A stretch of 63,559 nt of DNA, the filler included, from Sphacelaria rigidula (taxonomy: Eukaryota): the NCBI GenBank assembly GCA_964200075.2. It is 4 parts of 4 records of this genome, joined end to end, with 100 filler letters (N's around TTAATTAATTAA, not from the genome) between each part and the next. Parts side by side here need not be neighbours in the genome. Positions count along the whole stretch, not along the records: positions 15,929 to 31,744 come from CAXNAA020001581.1; 3 more parts are not named here. The stretch is one strand, 5' to 3'. Below are positions 1 through 63,559 of this stretch, in pieces. The notes under the pieces are model-generated. The model ran no database searches. It was not told the DNA's origin and was given only the letters and a program-made list of their open reading frames with translations. The first letter of the stretch is position 1. The number at the start of each line of letters is the position of its first letter. The position numbers were made by a program, and so were the translations under genes.

Positions 1-110
1 ATCTCCTACAACACAAACAACAGCACAGAAAGAAAACTTCACATAGCACTATCAAAAGAAGGAAAAAAAAAAAAAAAACGACCCAAGATGACGATGAAAA
101 GAAAACTTAC

Positions 111-225
111 AGGTATGTCGACGTCGCTGACATCAATCTCCGAGGGCATCGGAAAGGGCTCGTCACGATCCAGGACCCGCGCCTTAAAGGTGCCTTCGTC
201 GATAAAAACCTTCCTTAAGCCAAAC
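111..225 (-). CDS. Internal exon of an unknown protein (FGLRKVFIDEGTFKARVLDRDEPFPMPSEIDVSDVDIP); gene continues beyond the window start
   Basis: Acceptor aatag| at 226-230 and donor |gtaagt below 111. Joins the 1715-1884 exon in frame (GAA CT|G TTT). Confidence 0.7.
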
Positions 226-464
226 CTATTCGATACGAGAGCATGATGAAAAGCAATACCCCGTGACAGGCGTGGGGGGGGTCTTGGACTGAGGACTACG
301 CCTACACGTGACCTGGACCATTTCATATCTAGCCGATGTTCACAATATCCGATTGTTGAGGGCAGAGATACCTCAGGTGCGGCCTAGCGCCTGCTACAGA
401 CTGTAGCATGTTTGACCTTTGTCCAACACGGAGACCTCTGGTATATAACCTGCCCGTGCATACT

Positions 465-1480
465 TGATTATTTGATTCATTGTCGCACATTAAGTGATCC
501 AGGATGGACCCAGTCGCGGTCATTATGCACAGGATAGACGTGTATGTGTATGTGTATGTGTGTGCGTGTCGCCATCCCATCTATTCTGCACGCCGTTCTA
601 CACTTTCGGTATATACGAGCGCATCAGCCGGGATCACACAGGAGAAAGGCCAACACAGGAGCTTTCTGTTTTTTATTTTGTTCTAGTACTCCACCTCCCT
701 TATTCTTGATCGCGAGAGGGGTTCAGCAGTCCCTTTCCCTCGTCGACAGCAAATTCGAATTTTTGTCTACCCACGACATGGTCGCTCTCTACTGTTCGGC
801 ATGGTGTGAGAAAAAAATCACAGATTCTGTGACTGCGCCGAGATTCAAACCCACGACCCAACCGTCAGAAGCTTTCGGGGTTATCAACTGAGCCACCGGG
901 ACAACCGGTACCCAAGGTAAACAATACGGGAGCCTTCGCTACAGAAGAAAAAAAGCGGAGAAAACAAGAAGATGTGACAAACAACGGAGTGAACTAAGAA
1001 AAAACAAAACAGAAACAAAACGAGGCAGAAACAGGAGTGGAAAGGAACGGGGAAGAGCAAGAAAAATAAAAGGAATAAAACTATAAATGGAAGGCCTCTG
1101 CAGCATGGCTTCAGGTGGAAAAGGCTTTCACGTACACGACGTAAAACACAAGAGACCGTGGAAGCAGATTGTGGCTAAGCTATTTCGGTACCGCCATGAT
1201 ATTCGAGTACAAGCTCCCCCACATGGCACTGAGCGAGAAGAAACAGCGGAAGAGAGGGGGGGGAGGGGGATGTAGAGAGAAAGCGACAGCGGAGAAGAAG
1301 GCAACTACGGAAGCGATTAAACCCAATAACACAGTAGAGCATACACAAGAGCACAAGGAGAAAACACCGCAAGGGCACAGGCCAAGTAAAGAGTCAACAG
1401 CCGATAAGAGAAGGCAGGGGTACATCAGTTTCTGTGTCAACCGAGCCTCTCCCCCTCATCCCTAGCCGGGTACCAAGCGA
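465..1480 (-). mobile_element. 3' UTR/tail fragment of an RTE-like LINE, interrupted by a SINE
   Basis: The reverse complement of about 1080-1175 matches 35390-35490. The reverse complement of 465-530 matches the LINE tail (ataatgaccgcgactgg...gcgacaatgaatc) seen at 35650-35715. Confidence 0.55.
541..909 (-). mobile_element. tRNA-headed SINE, copy 1
   Basis: Minus strand begins ccggttgtcccggTGGCTCAGTTGA...GGTTTGAATC (A/B-box-like) and ends in a CA-rich tail. Homologous to 10937-11295 and 30817-31213. Confidence 0.75.
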
Positions 1481-1714
1481 GACACACTCTATAAACCATT
1501 TCCATCCTGGATTCCTCGCGAGACGTTGCTGTTATTACATCAGCGGTGTGGTGTGTCGGCGGCTCTCCAATTGGCGGTTCCTCGATGCAGCACCCTCTCG
1601 TTCGTGGCAAAGGTCCGATACTTCAGCACCAGAACCCCAGGGGCTCGCGGAAAATGGAGGGGCGGGGAACTCGGGGATGGAAAAAAAAGTGAGGCAAAGA
1701 GCAAGAAAACTCAC

Positions 1715-1884
1715 AGTTCACTTCTTTCGCTTATGATCTGCCCGTTATCGAACATGATGGTCCCGTCGGCGGCCTGGCGAATGCGCACTCGCCAGAACAA
1801 AAGAGCGCTCGGTATTTCGAACACCTCGCTGTAGAGGGGGCTCACGGGGCTGCTGAATTGCAGGAACTCCTCCCCGCCCTCCTC
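1715..1884 (-). CDS. Internal exon of the same unknown protein (EEGGEEFLQFSSPVSPLYSEVFEIPSALLFWRVRIRQAADGTIMFDNGQIISERSEL)
   Basis: Pyrimidine-rich ttgcag acceptor and gtgagt donor. 170 nt, phase-compatible with both neighbouring exons. Confidence 0.72.
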
Positions 1885-3046
1885 CTGCAAGCAAGCGAAC
1901 CAGCAAGCCAGCAACAAACAATGAACGAAAAAAAAAAACAGACACCGTGTGATATGACGAGGCCAGAGGTATGTATGCACTAAAACCGTCGGAGATCCCT
2001 GCACGCCTGGATAGGTGGACGGTGGTTGTACGTTAACCACTTCGGTTAAATCAATGTCTTCTTCCAAAACCGTGTGCGAAGCCGTGACCACGCAATGGCA
2101 CCGGTACAATTGCGAGCAGTGAACAACGAGTTTTTCTCTAACAAAAAGCAAACGGCGAGGACATCCGAGTCCTCGCAGCTCACCCTCCACACGAGCCACA
2201 CGAGTACACACACATCCGCGGCTTCGAGTGACCGGAGTCCTCTCCGAGCACACGCACTTGCGACATGCACTTCATGCAATATATACGCATAGTCCACATC
2301 GTATTCGCCATCAAAACATTCCACGCGTCGGAAAGCTCATGAGCTACCGATAACAGCTAGTCAAAGGGGACTCCCAGACCTGTTGCCCGAGAACAAGATA
2401 ATCTTGTGAGCGAGTTTCGAGGAGCCAAAGCGCTGCCTTTTGCGCTACTCCACGTGATTGGCGTCCAGCGCTGTAAGGACTAAGTATGGAAAAAGGGGCC
2501 GGATGAGCCACAGTAGCTCATGATCCGGATCAGTACACTAATAAGACGTAGTATATTTCGGTAGCTCGTGAGGTGTCCGACGTGTAATACAGTTGCCATA
2601 AAATATCACCGACCGAAACCCAAACAGAGACAAACCCTTCGACCGCACAAGTGTGGGTCATCCGTGTATTATTCCATGTATTTTTCAAGTGAAGTTGACG
2701 CCGACTCGACAGATGACCCACCTCCACCCTCAAGCCTGTCGGGCAAGGGAGGGTGCCATATTCGCGAAAACTAACGCTCCGGTTCTCAAAAAAATGGGCT
2801 GAATGGCACATTTTGATGCAAAAGTCCCAGACCCTCGACAGTCGATGAAGGGTGCTTGTTATCTACATTTTCTCTTTGAAGCTTCAGAAGACCATGACAG
2901 ATCAAACTGTACACAGGGGTCGTAAACCAACGACATGTGCTGTAGGTATAGCATCGAAGCAACGCGAGATAGATATACGCTCTGGCGGGGCAGATGGACC
3001 TACCATACGTTTCACGGTGATCACAAGCTCGCGTGCGCGCTCTCAC

Positions 3047-3437
3047 CTCTATGCGCCAATTCCCCACTTCGGCCACCATACCCTTGCTGAACTGGCAATC
3101 CCCGTTCTCCCTGAGCTCCAACTGGCAAGTGCGCTCAAAGAAGCGAAAGGCAGCGAATTGCACCCATAACCGCTGGCCTCTGATCGCGTCTATGTCTACC
3201 CCTCCCGCGCGCTTAGGTGCAGCCTCAGCCTCCTGCTGCAGCAAAAGCTGCTGCTGTTGCGTGGCAGCCCCATCCCCCATCCCCTGCGTGGTGCATAACG
3301 CCACGACTGGTGACGGCCCATCTACGCTGTTTCTGCCGGTTGGTCGCCATGTGGCTGCGCCTCGCTTTACCGCTGTCCTCTTCGCCAGGTGCTGCTGCTG
3401 CTGCTGTGATGGACATGATGTGCGCAGGACTGCCGGT
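3047..3437 (-). CDS. Exon of the same unknown protein with a Q/A-rich low-complexity segment (...IRGQRLWVQFAAFRFFERTCQLELRENGDCQFSKGMVAEVGNWRIE); first exon not identified
   Basis: Open frame with a phase-0 donor gag|gtgaga at 3047. The 5' boundary is uncertain (cag acceptors at about 3438 or 3430) and there is no in-frame ATG near the 5' end. Confidence 0.6.
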
Positions 3438-5135
3438 CTGCGGTAGCACCGGCGTGAAGACAGACAGCCATTCGTTTATAATTATATCATTTTCATGCTT
3501 GTGTATGGGGTTAGCTATAGCACTCAGGGGGGGAGGGGTAAGTTTCAGATTCCTGTGAGGATGGTGGGTGGTTTCTCTGGCACCTCCTGAATTTGACGCT
3601 GGAATGGAAGAAGATGGAAAAACAGGGCGGGGGAAAAAATGGAACAAGAGGTGGCGTAAATAACTTCTATTCTGAGAGGCGATGCGTTGTCTTCTTAAAA
3701 TCCTCGGTGGGTTCACGCCTCATGTGTCGAACGTATACCGGAACGCAAGGGTCTCGTCATGGGCGCAACAAACAAAAATCTTGTACGACCGTAGAGACAT
3801 ATCTCGGTAGAACAAAAAAACGAGTTTTCCGCTACTTTCTTGACACCAACAGCTAGATGAGCAGCAGATGACAAGGGTATCGACGATATGTCCGCAAGAA
3901 GAGCTTTCAGCCACTAATACCAAGCTTGTGCTAAAAATCAAAACTCCAAGTGATGTACAAAACAAAAAAAGGGAGCTTCGGCTTGGTGACTCTCAAGAAC
4001 GAAACGCGTTTTAGAGTCATTTTCCATTAGTCACTGCAGCCCTCTGCCATATTGCACGGTTACTTTACAACGCAGCAGCTCCTGTGTTACCTTCGCTCAC
4101 CACGATGATGTGGTATAAGCTGTTGAAAAATCTCTGAATAGTGGGGCTGCGCTCGATCACGCTGAGAAAAGCCAACATCGCAAGCTCGACAAGCGCATAC
4201 GTGTACTGTACTGCGTGCGGCGTTTTGCAATCAGCTCTACAAGTGTACTTGAATTTGTGTGCAACTGCTAGTTTATGGTCATCAAACGCACGAGTTTCAA
4301 TTACAAGCGATTCTTGTCGACTTTGTCGCCATCACGACCAACTACATTTTGATTTTGATTAATTGCCGCACTTCAAGTGACCCCCAGGGGTCAAGCCATG
4401 GTCTCATGGTGAACAATAAACGTTTAATACAACATTTTGAGAGAGAGGAGAGGGATCATTACTACTACTATAGGCACAAGTGATTCCGAAAGGAAAATCG
4501 CGTCAATGATTGTATTGGAACCACTTACGGGCTAACCGGTCGCCGGGGGGTCCTACGAGAACACAGCCCCAGGCTCTGGCTCTTTGTTACACCAGGTTGA
4601 TCGAACCAATCCCGATGGTTCTGGTCAACAATAATCCAGGAGCAGTTTTATAATATCGAGGTATGATTCGCGCTGCAGCCGAAAAACCGTGTATTAGGAC
4701 CAAATCGCGGGGAATGACACCCCCCAATTCACACGACAACGGACTTCTTGCCCTGTACTACTCCGGCAGCACAAGATTGGGTATTATAGTATGTGCCATT
4801 AACAACCTGCTCCTCTTTTCGAGTGTCATAACGATTCCAGAATTTCGGCTGGAAAACGTAAAAAAGTCTGCGATAAAGTGCAACACAGACTTCTTCATCC
4901 GAATGACGACTACTGTAGAGTTGAGAATGTCTCAATCAACAACGAGAAGCAGCAGCATATATAAGAAGCATAACACGAAAAACGTCAACGCTTGGCTCGT
5001 TCAACCATGCAAGCCAGCCCGTCAGTGTCTTCCCGTCAGCCGAGGTGTACTCAACACATCGCCACAGTCAAATACACTGGATGACAATGTGTGGGCGTTT
5101 TCTCCTGAAGATGTACTCGTACTGGATAATGATTC

Positions 5136-5327
5136 CAACGTTGTGTTCTGTAGGGTATATCCGGAAGTAGAGGGCGGCGGCGGGGGGGATTGGCCTACTA
5201 AACCATACCGGGATATGTAGCGAACATTCTGGTACGGTCGGGAAGGATATTTACCGATAAATCACCTGCTGTGTAATCCTGTAAATACCCGAATTTCAGC
5301 CAGTATGCCCTACAGAACACGGCATGA
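5136..5327. mobile_element. Short internally deleted member of the CAAGG-terminal MITE family
   Basis: Inverted ends gtgttctgtaggg / ccctacagaacac, the same termini as 8259-8815 and 58540-59195. Confidence 0.5.
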
Positions 5328-6273
5328 TTAATATGGTCGTTCACTTGTCTATAGTGTACATGCCTCGTGAGCACAAACGAACCATCGGATCCTCTTCCCA
5401 GCGTACTTCCCTATAGGGCTACACACCGAGCATGTGGAGGAGTTCATATATGTGGCATAGCAGTACCGTACTCGTCGTCGAAACCCAGGATTACCATCAG
5501 CAAGCTGGAGTTGATGTGCAAACCTACACACGACTCGCAGCACGAGCAGCACTTTCTTTTAGATGAACGACATAAAGATGCCCGACCTAAACCGGATCTA
5601 GCTGCTGGACGCTAAGAGTGGACAAACAGCAAACACAGTCCTCCGTGATTCATTTTTTTGTGGGAAGAAGTCGCAGTGTGTATAACAGAGCGTCCTTGAG
5701 GTGCGCTCCAAGCTCAGGGAGCATGGTGCTTGTTTACATGCTCATTGTGACAATTGCATGGTACTGTACTACAGTACAGTCAGTATAGCATGGATTCTTG
5801 AAGTATAGCATGGGATCTTGCAGTGTTGCATGCCCGTCCATGGTGCTACTATATGTAAAAACGTGACGTACTGGACTAGGGAAGTCCAAGACTCAAAGAC
5901 TGACGATTTGCAACATAGAACTTATGTACTGCTAGGCCAATGAGTTGTTACGCTATCCTCAAATAATGGTTGCTTCAAAGCCGACCTTCTGGCTGTCTTT
6001 GCACAAATATAATCTTTGACACTGAAACCATTTTGTGGACCTTGACTTATGGCCTGGGCTGTTTCCCGACCTAATAATAGCAATCAGGCACATTTCACCC
6101 GTCGCATGCTATTGTTGCAGCAAACCGAGCGGAGCACACCGACGTGACATTTTTTGTTTGCGACTGACATGGGCTTATAGATTTTTCTCGACCCTTTCTC
6201 CTATCCATGGTTGCGGCTGATCTTTTTCGTTTCCACCTCTTCTTCCTCTTCAACTCTTGAAATAGTGAGGAGT

Positions 6274-7074
6274 CAGGGCGTGTCTTAGCACTTTTTTAAA
6301 AAATTAATCGACAAAATATGCGGGGGGGTCGACTTGAGCGAAATTTGCTCATTTTTCGCGAGTCGGGTCCACGCGAATTTTCAAGCTTTCGATAAAAAAA
6401 AGACAGTGATCTTCGTGAAACGGTGCACGGCTACTCGCGTACAGTAGGGTCAGTCTGTACTGCTGTCTGCACTGCTTGCACGCAGTGTCTTGAGTGCGCG
6501 TGTGCGTGTTTCGCACAGGAGGATACAAAAGAGGAGCGGGCAAGGTACAGTGCAGACAACCCAGGACTATCAGTTCTCTCTGCTTACAATGCGACGTGAA
6601 AAGGACTTCAGCAACGTGCAGCTTTGTACTGCCTGCACTGTCCATGAGCGTGCACGCAACTCAGTTACCCACCGTACCACGCAGTTCGGCCGCTGATCCC
6701 CACCATCGTAAGAAGACGCGCAAGTTTTCGCCAACAAAAAATAAACAAAGCATACCCAACTACTGCAGCGTATCTATCCCTGCGCTCAACTCGTATTCGA
6801 TGCTGCAGGGTTGCGCTGGTAGCTGAGAATGAGTTGGATGGAGTTTGCATGGTCCTGTGAACAGGAGGTATTTGGCGTGGTGGTCAGTGAGATAGGAGTC
6901 AAGTGCCGCTCTGTGAGGATTATTTTTTGTCAAATAGTTTTTCTCCGCGCGACACTAATTATAATTTTGAGTTGAAGCCTTCTAGGAACATAAATGCGGT
7001 GAACCTATTAGATCCGCAAAAAAATCGACCGCACTTTTTCCATCGATGAAAACAAGGTGCCAAGACATGCCCTG
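6274..7074. mobile_element. Non-autonomous TIR DNA element (PIF/Harbinger- or hAT-like)
   Basis: TIRs cagggcgtgtcttagcac / gtgccaagacatgccctg (16 of 18 matches). TSD unclear. Confidence 0.6.
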
Positions 7075-8258
7075 ACCCGGGGATGGGAGGGGAGGGTCCA
7101 AGGGTCGGACAAATAATGATTCGTCTGGATATTATTTGGTTTTAGTTTGATGAGCCGACTCGTGACGAATCGATCCCTAGGCTTTATTTCANNNNNNNNN
7201 NTTTATTTCAGCGTTGCAACCCAGGTACACGAAGCCCGGACACGTGGAATGGCGCAAAAGTTGCGTGGATAACCCTTGGGCCAGCGATCAACTTTTTTCT
7301 CCCTATTGGTCGATCAGGCTGAAGAAATAATGAATTTGGTGATTTTGAGTCGTGATGATTTATCCTGACCGTGGGAGGGTCTCAACAGGGTTAACACGAG
7401 TGCCGAGTGAAGTATGTGAAGCGCTAGATGTTCATGTTATGCTGGAGATTTGAAGATGGACGTGCATGGTCAAGCAACGGAAACGACCCGCTCCCATCCC
7501 CCATCCTCATCGCAGCCACACGACACGAATAAGGGATAAAGGGCGACATTAAAAAACAGGGAGTAAGAGCAAGATGGATTTGGATATACAGGACAGTGAA
7601 TCTTTAATCAGGGGTTATTACGGGAACAACGCCCAACGGGGAACATGAGAGGACAGGACGGATTGCCCCGTCGCGGCCGGCACTGTCCTGTTTTTTTTCC
7701 ATTTCTGTCCCACCCTCACGGGGCGTTAATGACTACGTATTCCCCGTTATATTTCATGGGGCATCCCGGCCAAGCTCGCTGGAAGTTGAAGATGTCTTGG
7801 TGTACATTGGGATCTTTTGCGAGATGGAAGTAACGTATCCTACCAAACGAAATCGATGATTTTGTTTGCTGACGCGTGAAGGCGTTGCTTGGACAAAGTT
7901 CTGGTCTCAGCGCACCTATTTCGGGGTGACGGCACACATGTCTCGTGACGACGGGACTGGGCGGGACAGGCTCTCACGGGACGGAAAGTTCCCGTCCCGC
8001 CCCGCCCCGCTTTTAGGTGAAAAGCTCCGTAGTTTACCGCAAGTGCCTCGTGAAATTCACTAGAATCACAGCAGTACGCACATTAGGCAAATATATGCTA
8101 TATATAAGTGATCAGTGATCGTTTTTGTCGCTTCGATGAGGGATACCTTCAGGAGAGAGAGAATGTGACCCTTAGCCAATCGCTCGGTGTAAGAGTTTTT
8201 TTTTCAAGTTCCTTAGATTCGAACAAAGAGGATCGAGAGTAGAAGTTCAAGAATATTG

Positions 8259-8815
8259 CAAGGTTGTGTTGTGTAGGGTGCGGTTTTCAGTATATCCGGG
8301 GTATTTTCCCGGGTATCTACCGTAACCGACACGTTTGTACCGGTACTCGACAGTTCTGTAGAGTCTGTAAGATTTCCTTACCCCTACCCGATAGTTCTGT
8401 GAGTTCTGTGAGCCTCCCGTAGCGTTACCGGGGGCACGGGTATGCTCTTGATGAGATAATCGGTAGCGGGTAACGTTTTCTGTGCGGCCTCCATACCCTG
8501 CCCGACAGTTTCTGCGAGTTTTGTACGCCTCCCATACCTTTGCTCGACAGTTCTGTGAGTTCTGTAAATAATGTATGCCCGTTTCCGGAGCGCGGGTATG
8601 CCCTTACAGAAATACCCGATTGCCGGAACGGTTTTCTGTAAAACTCCAGTACCGTACCCGACAAGTTCTGTAATCTCTTTCAAGACTTTCAAACCGGTAC
8701 TCGACAGCAGTGTAATTTCTATAAGACTTTCATACCGGTACCCGATAATTCTGTAACTTCTGTAGGGTATCCCATACCCTACAGATCGTACCCGTACCCT
8801 GAGGATACAACCTTG
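8259..8815. mobile_element. hAT-like MITE dense in cccgacagttctgt motifs
   Basis: Imperfect TIRs caaggttgtg..agggtgcgg / ccgtaccct..acaaccttg. Flanks gaatattg and gaaacttg resemble a degenerate 8-bp TSD. Confidence 0.65.
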
Positions 8816-10936
8816 GAAACTTGCTCACTGGCGGTAATTTTCGGAATAGTTCCTCTTACGAGTACTCGTATCAACATCCGAGTGCCTATTTTCTGACTTA
8901 TTTCCAGGGATTGCGTCATTTTTGCTACTGAAAAAATGGGTGTGGTTATCTCCGCGCTACCTGCAGAGTCATATGAGTTCAACAGTATCTCGAGCGTGGA
9001 AAGAACAACCAGTGATGCCCACGTTATTGACTGTACCGTGGGAGCGGTACATTATCCTGTGGGGTGCAACTTACTGTTGCGGAGCGTTTGTACGGTACAG
9101 CAATACCGACTGGCTTTTACTGTGTCTGGCATGATACTGTGCTGTACAGTAGGACAGTACTGTTGTGTGCACTGATTATCAAGAATCACATTTGAAAGTC
9201 TGATGCGTGTGTTCCAAGTCCCCCACCGGCTGACCCTCAAGCCATTAAGTATAACATCGTACGCTACGTTGGATGCAGCTGCAGTGCTGCCGTGTGCGCT
9301 GTACTGCCTGGCGGTTGAACAACATGCAGGCAGAAAGGCTTTGCGCACATGCTGCCAACGCAACATGTGTCCCACCGTGCGGCAAAAGGCACACAAGCAC
9401 AGCAGACAAGTCCAGTCGACAGTACTCTTCACCTCTCACCCCGATACAAAAGCTTCAGCGATCACGCCCATTCCCAATAGCATCCACCCTGCCCATCCCA
9501 TAGTCATCGTGGCTCTCAAAGTTTCCGGTGCCGCATACTTGCCGCATGTGGCCTGATACATGATGGTTTGGCGCATGATTATTAAGGAGAGCTGGTAAGG
9601 GTCATTATGGATACTGACACTTGAACTGAGGGTCTTGTGCAGGCCGTGCGATAGTATCGGGTCGACAGGGAATAACGCCTATTTACTGCGACCATTAGAG
9701 TTAAAGCCAAACGATCGACTCTCTCAGCCATTTAATTAGTTTCGTGTCTCCATCATCCACAAGAACTATTGCTGCCGCTACGTTGTCCCTGCGGGATCAT
9801 GGAAAACGACTCACTATAAATTGATTTAATTCAACCATAACGATGGGCCGACATCATGGCACACACGAACAAGCAGGAGTTTCTCCACCGCGGGAGTTGG
9901 CATGTGGGGCTTTTTGTCATCAGTATTGGTACTGGAGGCGTCAACTGGGGTCCTATCCTTCGTCGTTGCTCCAAATTCTGCCCATAAAAATGCTGCCGCT
10001 GTCCAAAGGACGGCCTTCTCCCAGCAGGTGCGATGCTGCTGGTCATGAGATGTACCTGTATGTAAATGCATATGCGGTTGTGAGGGCGTTGAGTACGAGG
10101 GCGTTAGTATAGATGTGCAATAGCAATAATGCGAAGCAGCGATTACTGTGATGGTGGCGGTGGTGGCGGTGATGGTGGTGATGGTACCAGACGTCGACAA
10201 TCTACAAGTTGACATGCCAAGACTTCGAGGAAAAAGCAAACAAACGGGCACAAAATGATCGTATCGGAACTGATGTGAGCTCTCCTGGTGACGCCGCGTT
10301 TAGTTTTTCACTGCGGACGGCTTTCATGTTTGGCGCACAGTAGTGCTTGTGCAGTACGTGACAGCCATACCATCTACACGGGCTACAGTTGTACACCCGG
10401 TGTCATGCTGTTCTGTTCTGCGTGTGTGGCTATCCTGTTCTTGCAAGATGTCACATCACAGCCAGTCTGACGAGAGCAGCACCACCTAAATCACCATCCT
10501 AAACTAGGATATTAAAGTCAATCTACAGAGGCAATACAGTACTCATACTCGAACAGCACAGTACCTGACGGTGGACTTGGGCCCACAGAGGAGTGACGGT
10601 GCGAAGCCTACTTCCACCGCCGTAAATTGGGCCTCCGCCTTGGAAAAGACTCCGGCAAAGTGGGGAGGGCACCACGCTAGCGCTATCACCTCGCACCGAG
10701 CACCATTTCTCGCACAGAATACGCATCCTCTTCCGCAAGCGTGAGTCACGTGAATTACACTCCAGTGAATTACGGTGGAGAAATCCGTGCTTCGTAGCAT
10801 GCTGTGGAAGTGTGTCCCCATGACCTTCAGCGTGAAAAACGTTTTCGAAAACACGGTTCTACGAGGTGTAGGCGGCCAACACCCCCGTCGTTAACAGCGC
10901 ACTACTAGATTGATCATGGAGGTCTGATATTGAGCA

Positions 10937-11295
10937 GTGTGTGTGTTGTCGTCCAATCTATTCTGGACCCCGGTCTACCCCATTCGGCATATGTGGGCGC
11001 ACCAGTAGGGGTCACACAGGAGGGAGGCCAACGCAGGAGCTTTTTCTTTTTTGTTTGTTTCTAGTATCTCACCTTCCTTCTGCGGTGCTTGTCTTTTGTT
11101 TTTTATCGCGGGAGGGGTTCAGCAATCCCTTTCCCTCGTCGACGGTTGAGTCGAATTTTGTGTACCCACGACACAGTCGCTCTTCACTGTCGGGCACTGT
11201 GTGAGAAAAAATTCCGGATCGCGCCGAGAGTTGAACGCTGGGCCCCACTGTTACAAGGTTTCGAGATTACCAACTGAGCCACCGGGGCGATCGGC
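10937..11295 (-). mobile_element. tRNA-headed SINE, copy 2
   Basis: Colinear similarity to the other two copies, with gccgatcgccccggtggctcagttgg head on the minus strand. Confidence 0.75.
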
Positions 11296-12314
11296 TTCCA
11301 GCAGTAGATCTGGGTTTGGGGCATTTTGAATTACTTGTTACACGAATCATCGCATCGCTGGAAACTACACATGGCATCCAGTCTTGAGACACGTGCCTGT
11401 TTTACTCCCTGAAAAAGCAGGCGTTGAAGCCACAATACCCTAGGGTCGCATACATCTATCACGTTGTCTACTGATTCCGGGGTAATCGGTTCCCATGTAT
11501 GGCGCGGGTACCAACGGGGTGCTGGCACCGTCCAAGTATCCAAATTCGATGGAGGATGACCTCATGATATTTACCGTCAGAAGTGTATTTGTGGTGAAAT
11601 TATCAGAAGTGACCGACTACACGTTCAGCTATTTGACGTCAAGTCTGATTGCTCTCCCACAAAAACTATGATACCGCTTCTGCGTGTTACGCACAGAGGC
11701 CGAGCTGTTTCAGCAGAGACGTGCGCTCACGACCGTGCTATGCAAAATCGAACCATGACCGAAAGTACTGGGGACGTCCAATCACGTCTCCCCCAGCAGA
11801 AACACTGCAGGTGGAAGCGAAGCTATGTCCGTGCAACCAAACACCAATCTATCGTCCGTGCTTCCCGAATGGGGGTCACCCACTAAAGAGTGGTACATCT
11901 CTCAGTTCTGACACACACCCTCTCCTGCGCCCCCCTGTTTTTCACATTGCACGAACATTTTGTGTACTGTCCCCCAAACACCATAAAGTTAGTATGGAGC
12001 CCCCCACAATTAGCCTGCTTCAGCTGCAGGAGCTCGTAGTTTTCTACATTCCCTCTGTCGGTCGTTAGATGGTCAACAAATAACTCCGAAACTGAGCTGT
12101 ATCACGTTTTTGTTCCCACCACGCCAGTTCGATTTTCTGGCTCGCGGTCAACTGCCACCGATCTCCCAGATGGGGTGCACACCCTTGCTCCCTAGTCCAG
12201 TATCGCATGCAGTATCGCACTCTGAAAACACTAGTCTGACAGCTAAACCGCTTAGATTCAGACCCCCATGAGGACTGGCGTCGGTTGGTAACGACGCTGT
12301 ATAACACGTCACTC

Positions 12315-12700
12315 ACTGCGTAAGTTACGCAACCAGGTTACCGTTTTTTTCCTCAATTGGATTTTTTTTGGGGTAATCATGATCGTGGTCGAGCTAGATC
12401 ATGGCGTGCGGGGTGAAAAAACCTCAACTCCGCGCAAAAGCGATGGTTGTACTGCTAAGTGCTCACATGGTGATACGCCCATGATGCACTGTATAAGCCG
12501 TGGCTATCTCTGGAAGTGGCGATACCAGAAAATGAAGTAACTCATTGGAGACTGTCATCCAAATGCAAGATAATCAACAGACTTCGGGCCGAACAGCCTT
12601 TTGCAGGATGCAGGTCACCCTTCATGCGACTCGTCCAACACATCACGGCGCTTCACCTGATCCGGCGCAAACCCGGCGTGCTCCGTCCCGGCTTTGTAGG
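12315..12700. repeat. Interspersed repeat with an inverted copy at about 31330-31744
   Basis: Shared blocks such as gccgtggctatctctggaagtggcgataccaga and ggtcgagctagatcatg match the reverse complement of 31520-31680. Confidence 0.65.
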
Positions 12701-12796
12701 GATGCGAGGTCAATGGTTATATATGTACGGCATGCAAGATCACGAGTACCCCCCCCTCCCCCCCCTCCCCCCCAAACATGATATCTCTTACGGCAG

Positions 12797-12973
12797 CAAA
12801 AGTCTGCGGTGCGGTTATCAGCAACAGCAGCTGACGTAGACCCTCGCGTGAAGGAGATGCCGCAGAATCGGGAAAGGCCGTCCAGCTACACCGGTGCGTG
12901 CTTCGTTGTGAAGGACAACATCGACACCGACCAGATCATTCCTGCAGAGTATCTCACCCTCGTGCCCTCCAAG
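12797..12973 (+). CDS. leuD: 3-isopropylmalate dehydratase small subunit (plant/plastid type), exon
   Basis: Encodes YTGACFVVKDNIDTDQIIPAEYLTLVPSK, the DNIDTDQIIP signature. Acceptor cggcag| and donor aag|gtttgt. Confidence 0.88.
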
Positions 12974-13443
12974 GTTTGTGCCATGATTTGGTTTTACGTG
13001 GGTATCATGTTTGCGCCGAAGATGCCGAATGTAATGCGCGTATATAAGTGTACAGAGTAATTGATACCTTGAATGTTTTTCGTTGGTCGAAATAAATACT
13101 CCAGGATGTTTTTTTATTTCCCTTTTTGAATTTCATTCAGATCTTTTCGATGATGAGCCTGCGTTCTGTCAATACCAACAGTAATGAAAACAGTACACCC
13201 TGCAACGTTCTGATACCTTCGAGTCCACTCAGCGCTGGTTTTCTTGTTTTGCCAGATCTTGTTTTCCCTTTTTTTTTCACAGTTTGAAGTGCTAGGCGTT
13301 CCCCCTTCGTCGTCGTGATCGCCGCTCTGCTCACTGTCGGTGCGAAAGGACTGCAGCCTGATGAACGGCGCTATATCTGCCCCCTTTTTTTGTTTTTGTT
13401 TTCCGTCCTGATCGTCATATGTTCCATTGCCCCTGACTGACAG

Positions 13444-13513
13444 GCCGACGAGTACGAGAAGCTGGGGTCTTATGCCATGATCGGGCTGCCTGACGTGTAC
13501 GAAACGCGCTTTG
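13444..13513 (+). CDS. leuD: 3-isopropylmalate dehydratase small subunit, next exon (ADEYEKLGSYAMIGLPDVYETRF); later exons not found before the contig end
   Basis: Acceptor ctgacag| and donor g|gtgagt. In frame with the previous exon and matches the plant IPMI small-subunit motif EYEKLGSYALxGLP. Confidence 0.88.
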
Positions 13514-14379
13514 GTGAGTGCTCATGGATGTGTGTGCTGCTCTGGAGTAACCCGCACAATCATCGAGAGGTTTACGCAGACTTTCTAATCTATATGCACT
13601 CGTCTTTGTCATTTATTTCAACTCCGTTTGTTCCATCTCTCCCCTTTTTTTTCTTCCACTGTTGTTCTTGAGCGAGCGTTTTCTCTTCTTCACCTTGGGT
13701 ACGTCCATCCACTGGATAATGACCACGACTGGTTTATGACTCCTAGGGGGTCAACTACTGTGCGACAATCAGTGTTTCATTCAGTTTCCTTGACTGTCGA
13801 CGTCAACAGGGCACTTACCGGCAGGGTGCTCTACCAGAAAATACGATGCCTGTTTAAATTTCTTGTTCTCTCATCGTCTGGCTTACATAGGATGACCCTC
13901 TTCCAGCAGTGACAACACACCAGACTACTTCGCCATGTGATGTGTTGTTTTATGTTTTTGTCTACCTACTTGCTGATAACTCTCACTGACTTGGGGAAGT
14001 TCAGTATCGACACCCCCTCCTGAGTGAAGTCGATGATTGATTCATCACACGTACCCTCCTGAGTATCAACAATTCCACTTTCGCATTCACCACGCGAACA
14101 ACGAGTTTAGAGTGTAGCAGACCTGTGTGTCCCAAAACGCTGTCCCATCACCAAGATCACAGGCGAATACGAACAGCAGTGTGCTATAAAGGGACCGTCG
14201 AATCTGATTTTTTTCGTCTCATCCTTACGGTTCGTCCCTCTCGAAACATCCTTTGTACTTATTCATAGATTTATTATTATTATTATTTCGAAGTAAATCC
14301 ATCTCATATACATTATATATAAATTCTGATTACAAATATGAATTCAATTAAAACAAAAACGTTGATTCTGAATTCTCCA

Positions 14380-15720
14380 CACATTGGACAATACAATGTG
14401 TAATATATATTGCCCGCTCAATATATCGACGCGTCGGGTGGTCAATATATATTTGGCGAGCGATGTGATGCCACGAGAGAGGGTCAATACATATATTGTG
14501 CCATTAATATGTCAAGGCTCGCGACATGCAATATATATCGACCGAACAAAATATCACGACACGCGCCACCTCAATGTATATTGGCCGAGTAATATGTCGG
14601 TGCGAGAAGGCACCACTATATATTTGTCGAGTAATATATTGACTGCCATCCGAGGTCAATATATATTGATGATTCAATATACTCGACACCTGAAGCGCCA
14701 ATATATATTGCCGCCCGAATATGTCGTGCGTCAATGCGTTCAATATATATTGGGTGGACAATACACGAGGGAACCGACGGTCACAATACATGTTGGTGTA
14801 GCAAAGTATTGATTTTCAACATATAGGTTGGAAAGTGTATTGGAATTAGTATCATAGGCAGTTCTTTGTTCGCGGGCGCCTTTCAAAGTCGTATTTTACA
14901 TGCCCGAAAAGCTCAATGTATTCCTCCGCAAGCGTGTTCAATATATATATTGACTGCACAATAGCTATCCGATCAGCGTGCGCAATATATATTGGAAAAA
15001 CAATACTTCTGCTCGGTTTGCGTTCAAAAAATATGTTACAGTAACAATATGCTACGCATCGCGTCGACTCAATATATATTGACACTTCAATGCACACACG
15101 GCCGGCATGCGCAATATATATTGAATGTTTTATTTTCGGAGCTACTGCATGTCCAATATATATTGACATACATTACTTCATGATCATGTCACGAGCAATA
15201 TATGTTGTTGCTTCAATATCTCCGAAGACATCTCAACACAACATATATTGAAAAGACAATATTTGCGCTGGCTCCAATACGAAGTATTGGTATCATATTG
15301 GAACATATTATATTGTCCAGGATATAAGCAACACAGCCCCGGTGACCACAGGGGTACCAAAAGGTGCATATCGACCCGCGTTTTCTGTCGTCGTGATGTT
15401 TAGCCAAGATATTTATATTACATGCTGGAAAGGGGGTGGGCGGCCCCGCACTGGTGGCCAGATAGGTATTAGGAGGCATATATACCGGGTCATATTTTCT
15501 GACCGGTATACACACACATATATATATATATATCAAACGCATTCGATAACTTTTCAGAGTAATGCACGCGAACTTCTGCGGTCCCCTTCGAAGCTTTTCC
15601 CAATCTGCACGGGCTCCGGCATCCATCGCGTCTGGATCGCTCTTGAAGCATACACCATACTTATAATATCCAATATACATTGGCACCCACGCGGCCCCAA
15701 TATATATTGACCGGTCAATA
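14380..15720. repeat. AT-rich element densely patterned with CAATATATATTG-like palindromes, probably a non-autonomous DNA transposon
   Basis: Many copies of caatata(ta)ttg in both orientations. No credible ORF. Confidence 0.6.
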
Positions 15721-15828
15721 CGTTCTCATCAACGCGACCCTAGAGTCATCCTACGATAGGGTGGGGGTTATTTTGGGCCATTTGCTGCTCGAAATTTGGA
15801 GTCAGATCGTCGTTGAAAGCAGCAACGG

Positions 15829-15928
15829 NNNNNNNNNNNNNNNNNNNNNNNNNNNNNNNNNNNNNNNNNNNNTTAATTAATTAANNNNNNNNNNNNNNNN
15901 NNNNNNNNNNNNNNNNNNNNNNNNNNNN
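15829..15928. other. Artificial contig linker (N run, TTAATTAATTAA, N run)
   Basis: Exactly 100 nt with a six-frame stop cassette, identical in design to the other two linkers. Confidence 0.97.
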
Positions 15929-16692
15929 AGCAACGACAGAGAGGAAGCTCCTCGCCCGTGTCCTTTGTGTGTCCTCGCTCGGCGATCACCAAACTCTCGA
16001 GAGACTGGCGTCATCGATGTTACCAGCATGTGCCTAATTTTCCATGTGCCGAAACATCGAGCTGCGGAGAGATTTCCTCTCTTCTTACAAGTGTCTGTCG
16101 ACCTCACCAATGCGAATATGGATTTCTCTCTGCCTCTTCATTTGGACAGGACGCGCCTCTTTGCGCTGAAAAACATGTTGAAAAACAGGGCAATGTTCCC
16201 GTCACCGCTACTACTGCTCCCCGTCACACACATGCCAGCAAGGGCGGTGGTGCGGCCATAACAAATAGATTCAATTTGAACTTCGCGGTTGTTATACTCA
16301 TAATTGATTTTACCCACATCTGACCCTCTGGGTGCCCGACGAGAACAGCCTGCCACACGCCAGTTGAGGGGGGTGTATGAGAGGTCAAACACTTGAAGAG
16401 ACCTTCCTGACATGCGGAGTGAAAAAATGTACCTATGGTGGTGACCTCACTGTTGCTAGTGGGCGCATAGCAGTCTGCCCATGCTGCAATCTGGAGCACA
16501 CGCTGGTCGCGTGAACACCTCGGTACAGTTTCGAGTAGCTTTCCACAAATATTCCGATGTGAGGAGATCATGCATTACAAGATGGGATGAGAGTGCTCTA
16601 CGACCAACCACCTGTCGTTGCTTTTGACAACCACGCCATCAACCGCCGACAGCAAAGGTCTTGTGGCTTTCACGCAACGCTGTCGGTTGTAC

Positions 16693-17254
16693 GGCAGGCA
16701 AACCCGATCATAGCTAGCTTTCGGTGCTCTACCGTACTTACTCCCGACCGAAGTTCGCAACAGGTATGAAAGCTAAACAGTTGGTTTTTCTCAACTACAT
16801 CCACACAATTTAAACGACTCTCAAGACCTGAGGGAAGGTGGCCGCCTCGGGTCCGGCTGAACACGCGAAGATACCGTCTAACAGCGATACCAAACCTTTC
16901 TGGGATTGGCATCAGGCAGTCCGTGGAGAACGGAACAAAAATCGACAAGTTACCGTTCGTATTAGAAAACAATGCGCATGAAACGCTTTGCAGGTTGAAA
17001 AACACGTATTTTCGTGGAGAAGAAACTCTCCGTGCCCCCATTAGTGTTGTATGCGGTTGTAAAAACTCTACCATCCTTCATTAATACCTGGCGGGGGGAC
17101 AGGGAAGCCGTCGTTCCTCAGGTCTTGAGAGTCATTTGAATTGGGTGGATGAAGTTGAGAAAAATCAACCGTTTAGCTTTCACACCCGTCGAGAACTTCG
17201 GTCGGGAATAAGTACGGTAGCAATCAAAGCTAGCTACGATTGGGTTTGCCTCCC
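16693..17254. mobile_element. MITE with about 145-bp inverted arms
   Basis: 16696-16840 (aggcaaacccgatc...ctctcaagacctgagg) is the reverse complement of about 17110-17251. Confidence 0.7.
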
Positions 17255-17379
17255 TCGGGCCTTGAGAGTCCTTCATTAACTCAAGACTGATTTTTTTCAG
17301 CTTTTTTCTTGTTTTAGTCGGAAATTTACCCTGAAGAGTCGAAAAGTCTGGAACAAGAGCAACATAAGTTATGTGAGTT

Positions 17380-17700
17380 AAGAAAGACTTTCATACCGGC
17401 CTGTAGTTCTGAATCAAGTAAAACTTTCATACCTGAACCGACAGTTCTGTAAGTACTGTAAGCCTCCTGTACTATTACCCGACAGTTCTGTAAGTTATAC
17501 AATTGTCAACCGTTACGCGGGGCGCGGATATTCCCGTCCAAGAATACCCAGTGGCGGATCCGGTTTTCTGTGCAGCTTTCATACCTTGCCCGATAAGTTC
17601 TGTGAGTTCTGTAAGCCTGCCATACCGTTACTCGATAGTTCTGTAAATTCTGTGAGAAATGTCATTCCCTACCGAACATACTGTACCCTAACCCTACAGC
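17380..17700. mobile_element. Partial copy of the cccgacagttctgt MITE family
   Basis: Same motif-dense sequence as 8259-8815. Confidence 0.55.
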
Positions 17701-18467
17701 ACACTTTCTTGATGAATACTATGCATTTTTGGGACCGAACACGGTACACTGGAACACATACTACCGTCACCGAGCACATGAGTGGATTCATTGGCTCAAG
17801 ACAACAAAATCTGTGAAATCGTCCATCGTTTTCATCCCGCACGTTTGCCTAGCTGATCTTCGGACAACTAGCTCATCTCGAGCCATCGTGACATCTGCGT
17901 ACACGAAAAAAAATGTCACGTTGAAACAAGGATGCAAATACAGCATTTCTCTATTATAGTCATCGACATGGTCACAACATTACATTTCTCGCCTGCTTTG
18001 CAGCTACTGTTTTTTGTCCCCCACGCATACACAGTGAGTCCGGGACAGCTCAGCACTGTGATGTACAGTATGTCTTACAACAGTTGCGAACAGCATATCT
18101 TGCAACACCTATGGTCTATCACGGCAGCGTAGCCCTCAAAAAAACAGCCAAAAAAAGGTAGTCACATTCGAGAAAAAAGTACGGCGAGAAGCCTTTTTCC
18201 GTACACGATTCATCATTAACATCAGTGTCTGCCTTGTACAGGTACCCCCCCCTCCCATCCTCCTCGCTTGCATGATGACTCTATGTTCGGACAGCTCAGT
18301 GACGGGATAGATATATTTTCAAACACCTATATACGGCAGGGCACTCAACCCTTGCCACAGTACTCGTGTGACTAAAACAACGTAGCCATAGCGAACTAGG
18401 ACCGAAGATGGCTGGTCGCCGACTCTACGCCAGCAACGAACACCGCACCGACATGTGCTGCTGCTAG

Positions 18468-19661
18468 TCAAGGTCCTCTTGTAGCCGTGTTGCTAATCGT
18501 ACCAGGCGCCAGGCCCTTCATTGCCAGAGCTTCCAACGTCTGGCTCACATACTCCAATTTCTCGCTCACATACTCCAACTTCTCGCTCACTTTTTCCAGC
18601 TTCCGGCTCATACTTCTCGATACCTCGTCACCTTCTGTCTTCACTCTCCCCACCTTCCGCTCGATTGCGTGTATTTTCTTATCAACGTGGCCCTTGACCT
18701 CCGCTTCGAGGCGATCTCGAAGAAGCTTAATATGCTCAACGGTTGCCAGTCTATTCAGCTCGTCCTGTCTTACTTCGGGGTCGCTCATGGGATCCTCCAG
18801 AAACCGATGGAGGTCGTTGGCCACCAATCGTAGTTTACCGGGCGCTTCCCTCAGCATGTCGTTTACGCTGACTACCGCTCTAGCACGTGGACTAGATAAG
18901 AAAGATGTAGGGATTGAGTTCCCCCCCCCTCTCCAACCCCAGTAGGTTAAACAAGGTCCCAACGGCCACAGCGCTAGCAAGCAAAAAGGTCCCCCTACAA
19001 GGCACCATACAAGAAGTTGCAGTATCCAGAGCAAGAAAAACAGTGCGCGAGCGAACCATGTTGTCCCGCGTTCGTTTTTCAAGAAGTCCTGGTGCGCCGC
19101 AAAGGGCGAGTACGGCGCGGAGACTACCCACAAAAGAGCTCCCCCAGCAACTGCTACCGGACCCATCACGAGCCAAAATACCACCTGCCCTACCGCTCGC
19201 TTGGCGGTGCTATATGCCTTCCCTTGTCTGCAACCGTCGATGACCATAAATGGTGATGACAGGACTAGCTGCAACAAATTGAAGGGGGCTGGAAGCAAGT
19301 CCTTGTCCACAACCAGCCGGTAATGTTGAATCAACCGTGCTTTCGACACCTTGAATTCTTGCTCAGCGTTTTCCTGGACTTGGGCGTGCGACGTACTCAG
19401 AACCGCGATGAGAAGGTTGAGAAGAACGATGGTGATCACGACCAGATACAACGCGAGCAAAATCGTCGCCACGGTCTCATATGTGTCACCGTCGAATTCG
19501 TCAAACAAGGCAGGGTCGCCGAGCATGGCTTTGAATAGACCGAGCAACGTGTCGCGAAGGGTTCCGTCTTCGAGGGCGAAGAACGACATGGCGAAACCGA
19601 ACATGACCACAAGCATCACGACCCCGAACTGTACGAGTTGCCCGGCCATGCTGAATATTAC
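18468..19661 (-). CDS. TRP channel terminal exon: S5, pore, S6, TRP domain, extra hydrophobic segments, coiled coil
   Basis: Acceptor ttggcag|GTA ATA. Motifs LLNLLIAVL and LPAPFNLL. Stop TGA at 18468-18470. Confidence 0.9.
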   Translation of the reverse strand, partial: VIFSMAGQLVQFGVVMLVVMFGFAMSFFALEDGTLRDTLLGLFKAMLGDPALFDEFDGDTYETVATILLALYLVVITIVLLNLLIAVLSTSHAQVQENAEQEFKVSKARLIQHYRLVVDKDLLPAPFNLLQLVLSSPFMVIDGCRQGKAYSTAKRAVGQVVFWLVMGPVAVAGGALLWVVSAPYSPFAAHQDFLKNERGTTWFARALFFLLWILQLLVWCLVGGPFCLLALWPLGPCLTYWGWRGGGNSIPTSFLSSPRARAVVSVNDMLREAPGKLRLVANDLHRFLEDPMSDPEVRQDELNRLATVEHIKLLRDRLEAEVKGHVDKKIHAIERKVGRVKTEGDEVSRSMSRKLEKVSEKLEYVSEKLEYVSQTLEALAMKGLAPGTISNTATRGP

Positions 19662-22600
19662 CTGCCAAAGCAAGGGTAGAACCGAGGGCACACCGGACAG
19701 TGAGTGGTTCAGAATCTATGATGACAGCGAGGCAGTACATACAGCCAGCCACGCACCTTATTGGAGTCGCACACCAACTCTCGGAACAGGTTAGGCGAGA
19801 TGCGAACTCTCCCAGCAGCAAAACACAAAATCGTCAACGACGGGCCCGTTATCCTTCCCGCAACATTTGCGGGGAATTAAACACGAGAAGTATATTACGA
19901 CCTGGTAGGAGATGACGTACTTACGCGATAGCGCACTAATTCACGTGCAGCCCATGCTGTAGTGACTGGCAGACTAGATACGAGCGAGCAGCAACTAGGG
20001 ATTCTAGCCCGGTGAAAATCACCGCAATCCTGATGGGTGCTTTGACTTCTGTATCATCGGTTGGATTACTCCCCGCCCGTCGCAACTCGTATCAAGAGCT
20101 CTAACCATTGACGTTCCAACGCAGATCTTTGACATCTTGCTTTCCGAATACCTGACACAAAACTTCGCGGGGACCTATTTGGCGACGAAGATGAGGAGTT
20201 TCGCTCCTTTCGTAACACCACAATTGTAGTGGATAAGAAGGACGTCAGCACGGTGTATCTACGAGTGGAGGTTTACATAACGACCTAGGTCATGATGTAA
20301 GTCGTCACGCCACATAGCCTACAAAATCATAGAGAATGGAGTACCGGTTAGGCTTGGTCCTCAAACATTCTTCTATTTCCTCTGTGCCATGGGTGAAGTA
20401 CTTTACGTTAGCACGGGCCCTTAACCGTGCCCGATGTCTTAGACGATGTTTATGTTTTTTTTATCTTTCACGGTTTTTAGTTGAAGCCCTGTTTTTTTGT
20501 TCGCGCATTACCGTGCATGAACCAGCGCCCGAAGAAAAACAATCGGCCAAAAAATGGCGGATTCCGCTCCTATTTCAAAAAATTAAAAGTCAGGCTTCCT
20601 CGCGATCGCTGGAACGTGATGCTAGATAGTCCTAGGACTTAGTGAAGGCCTCCTAACCGTATCTTACCACCCTTTCGAACGTTCGTGCCCTCTGCAGCGC
20701 CGATACCCCCGAAAATTTCAAAATACTCCCGAACGATCCCCAAACTTGGACCCACCCGTTCTCAGTACGACCCAAATCGTTTCCAACGGGCACCTCCATG
20801 AATTTCTCTTTGCAACAAACCTAACAATAGCTTAGTGAGCACCTCCGTTGGGAAATACGATCTGCACCCCATGAAAGACTTCACTTGTTCCACGGAGGCA
20901 CTATTGTCTCTGCAAGCGAATGTTTCGCTGTAGAGATCGTTCAACGAGCTCAATACGTATGTCGGGCGATGGAATCATCAACCATGCAGACAGGACGTAA
21001 TATGAATATGTAAACACGACTGTGGGGTAAGCAGGGACAATCTCAACTCGCCTGGACCATCGGACCCTGAAAGCGGAGCATTTGGGCGAAGAACAGAATC
21101 CGCAAGAACAAAAGCGGGGCACTCATGGCGTACAAGCCACGTCCCCACGGACTCGAACCGTCGAAGACTCGGACCAGGTATCCTCCAAACAAGAGGATGA
21201 GGGCCGCCAGGTCCACAAAGTTCCATACATCTCGTGAGTATGTGTTAATGTCTCTCGTCATCTCTCGCCCCTCAGCGTATCCGGCAGCCTTACGAGATTC
21301 GGGGAACGTATCCCAGGAACGGGCAAACGGCGCGGGAATATTCAGTATTTACTTAGGTCGACGCTCCCAGGAGCGAGCAGAACATACCGTACTTCAGCCG
21401 TGTGGTATGTGGAACATTGTATCGGAACATCAAGGGGTAGATCTCACTACCGTACCTTACATGGCCTACTTGAAAATAAGAGCGGAAGGGAACGACATGA
21501 TGTGATCGATGACGGCTTTGAAAGCCTGCCAGCCGAGGTGGTGATAGAGACTGCACGTGCGCCATGTTACGTGATCAACGGGGAGCTGTGCATGCCCCAT
21601 CACGCACCCATGTAAAGTGCGAGAAGCGAAATTGGCACAGAGAACGCTTGTCGCATCCCTGCCTCGCCACCCTCAAACTCACCGCAATGTAAAGCAGGAA
21701 CAACCACTCCCCCGCGGTCACGGCACCATCAGCGTGGAATAGCACCGCTACGGTGAAGACCGCAAGCATGGCAACGTACACGACGAGGTCCAGCACCATC
21801 CTCATGGCCGGCATGCGGTAGTAGTCGTTAGGCCTGCCAACCAGCCCTGCGGCGATGAACTGTGCCCCCGGAAGAATGGCGAGGCTCCGCTTGTCCTCAT
21901 TCGCCCCCTGCAAGCGCTCAACTAAGAATGCACTGCAATTGAGCTTCTCATGATCGAGAACGAGGCCATCGGTGGTGAGGGTGAGCAACTCGCCGTAGTC
22001 GCCTAGGACACCGTCGGTGTCCCCCAGGTCAGGTAGACTCCACGTGAATCTGCGGGAGAGGAAGTCCATCACCAGCGGCATTGTGCAGAACGTTTCCATT
22101 TGCTTCCGCTCCCGAAGTGCCATGCCCAGAGGTCCGGGTCCCGTAGGGTTCGCCGCTGATCCCTCGGGCTCGAACACAGCGGAAAGCCATCCCATACCAT
22201 CTTCGATACCATCCTGCTTCAGAATTTTGAACAAGAGATCATCGAAGCCACGGACTGTTTGCGGCAGCCGCTCCAGTAATTCGAGCAAGAGAGCATCTAC
22301 GCTATCCTGCAGAAATAGAATATTCCTGCGTTCTCCCTCGGGGGCCTTTCCCGCGGCACCGGCAAGCTTCACCGACAGGGTCATGCCGGGGACGAACGGG
22401 TTTCTGGCCGACGTCACGGCACCCAGGCAGACTTCCTTCAACCATTCGAGCGACTTTTCGCGAGACAGCTCAACAAGAAAGCTGTGCGACGGCCGAGCGC
22501 CATATTCCAGAAGGCTAGATAGTATGTCCTTGGCCGCACGTTTCGTCTCTCTGCGCGGGCGCCGCCTTACCACCCTTTCCGCTTCGGTCCAGACCGACAA

Positions 22601-25600
22601 GCCATCTTCTAACGCCTCCGCTACCTGGTTTCGAGCGGTTTGAAGGAGGGAGGAAAGGCGCAAGTTGCTTCCTCGCGGGAACCATCAGTGCAACGATCTT
22701 ACGTTTCAGAGCTCAAAGTTACGCTACATGATCACGACGGGTGGTATACGAAGCGCCGCCTGGCAGAGACACTGTGAGGCGCCAGCTAAAGGCGAAACTG
22801 AAATCTCATGAGTTTATGAGGCCAACCCCCAAGGCCCGCCATTCTATCACGATCCGAATTCAGAGATTCACCGTGCAAAGGTGAATGGTCGATTGAGAGT
22901 TCAACTAAAAGTGTTGAGCCGTCACACGAAGCTCCAGCTCGAAGGAAGCGTCGCGAAGCTTTGAGATTCAACCTTAATAACGAACATATAGTCTTCGCCT
23001 CGAACGTTTAAATTGACCTTCATGGAGGCTCGCCTTCAAAGTCGGAGATTTTCACCCGATGATTCAGACTTCAAGTTGAAGATTCTAGTAAAGATTAAGT
23101 GTTTCAAAATAAAGTTGCTAGTCTGAAGTCAAATATTTCAAAGTGGGGTTTTGGCTTTTACATCAGACGTTTATTTAGAGCTAAGGTGTTCAGTTGCCCG
23201 CTCAACCTCGCCTTCGAGATCGAAGGTTCAAGGTGAGCCTGGCAAAAAGGTTGAACCCTCAAGCTCATCCTTTCATTCTATTCGAAGCGTCAAGTCGAAG
23301 CACCTACAACCAACTTGAAATATTCAAGCTCGCGGGATTTGATATAAACCTTCCATTTGCACTCGACGAAAGTTCATAATCTTTATTGGAACCTTCACTC
23401 GACCTTCCAAGACGACGCCACAATCAGGTTGAATGTTCAAGACAACCTTGGACTCACGTCGATGCTATCCTAACTTTTGTGAATTCCAATTTTCCCTCAA
23501 GTGAATGAACGTTCAACTTTCAACTTGGATATTCAACTTGAATTCAAAATAACCGCGTTTTTGTTCTCTTCACTTTTCTCCAGGGAATGTTCTCATCGTG
23601 TTCTAGTCTTGGGTACGTCCATCATGCGCCCGCTGCTCACGCCTGGGGGACCAACTAAAGTGCGACAATCAATCAACCTACCAATCAATCAAGCGGTTAC
23701 CCGACAACACCTACCCCGTGGTTCGTCCACGCTGACAGCAGCTAATTTGACGCCCACAGCCGCGCTGCAGTCACACTTTCCTTTCAACATATCAAGGGCA
23801 GAGGGTACAGTGTTCGGAAGGCGCTTGGAACAACCAGAGGACACACGTCTCGGCGGCGGCGCGTTCCAAGCGCTTCGGAGTTGGATGCATACTGCAGTAC
23901 GATACACGTCGCACCTGCTTATCCGCCAAGTGTTCCCGCATGTACGTTTTCATCAGCTTCATACCGATGTTCCATAGATCAACGCTCATGGACTCAATCA
24001 AGATTGACATCAGGGTGCTATCCTGGTTGTTCCTGTGCGGTATCAGCTCGTTTACCTGAGAGCCCATGCACAACAAAATACGGTCGAAATGGGACGGGGA
24101 AAACTTGTGGTCAATCGTGCCTCCGGCGAAGCGCGAGTTTCGTGAAGGCGAAAAGAATATCAATGGAAGAAATAATTATGCTAACGCTTCAGCCTTCTAA
24201 AAGGAACTACCGACAACGACTACCCAACTCAAGGAACGAACTTGTTCGTACCATACCTGCTCGTCGGTGAGCCGTTTTCCACACGCGTCCACAACGGCTT
24301 CGAACGCATCCTTGTTCTCGCCGCTTGCTGCCAATGTCAGTACCGTGTCACCTTTCGATATTGACATCAACATCGTGCTGACCTGGAGGACAGGGACACA
24401 ACATAGAGCCCGGAGAAATGATGGATATTTTCAGCTTTGCCTGATCCGTCATCTATCCCGAAATATGGCGCATCTAAGGTTCTACACCAAAATCAATATA
24501 TTACGAGCAGAGGCACTAGATGCACTAAATCTGGATATCGCGTCTCAGTTCTTGAGAGTTGTGATTTGAAGTTTCGCACGGAGAGTCGCTAGTGTGTCAT
24601 GGTTTGATACTTACCGTCTGAGGGTGTAAGGTGCCAGTTCGTGGGCACCTCGGCCGTCGCGCTCAAACACAGTCAAGTGTATCGATCCATTGAGCTCGAC
24701 TGTATCAAGTGCGGAGTCAACCCAGGTTCGCAGCGTCGGGTTGCATACCCGTGAGCCGCGCAGGCTGCAGGACAACATATGTTGCATGGAGGTCAGGCTT
24801 ACATTGTGAAAAGACCAGAGATCCCTCTGATACCGCAGTTCTTGATGGCGCAGATGCTCTTGCATTATTGGCGTACAGGCTAACTTGTGCTTTGCTAGTT
24901 GAGATGCATAGTTCAAAACGTTGTGACACCTGAGGGAAGACAAATCAAATCTGCCACAAAATGTAGTATGACCCATCAGGTACCAAGCATGACAAAGTAT
25001 GACACATGGAACCTAATCGACTGGGAAATGACCAATAAATCTGTAACAAGTGCATAGTGAAGGAGAAAAAGCACAGGCGCTAAAGCACACGTAGTGCAAG
25101 TGGAAAACCTAGGATATACATCCTACAATTCGTGAACACTCACGTTGAGATCGTTACAACTAATACTCGCATACGCAGAAAAAATACGGACTTTGGACTT
25201 TCAAGAACACGTGGGACGCGCATCAGTCCGATCGGGTTTGTCCTTGGGCGGAGTCCAGACGGTTGGCCACAAGAATCGCCCACTAAGAGCGTGAGCACGT
25301 ACAGTAGGATGTAAAAAAAAAATCGCCGTGAAACCGGGCAGATAATACCCGCATGTCAACCAGAAATCATGCTTCAGTAGTACTAGACATCAGCCGAGTA
25401 GTACAAAGTTACGTTTCATAAAAGGCATTTCTCCATCCGCACAGGAGCGTCTCTATCTTCATCGATGAGTATACAATGTGTCATCGAGTTCGCAGTACTG
25501 TCACACCGAACCTCGTACCCAATGAACCTAGTTCACGGGGTACGCCGTCAGGCTAGGCCGTAGAACGTAAGGGACAAAAGAGGCTTGTGGAGCTCTCGAA

Positions 25601-28600
25601 CTTCACCTCTTCAGGTGTGAGAGCAGCCACGACCGCCTCAAAGGTGTCTTTGCTGTCGCTATCGGCCGCCAACGACAACATTGTGTCCGAAGAGTTCTCC
25701 CGCATCATCGCGTCTTTCAACTGCGAGGGAGCCAGCGTATGAGGAAGAAGGGACACATCTCGCGTTAGGAACGTTCCTCGCGGTTCGACATGACCGCAGA
25801 TTTATTTCACGTTTGACAGCTACACAGAGAGTCGAAAAAATATCCAACTTCCTCCTGTAATACGCGGGCAAGAACCTTCGATATCTACCGACGAGTCATG
25901 CCTGTTCGACCTCAAATACTGCCGTCATGAGAAGAAAAACTGTCGTGATCGCACACTCAGAAGGGCACAGCGTGCACAGCAGAGGTCTGCCGGCGTGTCC
26001 AATGCGGGTGGCGCGCGCGCTTGGGGAATCGATTCCTCAAACAATGCGTGCACAAACCCGCCTGCGGTGATGAGGATCGTCACCTGTTCGGTCGAAATAT
26101 GGTCTCGGAATGCGCTATGTATGGTCTTGAAAACTGCTGCGTTCCCAGTGCTAGCCGCATGCATAAGCAGCGTGTTGCCGTCCCATTCCGTCCACGCCAC
26201 CAGTTCCTGCACCCGGGAGCAACAACAGTAGGAGCAGACGGCTATTTCGCAAGAGCGATACGAACCACGCTTGATTTTGAGCTGCGAGTTTTGTCGAGGT
26301 CGGGTATTTCGGTCCACCGTCGGTTGACCCCCGATCCTGCTGCCACCGTTCACGGAAGACAAAACGCATGGCTGTTGGACGTGCTATGACTAAAATACAG
26401 TGTTGGTCGGCGCCAGTTGCTTCGCCAATCACAACCAGCCGCAATAACCTACAAGCGCGTGTAGCACTTGGACGGTTCACGCCCCAGAGCACAGATAAAC
26501 ACTGTTTTCGTGAGATTGAGAGTAGAGGATACGATTGAGAGTGAAAAGCGGTCGATCAGTGAATGAGTTGTTTCAGTTCCGAAATGCCCCTTCACGAGGT
26601 CCGATATGCTTTCTGTTGTAGCTTGACACTGAGGCCCTTTATATCCCTGAGCAGGATATCGACGTGTAGCTGTAAGCACACGCCAGTGATGCAGGAAAAA
26701 AAAAGCACGCACGGAATGAAAAATTGGCGAAGTTAAAGCGAATGATCGAAGCCACTCTCAATCAACGCTCTACTCTCAATCTCACGAAAACGTCGTTAGA
26801 TGATGCCATAAGGAAGCTCACAGCAGGACTGCTTACAGCAGGACTGCTTTATCAGCCGCAACCCGTCCTACGCAACGGCTCAATAGCCATTTCATCACCC
26901 TATCCCAGGAACAGCGCGCATGTTCTGTCGGAGTCAAGAGCTACGCGTACGTCGATACCGCGCTCTCTAAGTCGTCCCAACGGGTACCAAAGTCGCCTGT
27001 CGTGTGGGGCAACAAATCGTTCGAGAGCGAGCCATACACGCTGTCGAAGCCACGAGCGCTTTCCCTGCGCGACGTAGAACTTTGCGACCACCAAAAATCT
27101 TTCCGTCGCTAAAGCTGTACGATATACATATATATATATATACTGTACGCGCAGTACCTGCCATGTAGTGAAATTCAGGAAATTGAGAACGACGCCCACT
27201 TGATTGGCGTCCATGCTGCTCACAGCTGCAGCCAAGAGCTCCCTCTTGCTTTGTTCTTCCTCTGGAGGAATCCGTCCCTCTAGCTGGCAGCAAGGAGAAA
27301 GATATCGGCACAATCAAGTGAATCTAAGCGAGGGGTACCACTGCAACAGAACGCCGTACTGCTTACTCGTACTTGTACACAATATTTACTCAAATCCTGC
27401 TCGACGAATATACAGACACCCGGGGAAGTTCCACTTGAGAAAGTTCGGCTCACGCGTTGTTCCGTTCGCCGACGGATCGTTGAAGTGACCCGCGTCATTG
27501 TTCGCAATCGGCGCAAACAGTTACGTACACAATATTCTGGCAATACAAACAAGAAAGGGTGGCGCCGTACACTCCGTTGCCGAATAACGACAGACAGAAC
27601 CCAAGCGGAGCTTTCATCGGTGTCGTGTGCACGTCGCTAGAGAGCGCTTACGCGGAAGGGTTGTGGACGCGCACACATTTCATTGCGATGTCGGGCCAAG
27701 AAGTTCGTTCGTTTACTGCGATACTGAGTCCTCAAGCACTTTCATCCGCAAACTAAACATTTATTAACATCAGCTGGGTGGGGATAGTACATCAGTTCGT
27801 TCACCTGGTTGACGGTGAGTCTCTGCCGAGCAGCCTTCAGAACGGCTTCCCAGGTATGAGTACTTCCGCTCAGAGCTGCTCCTCTCAGCACCTCGAAATC
27901 CATCAACATCGGGCTCACCTGACGGCGCCCACGTGCACGAGAAGCAGGGTCTCCGACGTCATGAGTATCGAGCGGTATGCTTCAAACCGTAGCTCTAGGT
28001 TTGATACGGTGTAGTCGGCGCACGCAAGGGTGTATGTGCAACCTTTTATTGGTAATCACGCCACATCGCATGGGACAGACAAGTGATGCTTGGCAACTTC
28101 TAAATGGCAGAGAACTCGTACGTACCTCATCTCGTGTGGCCCGTTCCTTCTCTAGCGCGGACAACACTGCTTCGAAGGTATCGCGGTTTCCAACCCGGGC
28201 TGCCATCGTCAAGATGGTGCGATCGTGGTATGTTTTCAACATCACTCTCGCGACCTGGCATTTCATGCAAGTATATCAAGCAGAAACGAGCAATGATCAG
28301 ATACAGTGTGGATTTTCATTACATCTAATCCACAAGCATGCGGATAATGAACCTCCCCGGCAACAAATGACCGCCAATGGGCAGGCATGTATCGACTGGA
28401 CCACGCACCGAAGCACCAATCGAACGCACAACGTGGGTTCCACCCACAGCTCTGCCTATAGCAGCGCCTGAGAGACCAGTATCGCTGGCGGCGAGGTGAT
28501 GCACGTCGTAGTCAGCTGGATGAACGATACGCTACAGGCAAGGTTGGCCGATAGCTGGAGTTGGTGTGGGGGTGTTTGTGCACAGAAGTGACCGCCGTGG

Positions 28601-30454
28601 GAATATACATCTTGAATATACATCTCGGTCACCTCTTCAGTCGAGAAGTAGTCGTATAAAGTCTTGAGCACGGTATTGAAGACTGTGGCGGTCCCGGTGT
28701 GTACTGCATCCATGAGCAACGTCATGCCACTGACACTCTTCTTCAGCATATTTTGCACCTGGGAGCAGTTGTACAAAACAGGGTAGATACGTGTCTCAGT
28801 GTGCGTCCCTACGAAGACCGAACCGACGCTCATCGTGGCGGCGAGGCTTTTTCAGCCGCGCGTCCGGTCTACGATTATGTATGCTGTACGCTGCCCTATT
28901 GCGCAACCATGTAGTCGGAAGTTCTCGACACTAGTCTGCCCTACGTGAATACCATGTGGTGCGTAAGACTTATACAGTGATTGTGAAATACGCAGCGAAG
29001 AAGGTGCACCGTTCGGACTGGCTGCGCATCCTTCGCGCTGGCCACGAAATGTCATTCAACCACCACATCACCTGTGGCGGCCCGTGATAAAGCGATATCT
29101 AGTCAACAAATCGGGTTCTTTGTTTCCAAAATATAGAAAATTGGCACTTAGAAGTGGGGCTCGGCTCTTTCCGACAGAAATAGACGACAAAAGACAAGAA
29201 GATGGGAGGCCGTGGTATGTGGATAACGGTATGGAAAAGACCGCTCGAGACGATCGTACGGCAAGGCATTGGACATCTTATGAAACAAAACGTCTTTATA
29301 CCCTGGACAATAGATTGCATTTGTCGAGACGTTCATTGCGTCAATATGGAATCTTTTGTCTATTGCAATAGACATTGTAGTCGATACTGTTCATTTTTGT
29401 TTTTTATTTTTATTTGTCGCACTTCGAACCCCTCTCCTTCCTCGGGACGAGTCCGTGGTCTCAAGGGGTCAACCCTTCTTTCCCCGGTACTGTACACTGT
29501 ACATTTTTATCAATGCAATATATTGTCATTTTCAAGCCGCGGTTCGCTACTGGCTGATTGTTGTACATTGATCTACCCCTGGGGAATCGAGCAGTGATAA
29601 CGAGATAGACATCCTCAAGGTGGGGACAGAAACTCTCGCTAGTAGGGAATTCGAAAAAGGAAGAGAATGAAGAAAGCAAGATGGAACGAGGCAAACTAGA
29701 AAAGGAAAGCTCACTGTACGAAAGATACCTCTTCTCGCTCGAGATTAACCGCAAGAGCAGCCAACACCGTCTTGAACGAGTCTTGCAACATACGGCGAGC
29801 AACTGTCCACATCTCATGACCTTCGTCGTCCTCCGAAACGATCGTCTTCGTGAAGTTGGCGTTACCGCGGGTTGCGATTGTCAATATTGTGGAACCTTCC
29901 TCGTCCTCAGATACCATCATATTCCTGAACTGGACGTTCGCGTAAAGCAAAAACGGTAAATACACACATGTATAGAGTGAGGGCGTGACTGTATCAGCAT
30001 GCGTTTCCCCACCGTTTGCACGTCTGACAACGAATAAATCTCAGGGTGGGCCGGCTACGACGACTGCAAATGGCTGCGGGAAAAAATAGCCCTGCCTGGA
30101 CTCCAACCCCTAACCCCAGTTGTAGCATGGGTATGGGTACCCCTGAAGTCAGCGAAGAGCATAAAATAGTGTGTATGTTGAGATGTACATATGCAGTGTA
30201 ATGCTCAGCTGGCGGTTGAGATTTGTGTAATACACACGTGCGCTCTGGAAAATCCCTATCCCGGGACAACGAATGTTGTGCTACGGGATGCCGTCGAGAC
30301 CGCTCGCATCGACGTAGGCCTGTACCTTTGTTGTGGGGAGGTAGTCCCGTAACACCCCGAGGATAGCCTTGAAAACCTCAGCGCTACATCTCTCTACTGC
30401 GTGCATCAGCAGTGTTCTCGTTCGCCAGTCCACCTCGACCATCATCTGCTCCAC
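18468..30454 (-). CDS. TRP-family cation channel with N-terminal ankyrin-like repeat array; 13 exons, 5'-incomplete
   Basis: All exons splice in phase 0 into one open frame: 10 repeat exons, a linker plus S1-S2 exon, an S3-S4 exon (WNFVD..LRILFFAQMLRFQGPMVQ), and an S5-pore-S6 exon (LFKAMLGD, LLNLLIAVLSTS) followed by TRP-domain-like EFKVSKARLI..LLPAPFNLL. Confidence 0.88.
21052..21288 (-). CDS. TRP channel exon (end of S2, S3, S4, S4-S5 linker)
   Basis: 79 codons, AAGYAEGREM..YSRDVWNFVDL..GPMVQ. Acceptor taag| and non-canonical donor cag|gcgagt. Confidence 0.82.
21683..22624 (-). CDS. TRP channel exon (pre-S1 linker, S1, S2)
   Basis: 314 codons. Acceptor accag| and donor gcg|gtgagt. Ends in hydrophobic helices (MRMVLDLVVYVAMLAVFTVAVL; EWLFLLYIA). 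Confidence 0.85.
22840..23560. repeat. Intronic element dense in TTCAA/TTGAA motifs
   Basis: High density of ttcaa(c)/(g)ttgaa words in both orientations. Non-coding. Confidence 0.45.
23915..24055 (-). CDS. TRP channel repeat exon 10 (47 aa, VNELIPHRNNQDSTLMSILIES...LADKQ)
   Basis: cag|GTA acceptor and CAG|gtgcga donor. Phase 0-0. Confidence 0.68.
24257..24382 (-). CDS. TRP channel repeat exon 9 (VSTMLMSISKGDTVLTLAASGENKDAFEAVVDACGKRLTDEQ)
   Basis: Manually translated, 126 nt, ccag|...|gtatgg. Ankyrin-like GDTxLxxAA motif. Confidence 0.8.
25607..25720 (-). CDS. TRP channel repeat exon 8 (LKDAMMRENSSDTMLSLAADSDSKDTFEAVVAALTPEE)
   Basis: 114 nt, gcag|...|gtgaag. Confidence 0.78.
26084..26206 (-). 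CDS. TRP channel repeat exon 7 (ELVAWTEWDGNTLLMHAASTGNAAVFKTIHSAFRDHISTEQ)
   Basis: 123 nt, gtgcag|...|gtgacg. Clear ankyrin-like DGNTLLMHAA. Confidence 0.8.
26499..26797. mobile_element. MITE with about 30-bp TIRs; second copy at 45921-46222
   Basis: ttttcgtgagattgagagtagag / ctctactctcaatctcacgaaaa. The internal sequence matches 45921-46222 in inverted orientation. Confidence 0.8.
27158..27283 (-). CDS. TRP channel repeat exon 6 (LEGRIPPEEEQSKRELLAAAVSSMDANQVGVVLNFLNFTTWQ)
   Basis: 126 nt, gccag|...|gtactg. Degenerate repeat. Confidence 0.68.
27805..27918 (-). CDS. TRP channel repeat exon 5 (VSPMLMDFEVLRGAALSGSTHTWEAVLKAARQRLTVNQ)
   Basis: Manually translated, 114 nt, gtcag|...|gtgaac. 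Confidence 0.72.
28126..28254 (-). CDS. TRP channel repeat exon 4 (VARVMLKTYHDRTILTMAARVGNRDTFEAVLSALEKERATRDE)
   Basis: 129 nt, gccag|...|gtacgt. Confidence 0.8.
28633..28758 (-). CDS. TRP channel repeat exon 3 (VQNMLKKSVSGMTLLMDAVHTGTATVFNTVLKTLYDYFSTEE)
   Basis: 126 nt, cccag|...|gtgacc. Confidence 0.8.
29729..29929 (-). CDS. TRP channel repeat exon 2 (67 aa, with internal partial duplication)
   Basis: 201 nt, tccag|...|gtatct. FRNMMVSEDEEGSTILTIATRG..IVSEDDEG..DSFKTVLAALAVNLEREE. Confidence 0.75.
30326..30454 (-). CDS. TRP channel repeat exon 1 (VEQMMVEVDWRTRTLLMHAVERCSAEVFKAILGVLRDYLPTTK)
   Basis: Manually translated, 129 nt, gctag|...|gtacag. Confidence 0.8.
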
Positions 30455-30816
30455 CTAGCGGGAAAGGTAACAATAAAGAAACGCACTTTCTTCAGCTGTC
30501 AACGATGTTTGTTAGCGCACGAGAAAGGTGCCTCGGGCAGCACGACGCAGAATGTACAAGCGACCGCAAGATAGCAACTCAGATGAGGGATGTTGCCGCA
30601 AATTGAAGAAAACAATACACAACACGACTAATGCCGCGATAGCCCCCCACCTACCCACCTAAAAAAGTGGAACGGTGCTCCGTCTCGAAAGGGATGCGTG
30701 CTCCACGGTCAAATGACGAAGGCAAGCAATGAATGAGCACGCCCCTCAGAACAGGCTGGTTTGAGGATTCAAAGTCCACTTGTAAATCAAAATGACAAAA
30801 TCCGAGCACACCGAGC

Positions 30817-31168
30817 GCCGGTCGCCCCGGTGGCTCAGTTGGTAACCTCGAAACCTCCTCAAGGTTGGGTCGTGGGTTCAAACCTCGGAGCGATCCGGGA
30901 TTTCTTCTCACGCCATGCCCAACAGTGGAGAGGGACTACGTCGTCGTGGGTACACAAAATTCGACTTTACGGTCGACGAGAGAAAGGAAGTGATGAGCCC
31001 CTCTCGCGATAAAAAATAAAAGGCAAGCACCACAGAAGGAAGGTAGAGATCTAAAACAAATAAAAAAGAAGAGAAACTCCTGTATTGGCCTTCCTCCTGC
31101 GTGACCCAGGCTGATGCGCCCACATATACCGAAAGGTGTAGACCGGCGTCCAGAATAGATGGGACGGC

Positions 31169-31213
<45 letters not shown>
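30817..31213 (+). mobile_element. tRNA-headed SINE, copy 3, with TSD
   Basis: A-box TGGCTCAGTTGG, B-box GGTTCAAACC, (CA)n tail. 10-bp direct repeat CACACCGAGC at 30807-30816 and 31214-31223. Confidence 0.85.
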
Positions 31214-31744
31214 CACACCGAGCAGCTGGGCTTGAGATCGTTTTTTCGCCAGTATCGTCCATACGAGAGGCTTCATGCCGTCTAAAACCAGCTGTTATGC
31301 GCCGTATGATAATTTTCTTTGTGACAGTTACGGGGCTGGCGAAGCCGGGACGAAACACGTCGGATTTTCGCCGGACCAGGCTCGCACTCAATCACCAAGT
31401 GCGGAATACCGTGGTGTGTTCGGCGAGTCGCATGAAGGGTGAGCTGATTTTCTGCTAAGATTGTTCGGCCCGAAGCCAACTGGTTATCTTGCATACGGAT
31501 GACAGCCTACAATGACTTGCTTTATTATCTGGTATCGCCACTTCCAGAGACAGCCACGGCTTTTACACTGCCTGATTGGGGCCTCACCATGTAAACATTA
31601 CGTAGTACGATCACCCCCTTTGTGCGGAGTCGAGGTTCTCCCACGTCGCACAACATGATCTAGCTCGACCACCATCATGGCTACCGCAAAACAAAACGCA
31701 AGCACGCAGAACAAATCGGTAACCTGGTTGCCTAACTTACGCAG

Positions 31745-31844
31745 NNNNNNNNNNNNNNNNNNNNNNNNNNNNNNNNNNNNNNNNNNNNTTAATTAATTAA
31801 NNNNNNNNNNNNNNNNNNNNNNNNNNNNNNNNNNNNNNNNNNNN
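31745..31844. other. Artificial contig linker
   Basis: 100 nt of N, TTAATTAATTAA, N. Confidence 0.97.
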
Positions 31845-34059
31845 AGGGGGAAAACGATGTATATACTGGAAGATAGATGGTGGCCAGAGACGGCGAAACA
31901 GGACGGGGATAAGATATGTAAAAGCTTTTTGGTGTAATGTATGGAAGAAACGTAATGAGCTGCTGAAGAAACGTAATGAGCGTCGGAGTGTTGGAGGTGT
32001 CTCTGTTAGGAGTAGGAACGGTGCTCGGTCTCGCAAGGGATGCGTGGTCAATGGTCACACGACTAAGGCAAGCAACAAATGAGTACGCCCCCTACCCCCT
32101 GGGCATATGACTACCGCATGCCAGGTCATGAGTGCACCCTTTCCCCTGGAAACAAGTCCGCAGCCTCAGGAGATCGACCCTCTCTTTCTCGGTACTGGGA
32201 GTGATACATCGTTGGGCATCAGATGCGCAGGCCGTCGGCTTCCATAAAAATATTTGCACCGACTCCCGAATTCACGTCTCTGGATGATGGAAATAAAAAC
32301 AGTACCCTGCGGTCGGGGTGCGAGACAATGGATTCGGCCCAAATTGGCATCGATGGACCAGCTTGACCCTAGAAGCTCAAAGCTTGTTGTTTCCATCTGT
32401 CGTTAAACTCTGAGCACTCCCTCCTTACGCGGCAAGAGTCCATGGTCTCCAGTGATGAACACATTTCTCCCCCGGTGCGTTCCTGACACCCTCCTGACAA
32501 GCATGGGATTAGCACTCCCTCACCCTGTTACCCTTTGTCGGATGTTTATCATGCTCACTCGCGTCTTCACACGCGCGGGTGACGGAGACCAATGGAAAGG
32601 GTGAATACTGCTGGGATTCTAGCTGGGAAAATCCACTTTAAGTGGTCGACGATGAAACCGTTTTGACCGCTGCGGGGCGGAAACTGCGGAGTTCATCCGT
32701 TAGATTTTCAGCCAAGGTGCAAAAATCAATCGATCGAATCAATTTTATTTGATACTGAAAATGTGCCGTTGATAACTACCCCCCCTCCTTCTCCCCCGTT
32801 CATTCGTCTATTGAGATGTATCGTCGCGACCCGCTGAGATAGATCTACCGCGTCGTAAAGGTGGTCAAGCATAGAGAGGTTGTTAAGAATCTGATCCTGC
32901 ATGATAGATGATGACCCTCTGACTCTTGCGCGTTTAAGGATCTTTAGTCCAAGAGTGTAGGCACGTATAAAGAAACCAAAGTCACGGGTGTGCACAGTCA
33001 GTGGCACAGATACATGGACACAAAACACGGATACAGTGTCTTCTTCGCAATTCGTGAAGAGGTCGAACGTCGCCCATTCCTGCGTTGCAGTGGACGTGTG
33101 CATGTGTGCGTATTGTGCGTGATGCTGACAGAACCAGGATCCGTGGTCGGTTCGCCTTCAAATTGATGTCAACGCATCCAGTGTTCGCAGAGTGAACGAC
33201 CCACCTAGTTTCATGAGCGAAGAGGAGTACTGTACGCTTCGGTGCGTGTATGAAGGGTCACGGAATGGAAGATCTTGGTGAATTTACGTCCCATCCTTCC
33301 CTCGCTTCACGTTGCACCCGTTGGAACAGGCCGGAGGTGGGGACGCGGCAGACGACCTCTCCGATATGAGTGCATCGGACACTCCGTCTGATCTCCTGGA
33401 TGAAGAAGAGAATTACGAAGATGATGACGTGAGCCTTTCAGACATAATTTCTGCATTTTACGAGAAAACTTAGTCACTCCCTAGATAGCGTTATTGCTGA
33501 GTATTTTTCTTGGGTGTGTATGATGAAGAATGTTCAACTGCTGCAGCACTGTTCGCCTGTGGAGCCTGAGGACAAGATACTGCATAATAACCAGCACATG
33601 TGGAAATGGACACCACTTGAACGTGGCGTTCAATCGACTAAAAAACAAATTATCGCCCGTTTACCCTCGCGAAGTGGATGGCTAGGCGTTTTTGTCGAAT
33701 CAGTAGCTTGGTAAAACCAGTGCCCAACTCAGACACGCAAGATGCACCGGAGTATGCAGCAACAATGATTTTAACTCTCAGTAGTTGTTGCAAATATGAT
33801 TCAGGGGGAAATGCTTGAGCGTAGTTTCAAATATTTCAGAGCGAATACAGCATGATGTTGTACGGTGGAGAATTCCTCCCAGCTCTAACATTCTTAACCC
33901 GTTCCCCGGGACATTTTATTCGGGTCGTTGCTGCGGACTGACTCCTACATACCAAACCGTACTGATCAGACCCAGTAAATATTCCTTGCATGGAAGACGA
34001 GAAGGAAAGAAGGGCCAGAAAAAAGAAGGACGGCTGTAGCTAAAGCTGCAGGTTGAGCT

Positions 34060-35715
34060 TAGGTCCCATGCTGGGAAAAGCTTATTATAAGGGCGTGCAC
34101 CATTCATACATTATCTTCCACGAGACAGAACGGGGCTGGTGCGGCTGTCGAGTTGGTACTGACAGGTTGCGGCATAATCGGACATCAGGATACATGTAGA
34201 CAAGGCACAACGGACTTCGCTCGCCTCCCGCTGCGGGGCGGAATGGAGCAAGGGAGGGACTGGACAATATGGGGTTGGGTTGGCGGTCAAGGCGTCACCC
34301 ATCAGCAAAACAGCGTAGCTAAAGGAGGCGTTCATCAGCGAGCACCCCATGTTGATAACTTTCAACCCAACTGGTGCGAAAATGTCTATCGAAATTAACC
34401 GCCGCATCAGCGCTGCGCGGGCACGTCTCCGGGTATGAACTCCCCAACTCTGCGATCGACCCAACGCCCGGTTATCCTTGAAAGTCCGGCTGCTTAAAGC
34501 GGAGGTGGTGGAAGCTCTGTTGCACGGATGTGCCACATGAATATTATATTCTGAGGACTTCGACAGTCTGCGCACTGCCCATCACAAGCTTTTGCTGCTA
34601 GTGTTGGATTCCGCGGGAAATATCGGAATGACTCGAAGACTCTTTCGTGCTCGAGATGACCAACTGCGAACGTATCGAGACGAGTATCTGCGAACGTCAA
34701 CTCTGCTTCGCGGGAGCCCTTGCTCGGCAGAAGGAAACACGTCTTCCCGAAAGCATCATGAGCGGACGGTTGACCACACGAGGGCCGATGGAGGCCGGCC
34801 GCCCCTCCCAAACGATGAGGGGAGAACCTCCAGGGGAACCTACGTGCACCAGGGGCTGTTTCGCACGGAGGAGCGAGACGGAAATGATTCGTCTACGGTG
34901 CAGGGGTCAACGATGCATACGGTTGGGTCACTGCGGCGAGAAACATGGGCATATGGCATCTTGGAGTCGAAATAGGAGCGGAAGAGTTTGAGGACACGTT
35001 GGCGCCGCGAAGACAAGAACGAAAATCGGGCCGCCGTCACAAACGAGAGGCTGCTGCGTCGAGGGCCGCCAATCGAAGAACCCTGTCTGCCCCTATCCGT
35101 TGTTGATCGCCTATTGTTGATTGCTGATTGCTTATTGTGTCCTTGGTCGGTGGTTCTGCGGTGCCCTCTGGTGTGTGTCTGTATGTGCTTTGCTGCCCTG
35201 AATTATTTCGGCTTCACAACTGCTGCAGTCTCCTTCTCTGCTCTCCCTTCCCTACGTTTTGTCTTCTAACCCTTCCCTATGTGTTCGTTGCTGCCGGTGT
35301 ATGCCAGAGCAGTTTGGTGCCTCGCTTCTGCAGGGTCCATCGCTGAGAGGTTTCAAACTCCAAAAATAAGGTCGTACTAGACGCGTGAGGCACAGTCTTC
35401 TCCCACGGCCTTTGGTTTTCTACCGTTGGATATGAGTGCGGTTTTAGCGTAAGATCTTTTCCGCTGAAGCCATGAGGCAGAGGCCGGTCATTTCTATTTT
35501 TCTCTTTTTTTTTCCCGTTGTTTTATGTTGTTGTTTCTTTCTTCTTCCTAGTCTAGTCTGTTGGTCTGTTCTACCTTTTCTGCTTTTTTCTTCTTTAGTT
35601 TCCTTCAGCGAGTGTCATAGTCTAGTTTTGTCTCGGTTCGTCCACCTTGTGGATAATGAGCACGACTGGATCATGACTCCTCGGGGGATCAGCAAAAGTA
35701 CGGCATTCAATCATA
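34060..35715 (+). mobile_element. 5'-truncated, decayed RTE-like LINE (post-RT region, 3' UTR and tail)
   Basis: Frameshifted translation EINRRISAARA..DRPNARLSLKVRLLKAEVVEALLHGCAT, a T-rich UTR, and a tail shared with 13690-13775 and 23610-23692. Confidence 0.75.
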
Positions 35716-35719
35716 CACA

Positions 35720-38700
35720 CGAAGGCTATCAGGTTCGTAGTCGCCTGTGCCCTCACGGACACGTCAAAGCCGGGAGAAGAGAGGAGCGCATCTAGATTGG
35801 GCTGAACACTACTGTGGGTCGAGTTCCCAGCGACAACCACCTGTTGTTTTGATAGGCGCTCACGCTCGGGCCGGGGTATAAACAGGAGAGAAGGGTCGCA
35901 AAATAATAGGGTCGTACGGAAGGGGCTTTCGAGTCAGCGACAGCAACGGCACGGCACTAATACCATCTTCAGGTGATGGTAGACTCGCCGCGGCCAATGC
36001 GTATTTTTCGACAGCATAGGGAGGCGCGTACGTCCAATGGCGTTGCAAGTCGCTCCCCAGACAGGGAACGTATCGACTACACCATCACATTTTGAGCCCA
36101 GCGCCGGCTTCTTCGAGTTCGAGACGTCACTGTCCACCTGCGACCGCCCAACTCGCTGGACTCAGACCGGTTTATTGTGTGCGCAGTAGTTCAACTTCTC
36201 GGCAGATTTTTCACCCAGCAAACAACGGCAAGCAGCCGCCACTGGGCGCAAGCCCACAGACAGGCAGGCGAACAATAACGCCTGACGTCGACAGGCGTGA
36301 GCAACGCATACAGCTCAGCGACAGCGAGCCTGTGCAGGGCGAACCCAAAGGTACTGTCGGTAAACTGCCCCGCCAACTTCCCCGACACACTTTTGAGGTT
36401 CACCTCCAAGATGATGACGTGTCTAAATCGGCAGCCCCGAGTACGAGGGTCGTCCGAGGATGGTGGTATTCAAGCCGAGTTCGAAGAGGCCTGGAATATG
36501 ACGAAGGAGGGGGCGATGTTGGCAATGACAATACGGCTAAGAGGTGGTTCCAAATGGTGCGCTTTTGCGGAAAGCGCACAGGAGACGCGAGGAGATTATT
36601 TAGGCTGGATCCAGGTGGTGGGACGCACGGGAGAGAGCTACAGGAGTTGATTAAATCCGGGAATATGTGCGGCTGGTACCAGTTTTTCGAAGGGGGGCGG
36701 GAGCAAGAGGGAAGCGAGCCAGAGGGAAAACCACAACGGCACTTTTCTACTTTTCCTGAATACAACATATGCCACTCTAAATTCGGCCGTCATCGAGAGC
36801 ATTACATCACTGCGGACAGCTATGTCGTTTGGAGGCCCGCCAAATTCTGGACGACACAAAAGTGTTGTTGAGAGCTATGGCCAACGGGAAACGCAATGGG
36901 GCCGGATGGGCTACCTGCTGAACCCCTGAAGTTTGAAATGGTCGAGCAGCCTTTCATAGGCCCTGTGCGACTTCCGCAACGCCATCGTTGCGATTGGACG
37001 TCCGATGAAGTACGATCAGAGTGGAAGGACGCCGCGACTAAAGTACGACACAACTAGAAACATAGGACCGAGTCTAGTACCCACAGGGGCATCATCTCCC
37101 TCGTGGCGCATGACGGTCGAGTTTTCTTCACATCCGTAGCTAAACAGGCCTGTAAAATTTTGCGAGGACGCAGGGGTTCCGGCGTCATTGATTAACCACC
37201 GACATGATGTTCGTCGCAGGCCGACCTCAGGAGGTGTCACGGGCGAACAATGTTCCTCTGAACATTTTGCTTTCATCGGCCTGCAGAAGGTGTAAGATTT
37301 CTTCGGCCGTACGCTGCTGTGAGAGGCGCTTGCCCATGCATGAATCCCGCCGCATGTTCGACGATAGTATGTGCGCTCGGGTACAGCTGGATGATGGCGA
37401 ATTGTCAGCACGGTTTTACGTCTGCCAGGGACTCAGGAAGGGATGCGTTTTGTCTCTGCTACTGTTTAGCGTCTCCGCATCAGCGATTGAAGTGATTTTG
37501 CCGCGTTTTGCGGCGGGCTCTTTCATCGTGTCATACTTGGCGTGTCTCGATGATGCATCGAAATATGAGGATAATAAAACTCATATTTCCTCTGTGTCAC
37601 ATAAGTTAGAGTTAAGTTGTTATGGGGGCCATGTCCCTTTGGGTATAACAGTGTCAGTGACGATGCTATGGTTGAGTTTGTTGGGGAGATAAAAGCGCAG
37701 ACCAAGCTAGTGAGGGATAAAAAAGAAAAAGAAAAACGAAGTCGTATTTCTACGGTATACGTAAGGTGAATAAGAGTGTACCCAATGTTGTGATTTTTGT
37801 GATTTTTTATTTTTATTTGCGAAAAAAGCACTAAAAAAATACAGATTCCCCCCCCCTACCTTCACACAGTCGAGATGGACTCGCTCACGAGTACCCCCCC
37901 CACCTCGCCAACGGGGCGCCGATATAATCTTTGGCCGCCGATAAGCAATGTTGGTTATATTGCGACTATTGTTTCGCCTGGCTCGTCGAGTGTGTCCAAG
38001 CGTGCCTCTTCAAGGTACACTGCCCAACACTCTGGAAGTTAGGCGACAACGGCAGAGGACAGACACGTTGCGAAGGGTTGTAAGATACGATGAAGAGACC
38101 TTTCAAAAGGCTTGGGACTTTCTAGCATCGAATTCCAGTGATGACGAGGACGATATATTGGTATTTTTCGACGTGTTTTTGCCCCCGGAGAAGGGGCGGA
38201 ATACGGTCACTTTTGAGCAGAGTGATTGTTTTTCGGCCGTTCGACCGCGTCGAAGTAGCGACATCTGTTGAAAGATAAAAATGGGTTTGACTTGAAAAAA
38301 AAAAATGCCTTAGAAGAAACGAATAAAGAAGCGGACGTAGCCAAGGGTCCGTACAAACTACCATAGCGTATGGGAGACAGCAAATATAGGACAGGTCACT
38401 GGAGAGGGTGCAAAGCGCCACGTGGGGAATGTTGTGCGTGGATGACACAGTCAAGGGCTTGGGGTCTCTTGGTGCGCTTGCTGGGGTGATGCTTGTGACG
38501 ACTGTGGCCTGCCAGGAGTTCGGGCTAAGATATGACTGTTCGGGCTGACGAGATGGTCGAATATAGCAGAGGTCATGCGTTCGTGGCCAGTACCCAGCTC
38601 CTCAGAGACCGCACTACACATCAAGATGGCAGGACCACAGTATAAAGCAGATGGCCGACTTTGTCAGCCTTCGTGGTGCTATCAGCGGAGACGTGGATAT

Positions 38701-39800
38701 TTTGATTTGAATTGCGCGCCGCATCACCGCTATGTGGGCATGCCTCCTGGAGTATGACTTCAGCCTCTACGATCAACCAAATGCTCTGCTATCGCTCAAA
38801 AAACGCTCGCTCAAAGGGAAGGTGGTGGAAGCTGTTTCATACAGGTGTGCTACGTAGAAGCTGCGCCCAGAAGACTTTGACGGGCCGCGCCCCGCCCAGC
38901 AAATTGGTTCCCTGCGAGCAGTTGGCTTCCACAGGATCGTTCGCATCGGACACGGGAATCTTTCATGTAGAGCTGCGCTCATGACGAGCAGATGCCAATA
39001 TATCTTGACGACCATTCGAAGGCGTAGACTTTGATTCGCGAGGGCCCTGGGAGCGAGAAACATTCCCCGAAACGAATCATGCGTGGAAGAGTGGCCACAA
39101 GAGGACTAAAAAACAGACTGGCCGGCCTCTGAAACACGGGGGGAGCCACCTCGAGGAGAACCTGCGTGCCTTAGGGTCTGTTCCACATGAGGGAAAACGA
39201 AGTGCGTAAATAGTTGTTTTTCGATGTTGAGATCAAAGGCTCGCACATCAAACTCACTGCCGGTAAGGATGCGGGCAACTAACTCATGGGGGGTCGAAAG
39301 TGGGGCAGAGAAATTCGATGAGACCTGGCGACGCGAAAATTTCCGTCACTCCGATGCTCACCACAAGCAAGGGGCTGTTGCATTGGAAGCCGCCGAGACG
39401 ACAGCTGCCACCGCTGTCATGACAACAGAGAACCAGCCTGTGAGAGCTCGAATTCAGAAATGGTGGAAAATGTGGCCCGATTTTTTTGCCTCAAGAGGGA
39501 TCGGAAGGAGAGGGTGCGTAATGCGGAAGCTGTTGCCCTTTTATTGTGTTATTCTATTGTTTTGTTTTGTTTTGTTTTGTTTTCTTGGCGTTTGGCTCGG
39601 GCGATGTTTCCTATTATAGCCATGTTTCCAGTTCACGCTCTGCTTTGATTTTTAGGCTACTTCTCTTTCCCCCCTTTTCCTTTTTTTTGCACTTTTGTTC
39701 CGTCCGTCTTTCATGTTTTTTCTCTCCCTTTCGGTCGGTTAGTGTGCGTCCTTCCCCTGCAGAGTTGGCGGCTGAGACTTCCTGCCTAAAGAGCACGGTC
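35720..39800 (+). mobile_element. Decayed RTE-like LINE with reverse transcriptase remnants, interrupted at about 37582-38389
   Basis: AMGPDGLPAE, EWKDAA, QGLRKGCVLSLLLF (RT motif QGLRQG) and WGMLCVDD (decayed YADD). Multiple stops and frameshifts. Confidence 0.82.
37582..38389. mobile_element. About 0.8-kb insertion with imperfect TIRs inside the LINE RT
   Basis: Splits the RT coding sequence between DDAS.. and ..WGML. Ends catatttcctctgtgtcacata / tatgggagacagcaaatatag are imperfectly inverted. Confidence 0.55.
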
Positions 39801-41023
39801 TCTAGGCATGTAGCTGGGATCCAACCTACTACGAATACCACGACCCACCTTTTGCACGACCTCCTCAGGCCCATCAATATCGACACTTCTTTTTTTTGCG
39901 AGATCTCAGAAATTGTCGGACTTTTCGGAATCTGCGTTCAGACTTCTCCGAAAACCGAAGTGGCTTGATCTTTTCTCCGAACGTTCAGTTTTGGAGAAGT
40001 CCAAAAAATTCTGACTGCGACGCAGCACTTCGGAGTGCTGCTGCCCTGTGTGTCGTGTACGCCGTGGCACTCGCAAGCAGTCGAGAGTCATCAGACACCT
40101 TGCCAGTCCCGGAATTTATTCTCCGAAAAAACGGCGTTGACAGTAATAGGCGTTTTCTGGACTCCTGTCCGGGGCCTGTTGGGGTTTGATCGAGACATGT
40201 AAATAGGTCTGAGCTTTCAGTGTTGTCCCCGTTCCCGTTCTATTTTTTTTCCCCGTCTTACCGTTTTTTTCGTTTTTCTCCACTTCACTCTGTTTCCCCT
40301 CCCTTTTTTTCTCTTCGTTTACCCCTTTTCTCCAGCGTTCTTCAGCAAGATTTTTTCTTTGTTTGCCTTGTAGCCCTGACTGAGCAAGGTGTTGCTCAGC
40401 GCTTTTCATGTTTTTCATAAAATCATCAATCAGATATTCACACCTTTCGGTGGAAGCCGCTTGGATCCTCTGAAGGCTCTCCTCATTAGGACTGCCGCCA
40501 GTTTCGGATACTCTGCATGTCACCACTCTTTGTCGGTGCTTGTGCGAGATGAAGGGTCTCCAAGAGGCAACGCCTTTCGCCGGCTAGCGTTGGGAAATGT
40601 GCCGTATCTTTTCTGCATGCCTGAGGTGGCCACACTAACCATCTAGCTAGCTTTTCCCACATACACCAAAAAGATTTGTGGAGAGGAAGACCGTGCACCT
40701 GCCTCCCTTAAAACATGGCAACATGCCTGCTAGACACTTACTGGGAGGATATTTAGTTTTGCTTTGTGCCATTCGCTCAACAACTAATTTCCACCTAGCG
40801 CGTATCTACGCCTACAATTGTTATCCTCCAACGTTCTGCGGGACTGTCAGCAGGCGAAAACTCGGAACATTTCACACCCTGGAGAATATATGGTCAATGT
40901 TTGACAAAAGACGAGAAAGCGTACTGCGCAGAGTATAGACCTATTGCAACTATTGCCGGCCGACAATGGTTGCAATAGGCCTATACTTCACCCCGTTCAT
41001 GTTTTGTCTATTGCAACTATTCA

Positions 41024-41283
41024 CACGTCGGACAGATCATGACCCATCTGAAAATTACCTCCTCTCAGTATACTGATCCGGATCATGATCCGGATCATTT
41101 TGCCCCTCTTTTCCATGTTTGCTCCCTACAGCGCCGGACGCCGAGCACGCCGTGTAGCACAAAGGTTGCGCTTTGGCTTCTCTGACTCCGCGGTCACGTA
41201 TCTTGTGTTTTTGGACCAACGGATCCGAGAATTTTCTTCGAAAAAAAGTTATTTCAGACAGACCATGATCTGTCCGACGTGTG
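41024..41283. mobile_element. MITE with 20-bp perfect inverted repeats; related element at about 2320-2590
   Basis: cacacgtcggacagatcatg / catgatctgtccgacgtgtg. The gatccggatc motif is shared with 2520. Confidence 0.65.
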
Positions 41284-42960
41284 CAGCTATTGACCATACG
41301 TTGTCCACGGTGTGGAATATTCAGCATGGACGATCGAAGACACTAGTCTTCTACAGACACTAGTTGCGGGTTTTTTCTTGAATTGGTATTCACCACACTC
41401 TCAGGTTCATCTCCAGGTAACTTCTTGTCGTATTATATTTGTGTCCATACGTATGTGTCTATCTCGTCCCCGCCCCTAGTCCGACAACCGAGATGAGCGT
41501 GTTGAATCTGACGAAGACTCCATGGGGGAGCGCGAGCTTGAGGAGCTGCGACAAGATGAGCTGAACATCCACAAGGAGGTGTGTTGGAGAAAACGAGGTG
41601 TCATTATTCGGCTTCGACGTCGTGTGCTCGATGGAATCAGAAACAAAAAACATCGCCCGTTTCGCCTGCAGCGGTTGCCTGTACCCATTTTTTTTTGCGG
41701 TGTGGATGATTCTTCTGTGCTTACCTGTTGATACCCGCGGGCAGGTCATTTTTTTCTTCTGTTCGTTCTCTCCTTGTCCTCTGTTTCGCTTTTTTTTTTT
41801 TCCCGTTGTCCCTTTCCGCGAGTGAGTTGCCTTCAGCGAGCGTTTCTTCCTCTGCTTATGCACCTTGGATATGTCGGTATTGTAATCATGGATCGCTTCT
41901 TCGCGAACGATATCCTGTACGGCAACCAACCGAACAATCTATCAGCCGACGAAGAGTATTCATGTGCTCGAGCGCGCGTGTGTCATGCATCATGGACACT
42001 TTCTACGATAGCCCCCCCTCCAAAACAAGTGCCTGGTTTGGGGCGGCAAAATCTTCGCATAAATTAAAATGGACAAACCCGAGCACAACGAGCAGCTGGA
42101 AATTCCCACGGTTGGGTTCGTTCTCGCCAATGTCGCCCACATGAGGCGCTTAATGCAGCGTGAACCCAAACATCAGGCGCTGTATGTCCATATTTTCATG
42201 ACACTTTCAGGCTGTTTTTTTTTGGGGGGGGGGTATCGTAGAAAGTGTCAATGGCTTTGGATGCCTTGAGCAATCTTGTGACACCCTCGCGTCGTTTACG
42301 TTGCAACTCGTTCTGTCACGCGATCAGCCACAGCAACAGCATGCGCGCGACAGTGTGGCTTGTATATCTATAAACAGATTATCTTGAAGTATGAGCTTAT
42401 CTCACATTTGAATGAGTTTCAGCTCCACAACGGTGCTGACCTTGACCTCAAGTCATAACAAATGACCTTCATATGGACGACCTCATGCTCCCCGACACCC
42501 CTGAGACTATTTTTGGGGGTTTCCCGTCCTCAGTGCCTCCAAAGGGTATGTGCGAAAGCACCACTTTCTGGCTGAAAGCGTTCCTTTTTTCACATCAAGG
42601 GGGAGACACGCGACTATAATAACGACCAGCGTCCCGTAATTTCAGAACAGCACAATGCGATGTTCTGACCATCTTACTTGCTCGCTCGGCAACAGGAATA
42701 CACGGCGTGCTTTCAGCACTAAAATTGCTGCTGCACAACACTACCGAGGCGAAACCAAAATCTCATCGCACATCTCACCGACGACCGTCAGATCACACCG
42801 CAGCCGTAGAAAAAACTGTTGGTAAACTGTTTCCGCCGAACACGAACCCTCATACGCTTGCCGTACAGTAGTTAACAAATCACTATTCATGTTTGTCTTG
42901 AACATTCCTTATTTCCCTTGGAAAACCCACATCAACACCTCCCATCGCATTTCACATCAG

Positions 42961-43533
42961 ATTATCTTCGAGGGGGAAGATACTCGCGGACGGCCGTCCC
43001 CGGGAGATATCGTGCGCATGCACTACACCTGCTCCCTTCCCGCGGCCGCTGATTCCGGCCCCGCCGCTGAACGTGCCGCCGCCGCCGCTGCATTGCGAGG
43101 GCACAAGACCACTCCCGTCGCTGGCGTCGTCGCTGGCGACGCCGCCGCAGGTGGCCAGGGTACAGTGGTCGAAAATTCCAGGAAAAACCGTCGGCGACCG
43201 TTAGAGTTCGTGGTAGGCGAGAAGCAGGTAGTGAAGGGGATAGATAGAGTAATCATGACCATGCTGTACGGGGAAAGGGCCAAGGTGACAGTCACTGCGG
43301 GGTATGCTTACGGAGACAAGGGGTACCCGCCAATTGTCCCACCGCGGTCGCCGTTGGTGTTCGATTTGAATTTGTTGAACTTTTGGCCGAGGCCGCGATG
43401 GCAGAAACCGCTCGTGCAGGTTTTGTCGGAGCCTTACAGGGAGGTTCCGTACGCTCGGCGTGAGCCGGTGGCCGAAATAGTTGAAGAGGATTCCGTTGCC
43501 GCAGATGTGCCTTATGGGAAGTGGCGAAAGTGA
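42961..43533 (+). CDS. FKBP-type peptidyl-prolyl isomerase domain protein, terminal exon (upstream exon not identified)
   Basis: Acceptor catcag|. PGDIVRMHYT..PLEFVVGEKQVVKG..GERAKVTVTAGYAYGDKGYPPIVPPRSPLVFDLNLL matches the FKBP_C fold signature. Stop TGA. Confidence 0.88.
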   Translation: MIFEGEDTRGRPSPGDIVRMHYTCSLPAAADSGPAAERAAAAAALRGHKTTPVAGVVAGDAAAGGQGTVVENSRKNRRRPLEFVVGEKQVVKGIDRVIMTMLYGERAKVTVTAGYAYGDKGYPPIVPPRSPLVFDLNLLNFWPRPRWQKPLVQVLSEPYREVPYARREPVAEIVEEDSVAADVPYGKWRK

Positions 43534-43654
43534 TTATCGATGGTGGGTACGGCTTGCTTGTTGGTACTGTTGCTGTTGCTCATGCTGCTGCTGCTGGCGT
43601 TGTTGTCTTTTTCGCGTTCAAAGCTCTTGTAAATGATACTAGGGACAACACAAC

Positions 43655-43685
<31 letters not shown>

Positions 43686-44945
43686 CCATCCACCGATACT
43701 CACGCGGCGCGTCAAGTTTTTTCTCATTTAATATCTACGTGTGTGAGACCGGGCACATAGGAGAGGAAGGGGTTCATCAGAGGTGTGACTGACGTCGAGA
43801 GAGACTGTATCTCGCAAGCTCTCTACTGTTATCTCGTAGGCGCGTCATCTTACATACGATTTGCCGACAAATCGCAAGGAAAGCCAATCAATCCGTGTTC
43901 GAGCACAAGGTTGCACGGCGTTGATGTAACCATAGGTTATTACCGGTCTACCCCCTCTGCTGAAACGTATCGTCCGAGAGAGAAAAACCACCGACTGACC
44001 CCGCATGGAATCACAATTGCATGGGGTTTTCCTTGAAACTGCTTCAACTATTGTGCGCCGCTTTGTCGAAGAAACGAGACACGAGCAACTTCACACACCC
44101 GACGAATCACTGGCCGTTGGGGTCACACGGAGCCGGCCACGGACAGTAGTAAGCTCCGATCGAACGTTCCACCGGTCATTATCACCATCTCGTTGGTGTT
44201 CACAGCAATGGAATTGGCAAATGAGTGAGCGTCGCCCCGCACACCGTCATTGTTTAACACTTTGCCATTTCACCGATGAAAAATTATTTTCGTTCTCGTG
44301 ACCACTCGGAAAACTGTTGCATCATTCTGTCCCGTCATTCCGTCTGTCAACAACAGAAAATTGAGAAATATTTTGGGCAATTTACAGCCAAAAAGGTTTT
44401 TGGCGGAATTCCCGTGGTTTTTAAAGTGGGAAGGTATCGATCGGCGTACGTGAAAAAGATAATGCTCCACAGGGGGTAAAGGAGCAAGGGCGACTGTTTG
44501 ATCATTTTTTTATATATTTCCCCCTTTGGGATTGCACACGCGACACTTGAGCCTTTGATCGTCAAAGATTTTAGTATCCTCTTTTCTACGAACACCCATG
44601 AATAAAATCAAATAACTCTAGAAATGTTGCATTGGGATACAGTATATACATAGACTCGCTGGAAAATGACCATATATATATATATATATATTTCGCAATT
44701 AAAGCATTGACCGGTTCGCAACTGAACGGATAACATCACCATCTTTGCTTCCCGATCAAGGGTCCGTGCGCATGGAATATGACGCCAGGTCCGTGGTTGG
44801 GCACATGAAATGAAAAAGCTTTTCACCCTCTTCGCGTTGGACACTCAAAACATACGAAGACCTGCACCTGAATGAAGATATAAGCAACGACGGTGGCGAT
44901 ATGATGGGTGTCCCCGATTCACCACGGCAAATGTGGATAGGCCAT

Positions 44946-45402
44946 AAACACGAGATTTTAGAAATTGGGGATGGATTTTTTAATGAGGATGAGAAACGCG
45001 GAGAACGAAAATCTTCGTATCCACACCAAATATTCAATAATCGAATTATGGTTCCATTTCTTCACTTGCTGGTAGCTATTGACGACTAGTACACGCCATA
45101 CAAATTTGGACTTCGATAACCGAAATGTCGGGGTCCTAGGTGAAAAAACAATTTTGAGGAATTTCGGCGATCTGATCGGATCATCAAAATATCCCAAAAT
45201 TGTTTCTTCACCTAAGACCCCAACATGTCGGTTATCATGATACAAATTTGTATGGCATGTAGTAGTTGTCAATACAGTAGCTACCAGTAGGTGAAGGAGT
45301 GGAACTATACTTCGAAAAAAATGTGTGGATACGATTTTTTTTATTCTCCGGGTTCTCATCCTCATTAAAAAATTCACCCCCAATTTGTAAAATTCGGTGT
45401 TC
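44946..45402. mobile_element. Foldback element: about 225-bp imperfect inverted arms with almost no spacer
   Basis: Paired blocks include ttttttaatgaggatgagaa / ttctcatcctcattaaaaaa, cgtatccacac / gtgtggatacg and ccatacaaatttg / caaatttgtatgg. Centre near 45175. Confidence 0.8.
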
Positions 45403-45694
45403 ATACGTGTAGGTTTCCCGGCAATTCTGTTTCCGTCTTCTCAGAACGGTCGTCGTAACCGGCTGGTGTTCTTGTCGTTTCTCGACAACTACGCTGGCTT
45501 CGCGATCGAGCATGGAAGAAAATGTCGATCAAGTGAAGAGCCCTGCATGTAGGAAACTGTTACTGTGTCCTCCTACCTTCACAACACGCCATAAGTGCCC
45601 ACGAGGTACTATATATGAAGCAGTATTTCCGCCGTTTCCGGCAGTCCCGTAACTACGAACATATCCCCGTCCTCCTACATATTGCCTCGTACAA

Positions 45695-46271
45695 GAGTCA
45701 CGACTGTCGTGCTACGGTAGGGGTGCACGAAGTTTTTCTGGGCCGGCGTACTGGAGTTAGACGTACACCCTCGCGCACGTGCCCTGGTGCAGTTAGGCCG
45801 AAGTTGCGGCTGGACGAAAGGCGATCCTCTCGCAGCAAAACATCAAACACCACAAATTATGAAGGGAAAAAACGTTCCATTGCTGTGTTGTTTTACAACA
45901 CGCAGGAAAAATACCTTAGACAACAACGTTTCCGTGAAATTTGAGAGTAGAGCGCGGATTAAGAGTGGCTTTGATTATTCGCTTCAACTTAGCCAATCTT
46001 CCATTCCGTCTGTGCTCTTCTTTGCCTCCATCGCTGGCATGTGCTTAAAGCTACACGTCGATATCCTACTCAGGGATATCAAGCGCCTCAGTGGCAAGCT
46101 ACTACAGAAAGAATAATGGGCCTCATGGAGGGGGATTTCGAAAATGAAACGATTCACTCACTGAGTGGTCGCTTTTCACTCTCAATCGTATCCTCTACTC
46201 TCAATCTCACGAAAACACTGTTAGACGCGTTTTGACCAAGAAAGTGCACCCCTACCATAGCAGCACGACTC
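45695..46271. mobile_element. Element with gctacggtaggggtgcac inverted ends, carrying a nested MITE at 45921-46222
   Basis: gctacggtaggggtgcac at about 45711 and gtgcacccctaccatagc at about 46244. The nested MITE is flanked by AGAC on both sides. Confidence 0.6.
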
Positions 46272-46829
46272 ATTGATCATAAGGTAGAGCTCGGGATGTT
46301 TTTTCTAACCATTTACCTGTTGAATGGTATGCGTAGCGCAACCATTAACCAATCAAATGGTATATAATGGTTTGGTCATCGAGCGGCGCAACCCCGCCGG
46401 CAGAGGGGGGCCCGCCGGAGGCACCGTGCCAAAGACACGTTCTTACGCGATTTGGCTTCACGAGAGCTGAAAAATACCTTCAATTTGGGGCAATTTTTGA
46501 GGGCTGTATGTATGTAGCATACGTAGCCGGTAACGACTTGTAAAGCCGGTAAGGGTAAACAATGATTTGTAACCATTATCCAAAAATCGTCTTCATGTAA
46601 CCATTACCATTTCCGAGCTCTATCATCCAAAAACGATACCACTACAATGATAATGGTCAGTTATAACTGGTATCATCTCCGAGATCTATCATCATGAAGT
46701 AATATTACTATCACTGCAAAAACGAGCGGTCACTGGTGATTCGTCGAACAACCCCCTACATGTACAAGTATACCATGCTGCGGAGACATACGTTGTTGCA
46801 AATGACGAACTTCCTCCCATGATTCATAG

Positions 46830-47351
46830 GAACAATGCTACGGTAGGGGTGCACTTTTTGCGCAGATTCTTTCTGGTTCAGGGGCTCCCCCAACGATTCT
46901 AGATGCACAAGAATATGGGAGGGATGCTACGGTAGGGGTGCATAAATATTTTCTGAGGTTAGATTTGTTAGGAGCCCTTTATCTCATGCCAAACACGACA
47001 TATGAAATATGTGAGAGTACGCCAGGATTACTATTCCAATGTGCTAGGGACGTCCGGAATACATTTGCAAACGGGGGTGCCCTGACCTATGTTCTTGTGC
47101 ATCTAGAATATTTACGAGCCCCTGAACCAGACAAGATTTCGCGCAAAAAGTGCACCCCTACCGTAGCATTGCTCATGGGTCAGAGTATCCCCTTTTGCAA
47201 ACTCATTCGGGATACCCCTGGAACATTGAAATAGTAGTCCTGGCGTGCTGCTCTCACATATTCCATTAGTCGTGTTTCGGATGAGAGAAAATGGGCTCCT
47301 AACGATCCCAACCTCGGAAAATATTTGTGTACCCCTACCGTAGCATCACTC
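46830..47351. mobile_element. Sola2-like MITE (4-bp TSD ATAG) containing an inverted copy of itself at 46919-47174 (TSD ATGG)
   Basis: Four termini with core atgctacggtaggggt(g/a)ca, GAG..CTC-type ends, and both TSDs readable directly. Confidence 0.8.
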
Positions 47352-47584
47352 ATAGATCTCCGAAATTTCGCAGTAACAAAACGCTCCTGACTCAGGAAAC
47401 CCACAGGTCTGAATCGCCCGTTTCTGGCCAGAAATTGCAACATCGCTTCTCCGAGTGTTGAGGAGGCCGTATCACCTTTTTTTTACCTGGGAAAAAGGTC
47501 AGAGCGAGGAAATATCGCGGTTCACACGGAGGGACTTTGTTCATGTGTCAGTATCCATGGGCTGGATCGCGGATGTCTTCGCAG

Positions 47585-47655
47585 GGGCAATGCTACGGTA
47601 GGGGTGCATTTTTTTCGCGAAATTTTGTCTTGTTTAGGGGGTCCTTACGATTCTA
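47585..47655. mobile_element. Third copy of the same MITE, truncated by the contig end
   Basis: gggcaatgctacggtaggggtgcattt...gattcta matches 46830-46900. Confidence 0.7.
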
Positions 47656-47755
47656 NNNNNNNNNNNNNNNNNNNNNNNNNNNNNNNNNNNNNNNNNNNNT
47701 TAATTAATTAANNNNNNNNNNNNNNNNNNNNNNNNNNNNNNNNNNNNNNNNNNNN
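47656..47755. other. Artificial contig linker
   Basis: 100 nt of N, TTAATTAATTAA, N. Confidence 0.97.
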
Positions 47756-50700
47756 AGGCCTGCTGTGGCGATATCATGGAAGGATGGGGCCTTGACGATA
47801 TTTGTCGATCTCGTTTGATAGTGCGAGTTGGCAGAGAAATGTAGGGCCCGCGTTCTCTAGATAGAGGACGATCAAGAACTCATGCCGACAGAGGGGGTGA
47901 TATACCTCGTCATTTGTTGTTTCATCAGATGCGGTGTGTTCCACAGACAGACGGGTACAGTGCAGGACAGAACAGTATGGTCTGCTAGGAAAAGTGACCG
48001 ATTCCGACTAATTCAATCCCAGACAATGACTGCGCTCTAATACAAGTCGTCCGCATACGTCGAATCGTTGTTCTCTTGATGGCCCTGGTCCGTACCTTCA
48101 TAAAACCTTGACTGCGCTTCACTTGTGCATGTCGCGTGCTCCATAACACGCTATAGTGTGAAGCTCTTCACATATCAGCTTGTCCTTGTCGATGGATGAA
48201 TGTCTTGCCTCCAGTATTTCGGTTTTGGGTCTGACCGTCCCGCTACTACCGGCCGGTGAAGTCATTGCCGCGGCGTGAAGGGAACAGGGTAGTCGTGTGT
48301 AAGGGTTGCAGGTGCGGGGTCTGACCTGTTGTTTTGGTGTAGACAGTGTGCGGGTACAGCACAGCAATGCGCGGTCTCGCAGAACAACACAAGACGCACC
48401 ACGGTCACCTTGTTTCTGGGTACCGTGGTCCAGAATGGTAAACAGAGCGGCCGATTAGTCGGAGCCAGGGCAACGGGGCCTACCAGTCGCAAGCCAGCCC
48501 GCCGCGGTCGTCCCCATCCCCTCGCCGGCTGTTTACAATGCTGAAAAGCCACGATAGAAACGTTTTTTTTCGTGTTCGTCGACCAGCCTACGCAAGTGAA
48601 CAATGCCTACACCACTCAGGGATCGCCGGTGCGCGAGCTGCTAAAAACATGAGGAGATTTCGTGTGTCAGTTCTCTTGATGACCATGGGAGAGGGTGGTT
48701 CGACCACTAGATGATTAACTTCGACTGTCGCGATGGATGGGAATGAGCTCTTGACTAAGGATCCCTCAGCTGGACCCTAGATCGATACCTGAAAAACATG
48801 TGAAAAACAGCCGATTCCCCGTGATATCATGCAAGTGAAGGGTTCGGGACGCCGGATTTCTGCGGAATGGGGTGTTATCGGGAGTAAGTGGGTGATATGG
48901 AAATAACCTTTAAAGTACAAGAATCACAAAATAACATCCTACTTGTCATCTGAATATCGCGTCTTGACCCCGGCGGTTACGCAGGAATCGCGCACAGATC
49001 CGTCACGTACATCCAGCTTCACATTTGCCCGGTTGACCCTGACTGATAGCAGTGCAGCCGCAGGCTCGTGGGCGAGTGCTTGGTGACAGTCCCTAGCGCA
49101 ATTTGGAGTAGATAAGAGCGATAACGAAGAACACCACGCCGTGTCGTGTCCTGTATTCTGCACAGGCGCCCCTCAGTGGGTCGCTGTCGACGTCTCGTTC
49201 CACAACACGTCGCCCAAGTAAAACACAGGCAAGCAACGGCTGGGGTCGATATCACTCCTCATCTCTTTTGCGCCGCCGCATGCACGACGGTAGCGGTATC
49301 TAAAGTCGGCAGACCGCTGGAGTGCTGTGACAGGAAACTAACCACAATTTCGACATCCAACGCAGGCAGAAGAGCACCGTACTCTCTGTACTATATTTCG
49401 TTTCAATCTTGAGTATACGGTTGCACATATCCCGGGGGACTATCAGCCTAATTATTATTCCGAAACGAGGCCCGCCGCTGAAAGGTTTGATTACTCACCC
49501 TGCTGTGCGTCACATGCCCAACAGCACCTGGTACAGACCAATATCCAATCGTAGTTGTCATTAGTACTACTGTACCTACCATGTTGGTCGTGGGCGTTGT
49601 CGTTATTATGCTGGATGTGTGGTACACTTTGTAAATAATACCAACCAGCATAGATATTTACCGTTTCCCCTATGGCTAGTTAACACCTTCGGTTGCCTCC
49701 GGGCGGCCGGACTGTACGCATACCCCATCTTCGAATGCAATACTGTGCGGCGCTCAGAAAGGGAGAGGGGGCTTGTGTGCCCTCGGTGTTGCTGAGACAG
49801 AAGTAGTTTTGTGACTGAATTTGAGTCAAGTACTGGAATGGGTAGACCCGAACACGATACAAACATGTAATAAGGGGGTCATGTCTGACTGCTACAGCAT
49901 TCTCTGACTCTGCGGCGTGTTGTCAGTCCGACTCGGCGTTTTCGTGGTACTTGAAGTGGCCCTCAAAGACCCTGGTAAAGATGTTGAAAATGGATCGTAT
50001 TCGAGGGGCTCTGGGTGCTCTTCTTCCATCATCCCGTCCGTGAGTCCTGTGCAGCTATATCATGAACCTGTGGGTGTTGGTTAGTGTATCCGTTATGTAT
50101 CTTGTGACATCATTTTTTGCACACGGATGGTGCGCCAATATTGAACAGAAACTTTATAGACGATAACATATTTGTATACCCATACTCCAAGATCCTCGCA
50201 ACGCAAGGACGGACACGCTAAGCCCCTGTTGCACAAAATCCAACACCGAAGTTCGAAACATTGATGAGACACGCCAACGAAATCGACCAAAAATATAGGC
50301 AGCCACAGCACGCACACCGGGTGGCATAACTCCTGACGAGTACAAGAGTGGGTTAACTTCGAAGCCCATCTCATCCTGCGCGACCCTCCGTTGCTTCATG
50401 CGTGTCGAAAATGGCAGCATGGTCGACTGAAAGACGTGCGTCACATTTCTGCCAACTCAACACAGCGTGCTGCTCCATGTCGGCACATACCAAAAAACAG
50501 TATCATCGAGTACTTTGGTAGCCATACCACTGCATGCCACGCCGGTCCTTGATTGCCCGTACCTGCTCACCGCCTCATCCATGACCGAATTTGGTGGGGC
50601 CGGGCGTGTGCACTTTAGACCGCCGCATTGGGCCTGTCCACGAGTTGAACAACGGGAATGTTGTAACATGGAGAGGAATGGAAAATGTCGTTAACAGACT

Positions 50701-51160
50701 GGAGTAGTATTAACCAAAATGGGTAATGGAACCACAGGATAAAGTAACAACCGATGTCTTGACATTGTGGCGAAAAACGCTGTGTGGCACAAAAAATAAA
50801 TATCGCAGCATCACTGTGGTATACGGCATGCGGTGAAGTCGTGGTCGAATCAAGTTATTGTGCTTTCCGCGGTAATTGAGAACCTCGGTGCCCTTCGGCG
50901 GTATATCATGGCTTCTTGGCATGCCCATGCCCGAACCAGACTGTAGCGAAGTAATCATGTTTGCGTTGTAAATGAGTAAGTCAACTGTGACCCCTATGGT
51001 TATAGAATGAACCCCGGATAAACACGCATAGAAGCAGGGAGGGTACGAAAACTGCGTAGGACGATGCCGCTATTTTCAAGTGAAGTGGCAGCACTGCCGT
51101 AGTGTACAGTATAGCATTCCTTGAAGCTGACACGTGCTATATTTTGAGTTCCCTTGTTAA

Positions 51161-52495
51161 CCCTTTTGGGACCGGGCCTCCAGAACGGCCAATGAGGCTG
51201 CGGTCAGGAATGACGTGTCTGACGTCTGCACGAAACAGTGGCGTGTTGCTGAAAATCCGCGTATGTAACCGCAGGGTTATGGCGAAGACCGAAAATTTCA
51301 TCAATTCTATTTTCAGGTGCAGGGTGCGCACTAGGTGGTGTACATCTAATGTAGCAAGCAGTATGAGTCGTGGTAGAGAGCTTCTTACAGGATGCGCCGA
51401 CCGGCGGGCCGCCCGCCACTTGTGGCTTTGGATGATACTTTTGTCCCCATCACCTTGCCAGACAGCCCTTTGTGGTCGGGGTGGGCCGCCATTTCCCCCC
51501 CCTGTTGCATGCGGCAAATTCTCTTCGAAGGTTATCAGCGTTGCGGCGCGCATGCATACATCAGTATAGTACAGGACAGTGTAGTACGCCTCTCGGGCTG
51601 AAGCAGCAGCTGCCGCTGCATACACCCTTGCACGTTCTGGGCAATTCTTAGCTACCGAAACCAGCTGCCTGCATACAGCTTTGTTATCCCCGTCCACTAC
51701 ATACATGTGGACTGCACGCTGCAAGTCATCGACAGGGGGATACGCAGAATTCATCACGGTAGTTGCTTTTGTCTTTCCACTGGCCGCCGCGCCCCGGTGG
51801 TGCAATGGTCCGACCGTCGCCATTAGGGTGGAGAGAACGGGGATTCGATTCCCGATGCGTTGGTTTTTTTCTTCGTGATGTATGATTTCCACCGTGGAAA
51901 GCGTGCGAACGTGAGTAAACAAAGTACTGCACTGGGTTTGTGTGACGTGAGTTGATGCGATGCGGGAGTGCTGGCCCAATCCGCGAGACCAAAATGAAGG
52001 CACGTACCGAGGGAGAGATGGGTTGATCCCGAGGAAGGGGAGGGGTTCAAAGTGCGAGGAAAAAAAAAAAAAACAGCCCACCTGGATTTTATGCTTCCTG
52101 AAAATGACCACATTGTGGCATGTACACCCCCTCCCTGCTTTTCCCGGTACACCCTGAGTTAGTGTAAATTACTACGTTTCAGTATAGAATTGGGACCCAA
52201 AAAACAGTCCGGAAAAACTCGGGAACGGTATAGTGAGTGCAAGTAATACCACAAAACCAAGCTGCGACCATCCTGCTCTTGGAAACCTGGGGAGCCTCAT
52301 CCGGGCCAGGGATAGAGCCCCCACACGATCTTTGCAGTTGCATCACACTCGACAACAATCCCCGCGCTGGTCGTTCGGGTTTGGTCGATAAATTTCGCCT
52401 TGCCGTGATTAGGCAGGTCGCTCGAAGACATGATTTTTATTATTCCATTGACACAGGGTTGACCCTGTGTTAGAGGGGGTCCGGTCCCAAAAGGG
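51161..52495. mobile_element. Non-autonomous piggyBac-type element
   Basis: Perfect 15-bp TIR CCCTTTTGGGACCGG / CCGGTCCCAAAAGGG. Flanks are TTAA (left) and TTGA (right, one mismatch). Confidence 0.8.
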
Positions 52496-55029
52496 TTGAT
52501 GTATCCTTGTACTGTCTGTGGCGAAGACGTGAGATTAAGCAAATGAAGGCATCCAATCGAGCATTCACGTTGTACCGCCTCCATAGGGTCTGTGGCTTTT
52601 ATACAACCCACCGCGTCAGCAGGGTGTACAGCTTTATGTTCTTGTTTTTCCTTTGGTTGGTATCGAACTAATCAGTTCTGCGGTGAACGAGTGACCAAGC
52701 CGGCAAAGACCAAATTCCTTCAGTTTGGTCCGTTCCGCTCTCTAGAAAATCCTGCCCAGTAAGTTATGCCGTTCTGCACTTTCCACCGTGAGAGCCGCAG
52801 CGCAGATCTTCAGTGGCGGAAATGATTGGATCTGAGTATCCAATTTACGATCTACGTACTCGGGGGGAGACCCCTCGTTCCTTTAACACCACTGACTCGT
52901 CCCGATCTTCCCGAGGAATGGAAATAGTTGGATGGCGAAACAAACAAATGCACAATTTCCGTTGCTTGACCCAAGTCTTGAAGTGCATCGCCTAGTCTCC
53001 GACCTCTCCCGAGTTGTTGCTGTCACACAACATAACCGGGGAGCACACCAGGAATGCACTGACGCGACGACTGAGTACTGCGGCAATGACAGAGTTCACT
53101 GTACTACACCTGCGTGCCACCTCAAGCTAGTCCTGTCAGCGAGGGGTTGGACAAAAGTCGCCACGTACCGTGCGCACACTGATGAGCACATGAATACCGC
53201 TGGCACGTGATCACCTTGAGCATTTTCTTCGCAGCGGCTTTGACGAACGCTTTCTATGAAACGGTCATGATGAACATGACCCAGTTGACAAGACAAGTAT
53301 CGTAAATTCCCTCCATTATCGAAACAGTATCGGTGCACCATGATAAGAATTGTTGCATGAAAAGCGCCAACGAAACCGATATGTGTTGGACGAAACATTA
53401 CGCCACGTACCTCTGGAAGTTTTAGTAATATGTGAGCAAATACTGTCGACACAGCAGCTACCATGGCTTGAATTCCACCCAGTTTCGTGTACGTGCTGTC
53501 GAATATGATATCGCATGTAGTGCAATACTATACCATTGTGGAGAAATGTGCACAGGGAGTCGTCTACTTGGGGGGATTGTGTTTCATTTAATCCCTCAGA
53601 AAGCTTGGAGCGTGTGTTCCAAAACCCAACATTGATTGTCGCACTCTAACTGACCCCCCAGAGGTCCAGCCGTGGTCTCCTGATGGACGTACTCAAGAAA
53701 AACGAAATTCAAAACATGATCGTAAGTAAGACGACACGCCCTGCAATATCGTGTACCTACGAATGCGGACACAACGCATATACAGGATTAGGTCATTTCA
53801 TTTCACCCTTGACGGAGACACGCTTATTATCGTCCGTGATTATTTTCGACTCGCCATCACCAACAACGTTCGCGGCTGCCCCGACGTCATGCTGGGAAAT
53901 ACATCAATCGGTGTGGTATGTTGACATACAGATTGGCATATCATGAATAGGACTGCTCTGTACTGTGCTATACTGCTGTTCAGCTGTACTGTGACATGGA
54001 AAATGAGCCGCACTGACTGCGCGCTATTGCTGCGCGTGATTGACTTCGAGGTTATTGGTCATCATCCATACTCACGACCAGCGCTCATCATGCACTTTCG
54101 ATCATTCGCAAAATCCAAACTCCGAATGGTTTCCTTGCCAAACAAATCGCCAACTACCACGGTCAATCCGAGCAGAGTATGAACGAAAATCAAAATACGG
54201 ATGGTTGAGAAATGCGGAAAGTTTGGGAACGACAATAATCGAGAACTAAATATTCAACCAGTACCACGAACAAGTTCCGAATCAAGATCACGTTTTGTAG
54301 GGGCGTTTGAGTTGTGCCAAGAGCCCCGCCGGCACAGGAATAGTAGTCATTTTTCGTCCTTCCTTTTGCTATTGTGCCAGAGCCTATACCCTCATAATCC
54401 ACAACCCCTCACACATAGCGACAAAGAGAACCAGCTCTCTTATTTTGCGTACCGACACACTTGCTGGAGCAACATGTTCTCGGGAAAGCAATCGTGATTA
54501 TATACCTATACTTGACGCAGTTCACTATCTTTCCTTTTCAGCTATTGACCACATATTTTCCGGCATGTGCAATGTTGCAGCATTTGTTCTAGTGTACACA
54601 GATTGATGGATTTTCTTCAATTTTCCGTCAGATGGAACCACTACGACACCAACCGTGGTCCCCGGACCAATGTACCCAACGTGGAAGAACTACAACAAAC
54701 CCTACTTCGACAAAAAAATAAGAGCTCGACCGAATAGTGAAAAATTAAAATCAAACAAATACTTTCTCTGTCGCAGAAGTCTGGGGAGTTATGTTTGTAC
54801 GAGCCCTTGACGGTGTCGGATGTCTTCGGCGATACTTTTTTTGAAATCTTGAGTGTTTTTCGGGTTGAAACACATTTTTCTTTTTTCTCGCGCACTACCC
54901 TGCATGTGCTAGCGGCTAACAAAAAAGTAGTCAGGCCAAAAATGACCGTATTTTGACCACTTTCCACTGTGGGCACTATAAAAAAACAACACTAAAAACC
55001 CCCAAGAATTATCCCCAACCCTAAACCTA

Positions 55030-55830
55030 ACCCCCCTCTACTCAACGATCCATGTCGCATCCCCCTATACTAAAACCAGTATCATGGTGACCCCTCACTA
55101 AAACCAAGACACTTGGGGGGCAAACCAAACAACGGCAGCCCCCCCCTCTACTCAACGCTCCATGTCGCATCCCCCTATACTAAAACCAGTATAATAGTGA
55201 ACCTACACTGAGACCAAGACACTTGGGGGCCAAACCATACAACAGCAGCCCCCCCCTCTACTCAACGCTCCAACTCAACGATCCATGTTGCGCCCCCCAG
55301 TACTAGAACCAGTATAATAGTGACCCTACACTGAAACCAAGACACTTGGGGGGCAAACCAAACAACAGCGGGCCCCCCCCTCTACTCAACGCTCCAACTC
55401 AACGATCCATGTTGCGTCCCCAAATACTAGAACCAGTATAATAGCGTTCCCACACTAAAACCAATACACTTGGGGCTCCACTATAAAACCAAGACACTTG
55501 GGGGGCAAACCAAACAACAGCGGCCCCCCCCCTCTACTCAACGCTCCAACTCAACGATCCATATTGCGTCCCCCAATACTAGAACCAGTATAAGAGCGTC
55601 CCCACACTAAAACCATTACACTCAGGTATCCCACACTAAAACCAAGACACTCAAACCAAACAACAGCGGCCCCCCCCCCTACTAAACGCTCCAACTCAAC
55701 GATGCATGTTGCGTCCCCCAATACTAAAACCGGTATAATAGCGTCCCCACCCTAAAACCATTACACTTAGGTATCCCACCCTAAAACCAAGACACTTAAG
55801 GGTCCCACACTAAAACCAAGACACTTGGGA
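55030..55830. repeat. Minisatellite, about 6 units of 108-150 bp
   Basis: Unit ccccccctctactcaacg..ccatgt(t/c)gc..atacta(g/a)aaccagtat..aaaccaagacacttggggg..aaaccaaacaacagc starting near 55032, 55140, 55248, 55374, 55525 and 55670. Confidence 0.9.
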
Positions 55831-56429
55831 GTCCCCAGGGAAAAGCAAACGATTACTTGTTCTCGCAACCTCCATCGCGATAGCAATGCGGCGGCCCACA
55901 GATAGCTCGCCGCCCTTGCAACGGGGGGGGTACTTGGGGGCAAGTCCATGGTATTGTGTTGTCTGTGGACTAGGTCTAGGGGTGGTAAACACGAATTCTC
56001 AAAAACAAATCTAGAATAAAATCTTGAAATATATTCTCAAAAATGGGCCAAAATGGGCATATTTTGACTTCATTTTAGTATGCACATTTTTTTTTTCCCA
56101 TCAGCTTCGTTGAGACTTCATGTTTCCAACGAACCTAACTATAGCATGATCGGAAAAGTATAAGTGCGCAAACAATTACACGGCCACAACTCCCCAGACT
56201 AATGGGACCGAGGAAGTATATATATATATATATATCACGTTCGCTACTCTGACGAAAATACATGATCAAAAAGTGAAAATAAAGAAAAATAATGAACGAC
56301 GAAGAGAATCCTTCGCCACAGAAAACAATGTAACATATAATATAGAGTACAAACTCAATACAGGCATTCACGATACCCCCCGCCCTTCTCCTCCACCACT
56401 AACTACAGTACATCCACGAGATCCTCGTC

Positions 56430-58520
56430 CTGTGCAACATCTACGATATTCCCTTCGCCTTCGGCTTCCACCTGTGCAGCGATGGTTTGTCGCCGCGCCT
56501 TTTCCCGGCTTGGGTGGATCTTGCCCATTCCCATGGGGATTAATTTCAACTCCTTGAGGCGTCCAGCGTTGAGACGCAGGAAGGTCATCTTGGACACGCC
56601 GTCGGGGTACATTGAGCATCTCAGTGTTGGTGGAGGTAGGCGACAAAATGTAGAAGTCCCGCTCCGATGGGCAACTGGTGCTGTTCACGCAGAGATAGAC
56701 CCGTGCCAGTGCAGACAACAGCGATTACTTCGGCCCCTCGATGACCGAGCCGCCTCCATCCAACACGGGGCGCCCCGCAGAGCGTCAGTAGGCGATGACA
56801 TCCAGGTGGGCGTCTGCAGACGGCGCAATGTGGTCGTACGCCAACATTTCCTCCTACAAGTGGACAGAAATGATCATGGATGACCCCGCCGCCTGGACGC
56901 CGGCGGCCTTCTTGATGGCGGCGGGGTGCGGCTAGGCGGCTAGCCTCACGCTCCTCAAACCGGCTCCATGGGCGTTTCGTTGCAGGCTACCCATCGCTGC
57001 CCGCCGCCCCATCAAGAGAAGTAGCCGTCGCCCTGCTATCCAGCTCCCTGTCCATCGCCTTGCCTTGCGCGACCAGCGCCTCGTTCGCCTTGTCGTGCAA
57101 AGTGTGGTCGTCCACCTCCGCTGACCCCTCATTCCCGCACACCGAGTCGTCCATTGTTTTATAGCGCGGGTCCAGGTAGAGAGCGAGGATCTCCACGGTG
57201 GTGGATGCCACATTGACCGTGCGACTTTTGGGCTGCTCGATGCAGACAGATACCGCCTTTTGCACTGCGGCCTGGAGGTCATCGACGAACTTCAGCTCGT
57301 GGACTGGAGGCTGCTCCCTCCGTCTTGGCCTCCCTCACCCTTTTGAAGTCGAACATCCCCACCTCTACGGAGGTGAGGATGTCAACCGGCTGGTGGAACG
57401 AGTAAATGGTCCGGCTGAGGATGCTATCAATGTCACCCTGGATACCGATCGTCATTCGCTCCGCGTACTCCAGCACGCAGCAGATCTCCTTCACGACCAC
57501 CCAGTCGGTCGGCGAGAGCCCGCGGTGCGCATTATGAGGTGGTTCGCGGAAGTACTAGGCGATATACGTCTCGGGGAATATCAAACGCACAAGCTGCGAA
57601 GCCCACCTGGCATCCATCGTGGCGTACACACGCGGCTGTGGACGACGAGACAGCCATGAGCAACTGATTATGTTTGTATTTTGACAACACATTGATTGAT
57701 TTGATATTCTTCCTCTTACTGATTCCCGACGACAAGCTGTGGTCGCCAGACAGACTGAAGACTTCAAGGTATAGCAAACAAGAAAAATTAAGACAGAAAT
57801 CCCACAAAAGAAAATGTACACAAACGCTCCAATAATAGAAGGACAACTAGATACAGGACAAACCAAACAAACGGAAACACCCGACACAAAACCAAAAGCG
57901 AGCACGACACAACGGCAATTAAAACTGAACGGTTTCACAATACGACCCCGAACGTCACATTTTCCTTCCTGCGGGGAAGCTCATCTGATCTTATTGGGCC
58001 TCGCTAGGCTCAGCATGTCGAACTTGATCTTCTCCAAGTTCGTTGGTTCCTCGCCACATGGAGTATTCTCTTTAACCCTTTCCAGGAACTCGCCTCGTGC
58101 CAGAGTGATGCCCGCTGCCTCCGCCACCATGGTTTCCCCTTCTTCCTTCATCTCTTGCTCCCTAACTTTGCGCTGGACTGCTCGCAGAGCATCGCTGTTG
58201 ACAGCAGGAGGGCTAAACACGCCGACCAACACGGCGGCTGTCTGGATTAGCTCCTCCATGTCTCTGTTCTGTCACCTAGCGGCTGAGCCGGCGATCCCGA
58301 GCATCCACACCACAGCCGAGCTGATGCAGTGGGCGCGACAAAGAAGTACGGGGACGTCGAGAGATGTGCAGGCGTTGACCGCGTTTCCCCCCTGGTCGAC
58401 TGTCGCCGCCACGAACACATGTTTCGGTGTGACGTTTTTGATTAAGGACCTAAACGTGTCTACGGTCACGCGCGGGAATTTCACCCAACAGCAGGGGGAC
58501 AAACAGAGGCATTTTGATGA
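56430..58520 (-). pseudogene. hAT transposase pseudogene, catalytic core to C-terminal dimerisation domain
   Basis: TVDQGGN..A (second catalytic D), CRAH (CxxH), PNKIR* (decayed TRW), W.VVKEICCVLE..T..IQGD, LDPRYK and LARVYLCVNSTSCPSERDF (ER.FS motif), in the correct order with stops and frameshifts. Confidence 0.85.
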
Positions 58521-58539
58521 GTAGATGGATCCTTGTATC

Positions 58540-59195
58540 CTAGCTCGTGTTCTGTAGGGTACGGTTTTCTGTAAAATATGCCCGGGGTATTCTCCCGCGT
58601 ATTCACCGTGCTCGACAGTTCTGTGACATCCTGTTGAACTTCCATACCGGTACCCGACAGTTCTATACTCTCTGCAAGACTTTCATACCCTTACCCGATA
58701 ATCCTGTTAGCTCTGAAAGCTTCCCGTACCGTTACCGGGGGACACAGGTTTATTTTTGATGAGACACGCGTTGCGGGTACGGTTTTGTTTGCAACCTCTT
58801 TATACTGACCTCAGAAGATCCGGTGCCGCAGGTGGCCATTCGGAGGGGGTGGCACCCGGCTTTCTACACCCTACCCGTCAATATCTGTTAGTTCTGTGAG
58901 CCTCCTATACCCTTACCCGACAGTTCTGCGAGTTCTGTACAGGATGTGTACCCGTACCCGGAGCGCGAATATGCTCTTGAAGAAATACCAGATTGCTGGT
59001 ACGGTTTTTCTGTAAGCCTCCCATACGCGTACTCGACAAGTTCTGTGATTTCTGTAAAACTATCGTCCAGTACCGATACCCGACAGTTCTGTAAGCTCTG
59101 TAAGACTTTCATACCGGCCCCCGACATTTCTGTACGTTCTGTAAGGAATCTCATGCCCTACAGACCATACACGTACCCTCCAGAACACGACCTTG
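58540..59195. mobile_element. hAT-like MITE (same family as 8259-8815) inserted within the hAT transposase remnant
   Basis: Ends tcgtgttctgtagggtacg / cgtaccctccagaacacgaccttg. Repeated cccgacagttctgt. Confidence 0.75.
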
Positions 59196-60096
59196 GGTGT
59201 ATTGATTCCTGATATATTTTGGTGGTGTTCATGTACAAAAACCATGAGTTACTCTTTATGATTTATGTCGTTGGACTGGCAAGGCGGAGCAGGCCGGCAA
59301 GCTAACGTTTGCATCTGCACTATTCATCATACTCTATACCATCGTTGAGAAAAGAACTAACAATATAATCACAGCGAATAACCTGACTGGCGGCCTTTTC
59401 TCCTCGGCAGCACTATAGTGGGCGCAAGGAATAAAAAACCGGACCGATCGCAACTGCAGAGGATGAAGCTGTGGATGAACTTCAAATTTCGAATTTTGAA
59501 CTCATAGTCTAGGCTGTTTCCTTCGGTTTCGTGTTTTACGTTTTGATGGGCTCGTGCAGTAGTGGGCCGTCTGACTATTCATTTTGTGGCATTTCGTAAT
59601 TTTTCGTACTTGACGATTTCTTTGGGCTTTTTTCGCTTGCCACCGCTTATCACATTGGTGATCTTGTATGCGCTCCACATTCCAATAAAATAGAGACATT
59701 CGTACTCGATATTGAGTGACTCACAGTCTGACCGGTCATCGGGGGTCCTGCCACGTTTCAGCTCAGGTTCTCACTCTTCGGTATTTTCGGTCAATCGAGC
59801 CTGCCCCGATCATATTTGTGAAAAAAAAAGCACAGTTTTATTATTTTTTCATTTCACCTACTCATTGCACTAGAGCCGAAAAACTGTGTTTCACGGTCAA
59901 TGACGCCCTCCTGATGAACGGGATATTTACTCGTATCGCCCGATAACACCAACTAACACTGACTTGGGCACTGTGTTTTGGAAGTAATCTGTTTAATGTA
60001 CGAAAATCTGCCGTCGCTAAAAAGTTCGAGTTCTATCGAAGAGCAGTACGCGAGGAAAATTCCAAAACACCCCTGAACAGTTAGACCGCCCACCAC

Positions 60097-60474
60097 TGTA
60101 CTTTCCACTTTTGGGACATCTGACAACGGGTTTGACCCCGAACAGGGAAAATGACCACCACACGTCTTGGATACTTCGCATCACCCCACCGAGAGAAGTC
60201 TACCCCACTTTTCCAATTTGCTTGGGTCAGTAATTTCGAGAGTGGCCTCTGCACAAAAAAAATAGTGAAAAATCAAATGCGGTGTCTGTACTTCGATCCT
60301 AGGAAGAAATGCCTCTCTCGAAATCAGTGACCCAAGCGAACTGGTGAAGTGCGCTAGACTCCTTTCGGTGGGGCGATGCAAAGCGTCCAAGACGTGCGGG
60401 GAGGCAATTTTCCCTGTTCGGGGGTCAGAAATCTTGCCAACACTCTTGCCAAATGTCCCAAAAGTGGAAAATAC
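60097..60474. mobile_element. Foldback MITE with about 150-bp arms
   Basis: tttccacttttgggacat / atgtcccaaaagtggaaa, ccccgaacagggaaaat / attttccctgttcgggg and ccccaccga / tcggtgggg. Confidence 0.78.
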
Positions 60475-60729
60475 GAGCCCCGCAAATTATAGAATACAAG
60501 CCATAGGAAACGGCCTCATGAATGTATTCTGGAAAAATAAAGAAAGTCAATAACAAAACTTACAGGGAACACGGCTAGTTTTACCGCCGGGTATTTTGCA
60601 CGCAATATATCTAGTTATCTCATCTCTTTGATCTACCGTGACACGACGACTTCCCTGTAAGTGCCAGAAAACACGCGTTTTCCCAACCTGACGTGCTCCA
60701 CATCGGTGCTGTCCGGAAAAAATCAGTGA

Positions 60730-61100
60730 ACTCCACATCGGTGCTGTGCAGAACTCTTGGTTGATCACAGTAGTCAGATTGTGCTGCAGGCTGCGGAAAC
60801 CCCCGGTGTGTGCGATGTTGCGGTACCCTTCATGCGTTGTCTTGAGAGCCCCGACCACGTCGTCCTTTGCTTCTGAGGTTAGGTCGTGGAGGAGCTTGTT
60901 GAGCGTCGATTTCGCCGGGGTAATCCGGTGCAATCTCCGCGATGAGCATCCTGACACCGACATCGTCAAGAGGTGCCCACGGTCGACCGTTGACGCACCA
61001 TATGACGAGCTTGCGGTGCAGGTGCTTCCGGTCTTCCGATGTGAACAACGGCCGCACGCTGCTCAAAATAGAGGTAATTCTTCCCAGAGGTGTGCTCTCC
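60730..61100 (-). pseudogene. hAT transposase pseudogene, N-terminal DNA-binding region up to the first catalytic strand
   Basis: LVIWCVNGRPWAPLDDVGVRMLIAEIAPDY resembles the hAT RPFsxvedxgFxxLxxxlxPxY pattern. Followed by a frameshift and FRSLQHNLTT. Confidence 0.65.
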
Positions 61101-62015
61101 TGTAGTTGAGCACACGATAACACAAGAAAATAAAAACATAACCAAACACATGGAAATGAGTTCGAGTTTCGCGGGGGTGAAGCGCGCGAGTATGCATATG
61201 TTTTCCTGATAAAGTAGAAAACACAGCACTCGAAAATATATGATTGGCGGTTTCGCGGGGAAATGTGTAATAAAAGGATGCATGCAGGATTCGAACCAGC
61301 AGGGTAGGAGCACGTATATGCATACCCTTCTAGAATAGTACATTACAGTGTATTTGAAACGATACACAATGATTCACTCAAAACTGTAAACACTAAAACC
61401 CGGTACAACAGTCTATAGCACAATAGTACACAAGTAAAAAGAAGAAAGTAAAACATACACCACACGATACATGTACGGTATTGCCGTCGGTGCATATAGA
61501 GTACAGCCGCACTGTATATCTGTACTATAGAGCCATAGCACAGTACAGAACAGTAATGCAATGGGACTAATATTATCGTACGATATACATGCCTGTATCA
61601 TACAGTTGTACATTACGGTGTGTTTCCATTTTGACGACCGCGCTTCTGAAGAAGACAAAGGGGCTTTTTTATAGATAAAACATACAAGCTCTCTACACCC
61701 AGTACAGTACACACGATGCTTCTCAGTTTGTAGTACGTACCCTTCAGCTAACTTGTATTATGTTGCAAGTGTATGGCGCACAGCGGCCGCAACGTAAAGT
61801 GTAGTACAGGACGTAGCACAGTTCAGCAGACCCATTCTGTGAGCGCTGTTGTGCAAGCATCGTACCTTGTAAAGCGCCATACCGTCACAAACCATTGCCT
61901 ACCGCAAACCAAAAAAGAGAGGAGAACCAACCGCTACTGGCATCATACCTACGGTATCGTTCCGGCGTTCAGTTGTAGTGCCGTTCTCACACATCACACG
62001 CATACGTACACGCAC

Positions 62016-62057
<42 letters not shown>

Positions 62058-62189
62058 GTTGCTAATGGGCCCTCTCAAGGATGTCTCCCGTATCGCGCTG
62101 TGTTGCGCTGGAGTATACGCTCGCCGCAATACACAACTTGCACACGTTTTCTTAATTTCTCTTCGTTTGGTTCAACATGACGCCCGTTC

Positions 62190-62520
62190 TTATTCGACAC
62201 GTATCTCATGAGATGGCCGTACCGGTCTCCCTTCGGCGTCAAGACTCGGCAGATGCCACTTAGACATGGCAGGCGAGAATTGGGTAATTTACATCCAAAG
62301 CGGGGACAGAGTACCCTGACGACTTCGTGTGGCGACATTTACCTTCTTCCGCTCATGTTGCCCGGTGATCAATGATCGTGTCGGCCACGGGGCAGACGAG
62401 TCGTCGGTACTGCGGGTTGCCGTTGCGGTAGATGCTGTAGTTGCAGGCAGCGGCCAAGATTTTTTGGAGGCTATGGCACCCCTTAGTTGAAGACCCGCCG
62501 ATGCCCCCTCTAGATCCATC
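62190..62520 (-). pseudogene. Possible 5' exon of the hAT transposase with a decayed BED-type zinc finger
   Basis: VRVLCPRFGCK...GHLMRYVSNK on the same strand and in the expected position upstream of the other hAT fragments. Confidence 0.35.
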
Positions 62521-62532
62521 TCATAGACTTCC

Positions 62533-63120
62533 TGCACGTGAACGTGACGTGAACGGTTACGTCACACCCGGTTGCTTCTATTGATATGAATGCGGATGAT
62601 TATGATCTTATCATGATGTGCTACAACGATAACTTGCAATGTGTGCTGTGGCGCGGGGCGCGCGAAGTGGCTGAAATAATATGTCCTATACCATGGTAAT
62701 GAAATCTCACTCATGCTCATTGGAGCACAATCTGTTGGGATATCAAAGGTGATCGCAAACTTGAAGTGTGCACCGCTTCATGTAACGTGATCATGACGTT
62801 TCATTTAACGGGTAACGTCCGACACACGTGTAACGTCTAATACACCTGTAACGTCTAATGCACGTGTAGCGTCTAATACACGTTACACGTTCCAAAAAAT
62901 GTTTCATATTATGTGTTGTGAACGGTTGGACAGCTAAACGTTCACGTTACGTTTCGTTTGGCACGTTAAAAAATTCACGTCACCTTAACGTGCTGTTTGA
63001 ACTCTTGACCCTCACGCTACTTCACGTTCATCAGGTAAAAAAACTTGAACATTCACGTTACGTTTCGGCCGAAACGTGACGTGAACGTCACGTGTCATGC
63101 TGTATCACGTGTAACATGTA
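62533..63120. repeat. ACGT-motif-dense region (hAT subterminal region or MITE)
   Basis: Many (c/a)acgt(g/t) words, plus a short cacgtgtaacgtctaata-like tandem at 62825-62880. Confidence 0.5.
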
Positions 63121-63336
63121 TAGCCCTAGAAATTGCCAACTGAGGCACCGGGGCGACCGGCTCATCGAGATGCAGAGAGATTTCCGACTTCTTTCCGCGC
63201 ACTCGTGGTCGGTAGCACGCTAAAACTAACGAAATGCATGGCCTACCCTTCACGGCATGTTTACGGGAAGAGCAAAGGTAGCCGAAGCTAACAGTATCGG
63301 CAATCTCTACATCGAGCATCCCAGATGTTATATTCT

Positions 63337-63473
63337 GAACCCCTCCCCTACCTGGGGACGAGCCCGTGGTCTCAAGAGATCAACCCATCTCTCCCCGCTA
63401 CACGATCCGTCTCGAAAGGGATACGTGGTCAACGGTCAAACAGCTGAGGCAAGCAACAAATGAGGTACCCCCC

Positions 63474-63475
<2 letters not shown>
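63337..63475 (+). repeat. Short interspersed repeat with partial copies at about 29427, 30670, 32020 and 52010 (inverted)
   Basis: aacccctcccc..gggacgag.ccgtggtctcaag..tcaaccc and ctcgaaagggat(a/g)cgtggtcaa.ggtca..ggcaagcaacaaatgag. Confidence 0.6.
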
Positions 63476-63513
<38 letters not shown>

Positions 63514-63559
63514 CCCCCGCCCGCGCCACCCCCCCCCCCCCCCCGCCTCCGCCCACGAC

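What the first reader, a model, noticed from the sequence alone, without database searches (positions are those of the whole stretch)
23915..30454. TRP channel whose N-terminus is an array of single-repeat, phase-0 exon cassettes: a candidate exon-shuffling sensor-channel system
Seen in the sequence: ten consecutive exons (129, 201, 126, 129, 114, 126, 123, 114, 126 and 141 nt) are all multiples of 3 with phase-0 introns on both sides. Each encodes one repeat with consensus roughly V..M.....G.TLL..AA..G....FEAVL..L....T.EQ, longer than a canonical 33-aa ankyrin repeat and very variable before the TLL motif. Any exon can be skipped, duplicated or swapped without a frameshift. Established: Ectocarpus ROCO-LRR and NB-ARC-TPR families use one-repeat-per-exon shuffling and are proposed immune receptors. 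Inference: this may be a further family of that kind, in which a variable recognition array is wired directly to a cation pore.
Basis: partly seen in the sequence, partly recalled or inferred. Interest (0 to 1): 0.85.

Follow-up and report, generated by a model that had tools for sequence, protein, structure and literature searches.

The report
Brown-algal ankyrin-repeat TRP channel gene
This is an expressed brown-algal TRP cation-channel gene whose inner N-terminal arm is built of ten old, diverged ankyrin-type repeats, each on its own in-frame exon; the layout is real, but nothing here shows the exons being actively shuffled as in the alga's proposed immune receptors.

Summary
On the minus strand, ten exons of 129, 201, 126, 129, 114, 126, 123, 114, 126 and 141 nt have AG/GT borders and phase 0. 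Spliced transcript contigs from three samples join them to the channel exons. 999 nt lie between exon 2 and exon 11, which is exactly the sum of exons 3-10.

The repeats are divergent 38-47-aa ankyrin repeats. The C-terminal part is a TRP-superfamily channel. The family is confined to brown algae among named hits, and an Ectocarpus member is already annotated "Ankyrin Repeat Transient Receptor Potential Channel". Published genome surveys report that brown-algal TRPs are massively expanded.

The exon-shuffling reading is not supported for this gene:
- The exons are about 31% identical and unequal in length, with no nucleotide similarity between exons or introns.
- There are no intronic or antisense pseudo-repeats.
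- All 12 mapped introns are phase 0, including the two in the channel part.
- Ectocarpales orthologues keep repeat number and order at 11 of 11 positions.

Best reading: an ordinary new member of a known ANK-TRP family whose array arose by ancient exon duplication.

The parts
30326..30454 (-). Repeat exon 1 (129 nt, phase 0-0), ankyrin-type repeat of type A (TLLMHA)
   Evidence: AG/GT borders and open frame. Family profile score 34.2. Depth 1.81 in bin 29934-30392 equals 12.4 x 67/459. Weak Pfam Ank_3, E 0.11.
29729..29929 (-). Repeat exon 2 (201 nt): one repeat plus an internal partial duplication
   Evidence: Borders. Listed as a piece of the spliced contigs, record 977-1179. The internal direct repeat 29938-29894 against 29863-29819 is 78% identical over 45 nt. 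By my reading this explains the extra 75 nt.
28633..28758 (-). Repeat exon 3 (126 nt)
   Evidence: score 30.7. Depth 3.40 against 3.40 expected.
28126..28254 (-). Repeat exon 4 (129 nt), type B
   Evidence: score 35.6. Depth 3.48 against 3.48 expected.
27805..27918 (-). Repeat exon 5 (114 nt)
   Evidence: score 23.4. Depth 3.02 against 3.08 expected.
27158..27283 (-). Repeat exon 6 (126 nt), the most diverged repeat
   Evidence: score 11.6. Depth 2.80 against 2.81 expected.
26084..26206 (-). Repeat exon 7 (123 nt), type A, closest to the canonical ankyrin motif
   Evidence: score 36.8. Pfam Ank_3 / Ank / Ank_5 at E about 0.02, below cut-off. Its best outside matches are the first repeats of P0002, P0003 and P0004.
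25607..25720 (-). Repeat exon 8 (114 nt), type B
   Evidence: score 33.2.
24257..24382 (-). Repeat exon 9 (126 nt), type B
   Evidence: score 39.8. Bin 23967-24425 has depth 5.74 against 5.81 expected for exon 9 plus part of exon 10.
23915..24055 (-). Repeat exon 10 (141 nt), a diverged last repeat
   Evidence: score 14.6.
21683..22624 (-). Exon 11 (942 nt, phase 0-0): the family-specific pre-S1 linker domain and the first transmembrane helices
   Evidence: Contig piece 22622-21682. Borders fixed by the open-frame test. 68% identical to Sphacelaria rigidula P0001. 205 50%-identity clusters match it at E <= 0.001.
21052..21288 (-). Exon 12 (237 nt, phase 0-0), transmembrane segment; its donor is GC, not GT
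   Evidence: Contig piece 21287-21051. Weak Ion_trans / PKD_channel.
18468..19661 (-). Exon 13 coding part: S5, pore, S6, TRP-helix-like EFKVSKARL segment and C-terminal coiled-coil-like tail, including the stop codon
   Evidence: Pfam Ion_trans 27.1 bits (cut-off 25) and YVC1_C E 7e-4. Contig pieces 19660-19401 and 19415-18000. Open frame.

Best explanation
A transcribed gene for a subunit of a brown-algal TRP-superfamily cation channel of the family already annotated in Ectocarpus as 'Ankyrin Repeat Transient Receptor Potential Channel'.

Layout. An N-terminal part was not located. Ten diverged ankyrin-type repeats of 38-47 aa follow (one of them, at 67 aa, carries a half-repeat insert). Then come a family-specific pre-S1 linker domain, six transmembrane helices with a pore loop, a TRP-helix-like segment just after S6, and a coiled-coil-like tail.

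How it most likely works (inferred from solved TRP channels). Four subunits form a non-selective, Ca2+-permeable pore. The ankyrin solenoid lies in the cytosol and acts as the binding, tethering or regulatory arm that passes a stimulus through the linker domain and TRP helix to the gate, as in NOMPC, TRPA1 and crTRP1. The stimulus is unknown.

Gene structure. Each repeat period is one symmetrical phase-0 exon because the array grew by duplication of an exon together with its intron. The copies are now old (about 31% identity, unequal lengths), so in this gene the array is a fixed structure and not an actively shuffled one.

Shown: the exons, the splicing, the ankyrin and TRP homology, and the age of the copies. 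Inferred: topology, tetramer, ion permeation and the role of the array.

Ankyrin nature of the repeats:
- The profile of the ten exon peptides against PDB sequences gives 14 chains at E < 0.01. Eleven are named DARPin, designed ankyrin, FEM1B or Kidins220. Two are engineered proteins, OR264 and OR266; the printed OR264 alignment shows the ankyrin consensus. One (Z4 c3ii) I cannot classify. The best hit is 4gpm at E 2.7e-6.
- Homologues reach Pfam Ank_2 at up to 69.5 bits against a cut-off of 27.3.
- The AlphaFold model of homologue P0008 has pLDDT 70-90 over most of the repeats. Its best Foldseek matches are NOMPC (E 1.7e-7), a DARPin, ankyrin-1, Drosophila TRPA1 and AnkB.

TRP nature of the channel:
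- Ion_trans scores above its cut-off on the window's own ORF.
- Orthologue P0001 hits Inactive (E 1.7e-15), YVC1 (4e-14), TRPM, TRPC6, TRPC3 and a 'TRP-like ion channel' (6pw4).

Family:
- All 23 of 23 hits come from brown-algal or unnamed eukprot sources, and 13 of the 23 carry precomputed Ank domains.
- P0027 is CBJ29682.1, named 'Ankyrin Repeat Transient Receptor Potential Channel [Ectocarpus siliculosus]'.

Against: - No single exon peptide reaches a Pfam ankyrin cut-off (best 15.9 bits against 22.3).
- The repeat is 38-47 aa. In the model of a homologue it has a third helix that canonical ankyrin repeats lack.
- The model is of a Scytosiphon homologue, not of this protein, and was built from only 25 sequences.
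- The first roughly 847 nt of the transcript, and so the true N-terminus, were not located.
- No orthologue carrying its array was found for this particular gene. The Sphacelaria orthologue sits on a 7-kb contig and starts at exon 11. Stability of this array across species is therefore inferred from a paralogous clade.
- The family does vary in repeat count: 0 to 14 detected in the 36 proteins of 640 aa or more. One subfamily (P0005, P0018, P0023) has a younger two-repeat superunit, with units a median 54% identical in P0005.
Confidence: 0.85

Rival explanations
1. The ANK-TRP genes form a third brown-algal family in which single-repeat exons are actively shuffled, duplicated or swapped (or somatically recombined) to make a variable recognition array. 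Here that array would be wired directly to a cation pore, giving an immune-type sensor channel.
For: - The gene has one repeat per symmetrical phase-0 exon.
- The loop before the T-L-L motif is the least conserved part of the repeat.
- TRP channels are reported as massively expanded in some brown algae (passages of bioRxiv 10.1101/2024.02.19.579948; 51 in Sargassum fusiforme, PMC11085791).
- Repeat counts differ among family members.
- One subfamily shows a younger internal amplification.
Against: - Exon lengths are unequal (114-201 nt), whereas the published genome screen relied on exon pairs of identical length.
- Mean peptide identity is about 31%, with no nucleotide similarity between exons or flanking introns.
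- There are no extra, decayed or antisense repeat copies anywhere in the 63.5-kb window.
- Orthologues in Scytosiphon and Ectocarpus keep all 11 repeats in order, with positional scores of 85-136 against 42-85 within the protein.
- A variable loop is normal for any ankyrin array (general knowledge).
- The transcript contigs of two samples carry the full set of exons in one contig, and those of the third carry it in two overlapping contigs. Contigs cannot show rare isoforms.
Confidence: 0.07
2. The genomic array is fixed, but the symmetrical exons are used for regulated exon skipping. One gene would then give channels with arms of different length.
For: Any of the ten exons can be left out without a frameshift. 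In run X2 the transcript contig breaks inside exon 2 (records 7 and 11), which could be a variant or only an assembly break.
Against: No skipped form was seen. X1 and X3 each give one full contig of 3616 or 3617 nt. The tool itself says contigs drop rare variants, so this was not really tested.
Confidence: 0.12
3. The repeat is not an ankyrin repeat in the structural sense. It would be a separate three-helix, roughly 43-aa solenoid class (armadillo-like in period) that only keeps an ankyrin-like motif.
For: The model of P0008 shows three helices per period, of about 7, 14 and 9 residues. The period is about 43 aa. A few HEAT/ARM-type solenoids (CAND1, tubulin cofactor D, Gea2) appear low in the Foldseek list.
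Against: Sequence-profile hits are ankyrin proteins almost without exception. Pfam calls Ank families in the homologues. The top Foldseek matches are ankyrin arrays. The extra helix rests on a medium-confidence model of a homologue.
Confidence: 0.1
4. The exons are a prediction artefact or a dead gene.
For: None was found. The 5' end could not be located.
Against: Spliced contigs in three samples carry all the exons joined to the channel exons. The frame is open for 1233 codons.
Confidence: 0.01

Closest known systems
Ectocarpus siliculosus CBJ29682.1, 'Ankyrin Repeat Transient Receptor Potential Channel' (P0027), and its Scytosiphon and Ectocarpus orthologues (P0002, P0004)
   Same: They share the pre-S1 linker domain (44-57% identity), the channel core, the roughly 43-aa repeat with the same consensus and period, and a similar repeat count of 10-11.
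   Different: They are paralogues, not orthologues. The window's repeats do not match theirs position by position (scores 33-76). Their exon structure could not be examined because no DNA of relatives was within reach.
NOMPC (TRPN) and TRPA1 of animals
   Same: Both have a TRP pore with a long N-terminal ankyrin array. They are the best structural matches to the model of homologue P0008 (5vkq E 1.7e-7, 7ykr E 4.3e-6).
   Different: No sequence affinity to these subfamilies in particular: the best sequence hits are Inactive, YVC1, TRPM and TRPC. The repeats are about 43 aa, not 33, with a predicted third helix. There are 10 repeats against 29 in NOMPC (recalled) or the 17 named in the title of the TRPA1 entry. 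The linker domain is restricted to the brown-algal family.
Chlamydomonas crTRP1 (6pw4)
   Same: It is the only solved algal TRP channel. It has an N-terminal ankyrin domain and hits the orthologue P0001 at E 4.3e-9. Passages of PMC6744473 were read.
   Different: It has four canonical ankyrin repeats that dip into the membrane, comes from a green alga, and has a different cytosolic architecture.
Ectocarpus ROCO-LRR and NB-ARC-TPR genes (Zambounis et al. 2012, PMC3341825)
   Same: One repeat per phase-0 exon, in brown algae.
   Different: In those genes the exons are of identical length (72 nt for LRR), pseudo-repeats lie in the introns and on the antisense strand, and recent paralogues differ in repeat number. 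None of these was found here. The output domain here is a channel, not a GTPase or NB-ARC. The LRR-kinases in the same paper are the closer analogy: one repeat per exon with no sign of shuffling.

Membership tests
TRP channel superfamily | Six-transmembrane ion-transport core with a pore loop between S5 and S6 | tested here: met
   Pfam Ion_trans scores 27.1 bits (cut-off 25) on window ORF 19715-18471. PKD_channel and YVC1_C are weak. Homologues reach Ion_trans up to 66 bits.
TRP channel superfamily | Sequence homology to solved TRP channels across S5-S6 and the helix after S6 (TRP helix) | tested here: met
   Orthologue P0001 gives 168 PDB sequences at E <= 0.01. The 60 listed include TRPV-type Inactive, YVC1, TRPM1/2/3/5/8, TRPC3/6 and 6pw4. 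The printed alignment runs through LLNLLIAVLSTSH...EREFKVSKARL against LLNMLIAMMGNTY...EKEWMKQWAKI. The window encodes EQEFKVSKARLIQHYRL.
TRP channel superfamily | Tetrameric cation-conducting pore | not testable with these tools
   Needs expression and electrophysiology or cryo-EM.
A metazoan TRP subfamily (TRPN, TRPA, TRPV, TRPC, TRPM) | Clear best affinity to one subfamily | tested here: not met
   The top hits are spread over TRPV-type, TRPY, TRPM and TRPC at similar E-values, 1e-15 to 1e-11. The pre-S1 domain finds only the brown-algal family.
Ankyrin repeat | Sequence signature (G-x-T-P-L-H-x-A-A-x-x-G, then a second helix) | tested here: met
   The profile of the ten exons hits ankyrin proteins in PDB, best E 2.7e-6, aligned over profile positions 8-34. 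Single exons stay below the Pfam cut-offs. Homologues are above them.
Ankyrin repeat | 33-residue period, two helices plus a hairpin | tested here: not met
   Exon peptides are 38-47 aa (67 for exon 2). The family period is about 43. The model of a homologue shows a third helix in place of most of the hairpin.
Ankyrin repeat | Stacked solenoid fold | tested here: inconclusive
   The model of homologue P0008 best matches NOMPC, DARPins, ankyrin-1, TRPA1 and AnkB at probability 1.00, but TM-scores are low at 0.1-0.4.
Brown-algal exon-shuffling receptor genes (as defined in PMC3341825) | One repeat per exon, phase 0 on both sides | tested here: met
   Ten of ten repeat exons.
Brown-algal exon-shuffling receptor genes (as defined in PMC3341825) | Successive exons of identical length | tested here: not met
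   The lengths are 129, 201, 126, 129, 114, 126, 123, 114, 126 and 141 nt, and no two neighbours are equal. The criterion is from section 17.
Brown-algal exon-shuffling receptor genes (as defined in PMC3341825) | Closely related non-coding, inactivated or antisense repeat copies in the introns | tested here: not met
   The six-frame, stop-tolerant profile scan of the whole window gives 10 hits, all of them the exons, and the next best score is -3.3. The criterion is from section 15.
Brown-algal exon-shuffling receptor genes (as defined in PMC3341825) | Recent duplicates or recombined repeat domains between paralogues | tested here: inconclusive
   Not seen within this gene. An Ectocarpales orthologue group is collinear at 11 of 11 repeats. 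Paralogues in this genome could not be examined because no genome is held.
Brown-algal exon-shuffling receptor genes (as defined in PMC3341825) | Diversifying selection on the repeats | not tested
   No coding DNA of orthologues was available.

The most novel reading that the evidence does not exclude
The expanded brown-algal ANK-TRP family as a whole, though not visibly this gene, uses its one-repeat-per-exon, all-phase-0 layout to gain, lose or skip repeats. That would give a diversified set of cytosolic ankyrin sensors that open a Ca2+-permeable pore directly. It would be a brown-algal parallel to plant NLR resistosomes that act as calcium channels (that parallel is recalled, not from a call).
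Probability: 0.06. Interest if true: 0.75.

Novelty: new member of a known kind. Interest (0 to 1): 0.3.

Why it matters
The report gives a validated 13-exon model, supported by transcript contigs, for an unannotated member of the large brown-algal ANK-TRP family. It shows that the family's repeat is a long-period (about 43 aa) ankyrin variant.

The strict one-repeat-per-exon layout is a clean record of how the array grew. I found no mention of it for TRP genes: the brown-algal genome paper and the diatom Ca2+-channel paper hold no occurrence of 'ankyrin', and three literature searches turned up nothing.

The result also sets a boundary on the exon-shuffling idea. The layout alone is not evidence of shuffling, and this locus lacks the published hallmarks.

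If the family-wide version of the idea were true, it would link repeat-array diversification directly to calcium signalling in brown algae.

Tried and rejected
1. The idea that the introns are decayed repeat units (intron gain by tandem duplication, or intronisation of whole repeats). tblastn alignments seemed to run past exon ends. I scored the first and last 11 in-frame intron codons against the family profile and compared them with 4951 interior intron windows. There was no enrichment: mean -17.75 against -18.67 (P = 0.35) at 5' ends, and -16.89 against -16.84 (P = 0.51) at 3' ends. The lowest single P was 0.005 among 21 ends. Rejected.

2. An ancient four-repeat block duplication (3-6 against 7-10). 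Offset 4 has the highest mean score, 41.8, but permutation gives P = 0.07. Not established.

3. The 5' end. Relaxed tblastn with all 23 homologues, reading minus-strand ORFs from 31845 to 37500, and both profile scans found no N-terminal exon or further repeat upstream of 30454.

4. DNA of relatives, to compare intron positions. No genome is held. The metagenome scan with the linker-domain alignment matched 205 patterns, but none was confirmed.

5. Orthologues carrying the array. A word-index search with the exon profile returned only the window's own ORF, P0167. The tool calls this weak evidence.

6. Sequencing runs. No listed holder is on record as RNA. The four 'RNA?' runs are a guess by the tool, and I treat three of them as cDNA only because their contigs lack the introns.

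8. A self-BLASTP for internal repeats returned nothing usable. It was replaced by a period count.

9. Pfam on 15 other long ORFs of the window found only one FKBP domain.

10. ARAGORN found no tRNA.
Full report
**What is there.** The feature lies on the minus strand.

| Exon | Coordinates | Length (nt) |
|---|---|---|
| 1 | 30454-30326 | 129 |
| 2 | 29929-29729 | 201 |
| 3 | 28758-28633 | 126 |
| 4 | 28254-28126 | 129 |
| 5 | 27918-27805 | 114 |
| 6 | 27283-27158 | 126 |
| 7 | 26206-26084 | 123 |
| 8 | 25720-25607 | 114 |
| 9 | 24382-24257 | 126 |
| 10 | 24055-23915 | 141 |

Each exon has a pyrimidine-rich acceptor ending in AG and a GT donor, and all are in phase 0 on both sides. Introns are 201-1224 nt within the array and 1290 nt to the next exon.

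Downstream, tblastn with homologues and an open-frame test fix three further exons: 22624-21683 (942 nt), 21288-21052 (237 nt, with a GC donor) and 19661-18468 (to the stop). This gives 1233 codons from exon 1 onward. These two extra introns are phase 0 as well, so 12 of 12 mapped introns are phase 0.

**Is it expressed and spliced as read?** One search for public runs found eight holders. Four are listed as 'RNA?' (a guess) and hold 0.23-0.24 of the sampled words of a 9-kb stretch. By my arithmetic the exon share of that stretch is about 0.25.

- X1 record 2 (3616 nt) and X3 record 13 (3617 nt) place exon 2 at record positions 977-1179 and 22622-21682 at 2179-3119. They continue into 21287-21051 and 19660-19401.
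- After allowing for the two letters that fit either side of each joint, 999 nt lie between exon 2 and exon 11. That is exactly 126+129+114+126+123+114+126+141.
- The short exon pieces were not among the rows shown. However, X1 depth in seven bins equals 12.4 x (exon nt in the bin)/459. Examples are 3.48 against 3.48, 3.40 against 3.40, 2.81 against 2.80 and 1.81 against 1.81.
- The DNA run X5 is contiguous across the introns (for example 19401-24515 and 26770-29386).

So the ten exons and the channel exons are one mRNA in three samples. About 847 nt of the contig lie upstream of exon 1, and I could not place them. Contigs cannot show rare isoforms, so exon skipping remains untested.

**What the repeats are.**
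- Single exon peptides give only sub-threshold ankyrin hits in Pfam. Exon 7 gives Ank_3, Ank and Ank_5 at E about 0.02, and exon 1 gives Ank_3 at E 0.11.
- A profile of the ten peptides (A1) searched against PDB sequences finds 36 chains at E <= 10 and 14 at E < 0.01.
- Of those 14, eleven are named DARPin, designed ankyrin, FEM1B or Kidins220. That the last two are ankyrin proteins is my own knowledge. Two are engineered proteins, OR264 and OR266, and the printed OR264 alignment shows the ankyrin consensus. One I cannot classify.
- The match covers profile positions 8-34. The remaining 16 or so positions are the extra length over a 33-aa repeat.
- Family members carry Pfam Ank_2 at up to 69.5 bits against a cut-off of 27.3.

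A profile iterated over the family gives the 43-position consensus vkelltskdgfGrTlLtaAasSGsvdmFeaVLaalkehLtdeE.

An AlphaFold model of the Scytosiphon homologue P0008 was built from a 25-sequence alignment. Mean pLDDT is 66.5, with 70-90 over most of the repeats. It shows three helices per period (about 7, 14 and 9 residues), and the exon border would fall inside the third helix. Its best Foldseek matches are NOMPC (E 1.7e-7), a DARPin, ankyrin-1, Drosophila TRPA1 and AnkB.

I read the repeat as a long-period ankyrin variant. The third helix rests on a medium-confidence model of a homologue.

**What the channel is.**
- The window's last ORF passes the Pfam Ion_trans cut-off (27.1 against 25), with weak YVC1_C and PKD_channel.
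- The closest relative is Sphacelaria rigidula P0001, 68% identical over exon 11. It matches 168 PDB sequences at E <= 0.01.
- Those are led by Inactive (1.7e-15), YVC1 (4e-14), TRPM1/2/3, TRPC6/3 and a 'TRP-like ion channel' 6pw4 (4.3e-9). The printed alignment runs through S6 and the helix after it.
- No metazoan subfamily stands out.

**The family.**
- The exon-11 ORF finds 23 longer proteins: 1 Sphacelaria, 8 Scytosiphon, 7 Ectocarpus spp., 1 Pylaiella and 6 unnamed eukprot. Of the 23, 13 carry precomputed Ank domains.
- An exhaustive HMMER search finds 205 clusters at E <= 0.001 and 77 at E <= 1e-30. The best hit is 69% identical, so the window's own protein is not in that library.
- Ten cluster look-ups name Ectocarpus, Discosporangium, Cladosiphon, Nemacystus and Hapterophycus. 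One of them, CBJ29682.1, is named 'Ankyrin Repeat Transient Receptor Potential Channel [Ectocarpus siliculosus]'.
- PMC11085791 gives 51 TRP channels for Sargassum fusiforme.

The protein class and its expansion are therefore known.

**Is it an exon-shuffling system?** I read the abstract and sections 15 and 17 of Zambounis et al. (PMC3341825). Their evidence was:
- repeat exons of identical length;
- closely related inactivated or antisense repeat copies in the introns;
- recently duplicated genes with different repeat numbers.

They also note LRR-kinases with one repeat per exon and no sign of shuffling. Their genome-wide screen kept only successive phase-0 exons of identical length. By that filter a locus like this one would not have been kept.

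Results here:
- The exon lengths all differ from their neighbours.
- Exon peptides average about 31% identity, and a sensitive self-BLASTN of the gene finds no similarity between exons or introns. It finds only a 45-nt direct repeat inside exon 2 (78%), which accounts for that exon's extra 75 nt, and a 40-nt inverted repeat in intron 6.
- A stop-tolerant six-frame scan of the whole 63.5-kb window with the family profile gives exactly ten hits, all of them the exons. The next score is -3.3.
- The window's repeats score 33-76 against any other repeat. They fall into two loose types (1, 3, 7 and 4, 8, 9).
- In the Scytosiphon P0002 / Ectocarpus P0004 / P0027 / eukprot P0003 group, each of the 11 repeats of P0002 has its positional counterpart as best hit. 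Scores are 85-136 against 42-85 within the protein.

On the other side:
- Detected repeat counts among the 36 family proteins of 640 aa or more range from 0 to 14. Sixteen proteins have five or more and seven have none. Many of these gene models are partial.
- The P0005 / P0018 / P0023 subfamily has an 83-85-aa two-repeat superunit. Its copies in P0005 are a median 54% identical, which is younger but still not recent.

**Conclusion.** Every repeat border carries a phase-0 intron at the same place in the repeat. That is best explained by growth of the array through duplication of an exon with its intron. This is a historical statement, and nothing in this gene indicates ongoing shuffling.

The gene is a new, transcript-supported member of the known brown-algal ANK-TRP family. 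By analogy with solved TRP channels, the array should be cytosolic and act as the regulatory or tethering arm of a tetrameric cation channel. The stimulus is unknown.

What remains open:
- the true N-terminus;
- the exon structure and copy variation of paralogues in this and other brown algae;
- selection on the repeats;
- alternative splicing.

Three literature searches and the passages read gave no description of the exon layout of these genes. The supplementary tables that might list them were closed.

Noticed in passing
window 29819-29938 (inside exon 2): Exon 2 contains a direct repeat, 29938-29894 against 29863-29819, 78% identical over 45 nt. It duplicates the first half of the repeat (MMVSEDEEGST.. 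/ TIVSEDDEGHE..). This partial within-exon duplication accounts for the odd 201-nt length.
   Followed up: partly
window 21050-21051 (donor of the intron after exon 12): The only border set that keeps the frame open and fits the transcript contigs gives this intron a GC donor (CAG|gcgagt) instead of GT.
   Followed up: partly
window 26306-26362 (intron 6, just upstream of exon 7, same frame): The read-through peptide LSSVNGGSRIGGQPTVDRN resembles the L-T-G-C-Y-G-G-x-R-G-x-P-P-R-x-D-x-N-G motif that precedes the first repeat in the Ectocarpales homologues. The tblastn E-value is only 0.16, mostly carried by exon 7. Exon 7 is also the best match of those homologues' first repeat. This may be a relic of an older gene start, or it may be chance.
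   Followed up: no
window 26504-26543 and 26753-26791; also 24426-25343, 29016-29474 and 30393-31744: Intron 6 holds a 40-nt inverted repeat pair (90%) about 290 nt apart, like a small terminal-inverted-repeat element. These stretches reach contig depths of 10^3 to 10^6 in all runs, so several introns and the upstream region carry high-copy repeats.
   Followed up: no
window 30817-30890: A tRNA-like stretch (..ggtggctcagttggtaa..gggttcaaacctc..) sits in the high-copy region upstream of exon 1. ARAGORN calls no tRNA in the window, so it may be a tRNA-derived repeat.
   Followed up: partly
window 15829-15928, 31745-31844, 47656-47755 and 7192-7201: Three N blocks have the same shape (44 N, 12 bases, 44 N) and lie about 15.9 kb apart, plus one 10-N run. 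The regular spacing looks like masking rather than assembly gaps.
   Followed up: no
window 42826-43533 (+): This ORF carries an FKBP-type peptidyl-prolyl isomerase domain (FKBP_C, E 5.5e-20). It was the only Pfam hit among 15 other long ORFs tested.
   Followed up: no
window 31170-31211: An (AC)21 microsatellite.
   Followed up: no
P0005 (Scytosiphon promiscuus, 1907 aa), residues about 150-1106: This paralogue has an 83-aa period (two repeats per unit) with units a median 54% identical. P0018 and P0023 share the 84-85-aa period. The subfamily's array was amplified more recently than the one in the window.
   Followed up: partly
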